DNA of 64,000 nt from Candidatus Brocadiia bacterium. GTDB taxonomy: Bacteria; Planctomycetota; Brocadiia; CAIUPP01. This document shows, in pieces, positions 1 to 64,000 of the stretch. Made by a program: the position numbers and the translations under genes. The notes below the pieces were generated by a model. That model made no database searches, was not told the DNA's origin, and was given only the letters and a program-made list of their open reading frames with translations. Each line of letters begins with the position of its first letter. The first letter of the stretch is position 1. The DNA lies in contig JBEKCB010000018.1 of assembly GCA_050015075.1 (NCBI GenBank), positions 33,751 through 97,750 of the forward strand, in the 5' to 3' direction.

Positions 1-154
1 CCATTTCCAGGTCGTTCTCTTCCTGGAAACTCTCCAGCAGTTCCTTCTCGATCTCCTGCCGCTGCTTCAGAATGAGCTTCTGGTAGCGCTCCTTCAGAAG
101 CGGCAGCCGCGCGGTCCTCGATCTCTTGTTCGACATCTGAGCCTTCGCGATCAT
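1..154 (-). CDS. 5' part of an unidentified protein running off the window edge (MIAKAQMSNKRSRTARLPLLKERYQKLILKQRQEIEKELLESF...)
   Basis: Open frame from ATG at 154 to the edge, GAAGGAG RBS upstream, consensus promoter at 231-258. Confidence 0.6.
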   Translation of the reverse strand, partial: MIAKAQMSNKRSRTARLPLLKERYQKLILKQRQEIEKELLESFQEENDLEM

Positions 155-230
155 GCTTGCGCCTTCTCCTTCAATAGGGCTGTCCGGGTTAGAGCCATCC
201 GCGGTGCAACTGCAGGCATCAAAGGGGCGA

Positions 231-258
231 ATTATACCATCGGAAACTGCCTTGTCAA
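231..258 (-). promoter_or_regulatory. sigma70-type promoter
   Basis: TTGACA-16 nt-TATAAT on the minus strand. Confidence 0.65.
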
Positions 259-297
259 CCCTAATTCGACAGAATTTTGAAAATATTCAGCGGCCCG

Positions 298-342
298 CCC
301 GTTCGACCATGCTCAGGGCGGCCCTGAGCGAAAGTCGAAGGG
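298..342. repeat. REP-like palindrome (TTCGAC..GCTCAGGGC/GCCCTGAGC..GTCGAA)
   Basis: Inverted repeat visible between divergent genes. Confidence 0.6.
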
Positions 343-483
343 CCGCCCGCGCCGCCGCCGGTTGTCTCGGTTTTCGCGCCGTGCTATGATTGCGTTCGAC
401 CTGATATCACAAGGGCGGGACGCGTTTGAAGAGGCATTCCAGCCGGGCGCCGGCGGACTGAAACAGGCACAGGAGCTCGCACC

Positions 484-1509
484 ATGAAACTGACCGTCGC
501 GGAAGTGAGCCGCCTTGTAGGCGGCGAGTTGATCGGACCGGGCGAAGCGATCGTCGAGCGCGTGGCCGGCCTGTCGCAGGCCGGGCCGGGCGACATCACC
601 TTCGCGAAGCGCGAGAACCTCAAGGCGGCGGCCGCCAGCCGCGCGACCGCCGTGCTGGTCCCGGAGCGCGTCGCCGGAATGGCCGCGGCGCAGATCGTCG
701 TCGCGAACCCGCACTTCGCCTTCGGGGTGCTGCTCGCCCTCGTGGAGAAGGAGCAGCGCGCGCACCCGGCCGGCATTCACCCGTCGGCGGTCCTCGGAGC
801 GGGCGTCCGGCTGGGGAAGGACGTCGGGCTCGGCGCGCACGCGGTCCTCGGCGACGGCTGCGTTCTCGGCGACCGGACCGTCATTTATCCGAACAGCACC
901 CTGGGCGCGCATTGCTCCGTCGGGTCGGATTCGATCATTTACTCCAACGTCGCCATCCGCGAGTGCGTGAGCCTCGGGAGCCGGACGATCATCCACAGCG
1001 GCTGCTCGATCGGCGGCGACGGCTTCGGCTACCTCCAGGTCGAAGGCCGCCACGTGAAGGTGCCGCAGGTGGGCACGGTCGAGATCGGCGACGACGTCGA
1101 GATCGGCTGCAACTGCACCGTGGACCGCGCGACGATGGACAAGACGATCATCGAGAACGGCGTGAAGATAGACAACCACAGCCACATCGCGCACAATTGC
1201 CGGATCGGGGCGAACTCGATGCTGATCGCCTACGCGCGCATGGGCGGCAGCACGGTGCTGGGCCGGAACGTGCTGCTCGCCGAGGACGTGGGACTCACGA
1301 ACGGGATTACGCTCGGCGACCGCTGCATTGTCGGGGCCTGCTCCAAGGTCTCCCGTTCCTGGCCGGCCGACTCCGTCATCCTCGGCGCGCCCGCGCAGCG
1401 CATACAGGACGAGAAACGCCAGATCGTGATGATCAAGAAACTCTCGCGGCTCTACGAGATGATGCGGGAGTTGAAGAGAAGCGTTCAGGGCGGGAAAACG
1501 GAAGACTGA
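484..1509 (+). CDS. lpxD: UDP-3-O-acylglucosamine N-acyltransferase (LpxD family)
   Basis: N-terminal LpxD domain, hexapeptide repeats, IGGDGFGY, VPQVGTVEIGDDVEIG, KIDN..HIAHN motifs. Confidence 0.88.
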   Translation: MKLTVAEVSRLVGGELIGPGEAIVERVAGLSQAGPGDITFAKRENLKAAAASRATAVLVPERVAGMAAAQIVVANPHFAFGVLLALVEKEQRAHPAGIHPSAVLGAGVRLGKDVGLGAHAVLGDGCVLGDRTVIYPNSTLGAHCSVGSDSIIYSNVAIRECVSLGSRTIIHSGCSIGGDGFGYLQVEGRHVKVPQVGTVEIGDDVEIGCNCTVDRATMDKTIIENGVKIDNHSHIAHNCRIGANSMLIAYARMGGSTVLGRNVLLAEDVGLTNGITLGDRCIVGACSKVSRSWPADSVILGAPAQRIQDEKRQIVMIKKLSRLYEMMRELKRSVQGGKTED

Positions 1510-1517
1510 CCCTTACG

Positions 1518-1585
1518 AATTGCGGATTGGGGAATGCGGACTGCGGATTAGCGTGCCGGCTTTCGCCGTCCACTCCGCACTCCCT
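1518..1585. repeat. Heptamer tandem repeats (GCGGAHT type and inverse CACTCCG) between convergent genes
   Basis: tgcggatt ggggaat gcggact gcggatt ... cactccg cactccc. Confidence 0.6.
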
Positions 1586-2093
1586 AGTCCGGTCCCTTCA
1601 TCCCGCGCTGCTTCATCTCCAGCTCCAGCGCGGCGACGAACGGGCGGAAGATCTCCTCGTTGCGGTCGTTGATCTTCATCAGGTGCTCGTGCGCGGCATG
1701 GACGCACGCCAGGCGTTCCTTTTCGCCGCGTTGTTCCTCGAGCCGGACGAATTCCAGCGCCGGCGTCTCGAACGGCTCCGACTCGACGAAAATCAACTCC
1801 GTGAGCCCCACATTTTTCAACAGTTGCAGCAGCGGCGCGGAGACGTTGACCGCGGCGATACCGGGCGTCTTGTCGTTCTGCTCGAAGGTGGCCGCGCCGG
1901 CGAGCACGCCCATGAACGTGCTGTCCATGCCGGTGCAATCGCCCAGGTCCACGACGATGAAACTCCGTCCCGCGGCGAGCAGGCCTTCCATGAAGGTGCG
2001 CAGGCACAGGCAGTTGCTCATCGTCGCCAGTCCGTGCACGCGCACATAGACGGCGCGCGTGCCGGTGGCGACTTCGTAATACCCGCCTTGCAT
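1584..2093 (-). CDS. STAS-domain anti-sigma factor antagonist
   Basis: VVDLGDCTGMDSTFMGVL motif with conserved Ser, C-terminal AHEHLM..N..N...F motif; start moved to ATG 2093. Confidence 0.85.
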   Translation of the reverse strand: MQGGYYEVATGTRAVYVRVHGLATMSNCLCLRTFMEGLLAAGRSFIVVDLGDCTGMDSTFMGVLAGAATFEQNDKTPGIAAVNVSAPLLQLLKNVGLTELIFVESEPFETPALEFVRLEEQRGEKERLACVHAAHEHLMKINDRNEEIFRPFVAALELEMKQRGMKGPD

Positions 2094-2136
2094 CACAACC
2101 AAATCCGAATCTCCGCAAACGCCGAGCCAGCAGGCG

Positions 2137-2457
2137 CTATGAGACGCGAGAACCGGGCGCCGCCTGGCCATCCGGCCGGAGCACCAGCACCTTCGGCCCG
2201 TCCTGCGCCGCCAGCAGCATGCCCTGGCTCTCCACTCCGCGCAGCACGGCCGGTTCCAGGTTCGCCACGACGACGATCGTCGAGCCCAGGAGCTGCTCGG
2301 GCGTGTAATACGCCCGCAGACCGGCGACGATCTGCCGCTCCGTGCCCCCCAGATCAATTTTGAGCACGTACAGCTTGTCGGCGTTAGGATGGTTCTCGAC
2401 GGAAAGGACCTTCGCGACGCGGAGGTCCAGCTTTTGAAATTCTGCGAATGGGATCAT
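2137..2457 (-). CDS. Stand-alone tRNA-binding OB-fold protein (MetG C-terminal domain/Trbp111 type)
   Basis: F.KLDLRVAKV..VE.HPNADKL, RQIVAG, VVANLEP..LRGVESQGMLLAA. Confidence 0.9.
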   Translation of the reverse strand: MIPFAEFQKLDLRVAKVLSVENHPNADKLYVLKIDLGGTERQIVAGLRAYYTPEQLLGSTIVVVANLEPAVLRGVESQGMLLAAQDGPKVLVLRPDGQAAPGSRVS

Positions 2458-2604
2458 TTTGCTCCCCTCCGAACGCGCGCGACCAAGCGAATCGGAATCA
2501 GCCTACCAGAAACGCCGCCGCCTTCGCAACGCAGAACAGCGCGCAATTTCCCACTCTCCGCGGCGCCGGGCGCAGCGCTGTAAACCGTGCAAGGCTGGCT
2601 GACC

Positions 2605-3954
2605 TCAGCGCGGATTCCGCTTCGGCCCGCCGACGAGGAACAGGTACAAGTCCATGACGTTCGTGCCGGTCGGCCCGGTCATCAGCAGGTCGCCGAGCGG
2701 CTGGAAGAAATGGTACGAGTCGTTGCGGGCCAGGAAATCCGCCGCGCTGAGGCCGAGTCCAGCGGCGCGGTCGCACGTCGCGCCGTCGGCCAGGGCGCCG
2801 GCCGCGTCGGTCGGGCCGTCGGTCCCGTCGGTGCCGCCGGCGAGGATGGCCACGCCTTCCAGCCCGCGCGCGGCGAGGGCGGCGGCGAGCGCGAACTCCT
2901 GGTTTCGGCCGCCGAGCCCGCTCCCGCGGAGCGTGACGGTGGTCTCGCCGCCGGCGATCAGGCAGGCCGGCGGCGCGACGGGCCGGCCGCTCGCCAGCGA
3001 CTCGCGCGCGATGGCCACGCACACGCGCGCCACTTCGCGGGCCTCGCCCTCGATCGTGGACGAGAGCACCAGCGGGCGATAGCCGAGTTCGCGGGCCTTC
3101 CGGGCGCAGGCGGCGACGGAGGCGGCGTTGTTCGCGATGAGCAGGTTGCGGACCTTCGCGAAGATCGGGTCGCCGGGCTTCGGCGTCTCGGGTTTCGCAC
3201 CGGCCGCGCCGGCGCGCAGATGCTCCAGCACGCCTCGCGGCGCGCGGGACTCGATGCCGTACTTGCTCAACACGGCCAGCGCGTCGGCGAAGGTGGTGCT
3301 GTCCGGCGCCGACGGCCCCGACGCGATGGCGTCGAGCGGGTCGCCGACGACGTCGGAGAGGATCAGCGCGACGACCTCGGCCGGCTGCGCCGCTTGCGCG
3401 AATCGCCCGCCCTTCAACTGCGACAGATGCTTGCGCACGGTGTTGATTTCGCGGATGTCCGCGCCGCACGCCAGGAGCGCCTGCGTGACCGCCTGCTTGT
3501 CCGCCAGCGACACGCCTTCAACCGGCAGCGGCATCAGCGCCGAGCCGCCGCCGCTCAGGCACAGCAGCACCAGGTCGCCTGCGCCGGCCGATTCGAGGAT
3601 CTTGACGATCTCGCGCGCGCCGCCCAGTCCGGCTTCGTCCGGCACCGGATGCCCGGCCTCATGGACATGAATCCGCCGCAGCGGTTTCTCCGCGGCGGCC
3701 GACTTGACGTTGATCCAGCCGCCGGCGATTCGGTCGCCGAGGATTTCCTCCAGCGCGCCGGCCATCCGCGCCGACGCCTTGCCCGCGCCGACGACAAAAA
3801 TATTCCGCACCTTCGTCAGGTCCCAGGAGTAATCGCCGAGCCGCAGCTTCCGCCCGCGCCGGACCACGTGGCGCCGGACCGCGTCAACCGGGTCGGCCGC
3901 CGCGAGCCCGGCCTTGAAGATTGCGAGGATATCCCTGCGCGCGCGCTTGTCCAT
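2605..3954 (-). CDS. Glycerate 2-kinase (MOFRL/TtuD family)
   Basis: GAGKAS, EAGHPVPD, SGGGSAL, KGG, SDVVGD, GGETTV, GGRNQE, TDGTDG, TGPTGTNVMD. Confidence 0.92.
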   Translation of the reverse strand: MDKRARRDILAIFKAGLAAADPVDAVRRHVVRRGRKLRLGDYSWDLTKVRNIFVVGAGKASARMAGALEEILGDRIAGGWINVKSAAAEKPLRRIHVHEAGHPVPDEAGLGGAREIVKILESAGAGDLVLLCLSGGGSALMPLPVEGVSLADKQAVTQALLACGADIREINTVRKHLSQLKGGRFAQAAQPAEVVALILSDVVGDPLDAIASGPSAPDSTTFADALAVLSKYGIESRAPRGVLEHLRAGAAGAKPETPKPGDPIFAKVRNLLIANNAASVAACARKARELGYRPLVLSSTIEGEAREVARVCVAIARESLASGRPVAPPACLIAGGETTVTLRGSGLGGRNQEFALAAALAARGLEGVAILAGGTDGTDGPTDAAGALADGATCDRAAGLGLSAADFLARNDSYHFFQPLGDLLMTGPTGTNVMDLYLFLVGGPKRNPR

Positions 3955-4074
3955 TGCCCGCCTCTCTCCATTTCGCCCAGGATTATAGGTGCACCGCGTC
4001 CGGCCGGTCAAACGATGGACAAGACGGAAACGACGTGTTACGATCCGTCATCGTGATCATGATTGAGGCCGCAC

Positions 4075-5751
<1,677 letters not shown>

Positions 5752-5874
5752 TGAATGATGAGCGGCGGGGAAAGCGGCGCTGGTCCGGCGCGGCACAGAC
5801 GGCGTCAAATATGGTATGATGCGATCGGGAGGAGTTTCAGAGAACCTCCTCGCGGCGAGGCGAAAGGATCGAGA

Positions 5875-6255
5875 ATGGGCCTGACCAATGTGACGGCCGA
5901 GGTGGCGAATCCGTTTGACTTGAAGCGGAAAAAGATGCTGACCTTTCTTGTGGATTCCGGGGCGGTCTACTCGGTGATCCCGTCTGCGCAACTCAAGGCG
6001 CTGGGCATTGCCAGCACCGGCCAGCGGACGTTCTTTCTCGCCAACGGGCAGCCTGTCAAGCGCCGCACGGGAGAAGCGCGCATCAAACTGAACGCGGACT
6101 CGGCCACCTGCGTGGTGCTCTTCGGCGAGAAAGGCGACAGCACTCTTCTCGGTGTGACCACGCTGGAGAACCTCGGGTTGATATTCGATCCCATCCGCCA
6201 GAAACTCATGTCTCTGCCGATGCTCATAGCCGATGTGCGGAGATACTTCCGCTGA
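5875..6255 (+). CDS. Clan AA (retropepsin-like) aspartyl protease
   Basis: FLVDSGA catalytic motif, LLGVTTLENLGL..DP tail. Confidence 0.85.
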   Translation: MGLTNVTAEVANPFDLKRKKMLTFLVDSGAVYSVIPSAQLKALGIASTGQRTFFLANGQPVKRRTGEARIKLNADSATCVVLFGEKGDSTLLGVTTLENLGLIFDPIRQKLMSLPMLIADVRRYFR

Positions 6256-6304
6256 CGGCCAGGAAGCGGTGAAGCTTCTTTGTCCCTCGTCATGCCTGAA
6301 ACAC

Positions 6305-6880
6305 ATGAAAAACCGATGCGAATGGGGCGTCAGCGATCCGCTGTATGTGAAGTACCACGACCGCGAATGGGGAACGCCTCTGCATGACGATCACGGGCTT
6401 TTCGAGTTCCTGGTTCTGGAGGGCGCGCAAGCGGGGCTGAGCTGGCTGACCATCCTCCGGAAACGCGACAACTATCGCAAGGCGTTCGACCGGTTCGATC
6501 CGCAGAAGGTCGCGCGCTATTCGGCGGCGGATGTCCGGCGCCTTCGTGCCGACCCCGGCATTGTGCGCAATCGCCTGAAGATCGAATCGGCCATTCGAAA
6601 CGCGCGGTGCGCGCTCGCCGCCGCTGACGAGTTCGGCTCCTTCGACTCCTTCATCTGGCGCTACGTGGACCACCAGCCTCGGCAGAATGCCTGGCGCACG
6701 CTGGCCGAACTGCCGGCCAGAACCGCGCTCTCCGACAGGATGAGTAAAGAGTTGAAGAAGCGGGGATTCAGCTTCGCGGGCTCGACGATCTGCTACGCCT
6801 TCATGCAGGCGGTCGGGATGGTGAACGACCACGTCGTGGGCTGCTTCCGGCATGAGGAACTGAAGAAGATGGCCCGATAA
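6305..6880 (+). CDS. tag: DNA-3-methyladenine glycosylase I
   Basis: RCEW, YHDREWG, LEGAQAGLSW.TIL.KR, IVRNRLKI, YAFMQAVGMVNDH..C. Confidence 0.95.
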   Translation: MKNRCEWGVSDPLYVKYHDREWGTPLHDDHGLFEFLVLEGAQAGLSWLTILRKRDNYRKAFDRFDPQKVARYSAADVRRLRADPGIVRNRLKIESAIRNARCALAAADEFGSFDSFIWRYVDHQPRQNAWRTLAELPARTALSDRMSKELKKRGFSFAGSTICYAFMQAVGMVNDHVVGCFRHEELKKMAR

Positions 6881-6958
6881 GGCAAAACGAGCATTTCCCT
6901 TTCGTACAATTCCTGGCACAGCAACGATTAATGATTCGCCCGCACAGCTAGCGGATTA

Positions 6959-7771
6959 TTACGTCGAAGAAGGGTTAGTTTCGATTTCCGTCTCTACTAT
7001 CGCATCGGGTATTCCAACCTTATCAATCCAATCACGAAGACGTGCGGCGTTCTCAGGCGTTAGCTCATTCCAGTCCTTGAGATGAACATGTAGGACGACA
7101 GACATAGCTACCGCGTGTTTCTGCTGAACGCACACATCACCTTTCACTTGTGTTGCGACTGCCGCCATCTGTTCAATGTTTGGAGTGGGAGTTTGCGCCG
7201 GTACTTCAACTTCATCGAGGTTCCCCTTTGTGAGCGTACCGGCGTCATCTGCCAACACTAGCCCGGTGTACAGGATGAAATCGATGAGTCGGTCCAAAGC
7301 GGATGAATCGCCCTCGGTCGCCCCCGCCTTGATTGCTAGTGATTTCTTCATCTCGGACCTGGACAACGAAGGACGCAAAGCAAAGTTCTGAACTACGACC
7401 TGTCCATACCAGCACCGAGCTACGAGCCTACGAAGATAAGATTTCGCCTTCTCCTCATCCCACGCCGCTTCGCGAGCAAACCGAACAGCCTCTTGGCTGG
7501 GAACATAATACCCGTACTTGGGCGATACCAGAATCTGGGACTCCGACAAGAAATTGTTGTTGGCACTAACCGTAGACTGCCCCAAACCAGTAGCGCTTGC
7601 CACATCGCTGTACTTGACCGGAGACTCTCCGCCATTCGAGGCAACGACATAACCCTTTATTACTCTGACAAGTACGTCCGCTCCAGAAAGGGGAAGCGCT
7701 TTCTCTGCTGTAAGCTTCGGCAGTTTTGTCTTTATTTGTTGCTCGACTTTTTGTTCCTCATCTTTACTCAT
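6959..7771 (-). CDS. Hypothetical protein with probable N-terminal winged-helix (low-GC island)
   Basis: 270 aa ORF, HTH-like YSDVASATGLGQSTVSANNNFL; ATG overlaps the ATPase stop. Confidence 0.7.
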   Translation of the reverse strand: MSKDEEQKVEQQIKTKLPKLTAEKALPLSGADVLVRVIKGYVVASNGGESPVKYSDVASATGLGQSTVSANNNFLSESQILVSPKYGYYVPSQEAVRFAREAAWDEEKAKSYLRRLVARCWYGQVVVQNFALRPSLSRSEMKKSLAIKAGATEGDSSALDRLIDFILYTGLVLADDAGTLTKGNLDEVEVPAQTPTPNIEQMAAVATQVKGDVCVQQKHAVAMSVVLHVHLKDWNELTPENAARLRDWIDKVGIPDAIVETEIETNPSST

Positions 7772-9132
7772 GACGCGCCTCCAATCTTTAGGGCCAAGGC
7801 ATAAAGGTAAGGAATCTCAAACGAATCAGATTGATTGACCGCCTTCCTGTCTTTTACGGCCACAGCACCAATCCTGACAAGATCGGATATGACCAACTTG
7901 GCGTCTAGATCAGCCTTACCAAGAGCAGCAGATAGTTGCTTCCGGTTGAAAGTCCGCGAGTTGTGCCCGCTCAACTGTTTATATGTTTGGCTGTAGTTTG
8001 GAAAAACCTGAAGGAAATCGTTCAGCTTATCCGCAGCGGTAAGATCTATTGCCTGTCGAATTGCCTCAGCGGAAATCAAACACGTCGGCTTGTTTACACC
8101 CTGGCGGTTGAAAGTTAACTGCGATTTCTGAGCCTCGATGCAGAAATTTACAAAATCGCGCGGAAGTGCATCGCCATTTCCGTCCTTGAAGCGTTCATAC
8201 AGCACTTCAAACCCGCCCGCGTAAGGCTCTTCCCAATCGAAAACTTCATCGAGCCACTTTTGGGCAACGGGATAGATGATGTCGTCATTATGCTCTGGAT
8301 GTAAGACAGCGAGACGGTGGGCGAGAAGAATCCCTATGTCCTCCTTAGTCCACTTCAAAGTCAATTTCAACGCGCTGAAATGGTCTTTGTTGACATAGCC
8401 GAGTTCGTCATAAATGTCAGACCGGAAAAACAGCTTAAACTTCAATCTCCTGAGTCGTATCAAGTCGCTGACAGCCGTCATTAGGCTGCTGAGGAGCTCG
8501 GCGATTTCATCTTCCTTACTGCCGTTCAGCCGGACCTCGTCCAGACTGTCGAGGCAAATCCACAAGTCTGCTCCTTGCTCATCCAACCATGAACTTGCCA
8601 GATGGATAACCTGATCGCATTCCGTCATCGCAAGGGGTATCTTCGGCGGTATCTCTGTAGTCACATACTCACCGATCCCGACCTTGAACTTCAAAGTCCT
8701 CAACGACTGCCACGGCGTAGGAACTATCCCGACCAGTCCCCAACGCACTAAGAATCGCTCGAACGTCTTTCTTGTCGTCTCGGCCAGACGGTCTTCATTG
8801 ATGAGAAGCCCCGCGATGAGTGACGCGATATGAAAACGCCATAACCCAACCTTCGATGATGAAACAGCCGGATGCAAAGTGGCCCAGTGTTGTTGAAGTT
8901 GCGGCTCTTCACCGAGCCAAAGGTTCGGTTTCTTGAAAATCGGGATCTTGTCTTCCCACTCGCGCAACATTTGGTAAATGGCGCTTTTACCGGCGCCCTT
9001 TGCTCCGAGAACGAGGTAAATCCTATCGGAGCATGTCAAATCAAAAGCAACCGACTTATAGAAATAGTGCTTCAGATTGGTATCATGCTGCGCAGCACCG
9101 AAGCCAAAATCAATCTTTTCGAGTGCGTTCAT
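7768..9132 (-). CDS. P-loop ATPase (Sll1717-like family)
   Basis: N-terminal FGFGAAQHD, Walker A GAKGAGKS, Walker B WICLDSLDE, KLFFRSDIY, LPRDF motif; low GC. Confidence 0.8.
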   Translation of the reverse strand: MNALEKIDFGFGAAQHDTNLKHYFYKSVAFDLTCSDRIYLVLGAKGAGKSAIYQMLREWEDKIPIFKKPNLWLGEEPQLQQHWATLHPAVSSSKVGLWRFHIASLIAGLLINEDRLAETTRKTFERFLVRWGLVGIVPTPWQSLRTLKFKVGIGEYVTTEIPPKIPLAMTECDQVIHLASSWLDEQGADLWICLDSLDEVRLNGSKEDEIAELLSSLMTAVSDLIRLRRLKFKLFFRSDIYDELGYVNKDHFSALKLTLKWTKEDIGILLAHRLAVLHPEHNDDIIYPVAQKWLDEVFDWEEPYAGGFEVLYERFKDGNGDALPRDFVNFCIEAQKSQLTFNRQGVNKPTCLISAEAIRQAIDLTAADKLNDFLQVFPNYSQTYKQLSGHNSRTFNRKQLSAALGKADLDAKLVISDLVRIGAVAVKDRKAVNQSDSFEIPYLYALALKIGGAS

Positions 9133-9344
9133 TGATGTTCAAGGCCATCCGCAGGGTAAACGCTTCTGACAAGACGTCCACGTAATACGTTGACCGTTCG
9201 CATCCGTTGCCTTGGAGTATACCAACGTGAGGCGTTTCGCGCCAGCACGCTGTGAGACCCTTTAGCCTCTCGTTTAACGGACCCGCCGACGCGAAGGAGC
9301 ACAGCGCGAACGTGACGTGTCTTGGCGGACGGCCAATCGCTCAT
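9129..9344 (-). pseudogene. Truncated/chimeric HicA-family toxin
   Basis: MSDWPSAK.R.V.A.LLRVG..VKRE.KGSH..LAR matches the HicA N-terminus, after which the sequence diverges and the C-terminal helices are absent. Confidence 0.65.
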
Positions 9345-9541
9345 ACCGGCATCGCGAAAAGTTCGTCCAGTTCCGGAATCGCTTCACCGTGCTCCAGGCG
9401 GTCAGCGATGACACGCAGAGCCAATGCCTCGGCTTTGCAAACCGCCTCTTTCCGGGTCTTGCCATACGCCATAACTCCCGGCAGATCCGGCACTTCGGCG
9501 ATCCAGCGGCCATCCGTTTCGCGCTCGATTTCAATCTTCAT
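9341..9541 (-). CDS. HicB-family antitoxin
   Basis: IEIERETDGRWIAEVPDLPGVMAYG.TR.EA. Confidence 0.9.
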   Translation of the reverse strand: MKIEIERETDGRWIAEVPDLPGVMAYGKTRKEAVCKAEALALRVIADRLEHGEAIPELDELFAMPV

Positions 9542-9600
9542 CCAGGTAGCCTCCGTCGCATACGATATCACACGCCTCCGAACTGAGCAAGTTTTTCCCG

Positions 9601-11937
9601 TCACTCTTGCGTGTAAATCACAATCCGGTCATGGATGAGCAGCACGATGTCGGGCTTGCCGCCGGTGACGGCGCCGATGGCGAACTCGCGCGGTTCCGAC
9701 GAGGCCGCCGGCGCCGGACCCATGCGGCCGCCGACGAACGCCTTGGCTTCGAAGACCGGCCAGGCGAGCACGCGCTCGATGCGCGGCTCTTCTTTCCGCC
9801 ACGTCAGCAGTTCCATCAACTGCTTCGTCCCCTCGGTGACGATGATCTGCGGCCGGCCGTCGCCGCGGAGGTCGCCGACCTCGACGTTCTCCAGCCGCCC
9901 GTTGCGCACCGGCGATTCGTACGAGGCGATCGAGCGCAGCGCCACGCGCGGCAGGCCCGGGCGCAGGATGTGGAAATCGTCCTGCCCGGCCAGGATGACG
10001 GCCGGCTTGCCGCTTCCATCCAGGTCCGCGACGTGCAGCCGCTCGAGGTTGACCGCGCCGGTCTGGAGTTTGTCCGCGACTTCGTACACGCCGGTCTTGT
10101 TCGCCCGGAGCACGGTCAGGCAATGGTTCGCCGCGTCCGCGAGGAGGATGTCCGTGGTCGAACTTCCGTTGAGCCGGACAGCGGAGGCCGCGACGATCTG
10201 GCTGGTCGGCGCCACGCCGTTGAACTGCTCGACGATCTCGATCCGGTCCTTGTCGTCGAGCCGCAGCGCGCGCGCGAAGCTCTTCGCGGCGACGAGGATC
10301 GTCGGCTTGCCGTCACCCTTGAGGTCGGCGATCGAGACGGCCCGCCGCGTGACGCCCTGCACGAGCCCCTTGCCGTAATCCGGCCCGCGCGAGACGTCAA
10401 CGAATTGCGCGTCGGCCGTCTGCTTGAAGATGCGCATCTCCTGGTACGGCGTGAAGAGCAGGATGTCCGGCCGGCCGTCCTGGTTCGCGTCGGCCACGAG
10501 CAGGCCGTCGGGATCGGTGCGCGCGTCCTCGATCGGGATGCGCAGGGACTCGACGAAGGTCGCGCCCGGCCCGATGGTCAGCACGCGAATGGACTTGTCG
10601 CGTGCCTGGGAGGAGACGTAGAGGATCTCGCGTTTGCCGTCGGCGAAGAGGTCGGCGACGCACATGCAGGTCGGCTTGCCGACGATCGGCAGCGACCGCG
10701 GGAAGGTCAGGCGGCCCTGCGCGTCGAGGCGCATCAGGCCCAGCATCGGTTCATCGGGGCTGAGGACGAGCACCGCCGGGGCGCCGTCCACTTCGAGCAC
10801 GGCGACGTCCGTCACTCCCTGCAGGCACGGGAAGGCCGCCTGCCGGTCCCACTGGCCGGACTGGTTCTGGCGGAAGAGTTCGATCTCGGCCGCGTCGGGG
10901 TCAGCGACGACGATGTCCATCCGTCTCGGATCGGTCAACGGGCCGAAAGCGAGCGGGTGCGCGCGCCGCGAGCCGGTCCCGCGCAGCGCGTAACGCTCGA
11001 ACGGCCCGTCGAGGAGCACGCCCGGATCCGCCGGCTCCGTGCCGACCTTGTAAACCACCAGCCGGCCCTGTGACCGCTCAATCGCGACCAGTTCGGTGCA
11101 GCCGTCCTTGTCGAGGTCGCCGAGGGCTACGCTGCTCATCGGCGGCGCCTTGCAGCGCACTTCGGGGCCGAGCCGCCCTTCGGCGTTCTGGAACCGGAAG
11201 CAGAACGGCGCGGCCTCGTCGCTGCAGAAGTAGAGCAGGTCCTTCCGGCCGTTGCCGTCGAAATCGGCGATGGCGATGCCGACGGCGCCCTCGGGCAGGC
11301 CCGATTCCTTGATCGGCGCTTCGAGCTGGCCGGCGGCGTTCTGGTGGAAGAAGTAGGTGCCGTCCGTGCCGAGGAGGACCAGGTCGTTCCGGCCGCTCTT
11401 GCGCAGGTCGCCGATCGCCAGGGCGTTCATCTGCGTGGAGCCGTCGGCGATGTCAAACGTCCGGCGCGGTCCCCATTGCCCGTTCTTGTCCTGGTAGACC
11501 ACGACGAGTTCGCGCGGATCGCCGTAGTACGCCATGTCCGTCCGGCCGTCGCCGTTGAGGTCGCCAAGCTCCAGGCTGTAGACGTGCTTCTCGGTCAGAT
11601 AGGGCCGGCTGTCGAACTGCGCGTCGTTGGGAACCTCGTTCGGCTCCGCGTCCGCCGGCTTCGCCGCCGGGGCCTTCGCAGCGCCGGCCGTTTTCGGGCG
11701 CTGCAGCAGGCACTCGATCCGCGCGCGCGCGTTGTTCACCACGACGATGTCGGTCAGCCCGTCGCCGTTGACGTCGGCGAGGCGCAGGTTGCTCGTGTCC
11801 CAGTCGAGCTTGTACATCTCCATACCGGAGAAGCCGAAAGATTCCGTCGCCGGCTTCGTTTCGCCGGACGCCGGCAATGAGAGCACGCCCAGGCATAACG
11901 CGGCGAAGACCAGACGAATCACCGGTGGATTTCGCAT
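9601..11937 (-). CDS. Exported FG-GAP/VCBS repeat beta-propeller protein
   Basis: Signal peptide; repeated D.NGDG..D motifs (DVNGDGLTD, DLNGDGRTD, DFDGNGRKD, DANQDGRPD). Confidence 0.85.
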   Translation of the reverse strand: MRNPPVIRLVFAALCLGVLSLPASGETKPATESFGFSGMEMYKLDWDTSNLRLADVNGDGLTDIVVVNNARARIECLLQRPKTAGAAKAPAAKPADAEPNEVPNDAQFDSRPYLTEKHVYSLELGDLNGDGRTDMAYYGDPRELVVVYQDKNGQWGPRRTFDIADGSTQMNALAIGDLRKSGRNDLVLLGTDGTYFFHQNAAGQLEAPIKESGLPEGAVGIAIADFDGNGRKDLLYFCSDEAAPFCFRFQNAEGRLGPEVRCKAPPMSSVALGDLDKDGCTELVAIERSQGRLVVYKVGTEPADPGVLLDGPFERYALRGTGSRRAHPLAFGPLTDPRRMDIVVADPDAAEIELFRQNQSGQWDRQAAFPCLQGVTDVAVLEVDGAPAVLVLSPDEPMLGLMRLDAQGRLTFPRSLPIVGKPTCMCVADLFADGKREILYVSSQARDKSIRVLTIGPGATFVESLRIPIEDARTDPDGLLVADANQDGRPDILLFTPYQEMRIFKQTADAQFVDVSRGPDYGKGLVQGVTRRAVSIADLKGDGKPTILVAAKSFARALRLDDKDRIEIVEQFNGVAPTSQIVAASAVRLNGSSTTDILLADAANHCLTVLRANKTGVYEVADKLQTGAVNLERLHVADLDGSGKPAVILAGQDDFHILRPGLPRVALRSIASYESPVRNGRLENVEVGDLRGDGRPQIIVTEGTKQLMELLTWRKEEPRIERVLAWPVFEAKAFVGGRMGPAPAASSEPREFAIGAVTGGKPDIVLLIHDRIVIYTQE

Positions 11938-11975
11938 CGTTCCGCGCGCCTCCTCTATCACGAACTCAGGACGCC

Positions 11976-12001
11976 TGGATTCCCGCTTTCGCGGCAATGA
12001 C
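11976..12001. repeat. REP-like palindrome TGGATTCCCGCTTTCGCGGCAATGAC
   Basis: ATTCCCGC/GCGGCAAT imperfect stem ending in GAC. Confidence 0.6.
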
Positions 12002-12111
12002 GTAAGGTGTTTTCAGCACAGTGTTTGCTGCAAATTGGATTCGTTTTTTCAAATCGCATTTTCAGCTTCATATCCTTGCCTGCCAATAACTTACGGCATC
12101 TCGAGGCTTGG

Positions 12112-12140
12112 ATTATACAATAAGTTTTCTGATATGTCAA
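12112..12140 (-). promoter_or_regulatory. Consensus sigma70 promoter for the FG-GAP gene
   Basis: TTGACA-17 nt-TATAAT on the minus strand in an AT-rich gap. Confidence 0.7.
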
Positions 12141-12377
12141 GGGCCGCGCTGCTGTTTTAATGGTGCCATGCATACAGATTATAATCATAACAGATTATAG
12201 CTACGGTGCTTACGGCTTATCTCTCCGATAACAACGTTTCCGTTTTTCCGGTTTTCAGCCCTTCGGCCGTGAGAGGAGCCGAACGGGTCAGCGCCGAACG
12301 GCTGAAAACAACCGACCAAGCATATTGCAGTCTAGCGGTTTTGCAAGAGGCGTTCAATGGGTGGCGGCCATCAATCC

Positions 12378-13724
12378 TCAACCGCCGATCGTCGGCCGCA
12401 AATCGCCGGCCGGCGCTTGGCTGCCGGCGAGCGTGAGCGGCGTGGCGGACTCGACGCGGACGCGGACGAGTTCGCCGGCGAGCGCCTCCGGACCCTCGAA
12501 GACGACGATCTGGTTGGTGCGCAGGCGGCCGGTCAGGCGCGAGGCGTCGCGGTGGCTGCGCCCTTCGACGAGGACTTCCACCTCCTGCCCGATGAACTTG
12601 CGGTTCTCCTCGAGCTGGACCGCTGACTGAATCTCCAGCAGCGCCAGGTTTCGGCGGCGCTTCTCTTCCCAGGGCACGTCGTCGGCGAGTTTCGCGGCGG
12701 CGGTGCCGGGGCGCGTTGAGTACTTGAAGACAAAGGAGTTCTGGAAGCGAAGGTCGCGGACGAGCGCGGCGGTCTCGTCGAATTCCGCCTCCGTCTCGCC
12801 GGGGAAGCCGACGATGAAGTCGCTGGCGATGGCGATGCCCGGCACGAGTTCGCGCGCGAGGGCGACGAGGTCGCGGTAACCGCGCGCGGTGTAGCTGCGG
12901 TTCATCGCGGCCAGGACGCGGTCGCTCCCGGACTGCGCAGGCATGTGCAGATGCTCGCAGACCGCCGGCAGGTCGCGCACGGCCTCGAGGATTTCGCGCG
13001 ACATGTCCTTCGGATGCGAGGTGACGAAACGCACTCGCGCCAGCCCGGCGATCCGGTCCAGCCGCGCGAGCAGGTCCGCCAGCGCGTGCGCCGGCGGGTC
13101 GAACGACTTCCCATAGCTGTTGACGTTCTGGCCGAGCAGCGTGATCTCGCGGCAGCCGTCATCGGCGAGGCGATGCGCCTCGTCCACGACTTCGGTGATG
13201 GGCCGGCTGATTTCAGGCCCGCGCACGTACGGCACCACGCAGTAGGCGCAGTAGTTGTCGCAGCCGCGCATGATGCCGAGGAACGCGCGGCGGCGGTCCG
13301 GCCGGACCGAGATCTCGCGCGCCTCCGAGACCGCCGCGGCCTCGCTGCACGCCAGCACGCGGTCCGCGCGGCGCGCCTCCTCGATCAGCTCGGCGATGCG
13401 CGGGAACTCGCGCGTGCCGCAGACGAGGTCCACGTGCGGCAGCCGCTCGAAGATTTTCTCGCCGTCCTTCTGAGCCATGCAGCCGAGGATGCCGATGATC
13501 AGGCGGGGCTTGCGGCGTTTCAGGCTCTTGAGCTTGCCGACGTTGCTGTACACGCGCTCCTCGGCGTGCGCGCGCACCGAGCAGGTGTTGTAGAGCACCA
13601 CGTCAGCCTCGTCGGGCGTGGCGGCCTCTTCGTAGCCGGCGCGCCGAAGCGCGGAGAGCGCCAGTTCGGCGTCCAGCTTGTTCATCTGGCAGCCGAAGGC
13701 GTGGATGAAGACTTTATGCGGCAC
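12378..13724 (-). CDS. miaB: tRNA-2-methylthio-N6-dimethylallyladenosine synthase
   Basis: FGCQMN, NTCSVR, GCMAQ, radical SAM CDNYCAYC, DFIVGFPGET, TRAM domain; GTG start with GAGGA RBS. Confidence 0.95.
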   Translation of the reverse strand: MPHKVFIHAFGCQMNKLDAELALSALRRAGYEEAATPDEADVVLYNTCSVRAHAEERVYSNVGKLKSLKRRKPRLIIGILGCMAQKDGEKIFERLPHVDLVCGTREFPRIAELIEEARRADRVLACSEAAAVSEAREISVRPDRRRAFLGIMRGCDNYCAYCVVPYVRGPEISRPITEVVDEAHRLADDGCREITLLGQNVNSYGKSFDPPAHALADLLARLDRIAGLARVRFVTSHPKDMSREILEAVRDLPAVCEHLHMPAQSGSDRVLAAMNRSYTARGYRDLVALARELVPGIAIASDFIVGFPGETEAEFDETAALVRDLRFQNSFVFKYSTRPGTAAAKLADDVPWEEKRRRNLALLEIQSAVQLEENRKFIGQEVEVLVEGRSHRDASRLTGRLRTNQIVVFEGPEALAGELVRVRVESATPLTLAGSQAPAGDLRPTIGG

Positions 13725-13800
13725 TCTGCGGTCCTCAGTTCGATGGGAGGAATGGGGAATGCCGGGAGGTATGGACGAGCGGATTGCTCGTCTGCACTCC

Positions 13801-15210
13801 TCACTCGGCATTCCTGGTCAGCCTGGCCATGAACAGCCCGTCTCCACCGTCGTGCGCCGGCAGGAATTCCTCCTGCGCTTCGAGCCGGAAGCCCGGCGCG
13901 GAGCGCAGCGCCGCGGCGACGACGTGCGCGTTCTCGTCCGGCTCCACGCTGCACGTGCTGTAAACCAGCGTGCCGCCGGGGCGGAGGCAATGCAGCGCGG
14001 CCTCGAGCAGCGCGCGCTGCTGCGCGGTCAGTTCGGCCAGGCCCGCGTCGGAGAAACGCCAGCGCGCCTCCACGCGCCGGCGCAGGACGCCGGTGTTCGA
14101 GCAGGGCGCGTCGAGCAGCACGCGGTCGAACTTGCCCGGATGCTGCCGCGCGAAGTTCGCGCCTTCCGACTCGACCGTCGCGATGATCCGCAGGTCCAGG
14201 CGCTGCACGTTCTCGACCAGCCGCTTGAGCCGCCGCGCCGAGTCGTCCACCGCGGCGATCATGCCCCGGTTCTGCATCCGCTCGGCCATGTGGCACGCCT
14301 TGCCGCCCGGCGCGGCGCAGAGGTCGAGGACGTTCTCGCCCGGCTGCGGCCCGACGAACGGCGCGACCGCGGCACTGGAATCGTCCTGCACCTGGAAGAG
14401 CCCCTCGCGGAAGGCGCGCAGCCGCGACACCTGCGTTCCCGGCGGCAGCAGCAGCGTACGGCCGGTCGCCGACGGGCGGGCTTCCACCTGCTCGGCGAGA
14501 AGGCTCGCGATGAGCTGCTCCGGCGAAGTCCGCAGCGCGTTCGGCCGAATGAAAAGCGGCGGCGGCTCGTTCGCCAGCCGGCAGAGCTCGCACGCGCGCG
14601 ACGTGCCGAACCGCGCCAGCCAGCGCCGCATCAGCCCGACCGGGAACGAGAGCGCGGCGGCCAGGTGCGCCGCGGATTCCGCGGGCGGCGGCAGGACTTT
14701 TTTCCCGAGCACGCAGGCACGGCCCGGCCGAACCTCGAAGGAACATTGCGGCTGGGCGAGATCGGGCTCGGCGGCGAAGCGCAGGTCGCGGCCGATGGAG
14801 CGCAGGACGGCGTTGACGAAACCGGTCGCGCGCGATTTTCCCGTCGCGCGCGCCAGCCGAACCGATTCGTCCACGATCGCGTGCTGCGGGACGCGCTCGA
14901 GGAAGAGCATCTGGTAGACGCCCAGCCGCAGCGCCTGCCGGACCACCGGGTCGAGTTCGTCCAGCGGCCGCGCCGAATACGCCGCGAGCACCGCATCGAG
15001 CGTGGCCAACCGCCGAATGACGCCATACGTCAGGTCCGCCGCCAAGCGCCGGTCCTCGGGTTTCATCGGCGCGCCCGAGAACCGCTCGTCGAGCAGCTCG
15101 CGGGCGAACGCTTTGCCGGTCGGCGACAGCGCCTGGCTGATGACCTCGAGCGCGCAGCGCCGCGGATTGGGCGAGAAGCCGCGCGGTTCGTCGCCGGTTT
15201 CACGCGCCAT
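13801..15210 (-). CDS. rsmB: 16S rRNA m5C967 methyltransferase (Sun/RsmB)
   Basis: NusB-like N-terminus (GFVNAVLR), VQD, DLCAAPGGK, DAPCSNTG, VYSTCS. Confidence 0.92.
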   Translation of the reverse strand: MARETGDEPRGFSPNPRRCALEVISQALSPTGKAFARELLDERFSGAPMKPEDRRLAADLTYGVIRRLATLDAVLAAYSARPLDELDPVVRQALRLGVYQMLFLERVPQHAIVDESVRLARATGKSRATGFVNAVLRSIGRDLRFAAEPDLAQPQCSFEVRPGRACVLGKKVLPPPAESAAHLAAALSFPVGLMRRWLARFGTSRACELCRLANEPPPLFIRPNALRTSPEQLIASLLAEQVEARPSATGRTLLLPPGTQVSRLRAFREGLFQVQDDSSAAVAPFVGPQPGENVLDLCAAPGGKACHMAERMQNRGMIAAVDDSARRLKRLVENVQRLDLRIIATVESEGANFARQHPGKFDRVLLDAPCSNTGVLRRRVEARWRFSDAGLAELTAQQRALLEAALHCLRPGGTLVYSTCSVEPDENAHVVAAALRSAPGFRLEAQEEFLPAHDGGDGLFMARLTRNAE

Positions 15211-16147
15211 GGAGAAGGTCTCCGGGTTTGACAACGTGGCCGCGCAGGTACGCGGCGGCGTCCATCGGCTTGCGGCCTTCGGGCTGGACGCGCAATACGG
15301 TGACGCATCCACGCCCGGTCCCGACGATGAGCCGATCCTCGGCGCGGAGGACCTGTCCGGGCGTCGCCGCCGCGCCCGCATCGTCAGCCGGACGCGCGGC
15401 CAGCAGGATCAGCCGCTCGCGCCGCTCGCCGCAGAGGTAGAACGTGAACGCGCCCGGCCAGGGCGTCATGCCGCGGATGAAATTGCAGACGCCGCGCGCA
15501 TCGAGGCGCCAAGGAACCAGGCCGTCGTTTTTCCGCAGGCTCGGCGCCTCGGTCGCCCGCGCGGCATCCTGCGGCTGCTCGACGGCCGCGCCGGACTCGA
15601 CCGCGTCGAGCAGCGGCGCGATCATCTCGGCCGCCAGCACCGCGAGACGCACGGAAAGCTCGCCGGCGGTCTCCTCGTCGCCGATGCGCAGCGCGCGCTG
15701 GACGAGAATTGCGCCGGCGTCCAGCTCGGGCGCCATGCGCTGGATGGTGACGCCGGTCTCCGATTCGCCGCACAGGATCGCGCGCTCGATCGGCGCGGCG
15801 CCGCGGTACTTCGGCAGGAGCGAGGCATGCGCGTTGAAGCAGCCGAGCCGCGGCAGCGCCAGCACGCGCCGCCCCAGGCGCTTGCCGTACGCGGTGACGA
15901 CGATCGCGTCCGGCGCGGCGGCGCGCAGCGACTGCACCGCCTCGGGCCGGTTGATGCTCTCCGGCTGGATCACCGGCACGCCCCGCGATTGGGCGACCTG
16001 CTTGACCGGCGGTGCCCACGGCACGCGCCCGCGCCCGCGCGGCTTGTCCGGCTGCGTGACGACCAGGCAGACCGCGTGGCGGCTGCGCAGCAGCGCCTCC
16101 AGCGTCGGGACGGCGAAATCGGGGGTTCCGGCGAAACAGATCTTCAC
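15200..16147 (-). CDS. fmt: Methionyl-tRNA formyltransferase
   Basis: GTPDFA, VVTQPDKP.GRG, HASLLPKYRGAAPI, LDAG, PWPGA. Confidence 0.95.
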   Translation of the reverse strand: MKICFAGTPDFAVPTLEALLRSRHAVCLVVTQPDKPRGRGRVPWAPPVKQVAQSRGVPVIQPESINRPEAVQSLRAAAPDAIVVTAYGKRLGRRVLALPRLGCFNAHASLLPKYRGAAPIERAILCGESETGVTIQRMAPELDAGAILVQRALRIGDEETAGELSVRLAVLAAEMIAPLLDAVESGAAVEQPQDAARATEAPSLRKNDGLVPWRLDARGVCNFIRGMTPWPGAFTFYLCGERRERLILLAARPADDAGAAATPGQVLRAEDRLIVGTGRGCVTVLRVQPEGRKPMDAAAYLRGHVVKPGDLLHGA

Positions 16148-16173
16148 TCGGCGTTTTCCGTTAACCCGAATTT

Positions 16174-16319
16174 ACCACTAAGTTACCAAGGCTCAAAGAG
16201 ACAACGGCTTCCACCACGGAATACACGGAGCACACCGAATGACTTTCCTGAACAGCTTCAGTGTCTTCCGTGTGTTCCGTGGTTGCAATATCAGTTGGCG
16301 TTTTTGACGCCTTGGTGGT
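16174..16319. repeat. Nested inverted-repeat element (outer ACCAAG-type units, inner ACACGGA units)
   Basis: accacggaatacacggagcacaccgaa vs ttcagtgtcttccgtgtgttccgtggt inside degenerate accactaag/cttggtggt arms. Confidence 0.7.
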
Positions 16320-16325
16320 TCAACA

Positions 16326-16874
16326 CTAACGTTGGTCGTCAGACGAGGGCGGGCCGGACGCCTGACGTTCAGCCATCTCCTGGAGCTTCGGCTCGATGAT
16401 GAGCTTGGCGGTCGGGGTGAGGCGGTCCACGAAGAGCGTGCCGTCGAGGTGGTCCAACTCGTGCTGCCACGCGCGCGCGACCAGGCCCTGCGCCTCCATC
16501 TCGACCGTCTCGCCGGACGGGAGCATCGCGCGGACGGTGACGATCTCCGCGCGGCGCACTTTGGCGAAGACGCCGGGCACGCTCAGGCAGCCTTCCTCCT
16601 CGAAGAGCTTTCCGCGCTTGGACAGGATCACCGGATTGATGAACGTCTCGACCTTTCCCGGCTCCGAGGTCGTGTTGATGAGCATGAACCGGAACGGCCA
16701 GCCGACCTGCGTAGCGGCCAGCCCGACGCCCTTCTCCTGGTGCATCAGTTCCGCCATGCGTTCGGACATCTCGCGGAGGAAACTGTTGATTTCCTTGATG
16801 CGATCCGCGTGCGCGCGCAGCGCCGGCGCCGGATAACGGAGGACGTGCAGCGTCTTCAGATCGGGATATTGCAC
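16326..16874 (-). CDS. def: Peptide deformylase
   Basis: GVGLAATQVG, EEGCLSVPG, QHELDHLDG; start uncertain (GTG 16874). Confidence 0.95.
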   Translation of the reverse strand: MQYPDLKTLHVLRYPAPALRAHADRIKEINSFLREMSERMAELMHQEKGVGLAATQVGWPFRFMLINTTSEPGKVETFINPVILSKRGKLFEEEGCLSVPGVFAKVRRAEIVTVRAMLPSGETVEMEAQGLVARAWQHELDHLDGTLFVDRLTPTAKLIIEPKLQEMAERQASGPPSSDDQR

Positions 16875-16997
16875 AGGTTTCAATCCACGCCCTGCCGGCC
16901 GCAGGCGGGGCAACCAGAGGTCCGCGGCAGATGCAGCCGCCGTACGACCCCAGCAAAGAACGCGGGCGGCGAGTTGACTTCCTGCAGAACCGTCCGC

Positions 16998-17270
16998 CTA
17001 TTCCGCCGCTTTCGCCGCGCCGCCGTTGAGCTTGGAGTCGATCAGGGTGATCAGGTCGCCGACGGTGCGGAGTTTCATGGCTTCGTCGTCGGCGATCTTG
17101 ACATTGAGCCGCTCCTCGATCTCGAACAGGAGCTCGGTGAGCTGCAGCGAGTCGAACCCCAGTCCCTCGCGCATGACGGTTTCTTCCTGCACCTGCACGC
17201 GCTTGAGGAGCTGATCGTCCACGATGTTCAGAATTTTTTCCAGCTCGGCCTTGATCTGCTGTCTGTCCAT
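16998..17270 (-). CDS. Acyl carrier protein
   Basis: LGFDSL phosphopantetheine site, EIEERLNVKIADDEA..LRTVGD. Confidence 0.88.
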   Translation of the reverse strand: MDRQQIKAELEKILNIVDDQLLKRVQVQEETVMREGLGFDSLQLTELLFEIEERLNVKIADDEAMKLRTVGDLITLIDSKLNGGAAKAAE

Positions 17271-17275
17271 TGGCT

Positions 17276-18538
17276 TCATCCCTCGTAGGCTCGGACGGCG
17301 AGAACGGCGTTGGATCCTCCGAACGCGAACGAATTGCTGAGCGCGGCGCGGATGCGGGCGGGCCGCGCGACATTGGGGACGTAATCCAGGTCGCACTCCG
17401 GGTCGGGCTCATCGAGGTTGACCGTCGGCGGCATGACCTGATGCCGGATGGCGAGGATGGTGGCGATGAGCTCCAGCGCGCCGCTGGCGCCCAGGGCGTG
17501 TCCGACGACGGACTTGGTGGAGCTGATGCCGACGCGCCGCGCGTGTGCGCCGAGCGCCAGCTTGATCGCCTGCGTCTCGGTGCTGTCGTTGAGGAGCGTG
17601 CTGGTGCCGTGGGCGTTGATGTAGTCCACGTCTTCGGCGGCCAGGCCGGTGACGCGCAGCGCGTGGCGGATGGCGCTGGCCTGGCCTTCGGGGCTGGGCT
17701 TGGTGATGTGCGTGGCGTCGCTGGAGGAGCCGCTGCCGAGGATCTCGGCGTAGATGTGAGCGCCGCGGCGCACGGCGTGCTCGGCCTCTTCGAAGACGAG
17801 CATGGCGGAGCCCTCGGCGAGGACCAGGCCGTCGCGCCGGCGGTCGAACGGGCGGCAGGCCTTGGCCGGGTCCGGGTTCTTGGAGAGGACGCGCAGGTTG
17901 ATCCACGCGCCGAACATGCTCTGGATGATCGGCGAATCGCACCCGCCGGTGACGACCATGTCCTCGCGGCCGGTCTGGATCCATTCGCAGGCGTCGGCCA
18001 TGGCGAGCGCGCCGCTGGCGCAGGCGGCGGCGACGACGTGATGACCGCCGAGGAGGTGGCATTCCATGGAGATGTGGCTGGCGATGACGTTGTACATCGA
18101 GCGCGGGACGGTGGTCGGCCGGACGCCCTGCCAGCCGCGCGCGTTGTAGAGGGCGTAGGATTCGGTGACCGTCTCGCACGGGCCGAGGCCGGAGCCGATC
18201 AGGAGTCCGATGCGCGCGCCGTTGCGCGCGGCCTCCGCCAACGCAGCATCCTCCAGGGCGCGCCGCGCGGCAATGAGCCCGAGCAGCGCGCTGCGGTCGG
18301 TGCGCTCGATGGCGCTCGCCGGCACGGCTTTGAGCAGGTCCGCCTGGTCCACCTCGCCGGCGCTGTGGATGGGCATTTCGCTGCTGTCGAAATTGCGGAT
18401 GGCGCGGACGGCGGAACGGCCGCAGGTAAGGCCGGCCCAATACGCGTCGAGGTCGCACCCGGCCGGGCTGAGAAGCCCCATGCCGGTGACGACGACGCGG
18501 CGCTGCGGGTGAGCACGGCCGGCGGACTCCACCATCAT
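17276..18538 (-). CDS. fabF: 3-oxoacyl-ACP synthase II family ketosynthase
   Basis: RRVVVTGMG, AACASG catalytic Cys, RPFD..RDG, YINAHGTST, GHALGASG, SNSFAFGG; the ORF-track N-extension overlaps the next gene and is discarded. Confidence 0.88.
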   Translation of the reverse strand: MMVESAGRAHPQRRVVVTGMGLLSPAGCDLDAYWAGLTCGRSAVRAIRNFDSSEMPIHSAGEVDQADLLKAVPASAIERTDRSALLGLIAARRALEDAALAEAARNGARIGLLIGSGLGPCETVTESYALYNARGWQGVRPTTVPRSMYNVIASHISMECHLLGGHHVVAAACASGALAMADACEWIQTGREDMVVTGGCDSPIIQSMFGAWINLRVLSKNPDPAKACRPFDRRRDGLVLAEGSAMLVFEEAEHAVRRGAHIYAEILGSGSSSDATHITKPSPEGQASAIRHALRVTGLAAEDVDYINAHGTSTLLNDSTETQAIKLALGAHARRVGISSTKSVVGHALGASGALELIATILAIRHQVMPPTVNLDEPDPECDLDYVPNVARPARIRAALSNSFAFGGSNAVLAVRAYEG

Positions 18539-19539
18539 CCTCGCTTCCTGAGTTTCTTTTGCGCGGAGGCCATCTCGCGGAAGACCAGGGCGACGGCGTC
18601 GCGCGCGTCTTCCGCGGTGGCGGTCTCGGGCGCGCGGCCGGCTTTCAAGCAGTCCACGAAGTATTTCACCTCGTTGAAGTAACCGCCGAGGCTGCTGATG
18701 TTGCCGCCGGCCTGGACTTCTCCGGCCTTCACTTGGGGCACACTGACCAGCGCCGGGGGCTTGCCTTTTTCGTAACGGGCGAGCGGCTGACTCTTCGAGG
18801 AGTAGCTGAGCACGCCCTTCGCGAAGACGGCGCGGAAAGCCATCTCGAACGGCTCGGGTGCGTCGCACCAGCCGCCCTGGGCGGTGACGGCGACGGCCGG
18901 GTAGTGATAGTGCGTCGCGATCTGGTTCCACGCGCCGCCCTGGCACACGCCGACGCTGTCGAGGCCCTTCGGCTTGCCCAACAGGTACAGCGCGTAGTCC
19001 ACGTCGTGGATGTGCAGGTCGAGCGCGGCGCCGCCGCTGAGGGCCGGCTTGCGGAACCACCCTTTCCAGCCGACGGGCATTTCGCCGAAGCGCCGCATCT
19101 CGAGCGAGACGAGCGGACCGAGCGTTTTCTGCTCGGTGTACTGCTTCAGGAGCTGATACTCCGGCCAGAAGCGGAGGACGTGGCCGACCATGAATTTGAT
19201 TTTCGCGTCGCGGATGGCCTTGACCATGCGGTTGGCCTGGGCCGGATCGCGCGCGATGGGTTTTTCGCAAAGGCAATCCAGGCCGCGCTTTGCGGCAAGG
19301 AGCGCCGCCTCGCAATGCAGGTAGGTCGGCAGGCAGATGTCCACGAGGTCTACCGGCGCGCGGGTGATGAGTTCGCGCGCGGTGGAGAAGACGGCGGCGC
19401 CGTGTTTCGCGGCGAGCGGCTGCGCGTTCTCCGCCTGGTCATCGGCGATGGCGACGATTCGGACATCAGGGATCGCGGCGTAACAGGCCGCGTGCATTCT
19501 TCCCATGAAGCCGACGCCGCAGAGACCGACTTTGATCAT
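18535..19539 (-). CDS. Gfo/Idh/MocA family oxidoreductase
   Basis: GLCGVGFMG, CLPTYLH, CEKP, GHVLRF, GGAALDLHIHD. Confidence 0.92.
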   Translation of the reverse strand: MIKVGLCGVGFMGRMHAACYAAIPDVRIVAIADDQAENAQPLAAKHGAAVFSTARELITRAPVDLVDICLPTYLHCEAALLAAKRGLDCLCEKPIARDPAQANRMVKAIRDAKIKFMVGHVLRFWPEYQLLKQYTEQKTLGPLVSLEMRRFGEMPVGWKGWFRKPALSGGAALDLHIHDVDYALYLLGKPKGLDSVGVCQGGAWNQIATHYHYPAVAVTAQGGWCDAPEPFEMAFRAVFAKGVLSYSSKSQPLARYEKGKPPALVSVPQVKAGEVQAGGNISSLGGYFNEVKYFVDCLKAGRAPETATAEDARDAVALVFREMASAQKKLRKRG

Positions 19540-19572
19540 GACCGCTCCTATCGCGCAGGAAGGCGACGACTC

Positions 19573-20424
19573 TCACATCGCCAGGATGGCGTCCATGGCG
19601 TTCGAGGTGTTCTGGATCCGCACCATGGGGCCCGTCCTGTAGGCCGGGACCATCTCGGCGGTGCAGAAGCCATCATATCCGACGGCCTTCAACGCCTTGA
19701 CGACCTCCGGCCAGTTCACGTCGCCTTCGAGCAGGTCGCAGAACCCGTCCGCGCCGCCGGCGGAGGCCTTGTAATCCTTGAAATGCACGCGCTTGATGCG
19801 CTTGCCGAGGATGCGGATCCAGTGCTGCGGGTATCCGAACGCCACGACGTTGCCGACGTCGAAGTACGCCGCGACGAACTCGCTGTCGAACCCGTCAATG
19901 AAGTCGCGCATCTCGATCGGGCTGAGGAGAAACTTGTTCCAGACGTTCTCGACGCACAGGACGACCTTGCACTGCTCGGCGGTGCGGAGCAGCCGCTGCG
20001 TGCCTTCCTTGGCGCGCGCGAAGAGGATGTCGTACGGGATCACCTCCGCCGCCGGATTGAAGAACACGTCCACCGCGCCCGGGATGAAGAGCAGCGCGTC
20101 CGTCCCGAGCCATTGCGCGATTTGCAGCATCTTCTTCGCGGCCTGCTCGGCGCGGTTGCGGTCGGTGACCTTGTCGCCGCCGAGGCTGTACGACCAGTAG
20201 ATGCCGCTGGCGAGCGAGGCGATTTTCACACCGGTCTTCTCGGCCTTCGCGCGGATGTCGGAGCATTCCTTCAGCGTCGTCTTGAGCGTCAACGGCCCCG
20301 ACTCGGCGCAGCACAGTTCAACTGCGGGGAAGCCGGCGGCTTTGGCCTCGGCGAAAAACTCGCTGAGACTCTTCTTCGCTTCCAGTCCGCCCGGAAACGA
20401 CCAGTAGTTGATGCTCTTCTGCAT
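19573..20424 (-). CDS. Sugar-phosphate isomerase/epimerase (TIM barrel)
   Basis: ENVWNKFLLSP.E, YFDVGN, VHFKD, GDVNW. Confidence 0.88.
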   Translation of the reverse strand: MQKSINYWSFPGGLEAKKSLSEFFAEAKAAGFPAVELCCAESGPLTLKTTLKECSDIRAKAEKTGVKIASLASGIYWSYSLGGDKVTDRNRAEQAAKKMLQIAQWLGTDALLFIPGAVDVFFNPAAEVIPYDILFARAKEGTQRLLRTAEQCKVVLCVENVWNKFLLSPIEMRDFIDGFDSEFVAAYFDVGNVVAFGYPQHWIRILGKRIKRVHFKDYKASAGGADGFCDLLEGDVNWPEVVKALKAVGYDGFCTAEMVPAYRTGPMVRIQNTSNAMDAILAM

Positions 20425-20570
20425 GCACCGACTCCTTGCAAGGCAAAGCTTCTGCGCTCGCGCTGATGCGCGTTTTCAACCCCAGGCAGTGACGAAAGAT
20501 TCTACCAGAGTGCTTCGGCGGAAAACAACCGGGTCCGGCGGGAGGCGCCGGAGCGCGTATCGCAACTCGT

Positions 20571-21383
20571 TCAGGCGCTTGGGGTAGCGTTGCGAACGAT
20601 CGCCATCGCCCGCAGGTATGCGTCCGCCGGCGCGAAAAACTCGAACGTCAGCGGCCCGCGATAGCCTTCCCCGGCGATGCGCGGCAAAATCTCGCCCCAC
20701 CGGATCGCTCCATCGCCCAGCGGCAGGTGCTGGTCCTCCGCGCCGAGGTTGTCGTGCAGGTGGATGTTGAACACGCGGTCGAACGGCTGGCGGAGGAATT
20801 CCTCGAGCTGGTTGTTGATGTGCGCGTGCCCGAGGTCGAGCGTGCGCCCGATCCGCGGCGAGGGAAGTTCGGCCATGACCTGTTCGAAATCCTCCGGCCG
20901 ATCGCCGAGCGCGTCGGTGATGATGGCCTTCGTGTGGTTCTCGAGCGCGAGGCGCATTCGCCGCCGCTCGAGTTCCGGAACCGCCAGGCGGATTCCCGCG
21001 GCGACGTTGCCGAGCGCCGCGGCGCGGCCGGTCCCGGCCGGGCAGGAGCCGAGATGCAGCGTGACGAGCGACGCCTCCAGGCGCTGCGCGCGGTCGAGGA
21101 TCGTCGAGATCGTCGCCGCGATGGCCTGCGGCGGGCGCAGCGTTTCGCCGGCGCGCGAGAGGTCGAACGGCGCTTCGTATGGCCCGTGATACTGCGGCGC
21201 CAGCTTGTGCCGCTTGTCCAGCGCGCACAACTGAGGCGCCGTCTCGGTCCCGGACCACGGATCCGCGCTGCCGGGCTCGAACCACTCGACGCGCGCGAAC
21301 CCGACCTGCGCGATTGCCTCGACGAGCGCGTCGAGGCTCGAAAACGGATTCCGGTCCACGCAGACGGCAATAGGGTTATCCAT
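20571..21383 (-). CDS. Xylose-isomerase-like TIM barrel protein
   Basis: LALEN, LDLGHA, HLHDN...DQHLPLGDG.I.W, FE. Confidence 0.85.
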   Translation of the reverse strand: MDNPIAVCVDRNPFSSLDALVEAIAQVGFARVEWFEPGSADPWSGTETAPQLCALDKRHKLAPQYHGPYEAPFDLSRAGETLRPPQAIAATISTILDRAQRLEASLVTLHLGSCPAGTGRAAALGNVAAGIRLAVPELERRRMRLALENHTKAIITDALGDRPEDFEQVMAELPSPRIGRTLDLGHAHINNQLEEFLRQPFDRVFNIHLHDNLGAEDQHLPLGDGAIRWGEILPRIAGEGYRGPLTFEFFAPADAYLRAMAIVRNATPSA

Positions 21384-21435
21384 CGGGCAGTCCCTGATGA
21401 TGGCGGACGGGCACGGGCCGAGCGGTCTTCGCCGG

Positions 21436-22404
21436 CTACGACGTCAGGTACAACTCGCGCCGCAGCTCCGCGTAAGCGCCGCCGGATTCTTCCTTCACCT
21501 CGGCGCCGAAAGCGCGCGAGATCCCGTCGCGCTCCTCGGCGGTAAGTTCGAAATCGGACGCCTTGAGGCTGTCTTCGAGTTGATCGAGCCGGCTGGCGCC
21601 CACGATCGGGCAGGTGACCGCGGGGCAGGAGGAAACCCACGCGATGGCCACATGCACGGGCGAAACGCCGCGCCGCGCGGCCAGTTCCAGGAGGAAGCGC
21701 ATGCCGCTGGTGTAGCGATCGAGCCAGTCGGTGATGCGCTCGTCCGTCTCCGCGCGCGAGTCCTTGGGAATCGGCCCGCCCGGCTGATATTTCCCGGCCA
21801 GCAGCCCGATCAGCAGCGTGCGGTAAATGGTGATGGCGCTCCCTTCCGCGAGCGCCTGCGGCAGCACTTCGACCTCGACGCCGCGCTCGATCGGGTTGTA
21901 CGGCACCTGGTTGCAGACGAGTTCCGTCCAGCCGTGGAGCCTGGAGATCGCGTTCGAGTAGCAGAACAGCCAGGCCGGGTAGTTGCAGCAGCCGACGAAG
22001 CGCGCCTTGCCGGACTTCACGACGCGGTCCAGCGCCTCCATCACCTCCATCGGCTTCATGCCTTTCTTCGGCCAGTGGATCATGTAGAGATCCACGAAGT
22101 CCGTCTGGAGGCGGCGCAGGCTCTCCTCGATGCTCTGGGTGATCGCCTCGGCGTCAATGCCGCGGTGCACCTTCGTCGCCAGGAAGACTTTCTTGCGCGC
22201 GGGCTTGAGGATGCGGCCCAGGAGTTCCTCGGCGGCGCCTTCGCCGTACATCGCGGCGGTGTCCACGAAATTCACGCCCGCGTCGAGCGCCGCGGAGATG
22301 ATGCGGCTCGCCTCGGCCTCGTCGGTGCGCCGGCCGAACATCATCGTGCCGAGGCACAGGTGCGAGACTTTGACGCCGGTCTTCCCGAAGGTGACTTGCT
22401 TCAT
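21436..22404 (-). CDS. Aldo/keto reductase
   Basis: LCLGTMMFG, DTAAMY, ATK, SLRRLQTD.VDLY.IHWP, PIVGAS..QL. Confidence 0.92.
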   Translation of the reverse strand: MKQVTFGKTGVKVSHLCLGTMMFGRRTDEAEASRIISAALDAGVNFVDTAAMYGEGAAEELLGRILKPARKKVFLATKVHRGIDAEAITQSIEESLRRLQTDFVDLYMIHWPKKGMKPMEVMEALDRVVKSGKARFVGCCNYPAWLFCYSNAISRLHGWTELVCNQVPYNPIERGVEVEVLPQALAEGSAITIYRTLLIGLLAGKYQPGGPIPKDSRAETDERITDWLDRYTSGMRFLLELAARRGVSPVHVAIAWVSSCPAVTCPIVGASRLDQLEDSLKASDFELTAEERDGISRAFGAEVKEESGGAYAELRRELYLTS

Positions 22405-22611
22405 CAGGTTCGTTCCGATCCGTTGAGGTTGCGTTCAAGTTGCGTTCAGAAACGATGACGGCGATGAGAACACCCGTCCCCGCACGACTGAGCGGTGCCC
22501 GTATTGACCCTGCTACGGCGAGGCAGTATATCACATGTGCGACTTTGAGACAAGTTTTTTCGACGCGGCGGGTTCAAGGCCGTCCTGATTGGCCGAACGG
22601 CGGGGTTCTCC

Positions 22612-22639
22612 TTGACAGGCCGCGCCCTGCGACTATAAT
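22612..22639 (+). promoter_or_regulatory. sigma70 promoter for the his operon
   Basis: TTGACA-16 nt-TATAAT. Confidence 0.7.
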
Positions 22640-22673
22640 GCACGAACGGGTTGGAATTCAGAAGGAGCATGCG

Positions 22674-23132
22674 ATGGCCGAACTGCTGCAAAGCCAGGTG
22701 GCGCAGATCCTGTCGGACAAGTACATCGTCATCGCCGTCGGCGCGCTCGCCGGCGCGAAGGTTGGGATGACCTTCGTCGTCCTCATGCAGGGCGAAGAGG
22801 TGAAGGATCCCGCCACCGGCGCGGTGCTCGGCCGGTGGGAACTGCCGAAGGGCTACCTGCGCGCGACGCACGTGCAGGAGCGGATGACCACGTGCGAGGG
22901 CATTCCGGCGCCGGGGCAGGACTCGCGCTCGACCGACGAGACCGGCGTGCTCTCGGCCACCATGATCTCCGATTCCCTGCGGCCGGAAACCTGGGGCGGC
23001 GCCGGCGACCGGCTCAACGTGAACCGCGCGCAGGTCGCCGGTATCCCACGCGTCGGCCCCATCTCCGTCGGCGACGTCGTCCGCGAATGCAAACTGGATT
23101 CGCCGGCCGACCCGAAGGCCCCTCGGCCATGA
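22674..23132 (+). CDS. Hypothetical protein resembling the FlgT C-terminal beta domain
   Basis: AAGGAG RBS; G.KVGM.F.V...GEEVKDP.TG.VLG..E..KG.L pattern; stop overlaps hisD ATG. Confidence 0.6.
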   Translation: MAELLQSQVAQILSDKYIVIAVGALAGAKVGMTFVVLMQGEEVKDPATGAVLGRWELPKGYLRATHVQERMTTCEGIPAPGQDSRSTDETGVLSATMISDSLRPETWGGAGDRLNVNRAQVAGIPRVGPISVGDVVRECKLDSPADPKAPRP

Positions 23133-24484
23133 AGATTCTCCGCGCCGGAGAAACCGATCTCTCGGCCGCGCTCCGGGAACTCTCGTCGAAGCTGGGACTC
23201 GGCGGCGGCATGGTCTCCGAGAGCAGCCGCCGGAAGACGCTGGAAATCTTCGGCGAGGCGCTCACGCCGCTCGAGGTCGTGCGGAGGATCCTGCGCGACG
23301 TGCGCGCGCGCGGGGACGAGGCGATCTCCGAATACGCGCGCAAGCTCGACGGCGCGACGCTGCCGCCGAAAAAGTTCCTTGTCACGCGCAGGGAGATGGA
23401 CGCCGCTTGGCGCTCCGTGCCGGCGCGTTTCCGGAAGAGCCTCGCGCGGGCGAGCGCCAACATCCGCCGCTTCCAGGAGCGCATCAAGCTCAAGGCGCCC
23501 GCGCCGCTGTGGAACCGCGAAGGAGGCCGGGTCGCGGTGGAGTACCGGCCGCTGGCGCGCGTCGGCCTCTGCGTGCCCGGCGGCCGCGCCGCGTATCCGT
23601 CCTCGGTGCTGATGACGGCCATCCCGGCGCAGGTCGCCGGCGTGGACGAGATCGCGATGGTCACGCCGTGCCGGCCCGACGGGACCGTCTGGCCGCAGAC
23701 GCTCGCCGCGGCGCGCGTGGCGGAGCTGACCGAAGTCTATCGCATCAGCGGCGCGCCGGCGGTCGCCGCGCTCGCCTACGGGACGAAGACCATCCGCCGC
23801 GTGGACAAGATCGTCGGCCCCGGAAGCATTTTCGTCACGCTGGCCAAGCGCGAGGTGTACGGCGAAGTCGCCCTCGACATGCTTGCCGGGCCGAGCGAGG
23901 TGCTGATCATCGCCGACGCGAAGGCCGATCCGCGTTTCGCGGCCGCCGATCTGCTCAGCCAGGCCGAGCACGACCCGGCCGCGGCCGTGCTGCTGACGCC
24001 CGATGAACGCGTGGCGCGCGAGACGCTCGCGGAGATCGAGCGGCAACTGCCGAAGCTCTCGCGCGAGAAGGCCGCGCGCGACGGCCTCGAGCGATATGGT
24101 TTGATCGCCGTCACGCGCGATCTGGACCAGGCCGTCGTCCTGGCGAACCAGTTCGCGCCGGAGCACCTTGAACTCGCGGTCGAGAAGCCGGACGCTCTGC
24201 TCGGAAGAATCCGGTCCGCCGGCGCGGTCTTCATGGGCGCCTATACGCCCGAACCGGTCGGCGATTACCTGGCCGGCCCGTCGCACGTGCTGCCGACCGG
24301 CGGCACCGCGCGGTTCTTCAGCGGACTGAGCGTGAACGATTTCCTCCGCCGCATCAGCGTGCTGCGCTACACGAAAGCGGCGCTCAGGAAGAGCGTCGCC
24401 GACATCGACACGCTCGCCCGAGCCGAGGGCCTCGACGCGCACGCGCGGGCGGCCACGATACGGTTTGAAGACGAGGGACAATAG
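23129..24484 (+). CDS. hisD: Histidinol dehydrogenase
   Basis: VPGGRAAYPSSVLM, VDKIVGPG, AGPSE, LLSQAEHD, APEHLE, GDYLAGPSHVLPT. Confidence 0.96.
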   Translation: MKILRAGETDLSAALRELSSKLGLGGGMVSESSRRKTLEIFGEALTPLEVVRRILRDVRARGDEAISEYARKLDGATLPPKKFLVTRREMDAAWRSVPARFRKSLARASANIRRFQERIKLKAPAPLWNREGGRVAVEYRPLARVGLCVPGGRAAYPSSVLMTAIPAQVAGVDEIAMVTPCRPDGTVWPQTLAAARVAELTEVYRISGAPAVAALAYGTKTIRRVDKIVGPGSIFVTLAKREVYGEVALDMLAGPSEVLIIADAKADPRFAAADLLSQAEHDPAAAVLLTPDERVARETLAEIERQLPKLSREKAARDGLERYGLIAVTRDLDQAVVLANQFAPEHLELAVEKPDALLGRIRSAGAVFMGAYTPEPVGDYLAGPSHVLPTGGTARFFSGLSVNDFLRRISVLRYTKAALRKSVADIDTLARAEGLDAHARAATIRFEDEGQ

Positions 24485-24536
24485 ACTACCGGTTTCGTTC
24501 CATCGTCCATCGTCTGCAGTTCTTCTAAGGTGCAAC

Positions 24537-25613
24537 ATGAGTTACTTCCGCCGCAACATCCAGCGCATGACCGGCTACGTGCCGGGCGAGCAACCGCAGG
24601 AGAAAGGGTTTATCAAGCTCAACACGAACGAGTCGCCGTATCCGCCATCGCGGAAGGTGCTCCGCGCGGTCCGGGCGGCGGTGAACGCGGACGTGCGGCT
24701 CTACCCCGACCCGATGGCCAACGCGCTCCGGCGCAGGGCGGCGGAACTCTTCGGGACTCGGCCGGAATGCGTGCTGGCGGGGAACGGGTCGGATGAGCTG
24801 CTCACGATCGTTGTGCGCGCGTTCGCCGGGCCGAAGCGCGTCGTGGCGTATCCGACGCCGACCTATTCGCTCTATCCGACGCTCGCCGCCATCGAGGACG
24901 CGCGCACGCGCCCGGTCCCGTACCCGCGCGATTTCTCGCTGCCCGCCGGGCTTTTCCGCAAGGGCGCGGCGGTGACGATCGTGGCGAACCCGAACAGCCC
25001 GACCGGCACCGCGGCGTTGCCGAAAGAACTCGCGCGGCTGGCGCGCGCGGTCAGCGGCGTGCTGGTGATTGACGAGGCGTACGTGGATTTCGCGGACCTC
25101 GACTGCATGGAACTCGCGAGACGCCACAGCAACGTGATCGTGCTGCGGACGTTCTCGAAGTCGTTTTCGCTCTGCGGCCTCCGGCTCGGCCTGGCCGTCG
25201 CCGACGAGAAGCTCATCGAGGGCATGGCCAAGGTCAAGGACAGCTACAACGTCAACCGGCTGGCGATCGTGGCGGGCGCGGCGGCGCTCGACGACATCGG
25301 CTCGATGCGGGCGAACGCGGAGAAAATCCGCCGGACGCGCGCGCGGCTGACGGCGGCGCTGGAATCGCGCGGCTGGTTCGTTTATCCTTCGCAGAGCAAC
25401 TTCATCTTCGCGCGTGTGCCGCCGCCGCTCTCGGCGCGCCGGATTTACCAGGAGCTGAAGCGCCGGAAAATCCTCGTCCGCTATTTCGACGCGCCCGGTC
25501 TCGACGACGGGCTGCGCATCACCATCGGCAGCGACCGCGAGATCAGCGCATTGATCCGCGGCCTGCGAAGCATCGAGGAACAAAGAATTTTAACCACAGA
25601 TGGACACAGATGA
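24537..25613 (+). CDS. hisC: Histidinol-phosphate aminotransferase
   Basis: YVPGEQP, KLNTNESP, GNGSDE, NPNSPTG, DEAYVDF, RTFSK PLP lysine. Confidence 0.95.
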   Translation: MSYFRRNIQRMTGYVPGEQPQEKGFIKLNTNESPYPPSRKVLRAVRAAVNADVRLYPDPMANALRRRAAELFGTRPECVLAGNGSDELLTIVVRAFAGPKRVVAYPTPTYSLYPTLAAIEDARTRPVPYPRDFSLPAGLFRKGAAVTIVANPNSPTGTAALPKELARLARAVSGVLVIDEAYVDFADLDCMELARRHSNVIVLRTFSKSFSLCGLRLGLAVADEKLIEGMAKVKDSYNVNRLAIVAGAAALDDIGSMRANAEKIRRTRARLTAALESRGWFVYPSQSNFIFARVPPPLSARRIYQELKRRKILVRYFDAPGLDDGLRITIGSDREISALIRGLRSIEEQRILTTDGHR

Positions 25614-25673
25614 ACACAGATACGCAATAACTTTCTTGTCCACATCTGTGCTCATCTGTGTCCATCTGTGGTT
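25592..25673. repeat. Inverted repeat of 10-mer ACACAGATG(G/A) units overlapping the hisC stop
   Basis: accacagatggacacagatgaacacagat ... catctgtgctcatctgtgtccatctgtggt. Confidence 0.8.
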
Positions 25674-25696
25674 TCAAAATGAATTAAACTGAGGAG

Positions 25697-26293
25697 ATGA
25701 ACATGGCATCCCGCAAGTCCGAGGTCCGCCGCAAGACGAAGGAGACGGACGTGACGCTCTCGCTGGTGCTCGACGGCGGCGGCGCGGGCGCGATTTCCAC
25801 CGGAGTCGGGTTCCTCGATCACATGCTCGACCTGCTGGCGCGGCACGGGCTGCTGGACCTGACCGTGAAGGCGACGGGCGATACGCACGTGGACGCGCAC
25901 CACACCGTCGAGGACGTCGGCATCTGCTTCGGCCAGGCGCTGAAGGAGGCGCTCGGCGACCGCAGGGGCATCCGCCGGTTCGGCGATTGCGCCGTGCCGA
26001 TGGAGGACTCGCTGGCGCAGGTGGCGCTGGACCTCGGCGGCCGCGGCGCGCTCGTCTTCAACGTCGCGTTCCCGACTCCGAAGACCGGCGATTTCGACGT
26101 GGTCCTCGTCGAGGAATTCTTCCGCGCCGTCGCGGGCAACTCCGGCATGAACCTGCACGTCAACGTCCCGTACGGCAAGAACAGCCACCACGTCGCCGAA
26201 GCGGTCTTCAAGTCCTTCGCCCGCGCGCTGGACCAGGCGATGCAGCTCGATCCGCGGATCAAGGGCGTGCCGTCAACGAAAGGTATGATTTAG
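25697..26293 (+). CDS. hisB: Imidazoleglycerol-phosphate dehydratase
   Basis: RKTKETD, FLDHML, DAHHTVEDVG, NSHH.AEA.FK, PSTKG. Confidence 0.96.
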   Translation: MNMASRKSEVRRKTKETDVTLSLVLDGGGAGAISTGVGFLDHMLDLLARHGLLDLTVKATGDTHVDAHHTVEDVGICFGQALKEALGDRRGIRRFGDCAVPMEDSLAQVALDLGGRGALVFNVAFPTPKTGDFDVVLVEEFFRAVAGNSGMNLHVNVPYGKNSHHVAEAVFKSFARALDQAMQLDPRIKGVPSTKGMI

Positions 26294-26306
26294 GGAATAA
26301 CCAAAC

Positions 26307-26382
26307 TCGTAATCGTAATCGCCGTTTTACCTACAGCCGGACGAACGGACGAGTACGATTAGGAGCAAGATTACGATTACGA
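26307..26382. repeat. Inverted hexamer repeats (AATCGT/ACGATT)
   Basis: tcgtaatcgtaatc ... gattacgattacga. Confidence 0.65.
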
Positions 26383-26434
26383 AAAGTAGGCGCTCCTGGT
26401 TTTCTCGGCTCTTAGGTTTTGTCGTTGGAACCCC

Positions 26435-27574
26435 ATGCCTCGCCCCACGATCGTGGAAATTGATCTCTCCGCCATCCGCGACAACCTGCGCGCGATACGG
26501 GCGCTGGTTGGGCCGGCGGTGGAGATCATCGGCATGGTCAAGGCCGACGCGTACGGCCATGGCGCGGCGGCGGTCGGCCGGACGCTGGCGGCGGAGGACG
26601 TGAAGCGGTTCGGCGTGGCGCTGGTCGAGGAAGGCGCGGCGCTGCGCGCAGCGGGGATCCCCGGAGAAGTGCTCGTCCTCGGCGCGCTGCTGCCGGAGGA
26701 CGCGCCGGAGATCGTCGAGAATGGGTTCGAGGCGGCGCTGAGCGACCTGGATTTCGCCCGCCGGCTGGACGAAGTTTCCCGCCGGCGGCACGGTCCGCCG
26801 GTCGGCGTCCACGTGAAGCTCGATACCGGCATGGGCCGGTTTGGATTCCCGCTGAAGCGGGCGCTGGACGTCATCTGCGAACTGGCCGGCCTGCGCGGTC
26901 TGAGGCTGGTCGGCGCGATGACGCATTTTCCCTCGGCGGATGAAGCCGGGCCGCCGGGCCGCGGGAGCGACGGCGTGGAGTTCACGCGCGGGCAGATCGG
27001 CGCGTTCCTGAAAATCCGCGAGGCGGTCGCGGCGGCGGGAATCCGGCTGCCGCTCTGGCACGCGGCGAATTCGGCGGGCATCCTGCTGCATCCCGAGTCG
27101 CGCCTGGACGCGGTGCGGCCCGGGCTGGCGCTCTACGGCGGGTTCCCGGCGGCGCAGGTGCCGCCTCCGGCGAAGCTGCGCCAGGCGATGACGCTCAAGA
27201 CACGGATCGTGCTCGTCCGCGAGTTCCCGGCCGGCGCGACGCTGGGCTACGGGCGGACCTTCCGGACCGCACGCGCCTCGCGCATCGCGGCGCTGCCGAT
27301 CGGCTATGCGGACGGATTCAGCCGCGCGCACTCGAACAAGGGGCAGGCGCTGGTCCGCGGGCGGCGCGCGCCGATCGTCGGGCGGGTGTCCATGGACACG
27401 GTGCTGGTGGACGTGACCGACGTGGCGGGCGCGCAAGCCGGCGACGAGGCGGTGCTCTACGGCCGGCAGGGCGCGGCGGAGATCTCCATCGTCGAAGCGG
27501 CCGAGACGCTCGGCACGATCCCCTACGAACTGATGACCTCGCTCACAGCCCGCGTGCCGAGGGTCTGGCGCTAA
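26435..27574 (+). CDS. alr: Alanine racemase
   Basis: MVKADAYGHG, HVKLDTGMGR.G, ANSAG, VRPG..LYG, GYADG, GRVSMD, GTIPYE. Confidence 0.96.
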   Translation: MPRPTIVEIDLSAIRDNLRAIRALVGPAVEIIGMVKADAYGHGAAAVGRTLAAEDVKRFGVALVEEGAALRAAGIPGEVLVLGALLPEDAPEIVENGFEAALSDLDFARRLDEVSRRRHGPPVGVHVKLDTGMGRFGFPLKRALDVICELAGLRGLRLVGAMTHFPSADEAGPPGRGSDGVEFTRGQIGAFLKIREAVAAAGIRLPLWHAANSAGILLHPESRLDAVRPGLALYGGFPAAQVPPPAKLRQAMTLKTRIVLVREFPAGATLGYGRTFRTARASRIAALPIGYADGFSRAHSNKGQALVRGRRAPIVGRVSMDTVLVDVTDVAGAQAGDEAVLYGRQGAAEISIVEAAETLGTIPYELMTSLTARVPRVWR

Positions 27575-27583
27575 ACGGTTCTA

Positions 27584-27755
27584 TTAACCACCAAGACACC
27601 AAGGCACCAAGGACGACGGCAGTTTTCGGAACCACAGATGAACACAGATGAGCACAGATACGAATTTCGTTTTGGCCCCATCTGTGTTTATCTGTGTTCA
27701 TCTGTGGTTCCTAAATCCGTCATCGTCCTTGGTGCCTTGGCGTCTTGGTGGTTAA
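27584..27755. repeat. Nested inverted-repeat element between convergent alr and ugd
   Basis: Outer arms ttaaccaccaagacaccaaggcaccaagg / ccttggtgccttggcgtcttggtggttaa; inner arms of ACACAGATG units. Confidence 0.85.
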
Positions 27756-27759
27756 GTTC

Positions 27760-29118
27760 TCAGTCCGCCGCAGCCGCTCCGATCCGGTAGGCGTGGAAGC
27801 CGATCTTCGCCAGCGCGTCGTGGTCCAGGAAATTCCAGCCGTCGAAGAGGAAGGCGGGCTTCTCCATCGCGTCGAAGATGCGGCGGAAGTCCAGGTCGCG
27901 GTACTCCGGCCAGGCGGTCAGCAGCGCGATGGCATGCGCGCCGCGCGCGGCTTCGTAGGGGTCGGCGGTGAAACTGCACTCGGCGGCGGCTTTCAGGTCC
28001 TCCTGCGCGCTCTCGAGCGCGCGCGGGTCGCTGATCGCCAGCCGGGCGCGCTCGTCGAGCAGCAGCTTGCAGACCGCCAGCGCCGGCGAATCGCGCGTGT
28101 CGCTCGTGCCGGGCTTGAAAGCGAAGCCGAGGACGGCGATGCGTTTCCCGGCCAGCGTGTTGAACATCGTGTGGACCATCGTCTTGACGAAGCGCTCCTT
28201 CTGGTCTTCGTTCATCCGGAGCACCTCTTCCCAGTAGCGCGCCGCCTCGGGCAGGCCGTTGGATTCGCAGAGGTAGGCGAGGTGGAGGATGTCTTTGCGG
28301 AAGCAGGAGCCGCCGAAGCCCAGTCCGGCGCGGAGGAACTCGGCCCCGATGCGGTGGTCCATGCCGACGGCGCGGCTGACCTCGGCGATGTTGGCGCCGG
28401 TGCGCTCGCAGAGGGCGGCGACGGCGTTGATCGAGCTGACGCGCTGGGCGAGCATGGCGTTGGCGGCCAGCTTGGCCAGTTCACTCGACCAGAGGCCGGT
28501 GGTAAGGATGCGGTCGCGCGGGACCCAGTGCGCGTAGATGTCCACGAGGTCCTGCTGGGCCTGGCGCCCGGTCGGCGTCGAGTGGGCGCCGATCAGCACG
28601 CGGTCGGGGTGCTCCAGGTCGCTCAGCGCGCTGCCCTCGGCGAGGAACTCGGGGTTGGAGACGACCTCGAAATGGACGCGGCCGCCGCTGCCGGAGAGGA
28701 TGGCCTCCATCGCCTCGGCGGTGCGCACCGGCAGGGTGCTCTTCTCGACGACGATTTTCGGGCGCGTGCTGCGGCGGGCGATGAGGCGGGCGGTCTGTTC
28801 CCAGTACTGCAGGTCGGCGGCTCGGCCGGCTCCCTGGCCGAAGGTCTTCGTCGGCGTGTTGACGCTCACGAAGACGATGTCCGCGCGGTCAATGCGGTCC
28901 TCGACGTCGGTGTAGAAGAAGAGGTTGCGGCCGCGCGCGAGCCGGATCGTCTCGAGCAGCCCCGGCTCGAAGATCGGCAGCCGGTCGGTCTGCCAGGCCG
29001 CGATGCGCTCCGCGTTGATGTCCACGATCTCCACGCGGTGCTCGGGGCAGTGCTTGGCGATCACGGCCATCGTCGGGCCGCCGACGTATCCGGCGCCGAT
29101 GCACAGGATATTCTTCAT
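27760..29118 (-). CDS. ugd: UDP-glucose 6-dehydrogenase
   Basis: CIGAGYVGGPT, VNTPTK, EKSTLPV, SNPEFLAEG, GFGGSCF.KD, LGFAFK..T.DTRDS. Confidence 0.94.
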   Translation of the reverse strand: MKNILCIGAGYVGGPTMAVIAKHCPEHRVEIVDINAERIAAWQTDRLPIFEPGLLETIRLARGRNLFFYTDVEDRIDRADIVFVSVNTPTKTFGQGAGRAADLQYWEQTARLIARRSTRPKIVVEKSTLPVRTAEAMEAILSGSGGRVHFEVVSNPEFLAEGSALSDLEHPDRVLIGAHSTPTGRQAQQDLVDIYAHWVPRDRILTTGLWSSELAKLAANAMLAQRVSSINAVAALCERTGANIAEVSRAVGMDHRIGAEFLRAGLGFGGSCFRKDILHLAYLCESNGLPEAARYWEEVLRMNEDQKERFVKTMVHTMFNTLAGKRIAVLGFAFKPGTSDTRDSPALAVCKLLLDERARLAISDPRALESAQEDLKAAAECSFTADPYEAARGAHAIALLTAWPEYRDLDFRRIFDAMEKPAFLFDGWNFLDHDALAKIGFHAYRIGAAAAD

Positions 29119-29247
29119 GTCCACCTCGGCGATGAAGAAAGCGCGAGATTCCACCGGCCGCGCTAACACTATACCGGTCTCGCGCGCGCGGTTCAATCGG
29201 TCTCGCGTCATTCTCCGGCGCGCGAGGGTTAATAGCGCGTCAAGTTA

Positions 29248-29276
29248 TTGACACACGGCGCCTAACCCGATAAACT
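29248..29276 (+). promoter_or_regulatory. Probable sigma70 promoter for the hydrolase-GH3 operon
   Basis: TTGACA-17 nt-TAAACT. Confidence 0.55.
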
Positions 29277-29382
29277 CCTCCCGCATGCGTTGAAAGGCTC
29301 CCGCGGCCGCGGGCTTCCGCCTTCTCCACCGGGGACAAGACGGTTTCTTCGCCTGCCGACGGGTTCATTGCGTGGAGGCCTG

Positions 29383-30144
29383 ATGATGCCGAGCCGGACG
29401 CTCCTGGGACCAGGTCAACGGAAGCAGACCGCGACTCGGGCGCTGGTCCTCTTTTCCGGCTTTTTCGGCGACGTGTCCAACTGGGCTGCGACGGTCGAGC
29501 GCTTCCAGGAGCGGTACCGCGTCCTGCCGATGGCGTTCCAGCTCTACCGGCGCGACGCCCCCTATCACACCGTGGCCAGCCTGACGCGCACGGTGTGCGA
29601 GGAGATGGACCGGCTGGGCCTGGCGCAGGCGGTGCTCTTCGGGAACTCGATGGGCGGGCAGATCGCCCTGAACGTGGCGCTCGAGCAGCCGCATCGCGTG
29701 GCCGGGCTGGTGCTCACCGGCTCGGCGGGGCTGATGGAGCGGAACCTGGCCGAGTACCCGCCGCTGGACCCGCCGCGAGAATACATCCGCGGCAAAGTCG
29801 AGCAGGTCTTCTTCGATCCGCGCCACGCGACCGACCAGATCGTGGACGAGGTCCAGAGCATCCTCCGCGACAACCGCAACAAGCTGCGGCTGGTGAAGCT
29901 GGCGCGGTCGGTGCGCGAGTTCAACCTGCACGACCGCCTGCCGGCGATCACCGCGCCGACGCTGCTGGTGTGGGGAAAGCAGGACTCGATCACGCCGGTG
30001 GAGGTAGGAGAGATCTTCGCCCAGCGCCTGCCCCAGGCGCGGATGTTCGTGCTCGACCGCTGCGGCCACGCGCCGAACATCGAGCAGCCCGACGAGCTCA
30101 ACCGCCTGGCCGATGAGTTCCTGGCCGAGATCGGATATGTATGA
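29383..30144 (+). CDS. Alpha/beta-fold hydrolase
   Basis: GNSMGG nucleophile elbow, WGKQD acid, CGHAP catalytic His. Confidence 0.88.
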   Translation: MMPSRTLLGPGQRKQTATRALVLFSGFFGDVSNWAATVERFQERYRVLPMAFQLYRRDAPYHTVASLTRTVCEEMDRLGLAQAVLFGNSMGGQIALNVALEQPHRVAGLVLTGSAGLMERNLAEYPPLDPPREYIRGKVEQVFFDPRHATDQIVDEVQSILRDNRNKLRLVKLARSVREFNLHDRLPAITAPTLLVWGKQDSITPVEVGEIFAQRLPQARMFVLDRCGHAPNIEQPDELNRLADEFLAEIGYV

Positions 30145-31706
30145 GAGGCGTGATCGGTAAGGTCTTCCGGGGCCTGTCCGGTCCTCGGATGCGGACCGTC
30201 GCGGAATGGCAGCGCGACCCGGCGCCGACCCAGAAAGCCCTGCTCGACCACCTCGTCGGAACCGCCGCGCGGACGCGCTTCGGCGCCGAACACCATTTTG
30301 AATCCATCGGGTCCATCGCCGATTACCAGGCGCGCGTGCCGCTGAGGACCTACGCGGACTTCAAGCCGTACTGGGACCGCGTGTTCGAGGGCGAACGCGA
30401 CGTCACCTGGCGGGGCCACCCGCGGTATTTCGCCGTCACCTCCGGCACGACCTCGATCGCCGCCGCGGGGAACAAGTACATCCCGGTCTCCGACGAAGGC
30501 ATCCACAGCCAGATGCGCGTGGGCCGCGATATCCTCAACTTCTACTTCAACCACACGCACGACACGGACCTCTTCCGCGGGCGGTTCATGTTTCTCGCCG
30601 GCAGCACGGAGCTGAAGCGCCATCCGCACGGCATACTCACCGGCGACCTCAGCGGCATCATGGCGCTCGAGACGCCGCTCTACACCGGTTTCCTGCGCCT
30701 GCCCACCGGGCGGACGGCGGCCATCGCGGACTGGGAGCAGAAGCTCGACGCAGTCGCGCGCGAGGCCCACGCGGCCGACGTGCGCGGCATCGGCGGCACG
30801 CCCTCGTGGCTGATCTGCGTTTTCGAGCGCGTCCTGGAGCTGCGCCGCAAGGCCGGCCGCCCGGCGCGCACGCTGGCCGACGTCTGGCCGCACCTGTCGC
30901 TCCTCGTCCACGGCGGCGTGAACTTTAGCCCCTACCGCGCCGCGTTCGAGGCGCTCTTCGGCAAGCCGGTGACCACGCTCGAAGTCTATCCCGCCTCCGA
31001 GGGATTCATCGGCGTCGAGGACGTGCCCGGCACGCAGGACCTGCTGCTGATGATGGACTCGGGGCTGTTCTACGAATTCATCCCGGCCGCGGAGGTCGGC
31101 GGCGCACCGCCGGCGCGGCGGACGGTCGCCGACGTGGAGACCGGCGTGGACTACGCCATCGCGCTCAGCACGAACAGCGGGCTGTGGAGCTACCTCGTCG
31201 GCGACACGGTCCGGTTCACCTCGCTGCGCCCGCACCGCCTGCGCGTCACCGGGCGGACGCAGCAGTTCCTCAGCGCCTTCGGCGAGCACCTGGTCGTCGA
31301 GGACGTCGAGATCGCGATGGCCGCCGCCTGCCGTGCCGCCGGCGCGCAGGTGCAGGACTTCCACGTCGTGCCGGTCTATCCCATCTCTGATCCAGCGGGC
31401 AAGCCGGCCGGGACGGACATGCGCCCGCAGCATCAATGGCTCGTGGAATTTATCCAGCCGCCGGCCGACGCGGAGAAGTTCGGCGCGGCCCTCGACGACG
31501 CGCTGCGGCGGCAGAACGAGGACTACGCCGCGCACCGGCAGGGCGACGCCGGCATGCGCCCGCCGGAGGTCGTGGCGCTTCCGCCGAAGACGTTCTACCG
31601 CGCGATGAAGGAGATCGGCCGCTTCGGCCCGCAGAACAAAGCGCCGCGCCTCCGCAACGACCGCGAATTCGCCGAAGTTCTGCTCCGGAACGCCCAGGCC
31701 AGTTAA
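30141..31706 (+). CDS. GH3 (acyl-acid amido synthetase-like) family protein
   Basis: FAVTSGTT...KYIP, GDLSGI, HGGVNF.PY, YPASEGF, GLWSYLVGDTVRF, GRT, AFGEH, QNK.PRL. Confidence 0.9.
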   Translation: MRGVIGKVFRGLSGPRMRTVAEWQRDPAPTQKALLDHLVGTAARTRFGAEHHFESIGSIADYQARVPLRTYADFKPYWDRVFEGERDVTWRGHPRYFAVTSGTTSIAAAGNKYIPVSDEGIHSQMRVGRDILNFYFNHTHDTDLFRGRFMFLAGSTELKRHPHGILTGDLSGIMALETPLYTGFLRLPTGRTAAIADWEQKLDAVAREAHAADVRGIGGTPSWLICVFERVLELRRKAGRPARTLADVWPHLSLLVHGGVNFSPYRAAFEALFGKPVTTLEVYPASEGFIGVEDVPGTQDLLLMMDSGLFYEFIPAAEVGGAPPARRTVADVETGVDYAIALSTNSGLWSYLVGDTVRFTSLRPHRLRVTGRTQQFLSAFGEHLVVEDVEIAMAAACRAAGAQVQDFHVVPVYPISDPAGKPAGTDMRPQHQWLVEFIQPPADAEKFGAALDDALRRQNEDYAAHRQGDAGMRPPEVVALPPKTFYRAMKEIGRFGPQNKAPRLRNDREFAEVLLRNAQAS

Positions 31707-31718
31707 GGGGATCAGGCC

Positions 31719-33767
31719 ATGGTGAACGATTCTCAGGCAGACGCCGGACCGCAAACGGAGATCGTCGTCGGGACGGAACTCGATCTGCGGATCCTGCTGT
31801 TTTTGATCATACCGTTTTCATTGATGGTGCCTGTCCAATTCCTGCTTGGAGGCATCACCGACACGGTTTACATATCACTCTTTGAGTTCGCCGTCGTGCT
31901 CTTCGTTTTTCTCGGCTGCCGATATGCAGAGTCCCGCCGCGTGCTCTTCGATCGCGAGGGAATGACTTTTCTTGCGCGCGGCATCGGCCGCCTGCGCGCG
32001 CCTCCTTTCCATTTCCGCTGGGACGAAGTCGCTGAAATCCGGCCCGCGATGCTCGGGACGATGCGGCTCCGCCTCAACCGCCCGCGGAAATTCTGGACGT
32101 TCCGTTCGCAGCCGAAGAATTCGATCTGGGTTCCCAAACGCATCCGGACTGAGCCACAGTTCACCGAGGCGCTTCGCACTTTCGTGCCGGCTGAGCGAAT
32201 CCGTGCGGAACTGGTATTCGACGAACGCCTTTCATGGTCTGCCCGGTATGGGTGGATTCTGGCGCCGGTCATGCTCCTCTGCGCTGCGGCGGCCGCGGGG
32301 TGCGGCTCAGTCGCGTTCCGCAGCCTGGAGTTCATGGTATTTCTCGCGAGGTGCGGTCTTGGGCTGGTCATCCTGGCGTTGGTCATGCTCCTTCGCCGGT
32401 CCGCTGACCGCGCGCGGCCCGCGCTCGTGGTGGTCGCGGGACTCCTGTTCACATTCACGCTTCTGATGTCGTCCACGGCAATGGCGGCGTTGTTGCTGCC
32501 CCGGGGTCTGAAGCTGGCCACCGGTTACTGGGGCGCGCTGGCCGGCGCGCTGATCGGCTCGGCGATTATGGTGATACACGGCAGGAAGCGCGGCGGATGG
32601 CGCTATGCCGGCGCGACTTTTCTTCTGGCTGCGGCCGGGTTCTGGTGCGGCTGGGCCGGCTTTCACGGGGTCGCCGCAACATGTCTGGGCACCGGATGGT
32701 TTTACCGGAGTCCTTGGACACCCAACGGCGAGGCTTTCCTGTGGACAGGGGTCGCTCATTCCGGGTCGCCTGAAAGGCAGTTGACGGTGCGCTGGTATTC
32801 CTCCGACTTGAAACTGGAACACCGGGCCGTCCTGCCTGTCGATGCGTTCCTTATCGCGGTCGGCCAGGAAGCGGCGCTTTTTTACGCCAACCGCAAGGAG
32901 GGCTCGCAACTCTGGTTCGTTCCCAGGCACGCGGAAGCGCGAGTCATTGATACGGCGACATATTTCGGATACAGGAACATGATATCCCCCGATTGTCGGC
33001 ACGCACTCATCGCCGATTGGGACAGACGAGGCAATATTCTCGCCTGGAAAATCTGCGACCTTGAGACCGGCGCGGTCGAGCCGGTCAACTTTCCCGTGCC
33101 GCTGAGCGAGACCACCGTGATCGCGCTGCGCGACGACGGAACGGTCCTATGGCTATCCGGCTCCGGGCCGCTGGACAAAGAGAATCGCCCGTGGCCGCGC
33201 GCTAATCCCGTGCCGGAGAGCGGCGAATTCCCGCATCCCGGCAAGCCGTACGTCGTCTGGTCATGGAAGATCAATTCCGCCGACGCCCCGGCGCGGCTCC
33301 ATGCCGCCAAAACGCAGTGGGTTCATTGGGAACGGTCCGCTGAGCCCGGGCGGCTTTGCGTCTTGCGCGTCGCCGAAAGTCCGCCCGCGCGGACCGAGTA
33401 CGTCGCGCTGGATTTCTCGCAGTCGCCGCCTGCCGAGACAACGATTTCAGAGGAGGAGTTCGACAGGACGTGGAGGCAGCCGCAGGACAGGTGCTTCGAC
33501 GGACGCTTCGCGTTCGAGCCCAAAGATGCAGGCAGGTTCGCTCCCGGCTGGATTGTGGACACGAAGACCGGCCGGAAATTCGGCATGGTGTCGCGGGCTA
33601 CGGCGTATAACGACGCGTCCCTTTGGTGGTCGCCGGGCGCGCACAAGTTCCTGATGGAAGTCCCGGAATTCGTGCTTGCGGGCGGCCGGTGGCACTGGCG
33701 CCACATGTCCGAGGAGATGTTCGACACCGTCTTCGTCGTCTACTTCGTGGACATGGACCGCCAATAA
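31719..33767 (+). CDS. Hypothetical membrane protein with C-terminal beta-propeller-like region, paralog 1 of 3
   Basis: 682 aa; N-terminal TM pair, PH-like F.WDEV segment, several TMs, WTPNG/SPD repeats; ends VYFVDMDRQ. Confidence 0.8.
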   Translation: MVNDSQADAGPQTEIVVGTELDLRILLFLIIPFSLMVPVQFLLGGITDTVYISLFEFAVVLFVFLGCRYAESRRVLFDREGMTFLARGIGRLRAPPFHFRWDEVAEIRPAMLGTMRLRLNRPRKFWTFRSQPKNSIWVPKRIRTEPQFTEALRTFVPAERIRAELVFDERLSWSARYGWILAPVMLLCAAAAAGCGSVAFRSLEFMVFLARCGLGLVILALVMLLRRSADRARPALVVVAGLLFTFTLLMSSTAMAALLLPRGLKLATGYWGALAGALIGSAIMVIHGRKRGGWRYAGATFLLAAAGFWCGWAGFHGVAATCLGTGWFYRSPWTPNGEAFLWTGVAHSGSPERQLTVRWYSSDLKLEHRAVLPVDAFLIAVGQEAALFYANRKEGSQLWFVPRHAEARVIDTATYFGYRNMISPDCRHALIADWDRRGNILAWKICDLETGAVEPVNFPVPLSETTVIALRDDGTVLWLSGSGPLDKENRPWPRANPVPESGEFPHPGKPYVVWSWKINSADAPARLHAAKTQWVHWERSAEPGRLCVLRVAESPPARTEYVALDFSQSPPAETTISEEEFDRTWRQPQDRCFDGRFAFEPKDAGRFAPGWIVDTKTGRKFGMVSRATAYNDASLWWSPGAHKFLMEVPEFVLAGGRWHWRHMSEEMFDTVFVVYFVDMDRQ

Positions 33768-33811
33768 CGCCGCGGCATCGCAATTACCGCACCGGTTAAA
33801 GAGGTTGGGCC

Positions 33812-35836
33812 ATGGTGAATGGTTCAAGCGCAGACGCCGGACCTCAGACGGAGATCGCCGCCAGGACGCGACTCGATCTACGGAGCGTGCTGCCTTTTAT
33901 CATAGCGTTTGCGTTGACGGTATCTGTCGATTTCCTGATTTTGGGCGTCCGCAGCGCGGTTTTCCTGTCGCTCATGGGCATCGCCGTCGCGTGTTGCTTT
34001 CTATTCGGCGTCCGATATGCAGAGCTGCGCCGTGCGCTCTTTGATCGCGAGGGAATGACGTTGCTTCCACGCGGCATCGGCCGCCTGAGCGCGCGTCCGC
34101 AGCATTTTCGCTGGGACGAGGTCGTCGAAGTCCGGCGGATGCCGTTCGGGACGATGCGGCTCCGCCTCAACCGCCCGCGGAAATTCTGGGCGTTCTTTTC
34201 GCAGTCGAAGAATTCAGTCGTGGTCCCCCAACGCATCTGGACGGAGCCGCGATTCGCCGAGGCGCTTCGCACCTTCGTGCCGGCTGAGCGCATCCATGCG
34301 GAACTGGCATTCGACGAATGCCTTTCTTTCCCGGTGCGATACGCCTGGGTCCTGATGCTGGTGCTCTTCCTTTGCGCTGCGGCGGCCGCAGGGTGCAGCT
34401 TCGTCGCTTTCCGCAGCGCGGGTCTCCCGAGGTCAATCCTCGACCTGTTAATCCTGGCGGTGGCCATGGTCCTTTGCACGGATAGTGCGCGGCCCGCGTT
34501 CAGGGTGGTCGCGGGTTTCCTGTTTACATTCGTGTTTCTGGCGGCGTTCACCATAATTGTAGCGTTTTCGTTTCCCCACGCTCTGAAGCTGATCGCCGGT
34601 TACTGGGGCGCGCTGGCCGGCGCGCTGATCGGCGCGGCGGTCATGGTGATGAACGGCAGGAAGTCCCGCGCAGGATTCTGCGCCGGCGCGACTTTTCTTC
34701 TGGCCGCGGCCGGGTTCTGGTGCGGATGGGCCGGCTTTCCCCAGGTCGCCGGGATACGCCTGGGCGCAGGAGAGGTGGATTATCGCAGTGCCTGGACGCC
34801 CAACGGCGACGGGTTCCTGTTGACGGAGGACGATTCTTCCGGGGCGGTCGGGCGGCCGAAGACGGTGTGCTGGTATTCATCCGATGCGAAACTGGAACGC
34901 CGGAGCGTCCTGCCCGCCGGTGCGAGCCTTCTCGCAGTCGGCCGGGAAGCGGCGTTCTTCAAGGCCGGCGAGTCGCACGATCAACTCTGGTTCGTGCCGA
35001 GACGCGCGGAGCCGCGAGTCATTAACGAGGCGCCCTACTTCATCAATGTCAGCACGTCGCCCGATGTTCGGCACGCACTCATGGCAGATCGGGACAGGCG
35101 AGGCAAAATCCTCGCCTGGAAAATCTGCGACCTTGATACCGGCAAGGTCGAGCCGGTCAACCTTCCCATGCCGGTGAGTGAGGTTGACTTGATTGCGCTC
35201 CACGACGACCTGACGGCTCTATGGCTGCGCGGCTCGCTGGCGATGGACAAAGGGAATCTCAAGGTGAGCCGCCACGTTCCGGTGCCCGAGAGCGGCGACT
35301 TCCAGGTTCCCGGCAAGCCGTACGTCGTCTGGTCGTGGAAGGTCAATTCCGCCGACTCGCCTGTGAAAGTCTGCGCCGCCAAAACGCAGTGGCTCGATTG
35401 GAGGCCCTCGGACGAGCCCGGGCGAATTCGCGTCTGCCGTGTCTCCGAAAACCCGCCCGCGCGGGTCGAGTACGTCGAGCTGGATTTCACGCAGTCGCTT
35501 CCTGCGGAGGCAACGATCTCCGAGGAGGAGTTCGTCACGACGTGGACGCCGCGGCCGGCCAGCTCCTTTGACGGACGGTTCGCGTTTGAGATCGGCGGTG
35601 GCAGATTCGCTCCCGCATGGATTGTGGACACGAAGGCCGGCAGGAAATTCGGCATGCAGTTGCAAGCAGTGATACTTGGCACGGTGCCTCTTTGGTGGTC
35701 GCCGAAGGCGCACAAGTGCTTGATGGAAATCCCGGAAGTGAAGCTGACGGGCGGGCGTTGGCACTGGCGCCGCGGTTCCGAGGGGATGTTCGATGCCGCC
35801 ATGGTCGTCTACTTCGTAGACATGGACCGTCAATAG
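33812..35836 (+). CDS. Hypothetical membrane protein, paralog 2 of 3
   Basis: Colinear similarity to paralog 1; ends VYFVDMDRQ. Confidence 0.8.
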   Translation: MVNGSSADAGPQTEIAARTRLDLRSVLPFIIAFALTVSVDFLILGVRSAVFLSLMGIAVACCFLFGVRYAELRRALFDREGMTLLPRGIGRLSARPQHFRWDEVVEVRRMPFGTMRLRLNRPRKFWAFFSQSKNSVVVPQRIWTEPRFAEALRTFVPAERIHAELAFDECLSFPVRYAWVLMLVLFLCAAAAAGCSFVAFRSAGLPRSILDLLILAVAMVLCTDSARPAFRVVAGFLFTFVFLAAFTIIVAFSFPHALKLIAGYWGALAGALIGAAVMVMNGRKSRAGFCAGATFLLAAAGFWCGWAGFPQVAGIRLGAGEVDYRSAWTPNGDGFLLTEDDSSGAVGRPKTVCWYSSDAKLERRSVLPAGASLLAVGREAAFFKAGESHDQLWFVPRRAEPRVINEAPYFINVSTSPDVRHALMADRDRRGKILAWKICDLDTGKVEPVNLPMPVSEVDLIALHDDLTALWLRGSLAMDKGNLKVSRHVPVPESGDFQVPGKPYVVWSWKVNSADSPVKVCAAKTQWLDWRPSDEPGRIRVCRVSENPPARVEYVELDFTQSLPAEATISEEEFVTTWTPRPASSFDGRFAFEIGGGRFAPAWIVDTKAGRKFGMQLQAVILGTVPLWWSPKAHKCLMEIPEVKLTGGRWHWRRGSEGMFDAAMVVYFVDMDRQ

Positions 35837-35879
35837 CGCCGCGGCATCGCAACGACCGCGCCGGCTAAAGGGGTTGGAC

Positions 35880-37937
35880 ATGATGAACGATTCTCAGGCG
35901 AACGCCGGCTCGCAGACGGAGATCGTCGCTGGGACGGAATCCAAGCTGGCGGCCGCGTTGCCTATGATCATACCATTTGCGTTCTGCGTCCTTTTGGAAT
36001 TCGTGACTTTGGGCATTTGGGGCGTGGTCTGCCTGCTGCTCATTGGCATTGCCGTAGGGGCCGATGCTCTTTACTCGGCCCGATATAGAATGCCTCGCCG
36101 GGCGCTCCTTGATCGCGAGGGAATGACGTTGCTTCCGCTGGAGACCGGCCGCTTCAGCGGGCGTCCGCTGCATTTTCGCTGGGACGAGGTGCTCGAAGTC
36201 CGGCGCGCATCGCGCTGGAAAGGCTGCGCGTTGCAAGTGCGCCTGGACCGCCCGCGGAAATTCTGGACGTTCAGTCCGCAGCGGCAGGATTTGATCTCGG
36301 TCCCCCGAGGCGTCTGTGCGAACCCGCAGTTTGCCGAGGCGATCCGCGCTCACGTCCCGGCTGAGCGGATCCATGGGGAACTGGCCTGCGACGAACGCCT
36401 TTCCTTATCAGCCCGATACCGGTGGGTCTTGGTTTTAGTGATGCTCGCCTGCGCCGCCATGACCGCAGGGTGCAGCTTCGCTATTATTCGCGGCGAGAAT
36501 TTCCTGGCGGCCCTTTTGGCGGCGGTCATCGCACTGATGATCGGAGCGATGGCCATGGCGTTTTGCGCCAGCCATGCGCCCAGGGCATTCGGACTGATCG
36601 CAGGGATCTTCAATACGTTCGCCTTTCTCTCGCTTACAGGCCCTTTCATGCCATTTTTCTTCCCGAGCGGCCTGGCGCTGATCGCCGCTGGCCTGGGCGC
36701 CGCGGCCGGTACGTTGGCCGGTGCGGCGATCATGGTGATCAAAGGCAGGAAGGCCGGCGGATGGGGCTACGCCGGCGCGACTTTTGTTCTGGCCGCGGCC
36801 GGGTTCTGGTGCGCGTGGACAAGCTTTCACCAGATCAGCGAGATACGCGTGGACGCCGGCAGCCTTGACATTCGCAGCCCGTGGACGCCCAAGGGCGATG
36901 CTTTCTGGATAACGGAGGGCGATTCTTTCGCCTCACCCGATGAGCCGGCCTCGGTGTGCTGGTATTCGCGCGACTTAAAACTGGAACGCCGCGCCGTCCT
37001 GCCCGGCCATGCGCACACTCTCGCGGTCGGCGAGGATGCGGCGCTCCTCTGCGTCAAGGGCCAGCCGGATGACCAGCTCTGGCTCGTCCCCAGGAACGCG
37101 GAACCGCGAGTCGTTGACGAGGCGCCGTACTTCGGGAACGGCGCTGTTATATCGCCCGATTCTCGTCATGCTCTCGTTTCCATTTGGGGTACGGAGCGTG
37201 AACCGGTTGCGTGGAAAGTCTATGACCTTGAGACCGGCGAGGTGGAGACCGTGAACTTCCCCGTGCCGCTGAAAGAGGTTTCCCCGATCACGCTCCGCGA
37301 CGACGGAACGGTCCTATGGCTGTCCGGCTCGCGGCCGCTGGACAAGGGGAATTACCCGACGACCCACCTTACCCCGCTGCCCGAGAGCGGCGAGTTCCCG
37401 CATCCCGGCAAACCGTTCGTCGTCTGGGCGTGGAAGATCAATTCCGTCGATGCGCCCGCGAAGCTCTACGCCGCCGGGACCCAGTGGCTTGAATGGCGCC
37501 GGCCGGACAAGTCCCAGCGGCTTTACGTCTGCCGCGTCTCAGAGAATCCGCCTGCGCGGGTCGAGTGCGTCACGCTCGATTTCGCGCAGTCGCCGCCCGC
37601 CCAGACAACGATATCGCAAGATGAGTTCGAGTTCCACCAGCCCTGGATGCCCCGGACGCGCTCCTTTGACGGACGTTTTGCGTTCGCGGCTGCCGAACGC
37701 GGCTTCTTCGCCCCGGCGTTCATCGTGGACACGAAGACCGGCAGAAAATTCCGCTTGCCGGCTCCGGCAATGCCGTTCGGCCCGTCGTACGTTCATTGGT
37801 CGCCGAGCGAGAACAAATTCTTGATCGAGGTCACGCAATCCAAGCTCCCGGCCGGACTCTGGCGCTGGCGCCGGGACACTGAGAAGACCTTAGAGCCCGC
37901 CACCGTCGTTTACTTCGTGGACATGGACCGTCAATAA
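35880..37937 (+). CDS. Hypothetical membrane protein, paralog 3 of 3
   Basis: Colinear similarity to paralogs 1 and 2; ends VYFVDMDRQ. Confidence 0.8.
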   Translation: MMNDSQANAGSQTEIVAGTESKLAAALPMIIPFAFCVLLEFVTLGIWGVVCLLLIGIAVGADALYSARYRMPRRALLDREGMTLLPLETGRFSGRPLHFRWDEVLEVRRASRWKGCALQVRLDRPRKFWTFSPQRQDLISVPRGVCANPQFAEAIRAHVPAERIHGELACDERLSLSARYRWVLVLVMLACAAMTAGCSFAIIRGENFLAALLAAVIALMIGAMAMAFCASHAPRAFGLIAGIFNTFAFLSLTGPFMPFFFPSGLALIAAGLGAAAGTLAGAAIMVIKGRKAGGWGYAGATFVLAAAGFWCAWTSFHQISEIRVDAGSLDIRSPWTPKGDAFWITEGDSFASPDEPASVCWYSRDLKLERRAVLPGHAHTLAVGEDAALLCVKGQPDDQLWLVPRNAEPRVVDEAPYFGNGAVISPDSRHALVSIWGTEREPVAWKVYDLETGEVETVNFPVPLKEVSPITLRDDGTVLWLSGSRPLDKGNYPTTHLTPLPESGEFPHPGKPFVVWAWKINSVDAPAKLYAAGTQWLEWRRPDKSQRLYVCRVSENPPARVECVTLDFAQSPPAQTTISQDEFEFHQPWMPRTRSFDGRFAFAAAERGFFAPAFIVDTKTGRKFRLPAPAMPFGPSYVHWSPSENKFLIEVTQSKLPAGLWRWRRDTEKTLEPATVVYFVDMDRQ

Positions 37938-40546
37938 CGCCGCGCTTTTCGGGCGAGCAGCCCGCCGAGCGCCGCCAGCCAGCCGGCCGCCGCGATGATG
38001 GAAATCCACAACCCGATCCGGAAGCCTCGCGGCGCGTACTCCATCAGGATCTTGTGATGGCCCGCCTGCAGCGGCACCGCGCGCAGGCAGTAGTTCGCGG
38101 GCATGATCTCGTAGTGCGACTGCGGGCCGGCCTCCAGCGGCCGCGCGCGCCAGCCGGCGGAATAGTCGTCGGTCACCAGCAGGATCGCCGGCCGCTCCGT
38201 CTCCGCTTCGATGACCAGGTAGTCCGTGCCCGATTCCACCACCGCCGCGTAGCCCGGCTTGCTCGCCGGCGCGGGCTCCGGGTCCGGCCGCGACTCGAGG
38301 ATCACCTGGCGGCTCGGATCGAAGCGCACGTCAATCAGCGCGGCGAAGATGTCGTCGCGCTTCGTCAGAAGCACGTAGTCCCGCATCAGCGCGACGTGCG
38401 GCAGGATGTCGTGCACCTCCGCCGGGATGGCCGGCAGAATGCTGTACTGGCAGCGGAGCATTTTGTAAATCGGCAGATACAGGCGGAACGGCAGCGAAGG
38501 CTCCGCCACGTCCGGGTCTATGCCCTGCGTGAACCACATGAAGCGCCCGTAGCGCTCGGGCACCAGCGGGCCATATCCCCAGATGTCGTATCCGCCGGCC
38601 GCCATGACGAAATCGCCCTCGGCCGGCTGCAGGACGCGGAAGTCGCCGGGGTGGCCCTGGAAGAAATCCTTGAGGCCGAACGCTCTCTTCGAGAGATCGA
38701 ACGACGTCCTCAGCGACCCGGCGAAGAGGAGCATCTCGCCCATGCCGAGGACCGCCAGGCAGAGGCCGAGTTTCCGCGGCGATTTGAGGAAGAGCAGGCA
38801 GATTCCGGCGACCACGCACGGGCCGGCCGCCCACAGCAGCGATTGGCCCGCATGGACCTGGGCCTGTCGCGCGAACGCGGGATCGTTGTACAGCCTGTTG
38901 TACATGTGAATTTCCGGCGTGTCGCGGACGTCGCGCATGATCCGCCACCACCAGGGCGCCGGTTCCGTCGGCCCGACCGACACCGCCATTCCCGCGCCGA
39001 GGCCGATCAGCAGCGCCGCCAGTACCAGCGGCGCCGCCGCCAGGCGCACGTTGAACTTCTCCGCGCGCAGGAGCCGGTCCAGCCCGATGCCCGAAAGCAG
39101 CACCAGGAACGCCGTGGCCGGCACGGCGAATTTCGACATGCCGCGGAACCGGTTGAACCCCGGCGCCCAATCGTAAAGGAGGCGGAAAAGCCGCACGTCG
39201 AAAAGCGGCGTGAACCACCACAGAGCCAGCACCGCCGATAGCAGAAGGACCAGCGCCGTCCGGATGAACAGCCGCAGCCGAGGCCTGTCCGCGGCCGCCC
39301 TCCAGAACCTCAGCAGAAGGACCACGCCGATGAGCGAAGGGAAAAGCCCCGTCACCACCGGCGGCAGCCAGGCTCCGAGCGCGAGCACCAGCAGCACCAG
39401 CACCATCGCGAGCGAGAACCGCCGCTTCGCGCGCTCGCCGGCGACGGCCCCGTAAATCGCCAGCAGCAGGCCGGTGAGGCCGATGAACAGGCACATCTCC
39501 CACACGAAGCACCGGCCCCAGTACCGGAAAAAGGCCGTCTCGGTCTCCGGCCCGAAGAAGCCCGGCGCCAGGAAGGTCAGGAAATTCTCCGGCGGCAGCC
39601 AGAACACGCGGGCGAAATCGTACGGCACGCCGTGCCCGCCGCGAAGGCTCTCGCCGGTCGTCTCCATGCCCGAGAGGATCTGCACGGCCGCGATCGCGGC
39701 GCCGACGGCGCATATCGCCGCGAGCCCCGCCAGGATCCGCGCCCGGTTCACGGACCTCACCCAGCAGAGCGCCGAATAGATCGCCGCGGCCACGCCGACG
39801 TGGAAGAGATACTGCGGGTCGCCGCCGAGGGCCATCATCGCAATCGTCAGCGAGCCCAGCAGAATCCATTTGGAGTGCAAAGTGCGGAGTACGGACTCGT
39901 CCGCCGAAGCCTTGGCGAAGGCGGAGTGCGGAATGAAAGAGGCGTTCGCGTCCTCGAAAAGGCCGTCCAGCGTAAGGAACAGCAACGGGATCCACGCCGT
40001 CGAGATCAGGCCGGTCAGGTGCCCCGCCATGATATGGTAATAGTGCTGCCCGCAGAACATCCACAGCACGCCGCAGAACAGGCAGGCCAGGAACCGCAGC
40101 CCGCGCCGGCTCGCCCACAGGTACATGAACAGGCCGCCCAGGAACACGTGCAGCGCCACGCCGGTGTTGATCGCCCGGGCCAGCGGCAGGAAGAGGTACG
40201 GCCAATTCAGCGGATAGAGCAGGCCCGTCTGCGCCCCGCCGAAGAACGGCGCGCCGGAAAAGATGTGCGGGTTCCACAGGGGGAAATTCCCGTGGCGCAA
40301 CTGCGAGAAGCCGAAGTCCCGCCACGGCGCGTATTGCAGGCAGATGTCGGTGCGCGCTTCGGAGACGACCCGGTCGCCGGTCGCGAAGAGCACGTCGCCG
40401 AAGATCACCAGCACAAAGGCCAGCAGGATTGCGGCGGCGAGCCACGTGCGCCGCGGGCGCTCGGCCCGCGCCTCAGCGGCGGCTGCCTCGGCGCGGCCGG
40501 ATTGCGCATCAGGAGCCGTGCCCGGCTTTTTTCTCTTTGAGCTCAT
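37931..40546 (-). CDS. YfhO-family membrane glycosyltransferase (GT-C fold)
   Basis: FPLWNPHIFSGAPF...Q..LLYP, many TMs, FNRFR, C-terminal GWRA...ANY..RAV.L.AG.H.I...Y.P. Confidence 0.85.
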   Translation of the reverse strand: MSSKRKKPGTAPDAQSGRAEAAAAEARAERPRRTWLAAAILLAFVLVIFGDVLFATGDRVVSEARTDICLQYAPWRDFGFSQLRHGNFPLWNPHIFSGAPFFGGAQTGLLYPLNWPYLFLPLARAINTGVALHVFLGGLFMYLWASRRGLRFLACLFCGVLWMFCGQHYYHIMAGHLTGLISTAWIPLLFLTLDGLFEDANASFIPHSAFAKASADESVLRTLHSKWILLGSLTIAMMALGGDPQYLFHVGVAAAIYSALCWVRSVNRARILAGLAAICAVGAAIAAVQILSGMETTGESLRGGHGVPYDFARVFWLPPENFLTFLAPGFFGPETETAFFRYWGRCFVWEMCLFIGLTGLLLAIYGAVAGERAKRRFSLAMVLVLLVLALGAWLPPVVTGLFPSLIGVVLLLRFWRAAADRPRLRLFIRTALVLLLSAVLALWWFTPLFDVRLFRLLYDWAPGFNRFRGMSKFAVPATAFLVLLSGIGLDRLLRAEKFNVRLAAAPLVLAALLIGLGAGMAVSVGPTEPAPWWWRIMRDVRDTPEIHMYNRLYNDPAFARQAQVHAGQSLLWAAGPCVVAGICLLFLKSPRKLGLCLAVLGMGEMLLFAGSLRTSFDLSKRAFGLKDFFQGHPGDFRVLQPAEGDFVMAAGGYDIWGYGPLVPERYGRFMWFTQGIDPDVAEPSLPFRLYLPIYKMLRCQYSILPAIPAEVHDILPHVALMRDYVLLTKRDDIFAALIDVRFDPSRQVILESRPDPEPAPASKPGYAAVVESGTDYLVIEAETERPAILLVTDDYSAGWRARPLEAGPQSHYEIMPANYCLRAVPLQAGHHKILMEYAPRGFRIGLWISIIAAAGWLAALGGLLARKARRY

Positions 40547-40632
40547 TGCGGCCCTGCGGTCCTTCCGACAGGAGGCGCCTCTTCCCTCGGCGGGATTATC
40601 CGCCATTGCGGCGGCGCGTGTCAACGAGGCGC

Positions 40633-40676
40633 TTGACGCTCAGCCCGCGACGCGATATAATTCGTTATATGGCGAA
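40633..40676 (+). promoter_or_regulatory. ars promoter and probable ArsR operator
   Basis: TTGACG-17 nt-TATAAT followed by the TTCG-N8-CGAA inverted repeat just upstream of arsR. Confidence 0.65.
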
Positions 40677-40691
40677 GTATAGGAGCGAAAG

Positions 40692-41054
40692 ATGAAGGAG
40701 TTCATGGCGGTCACGAAGGCGCTGGCCGACGACAACCGGACGCGGGCGCTGATGTGCCTGCGCGACGGCGAACTGTGCGTCTGCCAGATCATCGAGCTGC
40801 TGCAGCTCGCGCCCTCGACGGTCTCGAAGCACTTGAATATCCTGCACCGGGCCGGGCTGCTCGAGTCGCGCAAGGAGGGGCGCTGGATCTATTACCGGCT
40901 CGCCGGCCCGGACGCGCCGGAGGCCGCGCGCGAGGCGCTGCGCTGGGTCCGCCAGTCGCTCGCGAAAGACCCGCAGATCGCCCGCGACGCCGCCCGGCTC
41001 AAAGCGATCCGCAAGATGGACGTGCGGCAACTGTGTGAACGGTATCGTAGTTAG
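40692..41054 (+). CDS. arsR: ArsR/SmtB family repressor
   Basis: KALAD.NR, ELCVC metal box, STVSKHL, GRWIYY. Confidence 0.93.
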   Translation: MKEFMAVTKALADDNRTRALMCLRDGELCVCQIIELLQLAPSTVSKHLNILHRAGLLESRKEGRWIYYRLAGPDAPEAAREALRWVRQSLAKDPQIARDAARLKAIRKMDVRQLCERYRS

Positions 41055-41074
41055 TCGCTGCCGTGGAGAGAGTT

Positions 41075-41941
41075 ATGGCGAAGACGCTCAAGGTCCTGTT
41101 CCTGTGCACGGGCAATTCCTGCCGAAGCCAGATGGCCGAGGGCTGGGCGCGACGCCTCAAAGGCGACGTGATCGAGGCTTGGTCCGCCGGCATCGAAACC
41201 CACGGGCTGAACCCGCTGGCGGTGAAGGCGATGGCCGAGGCCGGAGTGGACATCTCGCGCCAGCGCTCGAAGAGCGTGGCCGAAGTGAAGGACGTGCCTT
41301 TCGACTACGTGGTGACCGTCTGCGACCACGCGCACGAGAGCTGCCCGCTGTTTCCGGGCAAGGCGAAGATCGTCCACGTGGGATTCGACGATCCGCCGCG
41401 CCTCGCCAGGGACGCCAGGACCGAAGAGGAGGCGCTGGGACATTACCGGCGCGTCCGGGATGAGATCCGCGCGTACGTCGAGCGCATTCCGGAGGCATTG
41501 ACCGGCGCGGGCTGGAATCACAAGGCGCGCGTGCTCTTCTTATGTACAGGCAATTCCGCGCGCAGCCAGATGGCCGAGGCCTTCCTGCGCAAGTACGGCG
41601 GAGACCGCTTTGAACCGCACAGCGCGGGGTTGGACCCGCGGCCCATCCACCCATTGGCGGTGCGCGTGATGCAGGAGGCCGGGATAGACATCCGCCGGCA
41701 GCGCTCGAAAAGCGTGCGCGAGTACCTGGGCAAGATGCATTTTCACCACCTGATCGTCGTGTGCGAGCAAGCCGACCGCAACTGTCCGACGACCTTCCCC
41801 GGCATCGGCGGCCGGCTGTTCTGGCCCTTTGAAGACCCCGCCTCATTCGCCGGCGCCGACGACGAAAAGCTGGCCAGGTTCCGTGAAGTCCGCGACCGGA
41901 TCGAGGCTCGCATCAGGGAGTGGATCAAGAGCCAGCCATGA
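41075..41941 (+). CDS. arsC: Tandem two-domain thioredoxin-coupled arsenate reductase (LMW-PTP fold)
   Basis: Two P-loops CTGNSCRS and CTGNSARS, each with a C-X6-CP distal pair and an F.DP motif. Confidence 0.9.
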   Translation: MAKTLKVLFLCTGNSCRSQMAEGWARRLKGDVIEAWSAGIETHGLNPLAVKAMAEAGVDISRQRSKSVAEVKDVPFDYVVTVCDHAHESCPLFPGKAKIVHVGFDDPPRLARDARTEEEALGHYRRVRDEIRAYVERIPEALTGAGWNHKARVLFLCTGNSARSQMAEAFLRKYGGDRFEPHSAGLDPRPIHPLAVRVMQEAGIDIRRQRSKSVREYLGKMHFHHLIVVCEQADRNCPTTFPGIGGRLFWPFEDPASFAGADDEKLARFREVRDRIEARIREWIKSQP

Positions 41942-41965
41942 CTCTCACAGCAACGGAAAGATCGA

Positions 41966-43072
41966 ATGAATGAAAGCCTCGCAAGGCGTTTGTCGTTTCT
42001 CGACCGGTACCTGACGCTCTGGATTTTCCTGGCCATGGCGGCGGGCGTACTGCTGGGATATCTCGCGCCGGGCGTCGGCGACTGGATCGGCTCGCTTCGC
42101 CCCGCCGGCACGCAGACGAGCATCCCCATCGCCGTCGGCCTCATCCTGATGATGTACCCGCCGCTGGCGAAGGTGAAGTACGAGGAACTCGGCGACGTCT
42201 TCCGCAATTACAAGGTGCTGGGCCTGTCGCTGCTCCAGAACTGGGTCATCGGCCCGGTCCTGATGTTCGGCCTGGCCGTGCTGTTCCTGCGCGGGCGGCC
42301 GGAGTTCATGATCGGCCTGATTATGATCGGCCTTGCCCGCTGCATCGCGATGGTGATCGTGTGGAACGACCTGGCCAAAGGGGACGCCGAATACGCCGCC
42401 GGGCTGGTGGCGTTCAACTCCATCTTCCAGGTGTTTTTCTACAGCGTGTATGCATGGTTTTTCATCACCGTCCTGCCGCCGATGCTCGGACTGAAAGGGG
42501 CCGACACCTCGGCCATCACCATCGGGCAGATCGCGCGGAGCGTGTTCATCTACCTGGGCATTCCGTTCCTGGCCGGCATGATCACGCGCGCGGTCCTGGT
42601 GAAGCTCAAGGGCAAGGAGTGGTACCATGGCGCCTTCATTCCGAAGATCAGCCCGATCACGCTGGTGGCGCTGCTGTTCACGATTGTGGTAATGTTCTCC
42701 ATGCAGGGCCGGAAGATTATCGCGCGGCCGCTTGACGTGGTGCTGATCGCCGTGCCGCTGCTGATCTACTTCGTCGTGATGTTCCTGGCGAGCTTCTGGA
42801 TGAGCCGGAAGGTCGGCGCGAATTACGCGCAGAGCGCCACGCTGTCGTTCACGGCGGCCAGCAATAACTTCGAGCTGGCCATCGCGGTGGCCGTCGGGGT
42901 GTTCGGCATCAACCACGGGGCCGCATTCGCCGCGGTCATCGGCCCGCTGGTGGAAGTGCCGGCGCTGATCGGCCTGGTGAATGTCAGCCTGTGGCTCAAG
43001 AGGAAGTGGTTCGCCGGCGAGCCGGCCGAGGTCGCGCCCGGCTGCGCCGTCGGCGGGCGCTCAGCGCAATAA
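41966..43072 (+). CDS. acr3: ACR3-family arsenite efflux transporter
   Basis: [52 protein letters not shown]. Confidence 0.95.
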
Positions 43073-43082
43073 GGAGGCGGCG

Positions 43083-44138
43083 ATGGATGCGAAACTGACG
43101 CGATGTTCGCCTGCAAGAGTCGTCCTGGGCGTGGCGCTGGCGGCCGGCGGCTTGCTCTGGTCCGGGTGCAATCCCGGTGCCGACGTGCAGCAAAAACCTG
43201 TTGTCGTCGGCTGCGCCACTTCTACCGCGGTCAAGTCGCCGAAGGAACTCGCCCTGGCCGGCTTCCTCAGCGGGTTGAAGTTGGAGGGCAAGCCCGTCCT
43301 GATCGAGTTCGGAATGGTCGGCTGCGTGTTGAGCGGACAGGGCCTCGACAACATGATCGCCCTGCAATCGGCCGGCACAGTGCCCGGCCTGGCGTTCGTG
43401 CGCGTGGAAGGCAACCCGGACGACGCAGCCGTCGCGCAGTACTTCAAAGACAAGGCGCCGCCGTTTCCCGTTTACCGGGACCGCCAATCCGCTCTGGCCA
43501 AGGCGCTCAGCGCCACGGCCTATCCCACGTTCCTGCTGGCGGACAAGTTCGGGCACATTCGCTACCAGGGCAATTACCCGCAGGAGAACCTGGTGAAGTG
43601 GGCCCAGGCTCTCGTGGCCGAGAACCAGGACCCGGACGGCAACGCGCCGCAATTCGGCGCAAGGGAGCTCGACGTCGAGAAACTCCTGGCGGACAAACTG
43701 CCCGACCTGAAAGACCGGATCAAGCCCCTGGGCGAGTACAAAGGAAGCGGCGGGCTGGTGCTGCTGTTCGTGGATACCTCCTGTCCTTTCTCGGCGGCCG
43801 CGTTGCGGGAGATGCCGGCGGTCTCCAAGACGCTCGCCGGGCGGAACGTTAACGCAGTCGTCCTGAACACCGGCGATTCGCAGTCCGACGTGCGGGAGTT
43901 CTACGCGCGGAACGACCCTGGCGCGCCGGTCCTTTACGACGTCGGAGCAGCCACGCGCGACGGGTGGAACGTGCATTCGGTTCCGGTCGTCGTTTACATC
44001 AGCCCGGCCGGCAAGGTCGGCTATCAGGGCGAAGCGATCTGGGCCAACATGGGGTCGGCCATCGGGACCTCGCTGGGGCTGGCGCCCGGCGCCATCAAGT
44101 TCACGGCGACCGGCACAGGCTTTGGCTGAGGGAAGTAA
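43083..44138 (+). CDS. Lipoprotein with two thioredoxin-like domains; candidate C-terminal selenocysteine (UGA 44127-44129, otherwise ends 44129)
   Basis: AGGAGG RBS, lipobox LWSGC, GCVLS and SCPFS sites, YPTF and VPVV cis-Pro loops; ends GFG-TGA-GK-TAA with a downstream hairpin. Confidence 0.75.
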
Positions 44139-44249
44139 CGACGTTGCGCCGCCCGTGAGGCGGCGCGGAAGAACGATTCCTGGGGTCCCGGCGGAGGCCC
44201 TTCGCTCCGCTGGAGCATGAAGTGAAGTCGTCGTTGCAGGAGGAAAACC

Positions 44250-44705
44250 ATGAGCAAGAACGGCGAGGCCGCCGTGGCGATGTTCCTGCAGGGGTACAAC
44301 TGCGCGCAATCCGTGCTGGTGAGCTGCGGGCAAGAGTACGGCCTGCCGCGCGAGACGGCGGTGCGGGTGGCGCAGGCGTTCGGCGGCGGCATCGGCCGCA
44401 GCGGCAACGTCTGCGGCGCGGCGACCGGCGCGCTGATGACCGTCGGGCTGAAATGCTCCGTGAAGGACGCGACGGACCTCGCGGCGAAAGCGGAGGCCGG
44501 CCGCATCGCGCAGGAATTCCTCGCGCGCTTCAAGGCGCGCAGCGGATCGCTCCTGTGCCGCGACATCATCGGCTGCGACCTGTCCACGGCGGAAGGCTAC
44601 AAGTACGCCGTCGAGAGCGGCCGCCACCAGACCATCTGCCCCAAGGCCATCCGCGACGCGATCGAGATTATCGAAGATCTCTTGAACCCTGTGGAGAAAC
44701 GTTAG
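44250..44705 (+). CDS. C-GCAxxG-C-C family redox protein
   Basis: YNCAQSV, FGGG.G..G.VCGA.TG, LLCRDI, ICP. Confidence 0.88.
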   Translation: MSKNGEAAVAMFLQGYNCAQSVLVSCGQEYGLPRETAVRVAQAFGGGIGRSGNVCGAATGALMTVGLKCSVKDATDLAAKAEAGRIAQEFLARFKARSGSLLCRDIIGCDLSTAEGYKYAVESGRHQTICPKAIRDAIEIIEDLLNPVEKR

Positions 44706-44800
44706 GACATTGGGAAATTGGGAGATTAGGAGATTGGGACATCTGAAGAGCGCTGCGACAGCCTCCTAATCTCCCAATCTCCTAATCACCCAATCTCCTA
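44703..44800. repeat. Inverted octamer repeats (GGAGATT[A/G] / [T/C]AATCTCC)
   Basis: ttgggaaattgggagattaggagattggg ... cctaatctcccaatctcctaatcacccaatctcc. Confidence 0.75.
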
Positions 44801-44815
44801 ACCAGGAGAAAAACC

Positions 44816-45610
44816 ATGCGACGAAATGACGCGACTCACACGATGGTGAAGAAGGCTTATGCGGCCGTTGCCCGGCGGCAGTCCTCCCGCTGCGGCAGGC
44901 GCGCGGCCTCGTGCTGCGACAAGTCCTGCGACGTGCCGGACCAGCCGGTCCCGGAAGCGGAACTGGGCCTCTCGTGCGGCAACCCGGTGGCCTTCTCGCA
45001 CCTGAAGAAAGGCGACACCGTCCTCGACCTGGGCAGCGGCGCGGGGCGCGACGTGTTCCTGGCCGCGCAGAAAGTCGGCTCGAAGGGAAAGGCCATCGGC
45101 GTGGACATGACGCCGGAGATGCTCCGGCTCGCGCGCCGCAACGCGGAGAAATTCCGCACAGCGGCGCGGCTCGACAATGTGGAGTTCCGCAGGGGGCTCA
45201 TCGAAAAGCTGCCGGTCGCCGACGCGGCCGTGGACGTCGTGATCTCCAACTGCGTCATCAACCTCTCGACGGACAAGCCGCAGGTGTTCCGCGAGGTGCA
45301 CCGCGTGTTGAAGCCCGGCGGGCGGATGATCGTCTCGGACATCGTCCTCGAACGCGCGCTGCCGGCGAAGCTGAAGGCGGACGAACAGCTCTACAGCGCC
45401 TGCATCGCCGGCGCGCTGCTGCGGCGCGACTACCTGGACGCGATCCGCGCGGCCGGCTTCGCGAGCGTGAAGATCCTCTCCGACCGCCGGCGCAACAAGG
45501 CTGACATCGGCGGCGACCCGATCACCGCCGACGTCGCCTCCGATCTCAAAAACGCCGCGTCGTCCGTCACCGTTATGGCCGTGAAACGTGCAGCGTGCTG
45601 CTGTCATTAG
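44816..45610 (+). CDS. arsM: Arsenite S-adenosylmethionine methyltransferase
   Basis: Cys-rich N-terminus, LGLSCGNP, LDLGSGAG.D, GVDMTPEM, DVVISNCVINL, CIAGA. Confidence 0.9.
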   Translation: MRRNDATHTMVKKAYAAVARRQSSRCGRRAASCCDKSCDVPDQPVPEAELGLSCGNPVAFSHLKKGDTVLDLGSGAGRDVFLAAQKVGSKGKAIGVDMTPEMLRLARRNAEKFRTAARLDNVEFRRGLIEKLPVADAAVDVVISNCVINLSTDKPQVFREVHRVLKPGGRMIVSDIVLERALPAKLKADEQLYSACIAGALLRRDYLDAIRAAGFASVKILSDRRRNKADIGGDPITADVASDLKNAASSVTVMAVKRAACCCH

Positions 45611-45643
45611 GAAATCGGGACATTGGGAAATTGGGAGATTGGG
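45607..45643. repeat. Half copy of the octamer repeat after arsM
   Basis: ttaggaaatcgggacattgggaaattgggagattggg. Confidence 0.65.
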
Positions 45644-45698
45644 GCTCTCTGAAAAGCGTAAGCCGTTCCCATGCGGCTCAACCGATGATGGCTGCCAG

Positions 45699-46859
45699 CT
45701 ACTTCGTGTCGATGCCGGCGTCGCGGTCGAAAAGGTTCCAGACCCGTTGGCTGGTCGGTGAACTGATCGTCAAATCGTCCACGCCCATAAGGGCGGTTGC
45801 GCGGCCGGTAGTTCCGTTGGGCAAGGTATAAGTGTAGCCGGTATTCCATCCACTGAAGTTGCTGATGCGGTGGTCCGAATCATCATACCACTTGACGTGG
45901 TTGTCTCCGTAGAGAACGTTATAACCGACCTTGTGCGCCGATCTCGCGAGGCCGCCGCCCGATTTGAAGCCGGTTGGCATGGATGTGTTCCAGGCATAAT
46001 CAAAGGTGTCGGAGCAGATGGCCCGGTCCTGCAGCGCGCGGCGCGTCTTGAACGCCGGTGTCATGAATTGGGGAAATACCAAAGGGGACACTGATTCCAG
46101 CGGCACGACGCACTGGCCGCTGCCATTGTCCAAGCCCGCCGGATCACTTCCGCCTGCGGGATTCGGGTCATAATAAAATGGGGTATCGCGGTAGGCATAG
46201 CTGGAGAGGATCGCAACACCTTTATTGCCGTCAGCCAGCGGCGTCTGGAACAGCCACCTGCCGTCGCCGGCTAGAAACATCTGCGTAAGCATCCCGATGC
46301 CAGGCGAGCCGGCGATCTTCTCCCATGCCGCGGGGTCGTAATGGTATTCGAAGTTGTTATAGTACGTGGTGGCGCTGCTTCGCATCTGAGGGCAATCGAG
46401 CACCCGCACGTCAGCCAGATATTGGCTCGCCACTAGGATTCCAAGCCCCACCGGGACGAAATTCGCCTTCACCTGGGAACCGCCGGTCCGTGGCGAGAGG
46501 TCCTTGACGTTCCACGGGGCGCCGGTGGCTGCGTTGTGCTCTAAGCTGCACGCAACAACCATGTGCCGGCTTGGCACCGGAGGAAGCGCGTAGTTCGTGA
46601 TCGGATTGTGCAGGTCGCCGTTGGGATTCGGACAGACTGTGGCCGTGGTCGAGCCGTAGCACGCCCAACTCGGCAGATAATCGTCGTTACTGGCGCAATA
46701 GATGGCGAGCGTTGCGCCGATATCGTAGAGGTTACTCGCGCATCTCGGGCGACGATCCGGGCTTGAAGCGGTGAAAACCGGAATCAAGATCAGGCAGAGA
46801 AGTGCGACTATGAAGAGAACCACGACCACTTCGACGAGTGTAAGCCCCTGATTTTTCAT
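45699..46859 (-). CDS. Prepilin-type N-methylation / H-X9-DG (DUF1559-like) protein
   Basis: GLTLVEVVVV N-terminus, C.SNL, H...YNVLYGDNHV; real start is ATG 46859 with an AAGGAGG RBS. Confidence 0.85.
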   Translation of the reverse strand: MKNQGLTLVEVVVVLFIVALLCLILIPVFTASSPDRRPRCASNLYDIGATLAIYCASNDDYLPSWACYGSTTATVCPNPNGDLHNPITNYALPPVPSRHMVVACSLEHNAATGAPWNVKDLSPRTGGSQVKANFVPVGLGILVASQYLADVRVLDCPQMRSSATTYYNNFEYHYDPAAWEKIAGSPGIGMLTQMFLAGDGRWLFQTPLADGNKGVAILSSYAYRDTPFYYDPNPAGGSDPAGLDNGSGQCVVPLESVSPLVFPQFMTPAFKTRRALQDRAICSDTFDYAWNTSMPTGFKSGGGLARSAHKVGYNVLYGDNHVKWYDDSDHRISNFSGWNTGYTYTLPNGTTGRATALMGVDDLTISSPTSQRVWNLFDRDAGIDTK

Positions 46860-46870
46860 CGCGCCTCCTT

Positions 46871-48340
46871 TCAGCCGAGTGCGCGATCCCCGGTCGAGCG
46901 GTCGCCCTTCCACTTGCGCCAGATGAGCAGCCCGAGCAGGAAAACCGCCGTCGCGGCGGAGACGAGGAGCGAGAGCTTCAAGACCGTTTCGTACGCCGTC
47001 GCGGGCGCGGCGACGATGCGGACGTCCACCGGATACGGGTAGAGAACTTCCGTCCGCTCGAACAGCACGACGGACCAGCGGACGGAATGGTTGATGATCT
47101 CGAACGCGCTGATGAGGAACGCCGGCACGAGGAGCCACTTCAAGTTTCCCCTCGCGATCAGGCGGTCGAGCGCCTCCTGCATGCGCGCGCAGGAGATCAC
47201 CACCAGCAGCAGGACGGGGATGATCAGGAAGCGCGACGAGGCGCGCTCGGAGTTGACCAGCGGCAGCGGCAGCAGGGCGATGAACGCCCAGAAGTAGCCC
47301 ATCGAGAGCAGCGCCATCAGCCCGAGCGGCCAGTCGAGCGCCTTGTATTCCCCCCCGCGCAGGTCCCAGTCCTTGCGCCAGCGGACGGCGATCCCCAGGA
47401 CAATCAGCATGGCGAGCCCGAGGACCCCGACGTAGTAATCGTATTCCCACCATCCCTGCCGCCCGAAGATGCCGCCGATGCTGAACTCCGAGCGCTCCTT
47501 GATGGCGACGAAGCTTTGGAAGAGGTCGTACAGCGAGCGGTGGCCGCTGATGAAGCGATAGGCGCTCATGTTCCGGTACTCAAGCGCCGAGGGTAGGAAC
47601 CGGAACGCGCCGAGGAGCGCGGTGAAGAGGATCGTCCACGCGACCGTCGCGCGGCTCGGCCGGTGGGCGATCGCCAGCAGCGCCAGGAACATGCAGCACC
47701 AGATCACGATGTGGAACGACCCTTGCAGAAGCATCGCGAGGAGGACGAACGCCATGGCGGCGGCGGCGCCCGGGCCGGTTTTTCCCTCGGCCAGGTTCAG
47801 CGTGATCAGGCAGAAGAACGGCAGGAAGAAGTAGCCGAGAGACCACGCATGCCCGACGCCGACGTGGCTGGTGACGAAGCCGTTGAAGTTGAAAAGCAGG
47901 AACAGCACGGCGGTGGCGAAGGCCGAGAGCCGGTACTTCCGCCGGATCAGCAGGCACCCGATGAACCCGGCCGTGTAGAGCAGCAAAATGTTGCAGAGCG
48001 CGTACTGCCCGACCGGCAGCCAGGCGAGCGCGAGCACCTGCGGCGAGAGCGTCGTCTCCGGGATCGCCAGGAAGTGCGTGGTGTTGAGCACCTGCCGCGA
48101 GATGTGCCACGGCATCGCATGCTGCGTGACGGCCTGCTTGAGGACGTTGCCGTACATGAGCTGCAGCGGCCAGTCCTCGACAGTCATCCGCATCTCGCCC
48201 AGGTCGAGGAAGGCGGCCCAGTGCAGCGCGCCGAGGACGAAGAGGACGGCCAGGAAGGCGGCCTGACAGGCCCGCGCGCCGCGGCTATCGTGCGGCGCGC
48301 AGAAGAGGAACTTGCTGATCCGACTCAGCAGCCGCTGCAT
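46871..48340 (-). CDS. Polytopic membrane protein, possible GT-C glycosyltransferase
   Basis: DW motif, PWH, GH, WWEYD.YVG, ER..SRF motifs; many TMs. Confidence 0.7.
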   Translation of the reverse strand: MQRLLSRISKFLFCAPHDSRGARACQAAFLAVLFVLGALHWAAFLDLGEMRMTVEDWPLQLMYGNVLKQAVTQHAMPWHISRQVLNTTHFLAIPETTLSPQVLALAWLPVGQYALCNILLLYTAGFIGCLLIRRKYRLSAFATAVLFLLFNFNGFVTSHVGVGHAWSLGYFFLPFFCLITLNLAEGKTGPGAAAAMAFVLLAMLLQGSFHIVIWCCMFLALLAIAHRPSRATVAWTILFTALLGAFRFLPSALEYRNMSAYRFISGHRSLYDLFQSFVAIKERSEFSIGGIFGRQGWWEYDYYVGVLGLAMLIVLGIAVRWRKDWDLRGGEYKALDWPLGLMALLSMGYFWAFIALLPLPLVNSERASSRFLIIPVLLLVVISCARMQEALDRLIARGNLKWLLVPAFLISAFEIINHSVRWSVVLFERTEVLYPYPVDVRIVAAPATAYETVLKLSLLVSAATAVFLLGLLIWRKWKGDRSTGDRALG

Positions 48341-48408
48341 CGTGACTCCTGAGACTTGCCGCGCGCCGTGAAAACTTCCCGGTCCGGCCGCCAGCGAGGG
48401 CGGAGCGC

Positions 48409-51339
48409 TCAGCGAGCCGCGCCGGGGTTGAGCTGCAGCGCTTTCTCGGCCTGGCGCTTCATCTCCCTGGCGCGCTCGACCAGCGTCGGACTGGGATTAT
48501 CCTTGATGATGCCGTCACAAGTCTCTATCACTTCGTTCGTCCTGACGCCGTTCTTCAAGGCGTTTTCGGCGCTGATCATGGGGACGTCGTACCGGCAGAG
48601 CTTGTTCTTGACCGGATTGAGCAGTTCCCACTCCTGCTCCTCGTACGCATTGCGCGCCTGATGAGAGAGGGCCTCGTACCGGGCTCGTATTTCCTTCGAG
48701 ACGTCCACGTCGTCGAGCGTCATCAGCGTCTCGATCGCGCAATACCGCGTGGCCGGACCCGGACTCTGGATAAGCCCCACGAGCACCTTGCCCGCCTCGA
48801 ACCTGTCGAACCGCGCGAGGCCGGCGCACACCAGCGCGGCCACCGTCCGCGAGTACCGCTGCTCCGCGGGCGGCCGTGCGCCCGCTTCCGCAAGAGCCGC
48901 CGGCGGCGGAAAGCGGTCGCCCGCGTCGGACTGCATGAGCAGGCGCGCCACGGACGACAGGATCTCGAAGGCCAGCGGCGATTGCTCTTTTTCGATCCCT
49001 TTGCACAGGCTGTAGAGCGTTTCCGGGTCGGGTCCGAGAGACTGGCCGACGAATGCCCGAACATCGTCCTGCAGTTCCTTGAGGTTTCCCTCGGTGACCA
49101 CCGTCACCGCCGCGTCGACCCGCTGGCCGGGCGTACCGCTGCGGATCAGCCACTCGAGCACCGTCTGCGCCGTCTGCGGCGGAAACATCAGGCTGGCGCG
49201 GGGCTGGCGCACCTCGGAGAACGCTTTCACCGCATGCTTGTCAATCAGGGCATTCACTTCCGGCCCGGGCCGGCCCAGGTCAATCAGCGCGCAAGTGGCC
49301 GCCTGGACGGACTCCGGCGAATGGTCGGCCGGCGTCGCGACCCACTGGAGGAAATCCTTCTGGTTCTCCTCCTTCGCCTGGCGCGCCAGGCAGACCATTG
49401 CCGCGTCGCCGAAGGGGCCGCGCAGGGCGAGGAACGGGCCCGCCCATTCCGGGCTGCTGCGTTCTTCCTTGAGGACCGCGACCAGCGCGTCCGCCGAGGG
49501 ATGCGGCAGCCGGTCCGGCGTTGCCGTCACGACCCCGGCGATGGCCGGGCCGCCGCCGAGTCGCAGGATATTCCGGCAAGCGGCGGCGGTCGCCCCCTTG
49601 TCGGCCTTTCCGTCCCAGAGCGTTTGCCAGTCCGCCTCGGGCGCGGCCAGGAGCCCGGCCGCCAGTTTGCCCGCCTCCGCTGCATCGGCGTGCAGGTCCA
49701 GGTCATCATATTGGCAGAAGCCGGAGAGAAGGCAGGCTCGGTCCGGGCCCATCTGGCCGGTGAGATGGATTTCGCGGAGCTGCTTCGGACGGTGGAACGG
49801 CGGCGCCGCGCCGGTTTCGGCGCCCTTGTCGGAGAGCGCCGCGTCCGCCTCGACGGGCCCGCCGATCATCTCGTGCGTCTGGCCGCCGACTTCCCAGACG
49901 ACCCGCACGATCGAGATGCGCAGCCCGCAGGGCAAGGGGTCCGCCTGGGCATCGTCGCTGGGGACCGCGTACCAAATCTCCGCGGCGCCGGGGATGAATT
50001 GCGCGTTTATCGTCAGGCCGCCGCTCACCAGTTTCTCCCAGAGTCTCACCGGCGACGGCGGCGCCATCGCCGGCCCGCGGCCCGCCGCGCGCGGGCCACG
50101 GCGTGAGAAATTCGGCCCCGGTTGGCCTCGCCCCGGCCGGCCCGGCCGAGACGGCATCAGCACCGGCGGAGTCCCGCCCTCGCTGAAATTGAACCTGGCC
50201 CACGCCGGCGCGGTGCTGAAGAAAACCTTGAGGCGGCTGCGCAGCTCTCCGGGATTCGCGGCGCCGGTGGACTGCCCCGCCTCGGCCGGCGCCAGGCCCT
50301 TCTCGCGAAGTATGGCGGCCACGCCCTCATAGACCGTCGCCCGGCTCGCCGAGCGCATCTCTTGAATGCCGGCGTCGGCGTCGTCCTTGTCACGGATGTG
50401 CAGGTTCGCTGCCTCCAGCATCAGGTCGCCGGTCGGGGTGAGGACCGGCATCGGCGGCGCGGCGGCCCCCGCCGAAGCTTCGACCACTTCCACCTCGACG
50501 GGCGCCTTGGCGGCCAGGGCCTGGGCGGCTTCCTTCAGCGCCGCCGGGAACTCAGGCGCCGCCTCCGGCTGCGGCGCAGGCTGGGTCACGAGAATCGGCT
50601 GCGCTCTTACGCGCGGCTTCCTGCTGCTGAAGCCGATGCTGAGCGCGACGATGACGACGATGAGCAGCAGCAGGCCGCCCGCTACGCCGACCAGAGTCCG
50701 CAGCGGCTGCCGCCGTTTGCCGGACCCGCCCGGAGACGCCGGCGCGGCGTCCGAGGCGACGGCATAGCCGGACTTGTCGGCGGCCGTCTTAATGCGGAGT
50801 TCCTTGGCTGCGGCCGACTGGCCGCGGACGAGCGCTTCGGGCGAAGGCGCCCGATAGGCTCCGGCGCCTGTTTTGGCCGCCTGGACCGCCCCGCTGTGCT
50901 CGCGTGCGGCCTCTTCGGCGAGTATCTTGAAGAGAGCGTCCTTGTCCTCCGGCCTGTCTCCGCCCGCCGGCGCGACCGGGGACGGCGCAGCCGGCGGCAC
51001 AGGGCCTTGAGTAACGGCATAGCCGGGCTCGCCGGGGGCTGCTTCGGGCAAGGGCGCAAGCTCGGCTTCGACGTTCGCTTTGGCGGCCCGGGCGACGTCC
51101 GCCTGGCGTTGCTCGCGCGCGGCCTCTTCGGCAAGCGCCCTGAGAAAAGCGTCCTGACCGTCCGGCGCGTCTCCGCTCGCCGGCGCGACCGGCTGAGCGG
51201 GCTCCGCCGCCGTTTGCGGGGCCTTATTCGGAACGCGCATCCGCTTGTCGCAGGTAGCGCACTGAATCAAGAGACCTTCGCAACCGTCCGGAACGCTCAG
51301 AATCTTTCCGCAGCCTTCGCACTTCACGTTGATGGACAT
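48409..51339 (-). CDS. Large hypothetical protein: N-terminal Zn-ribbon, low-complexity linker, TM, helical repeat C-terminus
   Basis: CEGC...CATC, internal LAEEAARE duplication, hydrophobic TM segment. Confidence 0.75.
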   Translation of the reverse strand: MSINVKCEGCGKILSVPDGCEGLLIQCATCDKRMRVPNKAPQTAAEPAQPVAPASGDAPDGQDAFLRALAEEAAREQRQADVARAAKANVEAELAPLPEAAPGEPGYAVTQGPVPPAAPSPVAPAGGDRPEDKDALFKILAEEAAREHSGAVQAAKTGAGAYRAPSPEALVRGQSAAAKELRIKTAADKSGYAVASDAAPASPGGSGKRRQPLRTLVGVAGGLLLLIVVIVALSIGFSSRKPRVRAQPILVTQPAPQPEAAPEFPAALKEAAQALAAKAPVEVEVVEASAGAAAPPMPVLTPTGDLMLEAANLHIRDKDDADAGIQEMRSASRATVYEGVAAILREKGLAPAEAGQSTGAANPGELRSRLKVFFSTAPAWARFNFSEGGTPPVLMPSRPGRPGRGQPGPNFSRRGPRAAGRGPAMAPPSPVRLWEKLVSGGLTINAQFIPGAAEIWYAVPSDDAQADPLPCGLRISIVRVVWEVGGQTHEMIGGPVEADAALSDKGAETGAAPPFHRPKQLREIHLTGQMGPDRACLLSGFCQYDDLDLHADAAEAGKLAAGLLAAPEADWQTLWDGKADKGATAAACRNILRLGGGPAIAGVVTATPDRLPHPSADALVAVLKEERSSPEWAGPFLALRGPFGDAAMVCLARQAKEENQKDFLQWVATPADHSPESVQAATCALIDLGRPGPEVNALIDKHAVKAFSEVRQPRASLMFPPQTAQTVLEWLIRSGTPGQRVDAAVTVVTEGNLKELQDDVRAFVGQSLGPDPETLYSLCKGIEKEQSPLAFEILSSVARLLMQSDAGDRFPPPAALAEAGARPPAEQRYSRTVAALVCAGLARFDRFEAGKVLVGLIQSPGPATRYCAIETLMTLDDVDVSKEIRARYEALSHQARNAYEEQEWELLNPVKNKLCRYDVPMISAENALKNGVRTNEVIETCDGIIKDNPSPTLVERAREMKRQAEKALQLNPGAAR

Positions 51340-51557
51340 TGCCCTCTCCGGTCTCACGCTGGACAGATTTTACCACGTTTGGCGCGAGTTTTCCCAATCT
51401 CGCGGGCTTCTGCAGAAGCGCCGAGCCGCGCCCGCGCGATTGTGCCTTGACTGGCCGTGCTCGCAAGGTAGAATGGAAGTGGTCACGGCTTGCGGGGCGC
51501 GAGCCGGCCGCGAATGGGAATAGTCCGATCCTCCAGATTGCAGAAAAGGCGGCACCG

Positions 51558-52451
51558 ATGCGCAGGCTGTTGCATGCAGGGCTATGGCTGCTGATCGCGG
51601 CGGCGGGTTTCGGGCCCGCGCCGACGGCGCTTGCGGCCGCGGGCGACGAGCCGGTGCAGACGGCGTTTTTTGCGGACGCGTCGGCCGTGGCTGCGGGGCA
51701 GCCGTTCAAGGTCGGCGTGCTCTTCCGCATCGCGCCGGAATGGCATATCTACTGGAAGTATCCCGGCGACGCGGGGCTGGCGACGGAGGTGAAATTCGAA
51801 TTGCCGAAGGGCTTCGTCGCCGGCGAACTCCAGTGGCCGCTGCCGCAGTCGTTCGTCCAGCCGGGCGACGTGGCCGGCTACGGTTACACCGGCGAGGTGC
51901 TGCTGACGGCCCAGATCACACCGCCCAAAGACCTGCGGGTCGGAGAGGAGTTCGCAATCCGCGCCAAGGCGTCGTGGCTCAGTTGTCATGACGTCTGCCG
52001 GCCGGGCCGCGCGGAGCTGAACGCCCGGCTCGCCGTCGCCGCGCAGCGCGAGCCGGCCAACGGGACGCTCTTCGGAAAGTGGGCCGCGCGGCTGCCGCGG
52101 ACGGAGGAGTCGTGGACCGCGGCCAAGCATTTGCGCAGCGTGGTCGCGAACGCCGACACGCTGCCGGCGTCCGCCGAGACGAAAATCGCTATCGTGATCG
52201 TATGGGGGGCGAAGCCCGCGAAGGTCGAGTTCTTCCCGGCGCCGACGGAGGCGGTGCTCACGGACAAGCCGTCGGTGAATACCGCCGAGGACCGGACCGC
52301 GATCGTGATGACGGCGCGCCGCTCCGGCGTCGGCGCGGCGGACCGTCTCGATTGCCTTGTGGTATTCACTCTGGCGGACGGGGAGCGCGGCGGATTTCCG
52401 ATCCAGCTCAATATGCCCGCCGGAGAAGCCGCCGCTCCGTCCACGCCATAG
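51558..52451 (+). CDS. DsbD N-terminal-like (protein-disulfide reductase) domain protein
   Basis: Signal peptide, WHIYWKYPGDAG, WPLP, GY, WLSC...C.PG. Confidence 0.85.
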   Translation: MRRLLHAGLWLLIAAAGFGPAPTALAAAGDEPVQTAFFADASAVAAGQPFKVGVLFRIAPEWHIYWKYPGDAGLATEVKFELPKGFVAGELQWPLPQSFVQPGDVAGYGYTGEVLLTAQITPPKDLRVGEEFAIRAKASWLSCHDVCRPGRAELNARLAVAAQREPANGTLFGKWAARLPRTEESWTAAKHLRSVVANADTLPASAETKIAIVIVWGAKPAKVEFFPAPTEAVLTDKPSVNTAEDRTAIVMTARRSGVGAADRLDCLVVFTLADGERGGFPIQLNMPAGEAAAPSTP

Positions 52452-52467
52452 ACAAGGAGGATGACGC

Positions 52468-53091
52468 TTGAAGACCCTGCACGTCGTCACAGCGGCGGCT
52501 GTCATAGTCGCGGCGCTCGGGATTTACGGTTTGCGGGCGCAGGCGCAGAACGGTCCGGCGTCCGCGCCGGTCCGGAAGCCCGCGCCGGATTTCACGCTGA
52601 CGGACCAGAAGGGCAACACCGTCAAGCTTTCCGATTTCAAGGGCAAGGTCGTCGTGCTGGAGTGGACGAACCCGGACTGCCCGTTCGTCCAGCGGCACTA
52701 CAAGGCCGGGACGATGGCGGCCATGGCGAAGTCCTACGCGGCCAGGAGCGTGGTCTGGCTGGCGATCAACTCGACCTATTACATGAACCGCGAGAAAGAT
52801 GCGGAGTGGGCGGAAAAGCAGCAGATCGCCTATCCGGTCCTCGGCGATCACGATGGAAAGGTCGGCCAGGCGTACGGCGCAAAGACTTCCCCGCACATGT
52901 TCGTCATTGACGCGAACGGGAATATCGCCTACCAGGGCGCGATTGACAACGACGCGAGCGGGGAGAAAAAAGAGGGCGTGGTGAACTACGTCGCGCAGGC
53001 ACTCAACGCGGTCCTCGCCGGGACGCCGGTCGCCATCACCGAGACGAAGTCGTACGGGTGCTCCGTGAAATACCCGCCGGAGCAGACGTAG
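52468..53091 (+). CDS. Exported thioredoxin/AhpC-TSA family protein
   Basis: APDFTL.D, VVLEW.NPDCPFV, YGAKTSPHMF, Y.GAID, YGCSVKY. Confidence 0.9.
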   Translation: MKTLHVVTAAAVIVAALGIYGLRAQAQNGPASAPVRKPAPDFTLTDQKGNTVKLSDFKGKVVVLEWTNPDCPFVQRHYKAGTMAAMAKSYAARSVVWLAINSTYYMNREKDAEWAEKQQIAYPVLGDHDGKVGQAYGAKTSPHMFVIDANGNIAYQGAIDNDASGEKKEGVVNYVAQALNAVLAGTPVAITETKSYGCSVKYPPEQT

Positions 53092-53165
53092 AGCGGCGTC
53101 CTGAGAGCAGCACGCATACTTCTAGCCGGCGTCATGTCGCGCGTAGTACGCTGCGCGCTCTGGCC

Positions 53166-53222
53166 GCTCGTAGTGTGCCCGTCAGGGCATACGAATTAGC
53201 GCCTGCCGGCGCCACTACAAGC
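53166..53222. repeat. GTAG-type REP doublet (REPIN-like), copy 1
   Basis: GTAGTGTGCCCGTCAGGGCATA...TAGCGCC....GGCGCCACTAC; near-identical copy at 59214-59270. Confidence 0.75.
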
Positions 53223-53229
53223 GGCGTAT

Positions 53230-53256
53230 GAGATTCCTCGCTTCGCTCGGAATGAC
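53230..53256. repeat. REP-like palindrome GAGATTCCTCGCTTCGCTCGGAATGAC
   Basis: Same family as the pair at 63817-63903. Confidence 0.65.
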
Positions 53257-53281
53257 CGGAACTTACGCAGCTTATTTCCGC

Positions 53282-54562
53282 TCACTTCGCCGCCAGCGCC
53301 TCCGCCTTGGCGAGCACCGCGCGGAAGAGCGCGGTCTGCAGCACGGCCGAGGTCGGCAGGATCTCCACGTCGTAACCGGGCAGGAGAACGGCGGCGTCGC
53401 CGTATTCCCATTGCGCGTCCATGAGCATCGCCGGCTGCGGGCCGTCCAGCGGGGTGGGCGGCGCGTGGCAGAGCGCAACGACGGACTTGCCGCCCGCCCT
53501 GGCGGCCGCTTCGAGGAACGGCAGCCGCAGTTCCATGTACCCGATCTCGAAGTACACGTCACCCGGTTTCATCGCCGCGGCGATCTCCTCCGGCTCGGGA
53601 TAACGCTTCGGGTGTTTCGCCCATGCGGGCAGGCCGGGCAGGTCTATATCGTAGATGGTGTAATGCGACACGGACTCCACGTGCACCGCGCCGCCGCCGC
53701 GCACGCAGTCGGCCATCAGCCCGGCCGCGGCGGCCAACTGTTCGAGCGCCGCGCCGCGGAGCCCGCGGACTTGCCGTCGCAGCGCGTCGAGGTACAACCG
53801 GCCGATCCGCCCTTCCGGCTGAGCCGGCACGGAGAGGTCCTCGTGGAAGCGCCTCTTCGACGAGTCGCCTTCCACAAAGTACTTCGCGTTGCGCTCCTTG
53901 CTGCCCTGGAGCATGATGCTCTGCCAGACGACCGGCATCTTCCCTTTGCGCGTGAGCGAGCCGATCAGCTCGCCGGTCCAGGTCCAGAGCGCCGACATGT
54001 TGAAAAGCGACGAGGCGGCAACCGCACGCCGCTCCTCGGCGGCGCCTTCAGCGGTTATGGCCGCGACTTCGAGAGGGACCGCGGGCGCGAAGTTGACGAC
54101 GTGCGCGGCGCACAGCGCGGCGATCGGCGGGGTCGGCTCCTCGAACGCCGGCGAGAACAGCACCACGTACGCGCCCGCTTCCTTCCCGCGCCGGCAGGCG
54201 TTTTCCGCGGCGGAGTCCGCGTTCGTCAGCGCGCCGACCAGCAGCACGTCCTTCTCCGAAAGCGCAGTCTTGGCGTCGAGGCCGGCGAGCATCATCAATC
54301 CGCCCGCGCGCCCGCGCGCTTCGTTCACGAACCCCGCTTGCCCGGCCGCGAACAACCGCCCGCCGCCCAGAAGCCGCGCCGCCGCCGCATCCGCCGAGCG
54401 CGTCATCTCCGGCAACGCCGACTCCAGTTGCGCGAACTGCGCCAGCAGCGCATCGCGGCAGCCGGTCAGGAGCGGGTCCCGGTCGGCCGGCTCAGCGGCC
54501 GAACAAACCGCCGCTGCGGCCAACCCGAGAAGCAACGCCATTCCATTCATCCGATGAATCAT
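53282..54562 (-). CDS. Exported hypothetical protein with two SIS-like domains
   Basis: Signal peptide; AA..AA.L..GG.L and LAAAA..MAD....GG.V duplicated SIS-like segments, EILPTSAVLQ. Confidence 0.65.
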   Translation of the reverse strand: MIHRMNGMALLLGLAAAAVCSAAEPADRDPLLTGCRDALLAQFAQLESALPEMTRSADAAAARLLGGGRLFAAGQAGFVNEARGRAGGLMMLAGLDAKTALSEKDVLLVGALTNADSAAENACRRGKEAGAYVVLFSPAFEEPTPPIAALCAAHVVNFAPAVPLEVAAITAEGAAEERRAVAASSLFNMSALWTWTGELIGSLTRKGKMPVVWQSIMLQGSKERNAKYFVEGDSSKRRFHEDLSVPAQPEGRIGRLYLDALRRQVRGLRGAALEQLAAAAGLMADCVRGGGAVHVESVSHYTIYDIDLPGLPAWAKHPKRYPEPEEIAAAMKPGDVYFEIGYMELRLPFLEAAARAGGKSVVALCHAPPTPLDGPQPAMLMDAQWEYGDAAVLLPGYDVEILPTSAVLQTALFRAVLAKAEALAAK

Positions 54563-54653
54563 GACTCGATGCTCCTTCAGAGCGAACTCAAGATCGGGCT
54601 TACTGCAACCGAGAAGAGCGCATCTTACCACAGCGCGCAGGGCCTGGGTAACG

Positions 54654-54749
54654 GGCTGATGGAGAAGGATCCTGATTTGCGCAGGTGGTCGCGCAATAAT
54701 CGGGAGAAAAGGATTCAAGATCAAACGTTTGTTGGATGAAACGCCATGA
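54654..54749 (+). pseudogene. Relic of the small partner gene upstream of 54746
   Basis: Frame reads G*WRR...IGRKGFKIKRLLDETP*, with its stop overlapping ATG 54746. Confidence 0.4.
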
Positions 54750-54976
54750 CATTGAGACATCCGCAACCAAGGTATGCGCTTTGTGTGCAGAACGCGGATT
54801 CTGAGGACCTGGAGAAGCGGAAGATCTACCAGGTTCTGCCCGATAAAGCGGCCGCGAAGGAAGGCTACCTGAGGATTGTTGACGATTCGGGCGAAAGCTA
54901 CCTCTATCCCGCGTCTTATTTCATACCTCTCAGGCTTCCGACAAAGGCGCGCCTTGCGCTGGGCGTAGCCGGCTGA
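54746..54976 (+). CDS. Small conserved hypothetical protein
   Basis: ALCV.N....LE.RKIY.VL.D..A...GYLRIVD.SGE.YLYP..YF; lower GC. Confidence 0.75.
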   Translation: MTLRHPQPRYALCVQNADSEDLEKRKIYQVLPDKAAAKEGYLRIVDDSGESYLYPASYFIPLRLPTKARLALGVAG

Positions 54977-55000
54977 TGTCATGCAGCTCGCAAGGCCAAA

Positions 55001-55858
55001 CTACGGTCGAGCCGGTTTGGCATTCGCCGGCGCAGCCGCCGGCTCGGGCGTTTTCTCGTCGAGCGAGTAGCTCGTGCCGAAGTCCTTCTTCTGCAATTGC
55101 CCCAGCCGGAACGCGGCCTGCTTGCGCGTGAGCAGCGACTTGCCCCTCTTCGCGGCCAGCCAGTAGTAGTGCGCGGCGTGCTCGTATTCGCTCAAGTCGT
55201 TGTCGCAGATCTGCGCGGCGCGGTACACCGCGTCGTGCGGGGTCTCCGGGTTCGCCAGGTACGCGAGTTTGTAGAGCTTGACCGCGCGGGCCGGTTCGCC
55301 GACGACGCTGCTGGAGTAAATCTCTCCCAGCGCGAACGCGGCCGAGTCCACCGCCGTGCTGTTCGGATACTGGATCAGGATCTGCTGGTACTGGACGGCG
55401 GCCTGCTTGTAGCGGTCGCCGCGATTGAACGGGTTGATGGCCGTGCGCGTCGAGTCGGCCTCCTTGAGCAGTTGCGTGGCCTCGGGGATTTCGGTCGTCG
55501 CGGAAAGCTCCGGCAGCCGGTCTTCCCAGTGGACATATTCGAAGTGCCGCGACTCGGCCTCGTCCTTGCGCTCCTTGCGGACCTGGATCAGGCGCTCCGC
55601 GTTGCCGCGGCTTTCGTAATAGGTCTCCAGCGCCGCAAGCTTGGCCTCGTAGGCGGCACGGGCGCGCATGGCATCATCGGCGATCTTCTGCTCCTCGCCG
55701 GCGGTGAGCGTCTCGGCCAGGATTTCGGCCTTGTGCCGGGCGCAGTATTTCTCGCCGTCGGGGATCTGCTGCAGGCACAACGGGCAGACCGCGGCCCAAC
55801 TCACCGCGCACACCAGTAGCGCGGCGCACAGCGATGCAACCACTTTTCGCAACGTCAT
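55001..55858 (-). CDS. Exported TPR-containing protein with N-terminal CxxC/CxxH motif
   Basis: Signal peptide, CPLC...YCARH, Y..I...YPNS...DSAAF.LGEIY. Confidence 0.75.
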   Translation of the reverse strand: MTLRKVVASLCAALLVCAVSWAAVCPLCLQQIPDGEKYCARHKAEILAETLTAGEEQKIADDAMRARAAYEAKLAALETYYESRGNAERLIQVRKERKDEAESRHFEYVHWEDRLPELSATTEIPEATQLLKEADSTRTAINPFNRGDRYKQAAVQYQQILIQYPNSTAVDSAAFALGEIYSSSVVGEPARAVKLYKLAYLANPETPHDAVYRAAQICDNDLSEYEHAAHYYWLAAKRGKSLLTRKQAAFRLGQLQKKDFGTSYSLDEKTPEPAAAPANAKPARP

Positions 55859-56000
55859 GTTCTCTCCCTTTGCGGAAAACAGGCCGTTTCACAGGCCGGA
55901 CCGAAGGCGATTATATCGCCCCGCGCGCAACACAAGCAAATTCTGAGGCTGTTTCGGCGGAAAAGAGCCCGCGCAGCCTGGGCCCGATGACTCGATCGCC

Positions 56001-56125
56001 TCACGGCGCCGGGATGTATTTTACACGGCAGAGCGAGTCGTCCTGGGTCGCGAGGTACTCCATAACACCGTCGGGGCTGAAGGTCAGGGATTCGCCAAAG
56101 ATTTCGTCGTACTCCGCGGATGGCC
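56001..56125 (-). pseudogene. C-terminal relic of a beta-propeller protein
   Basis: YDEIFGESLTFSPDG..EYLA blade-like motif without a plausible start. Confidence 0.4.
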
Positions 56126-56290
56126 GGCCACCCCGTACCTGCGACAAACCACCCCGGCTCCCATTTCCCATCATGCGCGCGAGGGGCGCGCGTGGGCGCA
56201 TCCTCTTACAGAACAGCAGCTTGGCCCGGGTTCTACCTGCTCAGGGTCGTCGAAGGCCCTGCAAGAGCGGGAAATCATCCGAAATGGACT

Positions 56291-56318
56291 TTGACAACGG
56301 CCGCTTGGCGGGTACAAT
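56291..56318 (+). promoter_or_regulatory. sigma70 promoter for the lipoprotein gene
   Basis: TTGACA-16 nt-TACAAT. Confidence 0.6.
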
Positions 56319-56387
56319 GCTCCTGTGGGGAGACAACCGCCCTGAGATGGACGGCCGTATGGCAGATTTCGGCTTGAAAGGAACGTC

Positions 56388-57017
56388 ATGCGCGTGAGCA
56401 GGCGGATCACGAGATGCATGTTCGTAATTGCGCTCGGGCTGGGACTCACCGCCTCTTCGGGATGCGCCTACTTTCATAACCGCTGGCACGACTTCTCTCA
56501 GATGGCGGACATCGGAGTCACCTGGTCGGACAAGAATCAATTCGTCCTCTACTCGAGCTTCGAGTCCATTCTTCCCCTCGGCTACGCCCATTTCGACGGT
56601 CACTTCGCCGGATGGGGAGGCGGCCAGTTCGGCGCGACCCGCAATTCCCTCGACGCGTGGGGAGTCCTCGTCTGGGGACATGAGAAAGTGGGCTGGGAGG
56701 ACTTCGACGTGGACGACCCCTCCACTCTGTTCACGCAGACCGTGGGGTTGATCGGCATGCCCGTGGGGCTGTTCACCGATTCCAATCCCAACTACGTGCC
56801 GTCTTGAATGCATGTCATTCATCTGGGCCGGTTCGGCCTGGTCGCCAATTTTCGCTGGTTCGAGGTGCTGAACTTCGTTGTGGGCTGGACGACAATCAAT
56901 CTCTCGCAGGACGACGGGAAGAAATTCGGACATTGGATCTGGCTGCCGGACCGGAACCCGCCGTGCGAGCCGCCCGGCACGGCTGCCCCGACGGCAAATG
57001 AGCGCGCGACATTCTGA
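56388..57017 (+). CDS. Lipoprotein with an in-frame UGA at 56805-56807 (candidate selenoprotein)
   Basis: Lipobox ASSGC; ORFs 56388-56807 and 56808-57017 are in the same frame and separated only by TGA; hairpin with a GUU loop 23 nt downstream. Confidence 0.7.
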
Positions 57018-57086
57018 GTTCGGGAGTTCGGCGGGAGTTCGAAGGACACACTGGAGGAGTTCGGGGGATACACGATTTATCCCCAG

Positions 57087-57462
57087 GTCGGCGTCATCGG
57101 CTTCACCGCCGAGGGAATAGACCACGGCCTCCTTGCCGCTGCGCTCGGCCACGAATGGGCCGTCGGCCTGCGCCACGGCTGCTTCTGCGCGCATCCCTGC
57201 GCCATGCGCCTCCTCGGCGTCGGCGCGGCGGAACTCGAGAATTTCGCCCGCAAGGCCGAAGTCAACGACCACTCCGGTTTCCCCGGCCTCCCGCGCATCA
57301 GCGCAGGCCTCTACAACACGCGCCAGGAGGCCGACTGCGTCGCGGAGACCATCCGCGATCTCCTCGACCGCGGCCCCCGCGAGCGCTACGTCCTCGAGTC
57401 CCACAGGCGAATACGTCCCCGAAAGCGGCCCCATCTGGCCCGAAGAATGGTGCCCGCTCTAA
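57087..57462 (+). pseudogene. C-terminal fragment of a class V PLP aminotransferase (cysteine desulfurase/Sec lyase-like)
   Basis: GVIGF...GIDH.LLAA.L..E..VGLRHGCFCAHP and RIS.GLYNT..E.D; frameshift near 57400 before the TGEYVP tail; N-terminal PLP domain missing. Confidence 0.75.
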
Positions 57463-57505
57463 CCTGGAATCCCTATCCCGTAATTCCGGGTTCGCCGCAA
57501 AATAA

Positions 57506-57536
57506 TGGCTGGCCACCCAGGACTCGAACCTGGAAC
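57506..57536 (-). other. tRNA 3' fragment (T-arm plus acceptor-CCA, probably tRNA-Gln); likely att-site remnant
   Basis: Minus strand GTTCCAGGTTCGAGTCCTGGGTGGCCAGCCA; no D or anticodon arm or matching 5' acceptor strand upstream. Confidence 0.7.
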
Positions 57537-57763
57537 GCTTAATAATGAGGGCCGCGTGCCTGATGAAAAAGTCACGCCTTGACAGGAGTATATCGGCAGC
57601 GGGCCTCCGGTCTGCACGATTTCACGGGAATTGCAGTCTTTTGCAGGCCAGGCGCTCTCACCCGATGGCTTTTTCAACTGGCCCACTTTCCCAAGGCATT
57701 CAGTTACGAACCCGCTTCAATCAATCCCCTTGATCCCGTTATCCCGTCCAAGCCATTCGCTCT

Positions 57764-59134
57764 TCAATCAGCCTTCTCGGCCAGCGCGCGGTAGCGGTCT
57801 CGGGCCTGGTTGGTCCATTCGGTGATCATGCGGTTGCGGGCGGCGGGGTCGGACCATTCCGTCCGGGCCAGGCGGGCGAGCTCCGCCTCGGTCACGAACG
57901 GCGCGCAGAGCGCGTGGACTTCCTGCGGCTTCAGGCCGCGCCGGATGACCGCTTTCCACGCCTCGGCCAGTTCCGGCTGCAGGTCCACGAACACCGCGCC
58001 GTAGAGGTCCTTGAGCGTGTCGCGGTCGGCGGCGGCCTTGACCGGGTCGTGCCGGAATCCCAGGTGCGCGCTCGACGGATCGAACAGCACGTTCGTCACG
58101 CCAGCGTATTGCCGGTAGAGGCCCGGCAGCACGGGAATGCGCAGCAGTTCCGTCTCCACCGGCCCGCCCGGATATCCCTTCGGCAGGAACCAGAGCCGCT
58201 GCGCCTCGGGCGAGAGCGCGTACTCGATGAAGCGGCGCGCGGCGACGGCGTCCGGCGCGCCCTTGAGCATGCCGATCGGGTCGGGCGTGATCGGCGTCAG
58301 GCCCGCCGGCAGCACGTAGCCGATCTTGTCCCGGCCGTCGAGCTTGATCTGCGTCCACGCGTAGAAGTCAATCGCCAGCGCGGCGGCCGCGTTGCCCATG
58401 CTGACCTGCTTGGGGATGTCGGCCGAGCCGCGCGAGAAGGTCTTCAGGTTCCCGGCGATCCGCGCGAGCATCTCGAATCCCTTGTCCCAGCCGTACGCCT
58501 CCAGGATGACCTCGACCATGACCTGCGCGGTGCCGCTCTGGCGCGGGTCGGCCGCGGCGACTTCTCCGAAGAAAGCCGGCTCGGCGAGGTCGGCCCAGGT
58601 CTTCGGCTCCGGCAGATGCAACTGGGCCAGGCGCGGCTTGTTCCAGAGAATGCCGAAGCCGCTCAGCGCCGTGCCGAACCACTGGAGCTTCGGATCGTAG
58701 AGCGGGATGCCCTCGATCGAAGCCGGCAGCGCGGCCATGGTTGCCTGCGGCAGCCGCACCGGCTCCAGCAGGCCCAGGTCGGCGAGCTGCAGATACGGCT
58801 CGACGCCGCCGCCCCAGAGCAGGTCCGCGCCGATGCCGTCGGGCGAGCCGGAGAACTCCGACTTGATGAAGCGCACCGCCAGGCTGGTGCCGCCGTGATC
58901 GTTCCAGATGACCTCGCAGGGCGCGTTGAATTTCGCCTGGTGCCAGGCCTCGAACCCGCGCTTGAACTCGCGCTCGATGCCGTCGTTCTGGATGGAGATG
59001 ATGATCACGCGGCTCGCGCCGCCGGCCTCCGACGACGGAGTTTCCCTTCGCGACATCCGCGGCAGCGTGAAAAGCGCCACGAGCGTGATCAACATGGACA
59101 CCGCGATGACGAGGACCGGAATCTGCTTGCGCAA
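57764..59134 (-). CDS. ABC transporter substrate-binding protein (Fe3+/family 1 type)
   Basis: GADLLWGGG, LSGFGILWN, PKTW.DL, ADPRQSG, IDFY, ITPDPI..LKGAP; TTG start with a GGAGG RBS. Confidence 0.85.
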   Translation of the reverse strand: MRKQIPVLVIAVSMLITLVALFTLPRMSRRETPSSEAGGASRVIIISIQNDGIEREFKRGFEAWHQAKFNAPCEVIWNDHGGTSLAVRFIKSEFSGSPDGIGADLLWGGGVEPYLQLADLGLLEPVRLPQATMAALPASIEGIPLYDPKLQWFGTALSGFGILWNKPRLAQLHLPEPKTWADLAEPAFFGEVAAADPRQSGTAQVMVEVILEAYGWDKGFEMLARIAGNLKTFSRGSADIPKQVSMGNAAAALAIDFYAWTQIKLDGRDKIGYVLPAGLTPITPDPIGMLKGAPDAVAARRFIEYALSPEAQRLWFLPKGYPGGPVETELLRIPVLPGLYRQYAGVTNVLFDPSSAHLGFRHDPVKAAADRDTLKDLYGAVFVDLQPELAEAWKAVIRRGLKPQEVHALCAPFVTEAELARLARTEWSDPAARNRMITEWTNQARDRYRALAEKAD

Positions 59135-59213
59135 GGCATGCGCCTCCAGGAGCGAACAGCGAGCGGCGGACCGCGCAGGCATTTTCGTCCATCCGCCGCC
59201 TTTTCGCAAGAGC

Positions 59214-59270
59214 GCTTGTAGTGTGCCCGTCAGGGCATAGACGGTAGCGCCTTTCGGCGCCACTACGAGC
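59214..59270. repeat. GTAG-type REP doublet (REPIN-like), copy 2
   Basis: Near-identical to 53166-53222. Confidence 0.75.
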
Positions 59271-59347
59271 GAGCCGCCGGTTGACCGGTTTCGCGGCGTT
59301 CTGATAGTATCCTGACTTGCCGACGCATTTCTACTGGCGAGGAACCC

Positions 59348-61435
59348 ATGGCGGATTTGCTTTACGAAATCGGCGCGGAGGAGATTCCGGCCGGGTACAT
59401 CGAGCCGGCGCTGGAGCAGTTGGCGCGGGCGCTCGCGCGCGAGCTGGACGCGGCGCGGCTGAGCCACGGCCCCGTCACCGTGGCGGGCACGCCGCGCCGG
59501 CTGGTCGTCGCCGCCGCGAACGTCGCCGAGCGGCAGGCGGATTCCGAAGAGGAAGCGATCGGGCCGTCGGTGAAGGCGGCGTTCGACGCGCAAGGCAAGC
59601 CGACCCGGGCCGCCGAAGGCTTCGCGCGCTCGCAGGGAATCGCCGTGACCGAGATCCTCCGCAAGGAAACCCCGCGCGGGCTCTACTGCGCGGCGCGCAA
59701 ACGCGTGAAAGGCCGCAGCGCGGCGGAGATCCTCGCCGAGGCGCTCCCGAAAATCACGCTCGAAATCTCGTTCCCGAAGTCCATGGTCTGGCTCTCCGGC
59801 CAGCGCGGCTTCGCCCGGCCGATCCGCTCGCTCCTGGCGCTGCTGGGGACCGAGGTCGTGCCGTTCACGCTCTTCGAGGTCGCCTCCGGCCGGACGACCG
59901 AGGGGCATCCGATCCTCTGCCCCGGCCGGGTCGAAGTGCCCGACGCGGATTTCGAGCGGTACAAGAAATTGCTGCGCGAGCATCTCGTCGTCGTGGACAT
60001 CGCCGAGCGCACCGACATGATCTTCAAGGGCATCCAAACTGCGCTGCGTAAGATCGGAGGCTTTAGCAACAATGCGGCGCTCAGCGAAGTGACCAACCTC
60101 GTCCAGTGGCCGTCGGTAGCGACGTGCAATTTCGATCCGGTGTTCCTGAAAGTCCCGGCGCCGGCGGTTGAGGCGGCGATGATAGAGCACCAGCGCTATT
60201 TCCCGGTTCGCGACGCGGCCGGCGCGCTGCTGCCGCACTTCCTCGTCGTGAGCGACCGCGGCCCGGAGCACGAGGCGCTCATCCGCGCCGGCAACGAGCG
60301 CGTCCTTCGCGCGCGCCTGGCCGACGCGCAGTTCTTCGACCAGCAGGACCGCAAAGTCCGGCTCGCCGATCGCGTCGAGGCGCTGCGCGGCGTGGCGTTC
60401 CTCAAGGGACTGGGCAACTACTTCGACAAGACGCAACGGCTCGAGCAGCTCACGAAAAGCGTCGCGGAGCATCTCGGCCTCGACGACCGCGACGCCGCGT
60501 TTGCGGTGCGCGCCGCGCGGCTCTGCAAGGCGGACCTGCTGACCGAAATGGTCGGCGAGTTCCCCGCGCTCCAGGGCGAAGTCGGCCGCGTCTACGCGCT
60601 GCGCGACGGCGAGCCGCCGGAGGTGGCCGCCGCCATCGCAGAGCACTACATGCCGCGCTCCGCCGACGGCGAACTTCCCGCGAGCATGGCCGGGCGCGCG
60701 CTGAGCGTTGCGGAAAAGCTCGACAACCTCGCCAGTTGCTTCGCCGCCGGGCTGATCCCGAGCGGCTCCGCCGACCCGTACGCGCTCCGGCGGCAGTCGC
60801 AGGGCATCCTCCGAATCGTCGAGACCGGCCGTCGGCACTTCAAGGTCTCGTCGCTGGTCCGCGACGCGCTCAAGGGCCTGCCCGAGCCGCACTGCCGCGC
60901 CGACGCGGCCGTGCCGAAGGCGATGGAGTTCCTCCAGGACCGCCTCGTCCAGATGGCGCTCGACCGCGGCGCGCCGCACGACCTGATCCGCGCCGCGCTC
61001 GCGCCGGGCTTCGAGGACATCTGCGATTTCTGGCTGCGGCTCGATGCGCTGCGCGGCCTTTCGGCCGAGCCCTGCTGGCCGGGGCTGGTCACCGCCGTCG
61101 AGCGGACGTATAATATCAGTAAGGCGCTGCCGGCGGACGTGGAAGTCGCGCCCGCGCTCTTCTCCGAGCCGCTGGAGAAGGACCTCTGGTCGCGCTTCGA
61201 GACGCACCGCGCCGAGATCGAGCGGCTCCAGGCCGAGCGCGATTACGCGAAGGCCGGGCGGCGCTACGCGGAGGTCTTCGCCGCGCCGCTGCACGAGTTC
61301 TTCGAGAAGGTGTTCGTCAACGTCGAGGACGCTGACGTGCGCGCCAACCGGCTGTTGCTGCTGCGGCGGATCAACCGGCTCTTCTCCGCGAAGTTCGCCG
61401 ACCTGGCGCAGATCGTCACAGGAGTCCAGAAATGA
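59348..61435 (+). CDS. glyS: Glycine-tRNA ligase beta subunit
   Basis: LLYEIGAEEIP, TPRRL, FPKSM.W, HQRYFP, GNERVLRARL.DA.FF, KADL.TEMVGEFP.LQG, GSADPYALRR. Confidence 0.96.
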   Translation: MADLLYEIGAEEIPAGYIEPALEQLARALARELDAARLSHGPVTVAGTPRRLVVAAANVAERQADSEEEAIGPSVKAAFDAQGKPTRAAEGFARSQGIAVTEILRKETPRGLYCAARKRVKGRSAAEILAEALPKITLEISFPKSMVWLSGQRGFARPIRSLLALLGTEVVPFTLFEVASGRTTEGHPILCPGRVEVPDADFERYKKLLREHLVVVDIAERTDMIFKGIQTALRKIGGFSNNAALSEVTNLVQWPSVATCNFDPVFLKVPAPAVEAAMIEHQRYFPVRDAAGALLPHFLVVSDRGPEHEALIRAGNERVLRARLADAQFFDQQDRKVRLADRVEALRGVAFLKGLGNYFDKTQRLEQLTKSVAEHLGLDDRDAAFAVRAARLCKADLLTEMVGEFPALQGEVGRVYALRDGEPPEVAAAIAEHYMPRSADGELPASMAGRALSVAEKLDNLASCFAAGLIPSGSADPYALRRQSQGILRIVETGRRHFKVSSLVRDALKGLPEPHCRADAAVPKAMEFLQDRLVQMALDRGAPHDLIRAALAPGFEDICDFWLRLDALRGLSAEPCWPGLVTAVERTYNISKALPADVEVAPALFSEPLEKDLWSRFETHRAEIERLQAERDYAKAGRRYAEVFAAPLHEFFEKVFVNVEDADVRANRLLLLRRINRLFSAKFADLAQIVTGVQK

Positions 61436-62355
61436 GTCCGCGCCGCGCGCTGCGCTTTACGAAGATGCACGGCATCGGGAACGATTACGTCTACGTGGAC
61501 CTGTTCAAGGAAAAAGTCCCCGACCCGGTCGCGCTGGCGATCGCGGTCAGCGACCGGCATTTCGGGATCGGCTCGGACGGCCTGATCCTCATCGGGCCGA
61601 GCAAGGCCGGCGACGTCTCGATGCGCGTTTTCAACGCCGACGGCTCCGAGGCGCAGATGTGCGGCAACGGCATCCGCTGCGTCGCCAAGTACGCGTTCGA
61701 GCACAAGCTCGCGCGGTCGGAAGAGGTGCGCGTCGAGACGCCGGCGGGCGTCAAGAGCGTCCGCGTGACCGTCGCCGACGGCCGCGTGACGCGCGCGCGG
61801 GTGGACATGGGCGAGCCGCGCCTCCTCCGCAAGGACATCCCGATGACCGGCCCGGCGAACGAGCAATGCGTGGACGCGGCGCTGACAGTCACCTCGCCTG
61901 CAGTCGAAGTGCGGCGCGGCCGTCAACTGGGCCCGGGGCGTGTTGAGTTCCACGCGACTTCTCGTGCGACGACGTTCCAGGCCACCTGCGTCTCGATGGG
62001 CAACCCGCATTGCGTGATTTTCGTCCCGGACGTCCAGGCCATCGCGCTGGAGCAGATCGGCCCGCTGATCGAGCGGCACGAAGCGTTCCCTGAGCGCACG
62101 AACGTCCATTTCGCGCAGGTCGTGCGGCCGGACGAGGTGATCATGCGGACGTGGGAGCGCGGCAGCGGCGTTACGCTCGCCTGCGGCACCGGCGCGAGCG
62201 CCGTCTGCGTCGCCGGCGTGCTCACCGGCCGGACCGGCCGCAAGCTCCTGGCGCACTTACCCGGCGGCGACCTCGACCTGGAGTTCTCCGCCGACAACCA
62301 CGTTTTTATGGCCGGCCCAGCTACGGAAGTCTTTACCGGCGAATGGGTTATGTGA
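61432..62355 (+). CDS. dapF: Diaminopimelate epimerase
   Basis: FTKMHG.GND, FGIGSDG, NADGSEA.MCGNGIRC, SMGNPH, WERGSG.TLACGTGA. Confidence 0.96.
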   Translation: MSPRRALRFTKMHGIGNDYVYVDLFKEKVPDPVALAIAVSDRHFGIGSDGLILIGPSKAGDVSMRVFNADGSEAQMCGNGIRCVAKYAFEHKLARSEEVRVETPAGVKSVRVTVADGRVTRARVDMGEPRLLRKDIPMTGPANEQCVDAALTVTSPAVEVRRGRQLGPGRVEFHATSRATTFQATCVSMGNPHCVIFVPDVQAIALEQIGPLIERHEAFPERTNVHFAQVVRPDEVIMRTWERGSGVTLACGTGASAVCVAGVLTGRTGRKLLAHLPGGDLDLEFSADNHVFMAGPATEVFTGEWVM

Positions 62356-62480
62356 GCCTGTGACGTAAGTATCATAGGCACAAGCTGTTGCGACGCGCTG
62401 GGTTCGTTTTTTCAAATCGCCTTTTACTCCTTATCTTCCTGCCCATCAACGTCTTGAGACTCCTGTAATCTCAGCGGAAA

Positions 62481-62819
62481 TCATTTCCGTTTCCTCGCCT
62501 GCGCCTGCAGGACGAAGTACGCTGCTTGGAGGCAGAGCTTCGGCTGGTCGCGGCGCGGCATCGAATGGCAGGACGGCGAAACGTAACCCAGCCGCGCCGC
62601 GCGCTGGCGCAGCGCCGACGGCGTGGATTCCAGGTTCGCGGCGGCCTGTTTTTTCAGGACCCAGCCGGACGAATCGGGCCGGCAGGCCGCAAAGCGTTCG
62701 CATCGCGCATCGCAACTGCGGACCACGGCGGGATCGAGCGCGCCGGCGAGGGCGGTCTGTCGCCGCTGCGGAACACGGGCGCGCATTTCTTTGGGCTTGC
62801 TCTTCTTAGCGGTCTTCAT
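62481..62819 (-). CDS. Basic Cys-containing hypothetical protein (third gene of the gam operon)
   Basis: 112 aa ORF with a GGAG RBS, overlapping the upstream ORF. Confidence 0.5.
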   Translation of the reverse strand: MKTAKKSKPKEMRARVPQRRQTALAGALDPAVVRSCDARCERFAACRPDSSGWVLKKQAAANLESTPSALRQRAARLGYVSPSCHSMPRRDQPKLCLQAAYFVLQAQARKRK

Positions 62820-63030
62820 CGGTGTCCATCTCCAGGTTCAACGGGTATGGGCAGTGCGAACGGACGAGACGGGTTGGGAATCGGAATTCGTCCTCGGTTT
62901 CGCCGGCAGGGCTCTCGCCGGCCTCTTGATCCACTTTGCCCCGAGTGCCGCACTCGCACGCCGGGACAAGGCCCACCTCCTTATCGTCGTTAAACGGCTT
63001 TCGGCATACCGGGCAAGCATGGTCCGCCAT
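62806..63030 (-). CDS. Small Zn-ribbon-like hypothetical protein
   Basis: CPVC...CECG, AAAGGAA RBS, directly after gam. Confidence 0.5.
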   Translation of the reverse strand: MADHACPVCRKPFNDDKEVGLVPACECGTRGKVDQEAGESPAGETEDEFRFPTRLVRSHCPYPLNLEMDTDEDR

Positions 63031-63057
63031 TTTCCGTTCCTTTCCACTTCTCCACCT

Positions 63058-63600
63058 TTATTCGGCAATCGGCATTCGACATTCGGCAATCTTCTCCCCC
63101 TTCAGCTCCAGTTCGAACACCTCGCGCCGGCCGATCCGCAGGCCGGCCTCGGCCAGTTGGTCGGGGCCGATGAGGCCGGCGGCGGCCCTGGAAAGAATGG
63201 CGTCGCGGGCGATCTCCTCTCGGACGCGGATGCAGTCGGCACCGAGGGCGGCGCGCACGCGTTCGATCCGCTCGCCGTCGGTCCACGGACGCCGGAGGAC
63301 CTTCACCGCCGGCGGCGTGGTGCGGAAACTCAGGACGCCGTGCAGCCGCTCGATGGTCTTCTGCGGCGAGAATTGCTCCTGGCGCCCGCGGGCGAACTGC
63401 TCGAGCGCCTCGCGCAGCAGCGCGTCCTCGCCCGCCATCTCCTCGAGCGGAGCGTTGAACCGCAGCTTCACGGCGGCGAGTTCCGCGTTCATCTCCGCGA
63501 GGGCCCGCTGACGGTTTTGCTCCAGCCGGCAGAGCCGCGCGAGCGCGGCGTCCACTTCCGACCAAGTCCTCAACGCCGCCTGCGCCTTCCGTACGGTCAT
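63058..63600 (-). CDS. Mu Gam-like host-nuclease inhibitor / DNA end-binding protein
   Basis: W.EVD.AL..L, coiled coil, F...KT....HG.L.FR.TPP, IR..EE..RD.I, G......E.F; AAAGGAG RBS. Confidence 0.85.
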   Translation of the reverse strand: MTVRKAQAALRTWSEVDAALARLCRLEQNRQRALAEMNAELAAVKLRFNAPLEEMAGEDALLREALEQFARGRQEQFSPQKTIERLHGVLSFRTTPPAVKVLRRPWTDGERIERVRAALGADCIRVREEIARDAILSRAAAGLIGPDQLAEAGLRIGRREVFELELKGEKIAECRMPIAE

Positions 63601-63659
63601 CGGAGACTCCTTTCCGAACCTGCAATCACGGGAATGTCATGGTCATTGCCGACGCCCCG

Positions 63660-63713
63660 ATTATAATAAGTCTTATGATAGCTGTCAAGGGTGAATAAGA
63701 AAAATACTTATTC
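63660..63713 (-). promoter_or_regulatory. Consensus sigma70 promoter with overlapping ATAAG/CTTAT operator-like palindromes
   Basis: TTGACA-17 nt-TATAAT; ATAAG-T-CTTAT in the spacer and GAATAAG-N7-CTTATTC upstream. Confidence 0.75.
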
Positions 63714-63816
63714 TATCGGCAGAGGGGCGCTGTCTGACGGATTGGGGCAAGCCGGACGAGAGGATTTTTAGATATGAGCCAGTGTGGCGTCTTGAAGATA
63801 AGTTGCACAATGCGCG

Positions 63817-63903
63817 GTCATTCTGAGCGGGGCGAGGAATCTCATAAGCAGCGCTCTAGCAAGGCGTTATGGCGTGAGATGCTTCGCTGCGCTCAGTTAT
63901 GAT
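63817..63903. repeat. Inverted pair of REP-like palindromes
   Basis: GTCATTCTGAGCGGGGCGAGGAATCTC ... GAGATGCTTCGCTGCGCTCAGTTATGA. Confidence 0.65.
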
Positions 63904-64000
63904 GAAGGCCGTTCCTCCTGCGAAGGAGTACAATCCTTCGCGGCAGAAACATTTCTCTGATAGGAGGAACGGCCATAAGTCATCGTACTTGGAAGTTGGG

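Follow-up and report, generated by a model that had tools for sequence, protein, structure and literature searches.

A putative C-terminal selenocysteine in a two-domain redoxin encoded in an arsenic gene cluster of a Candidatus Brocadiia bacterium

The arsenic gene cluster and the redoxin gene

The window, by which we mean the whole stretch of 64,000 nucleotides that was analysed, carries a co-directional run of arsR, a double arsC, acr3, a redoxin gene, the gene for a C-GCAxxG-C-C protein and arsM on the plus strand. The run starts with an ArsR/SmtB-family regulator (40692..41054, NF033788 above cut-off), upstream of which a sigma-70-like promoter was called at 40633..40661 (+) from a consensus match alone (11 of 12 positions). 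The regulator is followed by ArsC (41063..41941), a tandem two-domain thioredoxin-type arsenate reductase which TIGR02691 matches in two stretches and which ends at an ordinary TGA stop, and by the arsenite efflux transporter Acr3 (41966..43072, TIGR00832), whose stop overlaps the ribosome binding site of the redoxin gene. Downstream of the redoxin gene we found the C-GCAxxG-C-C redox protein (44250..44705, TIGR01909) and the arsenite methyltransferase ArsM (44816..45610, NF008823 above cut-off), both in the Cys form. No terminator-like site was detected inside the arsR-to-arsM run, and the one promoter-like site is that upstream of arsR.

The redoxin gene (43083..44138, +) opens with an ATG at 43083, preceded by the ribosome binding site AAGGAGG at 43071-43077, and 348 codons stay open up to an in-frame TGA at 44127..44129 (codon 349). 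The TGA is followed by GGG AAG TAA (44130..44138, +), that is a Gly-Lys tail and the proposed true stop. An earlier note on this DNA had read the end of the gene as ATGTGFG-TGA-GGG-AAG-TAA and we can confirm this reading. If UGA349 encodes selenocysteine (Sec), the two-domain protein has 351 amino acids, ends ...ATGTGFG-U-GK and thus carries a G-U-G-K-stop tail.

About 6 kb downstream and on the same strand the window encodes a DsbD N-terminal-domain protein and then a redoxin of the 2ywi/2cvb type (51339-53091). The same pair lies near the copy in L001, the closest homologous locus, which is 94% identical to the window, labelled Candidatus Brocadiia and syntenic here; the pair is a possible electron path for envelope redoxins. 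L001, elsewhere syntenic, lacks the window blocks 45610-46900 and 31700-37950. The missing DNA includes a pilin-type N-methylation ORF (47453-45699, minus strand) directly after arsM, and the region with two paralogous membrane-protein genes at 33812-37937. The window ArsC is a fusion of two arsenate-reductase domains, the second with the P-loop C-T-G-N-S-A-R; the tandem form was also seen in L001, and ArsC is single-domain in the loci L014 and L021. A search of a plasmid collection returned no match.

Conservation of the in-frame TGA

A scan of GTDB returned 22 loci, labelled as 17 Planctomycetota MAGs, 2 WOR-3, 2 Anaerolineales and 1 unclassified. One of them, L019, ends before the site and hence 21 loci plus the window give 22 readable copies. 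The MAG of L003 also contains L019, a second but partial copy with 96% identity. The copy in L014 is frameshifted in domain 2 (about 10400-10640) and that in L021 spans a run of Ns (10554-10653), with the 3' end readable in both.

TGA occupies the codon-349 site in all 22 readable copies, and a check for TAA or TAG stops at this site came up empty. The tail after the TGA has two codons (U-x-x-stop) in 18 copies and three (U-x-x-x-stop) in the other four. Its first codon encodes Gly in 17/22 copies (GGC 10, GGG 7) and its second Lys in 21/22; the Lys codon is AAG in 21/22 copies, a constancy that could reflect a constraint on the RNA. The true stop, on the other hand, is free to vary (TAA 10, TGA 7, TAG 5), and its variation only a few bases away argues against simple inheritance as the reason for the constant TGA. 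The preceding residue is not always Gly either, as Thr or Val was observed in three of the 22 loci with the TGA still kept.

The background consisted of 183 long ORFs that a crude codon filter had selected in these loci and in the window. More of them end in TGA than in either of the other stops (95/183). A second stop within four codons was found in 22/22 family copies compared to 14 of the 95 background TGA ORFs. With well-supported clades collapsed into 15 lineages, the chance of an all-TGA site is ∼5e-5, or 0.013 if a TGA rate of 75% is assumed, and these values are optimistic because the copies share ancestry.

At the protein level we collected 193 homologues, namely 52 (one of which is a fragment of the window's own protein) and 141 new ones among the best 150 matches. 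For 139 of them the alignment comes to no more than 12 positions from the end of the profile; 137 of the 139 terminate between −2 and +1 residues from the UGA site, and 134 have Gly as the last residue. Among the matches listed none of the 139 database proteins has a Cys at the UGA site and no full-length Cys orthologue occurs, and a further search for Cys-ended forms added six new proteins, all ending in Gly. The sole Cys form of the tail among the homologues is P0122, which lies outside the 139, consists of domain 1 only, ends G-Y-C-G-K and is known as a protein sequence only. Since only two or three residues follow the UGA, conservation of the read-through at the protein level is thin. A distant two-domain group (E about 1e-15 to 1e-26), made up of P0144, P0156, P0157, P0161, P0162 and some 15 further proteins, may be a second Sec-tailed subfamily; most sequences of this group end in G-A-G or G-G where our family has the UGA site.

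For new selenoprotein families Haft and Gwadz ask for at least ten examples, TGA in 100% of copies, similarity that continues through a U aligned with Cys members, and selA, selB, selC and selD in the host, according to the consulted part of their preprint (bioRxiv 10.1101/2022.07.06.499078). Here there are at least ten candidate examples, with 22 DNA copies from ∼15 lineages and 139 proteins that extend to the site.

A SECIS-like hairpin beyond the true stop

A hairpin lies just beyond the true stop (44144..44168, +). Its core is as the earlier note had claimed: 8 bp at 44146-44166 with a CGUGA loop from 44154, starting 24 nt after the UGA; with G-U pairs the stem grows to 10 bp. The likeness in spacing to a hairpin at 56.8 kb was also borne out, as the loop there starts 23 nt after a UGA. 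The folding energy gave z-scores of −2.96 for a tight cut of 33 nt, −1.94 for 46 nt and −1.25 for 64 nt. The energy of the single copy is thus only moderately unusual, and the case against chance rests on the homologues.

The bacterial SECIS rule as given in the consulted part of PMC13188914 calls for a loop of 3-9 nt with a G in the first two loop positions, lying 16-37 nt after the UGA, and for an energy of at most −7.5 kcal/mol. We applied it through our own script version and not through bSECISearch. The rule was passed by 21/22 family copies compared to only 7 of the 95 background TGA ORFs; the single failing copy (L012) fails on the G rule. In all 22 copies the loop lies 18-24 nt after the UGA. 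Based on a MAFFT alignment we detected compensatory changes in six of the seven stem pairs (24 cells, a value reached in 0/500 shuffles). The stem is paired in 93% of cases compared to 19-72% in slid controls, and RNAalifold independently returned five of the covarying pairs.

We considered two other origins of the hairpin and rejected both, the repeat origin as far as the window goes. The check on a repeat origin showed that the hairpin is single-copy in the window (one match at ≤3 mismatches), where the next match of a covariance model scores 18.4 bits compared to 32.4. An intrinsic terminator was discarded as there is no U-tract after the hairpin and a terminator scan does not call it.

Domains of the protein

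The first part of the protein (43083..43169, +) resembles a signal peptide with a lipobox-like W-S-G-C29, and the motif suggests a lipid anchor. The Cys29 column holds a Cys in 59/65 aligned rows and a regular-expression lipobox was found in 54/75 members. The Trp at −3 of the window copy's lipobox is atypical, and some close homologues such as P0006 and P0010 lack the Cys. The earlier note had described the protein as exported, a proposal that the signal and lipobox motif alone supports.

Thioredoxin-fold domain 1 (43239..43622, +) contains Cys81 (43323-43325) in C-x-L-S, and this Cys is present in 51/63 aligned rows. Thioredoxin-fold domain 2 (43665..44087, +) is TlpA/ResA/2ywi-like and contains Cys234 (43782-43784) in C-P-F-S as well as Pro301 (43983-43985), a conserved Pro that faces the active site. 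Neither Cys234 nor Pro301 varies in any of the 75 rows, and Pro235 occurs in 70 of them. That both domains are of the CxxS type, as had been proposed, holds for the window copy (C81-V-L-S and C234-P-F-S), but the Ser of domain 2 varies in the family: the fourth motif residue, position 237, is S in 45, A in 22, C in 6 and T in 2 of the 75 rows. We regard domain 2 as the core because relatives with domain 2 alone exist.

Pfam assigned AhpC-TSA, Redoxin and Thioredoxin_2 to the redoxin, NCBIfam a sub-threshold ResA match (NF002854) alone, and the ESM Atlas generic TlpA/redoxin clusters alone. The AlphaFold2 model of the full protein shows two thioredoxin-fold domains and a disordered N-terminus with a mean pLDDT of 84, residues 1-48 being of low confidence. 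A Foldseek search with the redoxin model ranked ResA/TlpA structures first.

Predicted position of the Sec tail

The position of the tail was studied in a model of domain 2 that was built with the Sec as Cys. This model has a mean pLDDT of 91, and its value of 84 over residues 341-350 compares with 67 over 341-348 in the full-protein model, an uncontrolled comparison as constructs and alignments differ. The domain-2 model shows new beta-bridges at Ser299-Val300, just before Pro301, and at Sec349-Gly350. If these two bridges pair with each other, the predicted tail lies in the substrate groove near the active Cys. Thioredoxins bind their substrate in the groove beside the active Cys.

Out of 50 listed structures, four align the tail end (2ywi, 2ywo, 3u5r and 2cvb), all with a C-terminal Cys. 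Their alignments have Z-scores of 15.4-16.9 and an rmsd of 2.8-3.7 over 148-153 residues at 18-20% identity. An end-point count, which assumes gap-free alignments and matching numbering and starts from models that may echo solved structures, places the C-terminal Cys opposite Sec349 in three of the four entries, with a shift of two residues in 2ywi. The family profile matches 2ywi at E 7.7e-9. Like the redoxin, proteins of this AhpC-TSA-family type have a single C-P-[FY] Cys in an AhpC-TSA fold, and a C-terminal arm returns with a second Cys as the modelled arm of the redoxin would with its Sec. In 2ywi this C-terminal Cys is treated as the resolving Cys in the consulted part of PMC3091736. 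The redoxin differs in having Sec for Cys, a tail that stops two residues later and two tandem domains, and its G-U-G-K-stop shows no sequence match to the G-C-[STN]-I-K tail of the 2ywi type. We dropped a link between 2cvb and TTHA1422, for which the part of PMC10318464 consulted gave no confirmation.

The window has its own member of this 2ywi/2cvb type, G-C-[STN]-I-K family in the gene at 52468. The CPF motif and the C-terminal YGCSVK that had been ascribed to it are both present. The further proposal that the UGA falls where this protein has its second Cys is favoured by the predicted structure, but sequence profiles never align the tail: with the 52468 redoxin as well as with 2ywi the aligned region ends before it. 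Since the top Z-scores are tied and the profiles do not align the tails, we treat the likeness as an analogy of position and not as proven homology. On the strength of the models, Cys234 and Sec349 are likely to form a redox pair.

Genomic neighbourhoods

ORF calling in the loci gave 236 ORFs; of the non-family ones outside L001, the 118 nearest were scanned with NCBIfam and Pfam, and the window's ars proteins were also searched against all loci. The gene lies in an ars cluster in 7/22 loci (L001, L010, L013, L014, L018, L020 and L021), beside sel genes in five and beside neither in the other ten, although several of the contigs are short.

The ars-linked loci all have acr3 in the same cluster. 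Their gene orders differ and two types of Acr3 occur, that of L018 being only 31% identical to the window's. The set amounts to about four or five independent cases, as L001 is a near-duplicate of the window, a single MAG is the source of both L010 and L013, and L018 is closely similar to L020. In a tree of 21 domain-2 sequences (L019 and L021 were left out and L014 is half-filled) the ars label needs four changes, and 24 of 500 shuffles were as low. The starred branches force only one change, so a single origin of the ars link is not excluded by the tree.

The sel neighbours are selB and selD in L002, selC and selD in L003, selD, selC and selB in both L005 and L007, and selC and selB in L016. 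A tRNA-Sec adjoins the gene in 4/22 loci (ARAGORN on all 22, Rfam on the eight loci examined). These tRNAs score as tRNA-Sec with 76-79 bits against a threshold of 47 and sit with selD. No selA was seen among the scanned locus ORFs and no sel genes in the flanks of the seven ars-linked loci; the window itself gave no selB or selD match, no tRNA-Sec and no Rfam match. The SelD proteins in L002 (3684-5327), L003 (2709-994), L005 (4143-5846) and L007 (4924-6639) are, in 4/4 cases, Cys forms that carry a Cys-rich extension at the N-terminus and, fused to the C-terminus, a CMD/AhpD-like CxxC domain.

The earlier note had seen in this gene a link between selenium and arsenic handling. The ars context is real in the window and recurs in 7/22 loci, but the family does not reside mainly in ars clusters: no ars gene was seen in 15/22 loci, and the family is thus not defined by an arsenic context.

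Other candidate selenoproteins

The window contains a second probable selenoprotein, a lipoprotein-like ORF at 56388-57017 (+) with an in-frame TGA at 56805. This TGA aligns with a Cys in P0198 and P0199, the similarity continues downstream of it, and four closer homologues are cut at the site. The hairpin loop follows 23 nt after the UGA and no NCBIfam family was assigned. Because of this TGA/Cys pair on the same contig, the host probably recodes UGA.

Near the sel clusters we observed a further unlisted family with the motif FEYG-TGA-GGxCx[YH]SWRVP, apparently exported. Its members lie in L003 (7383-6667 and 8746-7412, both −), L005 (3298-3954 and a gene ending at 12306, both +) and L007 (3958-4620, +). 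They have 41-42 conserved residues after the TGA and, in 5/5 cases, a hairpin loop 20-21 nt downstream; four were tested against NCBIfam and none matched. A relative without the TGA occurs in L002 (2156-3523). In L010 a CxxC thioredoxin lipoprotein (46-633, +) ends TGA-Gly-Lys-stop with a hairpin 19 nt downstream, and the ars cluster there consists of this thioredoxin, an ArsP-type permease, an MTH895/ArsE protein, the family gene and Acr3. The Sec tail may be a portable module.

We also tried a covariance model of the hairpin only as a general SECIS detector and rejected it. At E ≤ 10 it failed to recover one of its own training hairpins, that of L003, and likewise missed the hairpins at 56.8 kb, in the FEYG-U family and after the L010 thioredoxin gene.

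Comparison with known selenoproteins

None of the NCBIfam selenoprotein models (release 20.0) matches the read-through protein at E ≤ 1. The best sequence family for 75/75 members is ResA/TlpA (NF002854), which shares the fold and the N-terminal anchor. The redoxin differs from it in scoring 45 bits against a cut-off of 170, in having CxxS/A and not CxxC in most members, and in its extra Sec arm. NF041054 matches 9/75 members with a best E of 1.7e-6, and three read-through or relative sequences scored 13-43 bits compared to its cut-off of 300.

Thioredoxin-fold Sec proteins are known as such. The catalogue in PMC13188914, in the part consulted, holds Prx-like, redoxin, TlpA (UGC-containing) and WAxxUGC selenoproteins, with the motifs UxxC, UxxU, UxxS and UGC, and reports Sec-ArsM, Sec arsenate reductases, SaoC and near-terminal Sec as already known. 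The closest resemblance in design is to UXX-star families 1 and 2 (NF041114, NF041211), which the same source describes as having a Sec near the C-terminus in a Gly-rich context, along with the related fusions HUGP/GUXX-star and methyltransferase/UXPK-star. Both the redoxin (G-F-G-U) and UXX-star family 2 (GxGU) have the Sec near the C-terminus in a Gly-rich stretch, and a link to metals or metalloids is suggested for UXX-star and likewise for the redoxin. UXX-star family 1, however, is listed as distant glutaredoxin-like, whereas the redoxin is a putatively exported tandem TlpA-like protein of ∼350 aa.

The 'star' in UXX-star denotes the stop codon, which puts the Sec third from the C-terminus; 18/22 copies of our family have it there. 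The UXX-star models (NF041114, NF041211, NF045501 and NF047649) gave no match at E ≤ 1 for the read-through protein, domain 2 or two locus copies, and none of the 75 members matches at E ≤ 0.001.

Among the 119 families of the 2026 catalogue (PMC13188914), in the part consulted, none has the architecture of the redoxin and no entry is a two-domain lipoprotein ending G-U-x-K. A full-text literature search, in which other matches were judged by title and abstract opening, found no description of the family. The comparison literature further comprised the consulted parts of PMC12013277, PMC13326102 (the BSepDB paper) and bioRxiv 10.1101/2022.07.06.499078. Haft and Tolstoy 2025, Deng 2026 or their supplements could list the family. 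We consider it well supported that this is an apparently uncatalogued selenoprotein family whose C-terminal U-x-x-stop design resembles the published UXX-star.

Discussion

The hidden C-terminal Sec that the earlier note had proposed is upheld by the comparison of the copies, with TGA in 22/22, the Gly-Lys tail, a covarying hairpin and sel genes in 5/22 loci. Judged by these sequences, UGA349 is very probably recoded as Sec. The family would then be an exported and usually lipid-anchored selenoprotein, found mainly in MAGs labelled Planctomycetota, in which SelB and tRNA-Sec would read UGA349 under the guidance of the hairpin just past the true stop. We suppose that the tail is flexible and bends back into the groove of the second thioredoxin domain, where Sec349 and the invariant Cys234 could form a selenenyl-sulfide/selenol-thiol redox centre that cycles between the oxidised and reduced states, a Sec version of the arrangement in redoxins of the 2cvb/3u5r/2ywi type. 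Domain 1 with Cys81, dispensable in some relatives, might serve as an electron relay or a substrate-binding module, and the protein as a whole as an envelope thiol-disulfide or metalloid-thiol oxidoreductase. In some lineages it may have been recruited into ars clusters against thiol damage from exported As(III) species. Taken as a whole, an exported Sec-redoxin with a Cys234-Sec349 centre that was recruited to some ars clusters is the reading we find fairly likely.

The recurrence of the ars context suggests that the protein may handle damage to thiols, or adducts of As(III), in the envelope, and for the ars-linked copies we rate an arsenic-related role at just under an even chance. The family's role is broader than arsenic, since sel and unrelated contexts occur. 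Alternatively, the Sec-redoxin could serve redox chemistry in the envelope or selenium handling in general, and owe its place in ars clusters to incidental co-regulation or hitch-hiking. This rival shares the Sec reading, differs in function alone and has a somewhat smaller chance of being right. It would account for the ten loci with neither ars nor sel genes and the five in sel clusters, for the near-duplicates in the ars-linked set and for the Cys forms of the window's other ars enzymes. For a gene with one or few copies, however, we would expect acr3 to adjoin it by chance in far fewer than 7/22 loci; moreover the gene orders differ, the L018 Acr3 is only 31% identical to the window's, and the L010 ars cluster has a second protein, the CxxC thioredoxin, with TGA-Gly-Lys-stop and a hairpin.

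The main mechanistic rival holds that Sec349 and Cys234, perhaps with Cys81, bind As(III) or Se species, so that the protein acts as a scavenger or chaperone and the Sec is not a catalytic partner. Both recurrent neighbourhoods, ars and sel, concern thiophilic metalloids, and neither domain is normally CxxC (Cys237 in 6/75). The Sec of UXX-star, SaoB and SaoC may be a metal ligand according to the consulted part of the 2026 review (PMC13188914). In its fold, its invariant Cys and Pro and the modelled position of its tail, in contrast, the protein matches thiol-disulfide oxidoreductases, and domain 2 has no third conserved Cys. Sites for As(III) usually require three thiols in close proximity. 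We therefore consider metalloid binding as the main function unlikely, and prefer the Cys234-Sec349 redox centre.

The two readings without Sec fit the data poorly. The TGA could be a plain stop, with the protein ending at a perhaps functional Gly348 and the hairpin stabilising or processing the mRNA; 134/139 proteins do end in Gly, TGA is the commonest background stop and no full-length Cys orthologue appears among the matches listed. A plain stop leaves unexplained why TGA is kept in 22/22 copies, even after Thr or Val in three loci, while the stop two or three codons on varies. It equally leaves aside the Gly-Lys codons, the fixed spacing of 18-24 nt, the adjacent tRNA-Sec, selB and selD, and the fact that P0122 ends in Cys-Gly-Lys, and is in our view very improbable. 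Even less probable is another residue at the UGA, be it Trp or Gly by an altered code or Cys through SelB-like recoding: SECIS-dependent Cys insertion at UGA is described in a few bacteria, but neighbouring genes end normally at TGA (arsC; 95/183 ORFs), the redoxin gene uses TGG for Trp four times, and the adjacent tRNAs are scored as tRNA-Sec and sit with selD.

Discovery methods lean on Cys homologues, as described in the consulted parts of PMC12013277, bioRxiv 10.1101/2022.07.06.499078 and PMC13188914. The family may be absent from NCBIfam 20.0 and from the catalogue of 119 families because it has almost no Cys homologues and only two residues after the UGA. All the database copies that extend to the site, those sourced from NCBI included, end immediately ahead of the residue that is probably the reactive one.

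With UGA349 read as Sec, the family provides a candidate extracytoplasmic selenoenzyme at a point where arsenic-resistance and Sec-synthesis clusters meet. A bolder proposal, which we put forward as speculative and improbable as a whole, is that of a nearly Sec-obligate envelope selenoenzyme against arsenic, whose tail captures or reduces As(III)-thiol adducts after export by Acr3 and is itself a portable module. If true, bacteria would possess a dedicated selenium-for-arsenic step of detoxification. The G-U-G-K tail and the post-stop SECIS would then have been added to thioredoxin folds that are not related to one another, such as the L010 thioredoxin and P0122, and searches that rely on Cys orthologues would overlook a whole class of these tails. 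The two further unlisted Sec families and the Sec-tailed thioredoxin suggest that the selenoproteomes of these Planctomycetota are under-read.

What the first reader, a model, noticed from the sequence alone, without database searches (positions are those of the whole stretch)
56388..57017. Split lipoprotein ORF is probably one gene recoded at UGA: candidate new selenoprotein family
Seen: the ORF track shows two ORFs, but they are in the same frame and joined by a single TGA (PNYVPS-TGA-MHVIHLGRFGLV). The second has no RBS of its own. Downstream lies a hairpin CTGGGCCG-GTT-CGGCCTGG (56823-56841) whose loop begins with GU, 23 nt after the UGA. Established: bacterial SECIS elements sit just 3' of the UGA with a G early in the apical loop. 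Inference: a ~209 aa lipoprotein with a U-x-H-x-x-H motif, which does not resemble any selenoprotein family I recognise.
Basis: partly seen in the sequence, partly recalled or inferred. Interest (0 to 1): 0.8.

Follow-up and report, generated by a model that had tools for sequence, protein, structure and literature searches.

The report
New selenocysteine lipoprotein family in Planctomycetota
The two "split" ORFs are almost certainly one 209-codon lipoprotein gene whose internal UGA is read as selenocysteine, and it belongs to a large, unnamed Planctomycetota protein family that databases now list as truncated hypothetical proteins.

Summary
ORFs 56388-56807 and 56808-57017 share a frame and are joined by one TGA, and the hairpin lies at 56823-56841.

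The selenoprotein reading is strongly supported by comparison, not by experiment:
- Among 92 unique homologous genes, the TGA column holds TGA in 31, Cys codons in 59, and another residue in 2.
- The 42 codons after the TGA evolve under purifying selection (dN/dS below 1 in 27 of 27 computable pairs).
- All 31 TGA forms carry a fully paired hairpin 18-23 nt downstream, with G in the first two loop positions and compensatory base changes. Only 2 of 59 Cys forms have a comparable hairpin.
- The genome holds selD, tRNA-Sec (anticodon UCA), selA and selB in one cluster.
- In a sample of 401 genomes of the phylum, all 9 genomes with verified TGA forms have SelA. The 6 family-bearing genomes without SelA have only Cys forms.

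The protein has an invariant lipobox Cys. Its confident beta-rich model has no clear match in the PDB, and it matches no Pfam family. Its only named relative is distant: the Leptospira LIC13411 adhesin family.

Function is unknown. A lone Sec five residues before an invariant His suggests a selenol redox or metal site. A sister subfamily carries two Sec residues. I found no report of this family in print.

The parts
56291..56318 (+). Promoter-like site TTGACA-16 nt-TACAAT (11 of 12 matches), about 70 nt upstream of the start codon
   Evidence: 1 site found, against a mean of 0.2 in shuffles. This is a consensus match only. Function is inferred.
56375..56383 (+). Purine-rich run GAAAGGAAC, a possible Shine-Dalgarno site 5-13 nt before ATG 56388
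   Evidence: Read directly. Inferred.
56388..57017 (+). Whole gene: 209 codons plus the terminal TGA, with UGA140 read as selenocysteine
56388..56465 (+). Signal peptide and lipobox (…TASSG-C26). The Cys26 codon is TGC at 56463-56465
   Evidence: G25 and C26 are invariant in 53 of 53 aligned relatives. No signal-peptide predictor was available.
56805..56807 (+). In-frame TGA, the proposed Sec codon (residue 140)
   Evidence: The column holds TGA in 31, TGC or TGT in 59 and another residue in 2 of 92 unique homologous genes. Contigs of two further DNA runs, not marked as a possible source, read the same.
56811..56822 (+). Codons H142-V-I-H145. H145 (56820-56822) is invariant in the family; H142 varies (H, K, R and others)
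   Evidence: H145 is invariant in 53 of 53
56823..56841 (+). SECIS-like hairpin: 8-pair stem CUGGGCCG/CGGCCUGG with apical loop GUU. The stem starts 15 nt after the UGA and the loop 23 nt after it
   Evidence: All 72 of 72 cells are paired in 9 clade members, with a G:C to A:U swap at the closing pair in 2.
56808..57014 (+). C-terminal 69 codons, translated as part of the same protein. They include the conserved N154, D162-F163, G166, D171 and D175-D176
   Evidence: dN/dS is below 1 in 27 of 27 computable pairs. This part aligns to the C-termini of Cys-form homologues.
57015..57017 (+). True stop codon (TGA) with no SECIS-like hairpin behind it
   Evidence: the best hairpin behind it is -1.4 kcal/mol, against -10.9 behind TGA 56805.

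Best explanation
Positions 56388-57017 form one gene for a 209-residue selenoprotein.

**How it is made**
1. Translation starts at ATG 56388.
2. At UGA140 (56805-56807), the hairpin at 56823-56841 acts as a bacterial SECIS element and recruits SelB carrying Sec-tRNA(Sec). The genome encodes SelB, tRNA-Sec, SelA and SelD. Selenocysteine is inserted.
3. Translation runs on to TGA 57015, which has no such hairpin and terminates.
4. The precursor is exported, and Cys26 of the lipobox is lipidated. The mature protein is a beta-rich envelope lipoprotein.

**What the Sec may do**
- Sec140 sits at the start of the predicted strand 140-155, five residues before the invariant His145.
- The window protein has no conserved partner Cys, so this is not a CxxC/UxxC-type site.
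- I propose a single-selenol functional centre assisted by His145.
- My rough odds: a redox or nucleophilic selenol about 0.4, a soft-metal or chalcogen ligand about 0.35, and a structural or cross-linking selenylsulfide about 0.15.

**Shown and inferred**
- Shown by comparison: one reading frame, a Sec/Cys column, a conserved hairpin, and the presence of the Sec machinery.
- Inferred: actual Sec insertion, lipidation, cellular location and all chemistry.

The confidence given (0.87) is for the claim that this is one gene decoded through UGA as selenocysteine. It does not cover the proposed chemistry.
For: 1. **Sec/Cys column.** Of 92 unique homologous genes, 31 have TGA, 59 have TGC or TGT, 1 has ATG and 1 has TTC. 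In the first set of 100 domain hits the counts were TGA 18, TGC 59, TGT 8, 13 not reaching the column and 2 other.
2. **Truncated database entries.** Four database relatives at 53-90% identity are all annotated as exactly 139 aa. Two longer ones run through with Cys at that column.
3. **The downstream 42 codons are protein-coding.** dN/dS is 0-0.74 in 27 of 27 computable pairs among 8 clade members. The window differs from L021 there only at synonymous sites (dN 0, dS 0.20).
4. **The hairpin tracks the TGA.**
   - All 31 unique TGA forms have a bulge-free hairpin of -8.3 kcal/mol or better. The loop starts 18, 21 or 23 nt after the UGA, and G is in the first two loop positions.
   - Only 2 of 59 unique Cys forms reach -8.3.
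   - Pairing is 168 of 168 cells, with double changes at 2 pairs; 0 of 500 shuffles reach the covariation score.
   - In the window clade pairing is 72 of 72 cells, with one G:C to A:U swap.
5. **Sec machinery in this genome**, clustered on contig C13: selD 364.8 bits, tRNA-Sec 60.9 bits with anticodon TCA, selA 448 bits, selB 340.5 bits.
6. **Co-occurrence with SelA.**
   - In a sample of 401 genomes of the phylum, 31 hold the family.
   - All 9 genomes with a verified TGA at the column have SelA.
   - The 6 family-bearing genomes without SelA carry only copies without an internal TGA; 5 of them belong to one family and hold 20 scored copies.
7. **Long retention of the TGA.** The window sits in an all-Sec clade of 8 rows (support 100/98) that spans about 1.3 substitutions per site.
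8. **Not an assembly error.** Contigs of two DNA runs not marked as a possible source cover 56732-57100 and 56606-56923 with no differing letters.
9. **A second recoding site in the family.** A sister subfamily has a second in-frame TGA with its own hairpin.
Against: - No experiment shows selenium in the protein.
- The hairpin alone is weak evidence. About 2.9% of TGA sites in this G+C-rich window have one as good, and the single-sequence fold has z = -1.34.
- Most stem pairs never vary: 4 of 8 in one hairpin type and 7 of 8 in the window's type. They also lie in conserved codons (H-L-G-x-x-G-L), so protein constraint explains part of the conservation.
- Two Cys-form paralogues, both in Sec-using genomes, have even stronger hairpins at the same place (-15.5 and -12.7 kcal/mol), though without G early in the loop.
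- One assembly with a TGA form (G005, 2.9 Mb, completeness not given) shows no selA, selB or selD.
- In the window's clade the TGA is always followed by ATG, so a stop-start arrangement is formally possible there.
- Rfam has no matching SECIS model, and bSECISearch could not be run.
- In the wider superfamily the column is not always Cys: 18 of the 110 top representatives that reach the column have S, V, A, G, F, L or I.
- The functional proposal rests only on the residue pattern. No conserved neighbouring genes were found.
Confidence: 0.87

Rival explanations
1. Split gene. The 139-aa ORF and the 69-aa ORF are two separate polypeptides made by stop-start coupling at UGA-AUG, which then assemble.
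For: In all 9 unique members of the window's clade, the codon after the TGA is ATG. Purifying selection on the downstream part would also fit a separately translated peptide.
Against: - There is no Shine-Dalgarno-like run before ATG 56808.
- In 14 of 30 unique TGA forms, the codon after the TGA cannot start translation (AAG, ACC, ACG, ACT, CGA, CGC, CTC, AGG).
- The break falls exactly on a column that is Cys in 59 unique relatives.
- This reading does not explain the hairpin kept only in TGA forms, nor the restriction of TGA forms to SelA-bearing genomes.
Confidence: 0.04
2. Pseudogene. A nonsense mutation truncates the protein at residue 139, and the rest is decaying.
For: Gene callers annotate the relatives as 129-139-aa hypothetical proteins.
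Against: - The same TGA is kept across an 8-row clade down to about 52% identity, and in at least two further clades.
- The downstream frame stays open.
- dN/dS downstream is below 1 in 27 of 27 computable pairs.
Confidence: 0.02
3. UGA is read through, but not as Sec. Possible routes are near-cognate Trp or Cys insertion, or a lineage-wide UGA reassignment.
For: The comparative data show read-through and a Cys-like requirement. They do not identify the inserted residue.
Against: - The gene itself ends at a TGA (57015), and relatives also end at TGA.
- The selA, selB and selD matches carry no internal stops, so UGA is an ordinary stop in this genome.
- TGA forms occur only where SelA is present: 9 of 9 in the phylum sample.
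- TGA forms carry a hairpin at the spacing expected of a SECIS element.
Confidence: 0.05
4. Sequencing or assembly error created the TGA.
For: None found.
Against: - Contigs of two other DNA runs cover the site with no differing letter.
- 30 further unique genes from other assemblies have TGA in the same column.
Confidence: 0.01

Closest known systems
Bacterial selenoprotein genes with an intragenic SECIS element, such as E. coli fdhF (the classic case, recalled from memory), and the Sec/Cys families defined by comparative genomics (review PMC13188914; Haft and Gwadz preprint 10.1101/2022.07.06.499078, abstract and outline seen)
   Same: - An in-frame UGA aligned with Cys in homologues.
- A stem-loop immediately 3' of the UGA with G early in the apical loop.
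- Dependence on selA, selB, selC and selD.
- Truncated annotation in databases.
- Haft and Gwadz also describe exported substrate-binding (lipo)protein selenoproteins, so an extracytoplasmic location is not without precedent.
   Different: - The protein family is none of those catalogued. It matches no Pfam or NCBIfam selenoprotein model.
- The window protein has no CxxU, UxxC or CU motif and no thioredoxin-like fold.
- Paralogues occur in tandem arrays that mix Sec and Cys forms.
LIC13411 family adhesin of Leptospira (NCBIfam NF047817). Passages of PMC9354625 report an outer-membrane protein that binds VE-cadherin
   Same: - Similar length (profile of 210 positions) and an N-terminal lipoprotein-type signal.
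- Weak but repeated, collinear sequence similarity: 40 of 53 family members match at E of 0.1 or better (best 6.1e-8), mostly over the last 28 residues and once over the N-terminal 70.
- A Cys-form relative's Atlas model aligns to a Spirochaetota 'putative lipoprotein' cluster at TM 0.70.
   Different: - Scores of 12-32 bits are far below the 150-bit cut-off, so this is not a member.
- I did not fetch a LIC13411 sequence, so I cannot say whether it has Cys at the equivalent column.
- The hosts here are environmental Planctomycetota, so the VE-cadherin adhesin role cannot carry over.
Thiol/selenol oxidoreductase selenoproteins (thioredoxin-, peroxiredoxin- and DsbA-like families with UxxC or CxxU; listed in the table of PMC13188914)
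   Same: A Sec that replaces a conserved, presumably reactive Cys. The two-Sec sister subfamily has a C-x4-U loop that could form a selenylsulfide.
   Different: - The window protein has no conserved second Cys; C192 is not conserved.
- The model is beta-rich, with no clear match to any solved fold. Foldseek finds none at E of 0.001 or better, and the best VIA-align Z is 2.9.

Membership tests
Bacterial selenoprotein gene (UGA decoded as Sec) | In-frame UGA aligned with Cys (or UGA) in homologues | tested here: met
   Of 92 unique genes, 31 have TGA, 59 have TGC or TGT and 2 have another residue.
Bacterial selenoprotein gene (UGA decoded as Sec) | The frame after the UGA stays open and is conserved as protein | tested here: met
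   dN/dS is 0-0.74 in 27 of 27 computable pairs. This part aligns with the C-termini of Cys forms.
Bacterial selenoprotein gene (UGA decoded as Sec) | SECIS stem-loop just 3' of the UGA, with the apical loop 16-37 nt away and G in its first two positions (criteria recalled from the bSECISearch paper, not from a call) | tested here: met
   All 31 TGA forms meet this, against 2 of 59 Cys forms with a comparable stem. Pairing is 100%, with compensatory changes. bSECISearch itself was not available, and Rfam has no matching model.
Bacterial selenoprotein gene (UGA decoded as Sec) | selA, selB, selC and selD present in the genome | tested here: met
   All are over their cut-offs and cluster on contig C13.
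Bacterial selenoprotein gene (UGA decoded as Sec) | Selenium shown in the polypeptide (75Se labelling or mass spectrometry) | not testable with these tools
   Needs an experiment.
Any catalogued selenoprotein family (Pfam or NCBIfam models) | Match over the curated cut-off to a known family | tested here: not met
   Pfam returns 0 families at E up to 1 and nothing shared among 53 members. NCBIfam returns only NF047817, below its cut-off.
LIC13411 family adhesin (NF047817) | Score of at least 150 bits against the equivalog model | tested here: not met
   The window protein scores 12.3 bits, and the best family member seen scores 31.9 bits. This is distant similarity only.
Bacterial lipoprotein | Signal peptide ending in a lipobox with an invariant Cys | tested here: met
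   A positively charged n-region and a hydrophobic stretch end in …SSG-C26. G25 and C26 are invariant in 53 of 53. No SignalP or LipoP was run, and lipidation is inferred.
CxxC/UxxC thiol-disulfide oxidoreductases | A second conserved redox Cys within a few residues of the Sec | tested here: not met
   There is no conserved Cys other than C26 and column 140. Only the separate two-Sec subfamily has a C-x4-U loop.
Known protein fold (PDB) | Structural match of the model to a solved chain | tested here: inconclusive
   The model has pLDDT 86.3 and pTM 0.75. Foldseek finds no match at E of 0.001 or better. The best VIA-align wide score is Z 2.9 over 73 residues at rmsd 3.4.

The most novel reading that the evidence does not exclude
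This gene is the first recognised member of a large envelope-lipoprotein superfamily of Planctomycetota. The superfamily has 1321 clusters at 50% identity (E of 0.001 or better) and a fold not matched in the PDB. A Sec/Cys-His centre would carry out extracytoplasmic, selenium-dependent chemistry of a kind not yet described. Some genomes have expanded the family into tandem arrays of mixed Sec and Cys paralogues. One subfamily carries two Sec residues, each with its own SECIS element. This would imply a selenium-dependent layer of cell-envelope biology in anoxic peat and sediment Planctomycetota.
Probability: 0.3. Interest if true: 0.8.

Novelty: new member of a known kind. Interest (0 to 1): 0.62.

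Why it matters
- **Annotation.** Dozens of clusters of truncated 'hypothetical proteins' of 129-139 aa in public databases are really full-length selenoproteins.
- **A different kind of selenoprotein.** The list is dominated by cytoplasmic thioredoxin-fold redox enzymes. This adds an exported lipoprotein family with no partner Cys and no clear match to a solved fold.
- **A natural experiment.** Sec and Cys paralogues sit side by side in one array, and lineages without Sec machinery carry only Cys forms. This lets one ask what Sec provides outside the cytoplasm.
- **SECIS benchmarks.** The three hairpin sequence types, with their compensatory changes, could serve as test cases for bacterial SECIS models in a phylum that selenoproteome surveys have covered little.

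Tried and rejected
- **Rfam.** An E-value scan of 56750-56900 gave no SECIS match, only a chance miRNA hit at E 1.8.
- **Single-sequence fold of 56805-56860.** z = -1.34, not significant on its own.
- **Fold searches.** Foldseek against the PDB gave nothing at E of 0.001 or better. VIA-align wide gave a best Z of 2.9. The profile search against PDB sequences gave only a chance hit at E 0.97.
- **ESM Atlas.** A natural Cys-form relative gave only Planctomycetota hypothetical proteins and one Spirochaetota lipoprotein cluster.
- **Gene neighbourhood.** No ORF flanking the window gene recurs beside relatives. All-against-all clustering of flanks found no neighbour shared beyond close kin. Context therefore gives no functional lead.
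- **Earlier findings of this scan.** Nothing to show.
- **RNA evidence.** Two contigs from RNA libraries cover only 56453-56597 and 56445-56716. Neither reaches the TGA, and DNA carry-over cannot be excluded, so I claim no transcription or read-through.
- **'Stops inside' flags.** Some were not Sec sites, as inspection showed. In G257, G225 and G317 the TGA is the true stop, in distant copies that lack the Cys. In G206 and G344 the TAG is the true stop, and the column is Cys. In G299:C101 the TGA lies before the start codon. These were removed from the count of TGA-form holders.
- **Assembly G005.** It holds a TGA form but shows no selA, selB or selD. It also lacks the selD-related hits that all 14 control genomes give, so I attribute this to an incomplete assembly. 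This is not shown.
- **Literature.**
  - Searches found no report of this family.
  - Term look-ups in the review PMC13188914 ('Planctomycet', 'lipoprotein', 'Brocadi', 'adhesin', 'UxH', 'periplasm') found nothing relevant.
  - The same held for deep-Sep (PMC12013277) and BSepDB (PMC13326102).
  - The BSepDB supplement is cut off within its genome list, so its table of families could not be seen.
  - The paper by Haft and Tolstoy cited there is not in the library.

Full report
**1. The observation**

- Searches confirm two ORFs in one frame: 56388-56807 (139 aa) and 56808-57017 (69 aa). A single TGA at 56805-56807 joins them.
- Read with TGA=U, the gene gives 209 residues.
- The N-terminus looks like a lipoprotein signal, MRVSRRITRCMFVIALGLGLTASSG-C26. 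The recoded site reads …PNYVPS-U140-M-H142-V-I-H145-LGRFGLV….
- The hairpin CUGGGCCG-GUU-CGGCCUGG lies at 56823-56841.
- There is no purine-rich run before ATG 56808. There is one (GAAAGGAA) before ATG 56388.
- A promoter-like TTGACA-16-TACAAT site lies at 56291-56318.
- The hairpin by itself is only mildly unusual in this 65.8% G+C window. Of 1459 TGA sites, 43 (2.9%) are followed by an equally good hairpin. The local fold has z = -1.34.

**2. Homologues show a Sec/Cys column**

- A protein search returned six relatives. Four, at 90, 60, 69 and 53% identity, are annotated at exactly 139 aa.
- Two longer relatives (184 and 220 aa) run through with Cys aligned to U140. They share the downstream motifs.
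- I fetched DNA for 15 genome loci and 70 metagenome loci. The genome loci come from assemblies labelled Brocadiia, Brocadiaceae or Planctomycetota, and one is labelled Verrucomicrobia.
- I built a profile and read the codon at the column. Of 100 domain hits, TGA is found in 18, TGC in 59 and TGT in 8. Thirteen are cut off before the column. Two are other: one Met paralogue and one frameshift artefact.
- After adding 18 stretches from a sample of the phylum, 92 unique genes give TGA 31, TGC 54, TGT 5, ATG 1 and TTC 1.
- The consensus site is [C/U]-x-[H/K/R/…]-x-x-H-[LVI]-G-x-x-G.
- H145, G150, the lipobox G25-C26, R32, D35, D41 and several Gly are invariant in 53 aligned members.

**3. The part after the TGA is translated**

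- I compared the 42 codons after the TGA among the 8 members of the window's clade. dN/dS is 0 to 0.74 in 27 of 27 computable pairs. One further pair had saturated dS.
- The window and L021 differ there only at synonymous sites.
- A maximum-likelihood tree of 53 members places the window in an all-Sec clade of 8 rows (support 100/98).
- The Sec label needs three changes on the tree, and at least two are forced by well-supported branches.
- One row labelled 'cys' in that tree (L045_978) actually has Met at the column.

**4. The hairpin goes with the TGA**

- For every unique gene I scored the best bulge-free hairpin whose loop starts 12-31 nt after the codon.
- All 31 TGA forms reach -8.3 kcal/mol or better (range -12.8 to -8.3).
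- Loops start 23 nt after the codon in the window clade. They start 18 nt after it in most other clades, and 21 nt in one form that has an extra Pro codon.
- All these loops have G in their first two positions (GUU, UGU, GGC, GGU, GGG).
- Of 59 Cys forms, 57 stay weaker than -8.3, and the mean is -2.8 (Mann-Whitney p = 1.9e-13, but kin are not independent).
- The first data set had separated completely, 16 against 53.
- The two Cys-form exceptions (-15.5 and -12.7) come from genomes that also hold Sec forms. They lack G early in the loop.
- Formal pair counts:
  - The 18-nt type is paired in 168 of 168 cells across 21 sequences. Double changes occur at 2 pairs (G:C to A:U or C:G; A:U to G:C). 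None of 500 shuffles reaches the covariation score, and slid controls pair in only 19-59% of cells.
  - The window's type is paired in 72 of 72 cells across 9 sequences. The closing pair swaps G:C to A:U in 2 of them.
- Most stem pairs never vary, and they lie in conserved codons. Protein constraint therefore contributes to the conservation.
- The gene's own terminal TGA (57015) has no such hairpin; the best is -1.4.

**5. Sec machinery**

- The window's genome is 93.6% complete.
- Contig C13 holds selD (364.8 bits), tRNA-Sec (60.9 bits; ARAGORN calls it tRNA-SeC with anticodon TCA), selA (448.3 bits) and selB (340.5 bits).
- Among named genome assemblies, 4 of 5 with a TGA form have SelA, against 1 of 5 with only Cys forms.
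- The exception is G005 (2.9 Mb, completeness not given). It shows no selA, selB or selD.
- In an even sample of 401 genomes of the phylum, 31 hold the family at E of 1e-10 or better.
- I inspected the flagged stops. Nine genomes have a verified TGA at the column, and all nine have SelA.
- Of the other 22 family-bearing genomes, 16 have SelA and 6 do not. Five of those six belong to one taxonomic family, whose 20 scored copies have no internal TGA.

**6. Not an error**

- Contigs from 18 runs labelled peat or wetland metagenome hold at least half of the sampled words of this stretch.
- Two DNA runs not marked as a possible source cover the TGA with no differing letter.
- Contigs from RNA libraries reach only the first half of the gene, so I make no claim about expression.

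**7. What the protein is**

- Pfam gives nothing.
- NCBIfam gives only weak, repeated similarity to NF047817, the LIC13411 family adhesin of Leptospira. Forty of 53 members match at E of 0.1 or better (best 6.1e-8), with scores of 12-32 bits against a cut-off of 150.
- Passages of PMC9354625 describe LIC13411 as located in the outer membrane and binding VE-cadherin.
- AlphaFold2 with the 53-sequence alignment gives a confident model (pLDDT 86.3, pTM 0.75). It has one helix after the lipobox and long beta-strands, and strand 140-155 begins at the Sec.
- Neither Foldseek nor VIA-align finds a convincing solved relative; the best Z is 2.9.
- A Cys-form relative's Atlas model resembles Planctomycetota hypothetical proteins and one Spirochaetota lipoprotein cluster at TM 0.70.
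- A profile search of 1.84 billion cluster representatives finds 1321 at E of 0.001 or better and 220 at 1e-10 or better.
- Among the best 150 representatives:
  - 92 have Cys at the column and 18 have another residue.
  - By eye, at least 11 end exactly one residue before the column.
- Database names for these proteins are all 'hypothetical protein'.
- The window's genome also has a Cys-form paralogue on contig C3 (…AMQ-C-NKIV-H-IGW…).

**8. Extensions found in relatives**

- One subfamily (L109/L030, L033, L089, L099) has two in-frame TGAs. The extra one lies in an inserted loop, C-x-G-[PA]-[TG]-U. It is followed by its own 7-8-pair hairpin, whose sequence differs between members.
- Five representatives end, by eye, at that first site.
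- One 8.2-kb contig holds six tandem paralogues, four with TGA and two with Cys.

**9. Mechanism and function**

- The recoding mechanism follows the established SelB/SECIS pathway. My knowledge of the E. coli fdhF model and of the bSECISearch spacing rules is recalled, not taken from a call. Here the mechanism is supported by comparison only.
- Function is inferred.
- The window protein has a lone Sec and an invariant His five residues later. It has no partner Cys, several invariant Asp and Arg residues, and a lipoprotein signal.
- I favour a selenol redox or nucleophilic centre, or a soft-metal ligand, at the cell envelope.
- Gene context gives no help.

**10. Novelty**

- I found no description of this family. 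I looked in four literature searches and in term look-ups of a 2026 review, the deep-Sep paper and the BSepDB paper.
- NCBIfam release 20, which carries models for the recently described selenoprotein families, does not match it.
- I could not see the BSepDB family table, because the stored supplement is cut off. I also could not see the Haft and Tolstoy paper.
- **Verdict:** this is a well-supported new selenoprotein family. It is a new member of a known kind of recoding, and its protein is of unknown function.

Noticed in passing
L109 (=L030) 750-860; L033 about 3388-3450; L099 about 3370-3435; L089: A sister subfamily has two in-frame TGAs. The extra one lies in an inserted C-x-G-[PA]-[TG]-U loop, 20 codons (19 in L099) before the family-wide Sec column, and has its own hairpin (stem of 7-8 pairs, loop GGC or GGGGA). 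This would be a possible Cys-Sec redox pair.
   Followed up: partly
L110 (1-8200): A tandem array of six paralogues of the family in 8.2 kb. Four have TGA and two have Cys at the column.
   Followed up: partly
window 57078-57542 (+): Directly after the gene's stop, and in the same frame, lies an open stretch. It resembles weakly the C-terminal 60 positions of aminotransferase class V, the cysteine desulfurase / selenocysteine lyase superfamily (PF00266, E 0.0082, below the cut-off). It is probably a gene remnant. The close relative L036 has a more decayed version.
   Followed up: partly
window 51339-52451 (+): An ORF with a DsbD N-terminal thiol:disulfide interchange domain (PF11412, E 1.6e-17) lies about 4 kb upstream. 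No link to the selenoprotein gene is shown.
   Followed up: no
window 56241-57434 (-): A 397-aa antisense ORF overlaps the whole gene. It has no family match, and its apparent homologues only mirror the sense gene. It is most likely a spurious ORF of high-G+C DNA.
   Followed up: partly
window 55001-55858 (-): The upstream neighbour is a 285-aa protein with an N-terminal hydrophobic stretch, a CPLC…C…H zinc-ribbon-like motif and weak TPR matches (E 0.018). It is not conserved beside relatives.
   Followed up: no
G000 contig C13:3632-17124 (L010, L013, L001, L002): selD, tRNA-Sec, selA and selB lie within about 14 kb. The open frame around selD is 545 aa, longer than the 311-position model, which may mean a fused domain.
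   Followed up: no
L043 about 2986-3423 (frame 0): One metagenome copy loses similarity just before the Sec/Cys column (…SNPH then unrelated residues). This may be a frameshift or assembly error near the contig end. A Cys-form paralogue lies beside it.
   Followed up: no
L031 2872-5787: A Cys-form member lies at the start of a 972-codon open frame, which suggests a fused C-terminal extension in some lineages. P0091, at 696 aa, is another long form.
   Followed up: no
L110 (Cys copy, '…DPACVHYLHLGFVG…') and L116 ('…KPACKHYLHLGWVG…'): Two Cys-form paralogues in Sec-using genomes carry strong hairpins (-15.5 and -12.7 kcal/mol) where Sec forms have their SECIS element. They may be relics of a recent Sec-to-Cys change, or a by-product of the peptide motif.
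   Followed up: no
L108 (G000 contig C29:26214-26426): A distant third paralogue in the window's genome (E 2.1e-5). It lacks the Cys/His site and has a long C-terminal extension.
   Followed up: no
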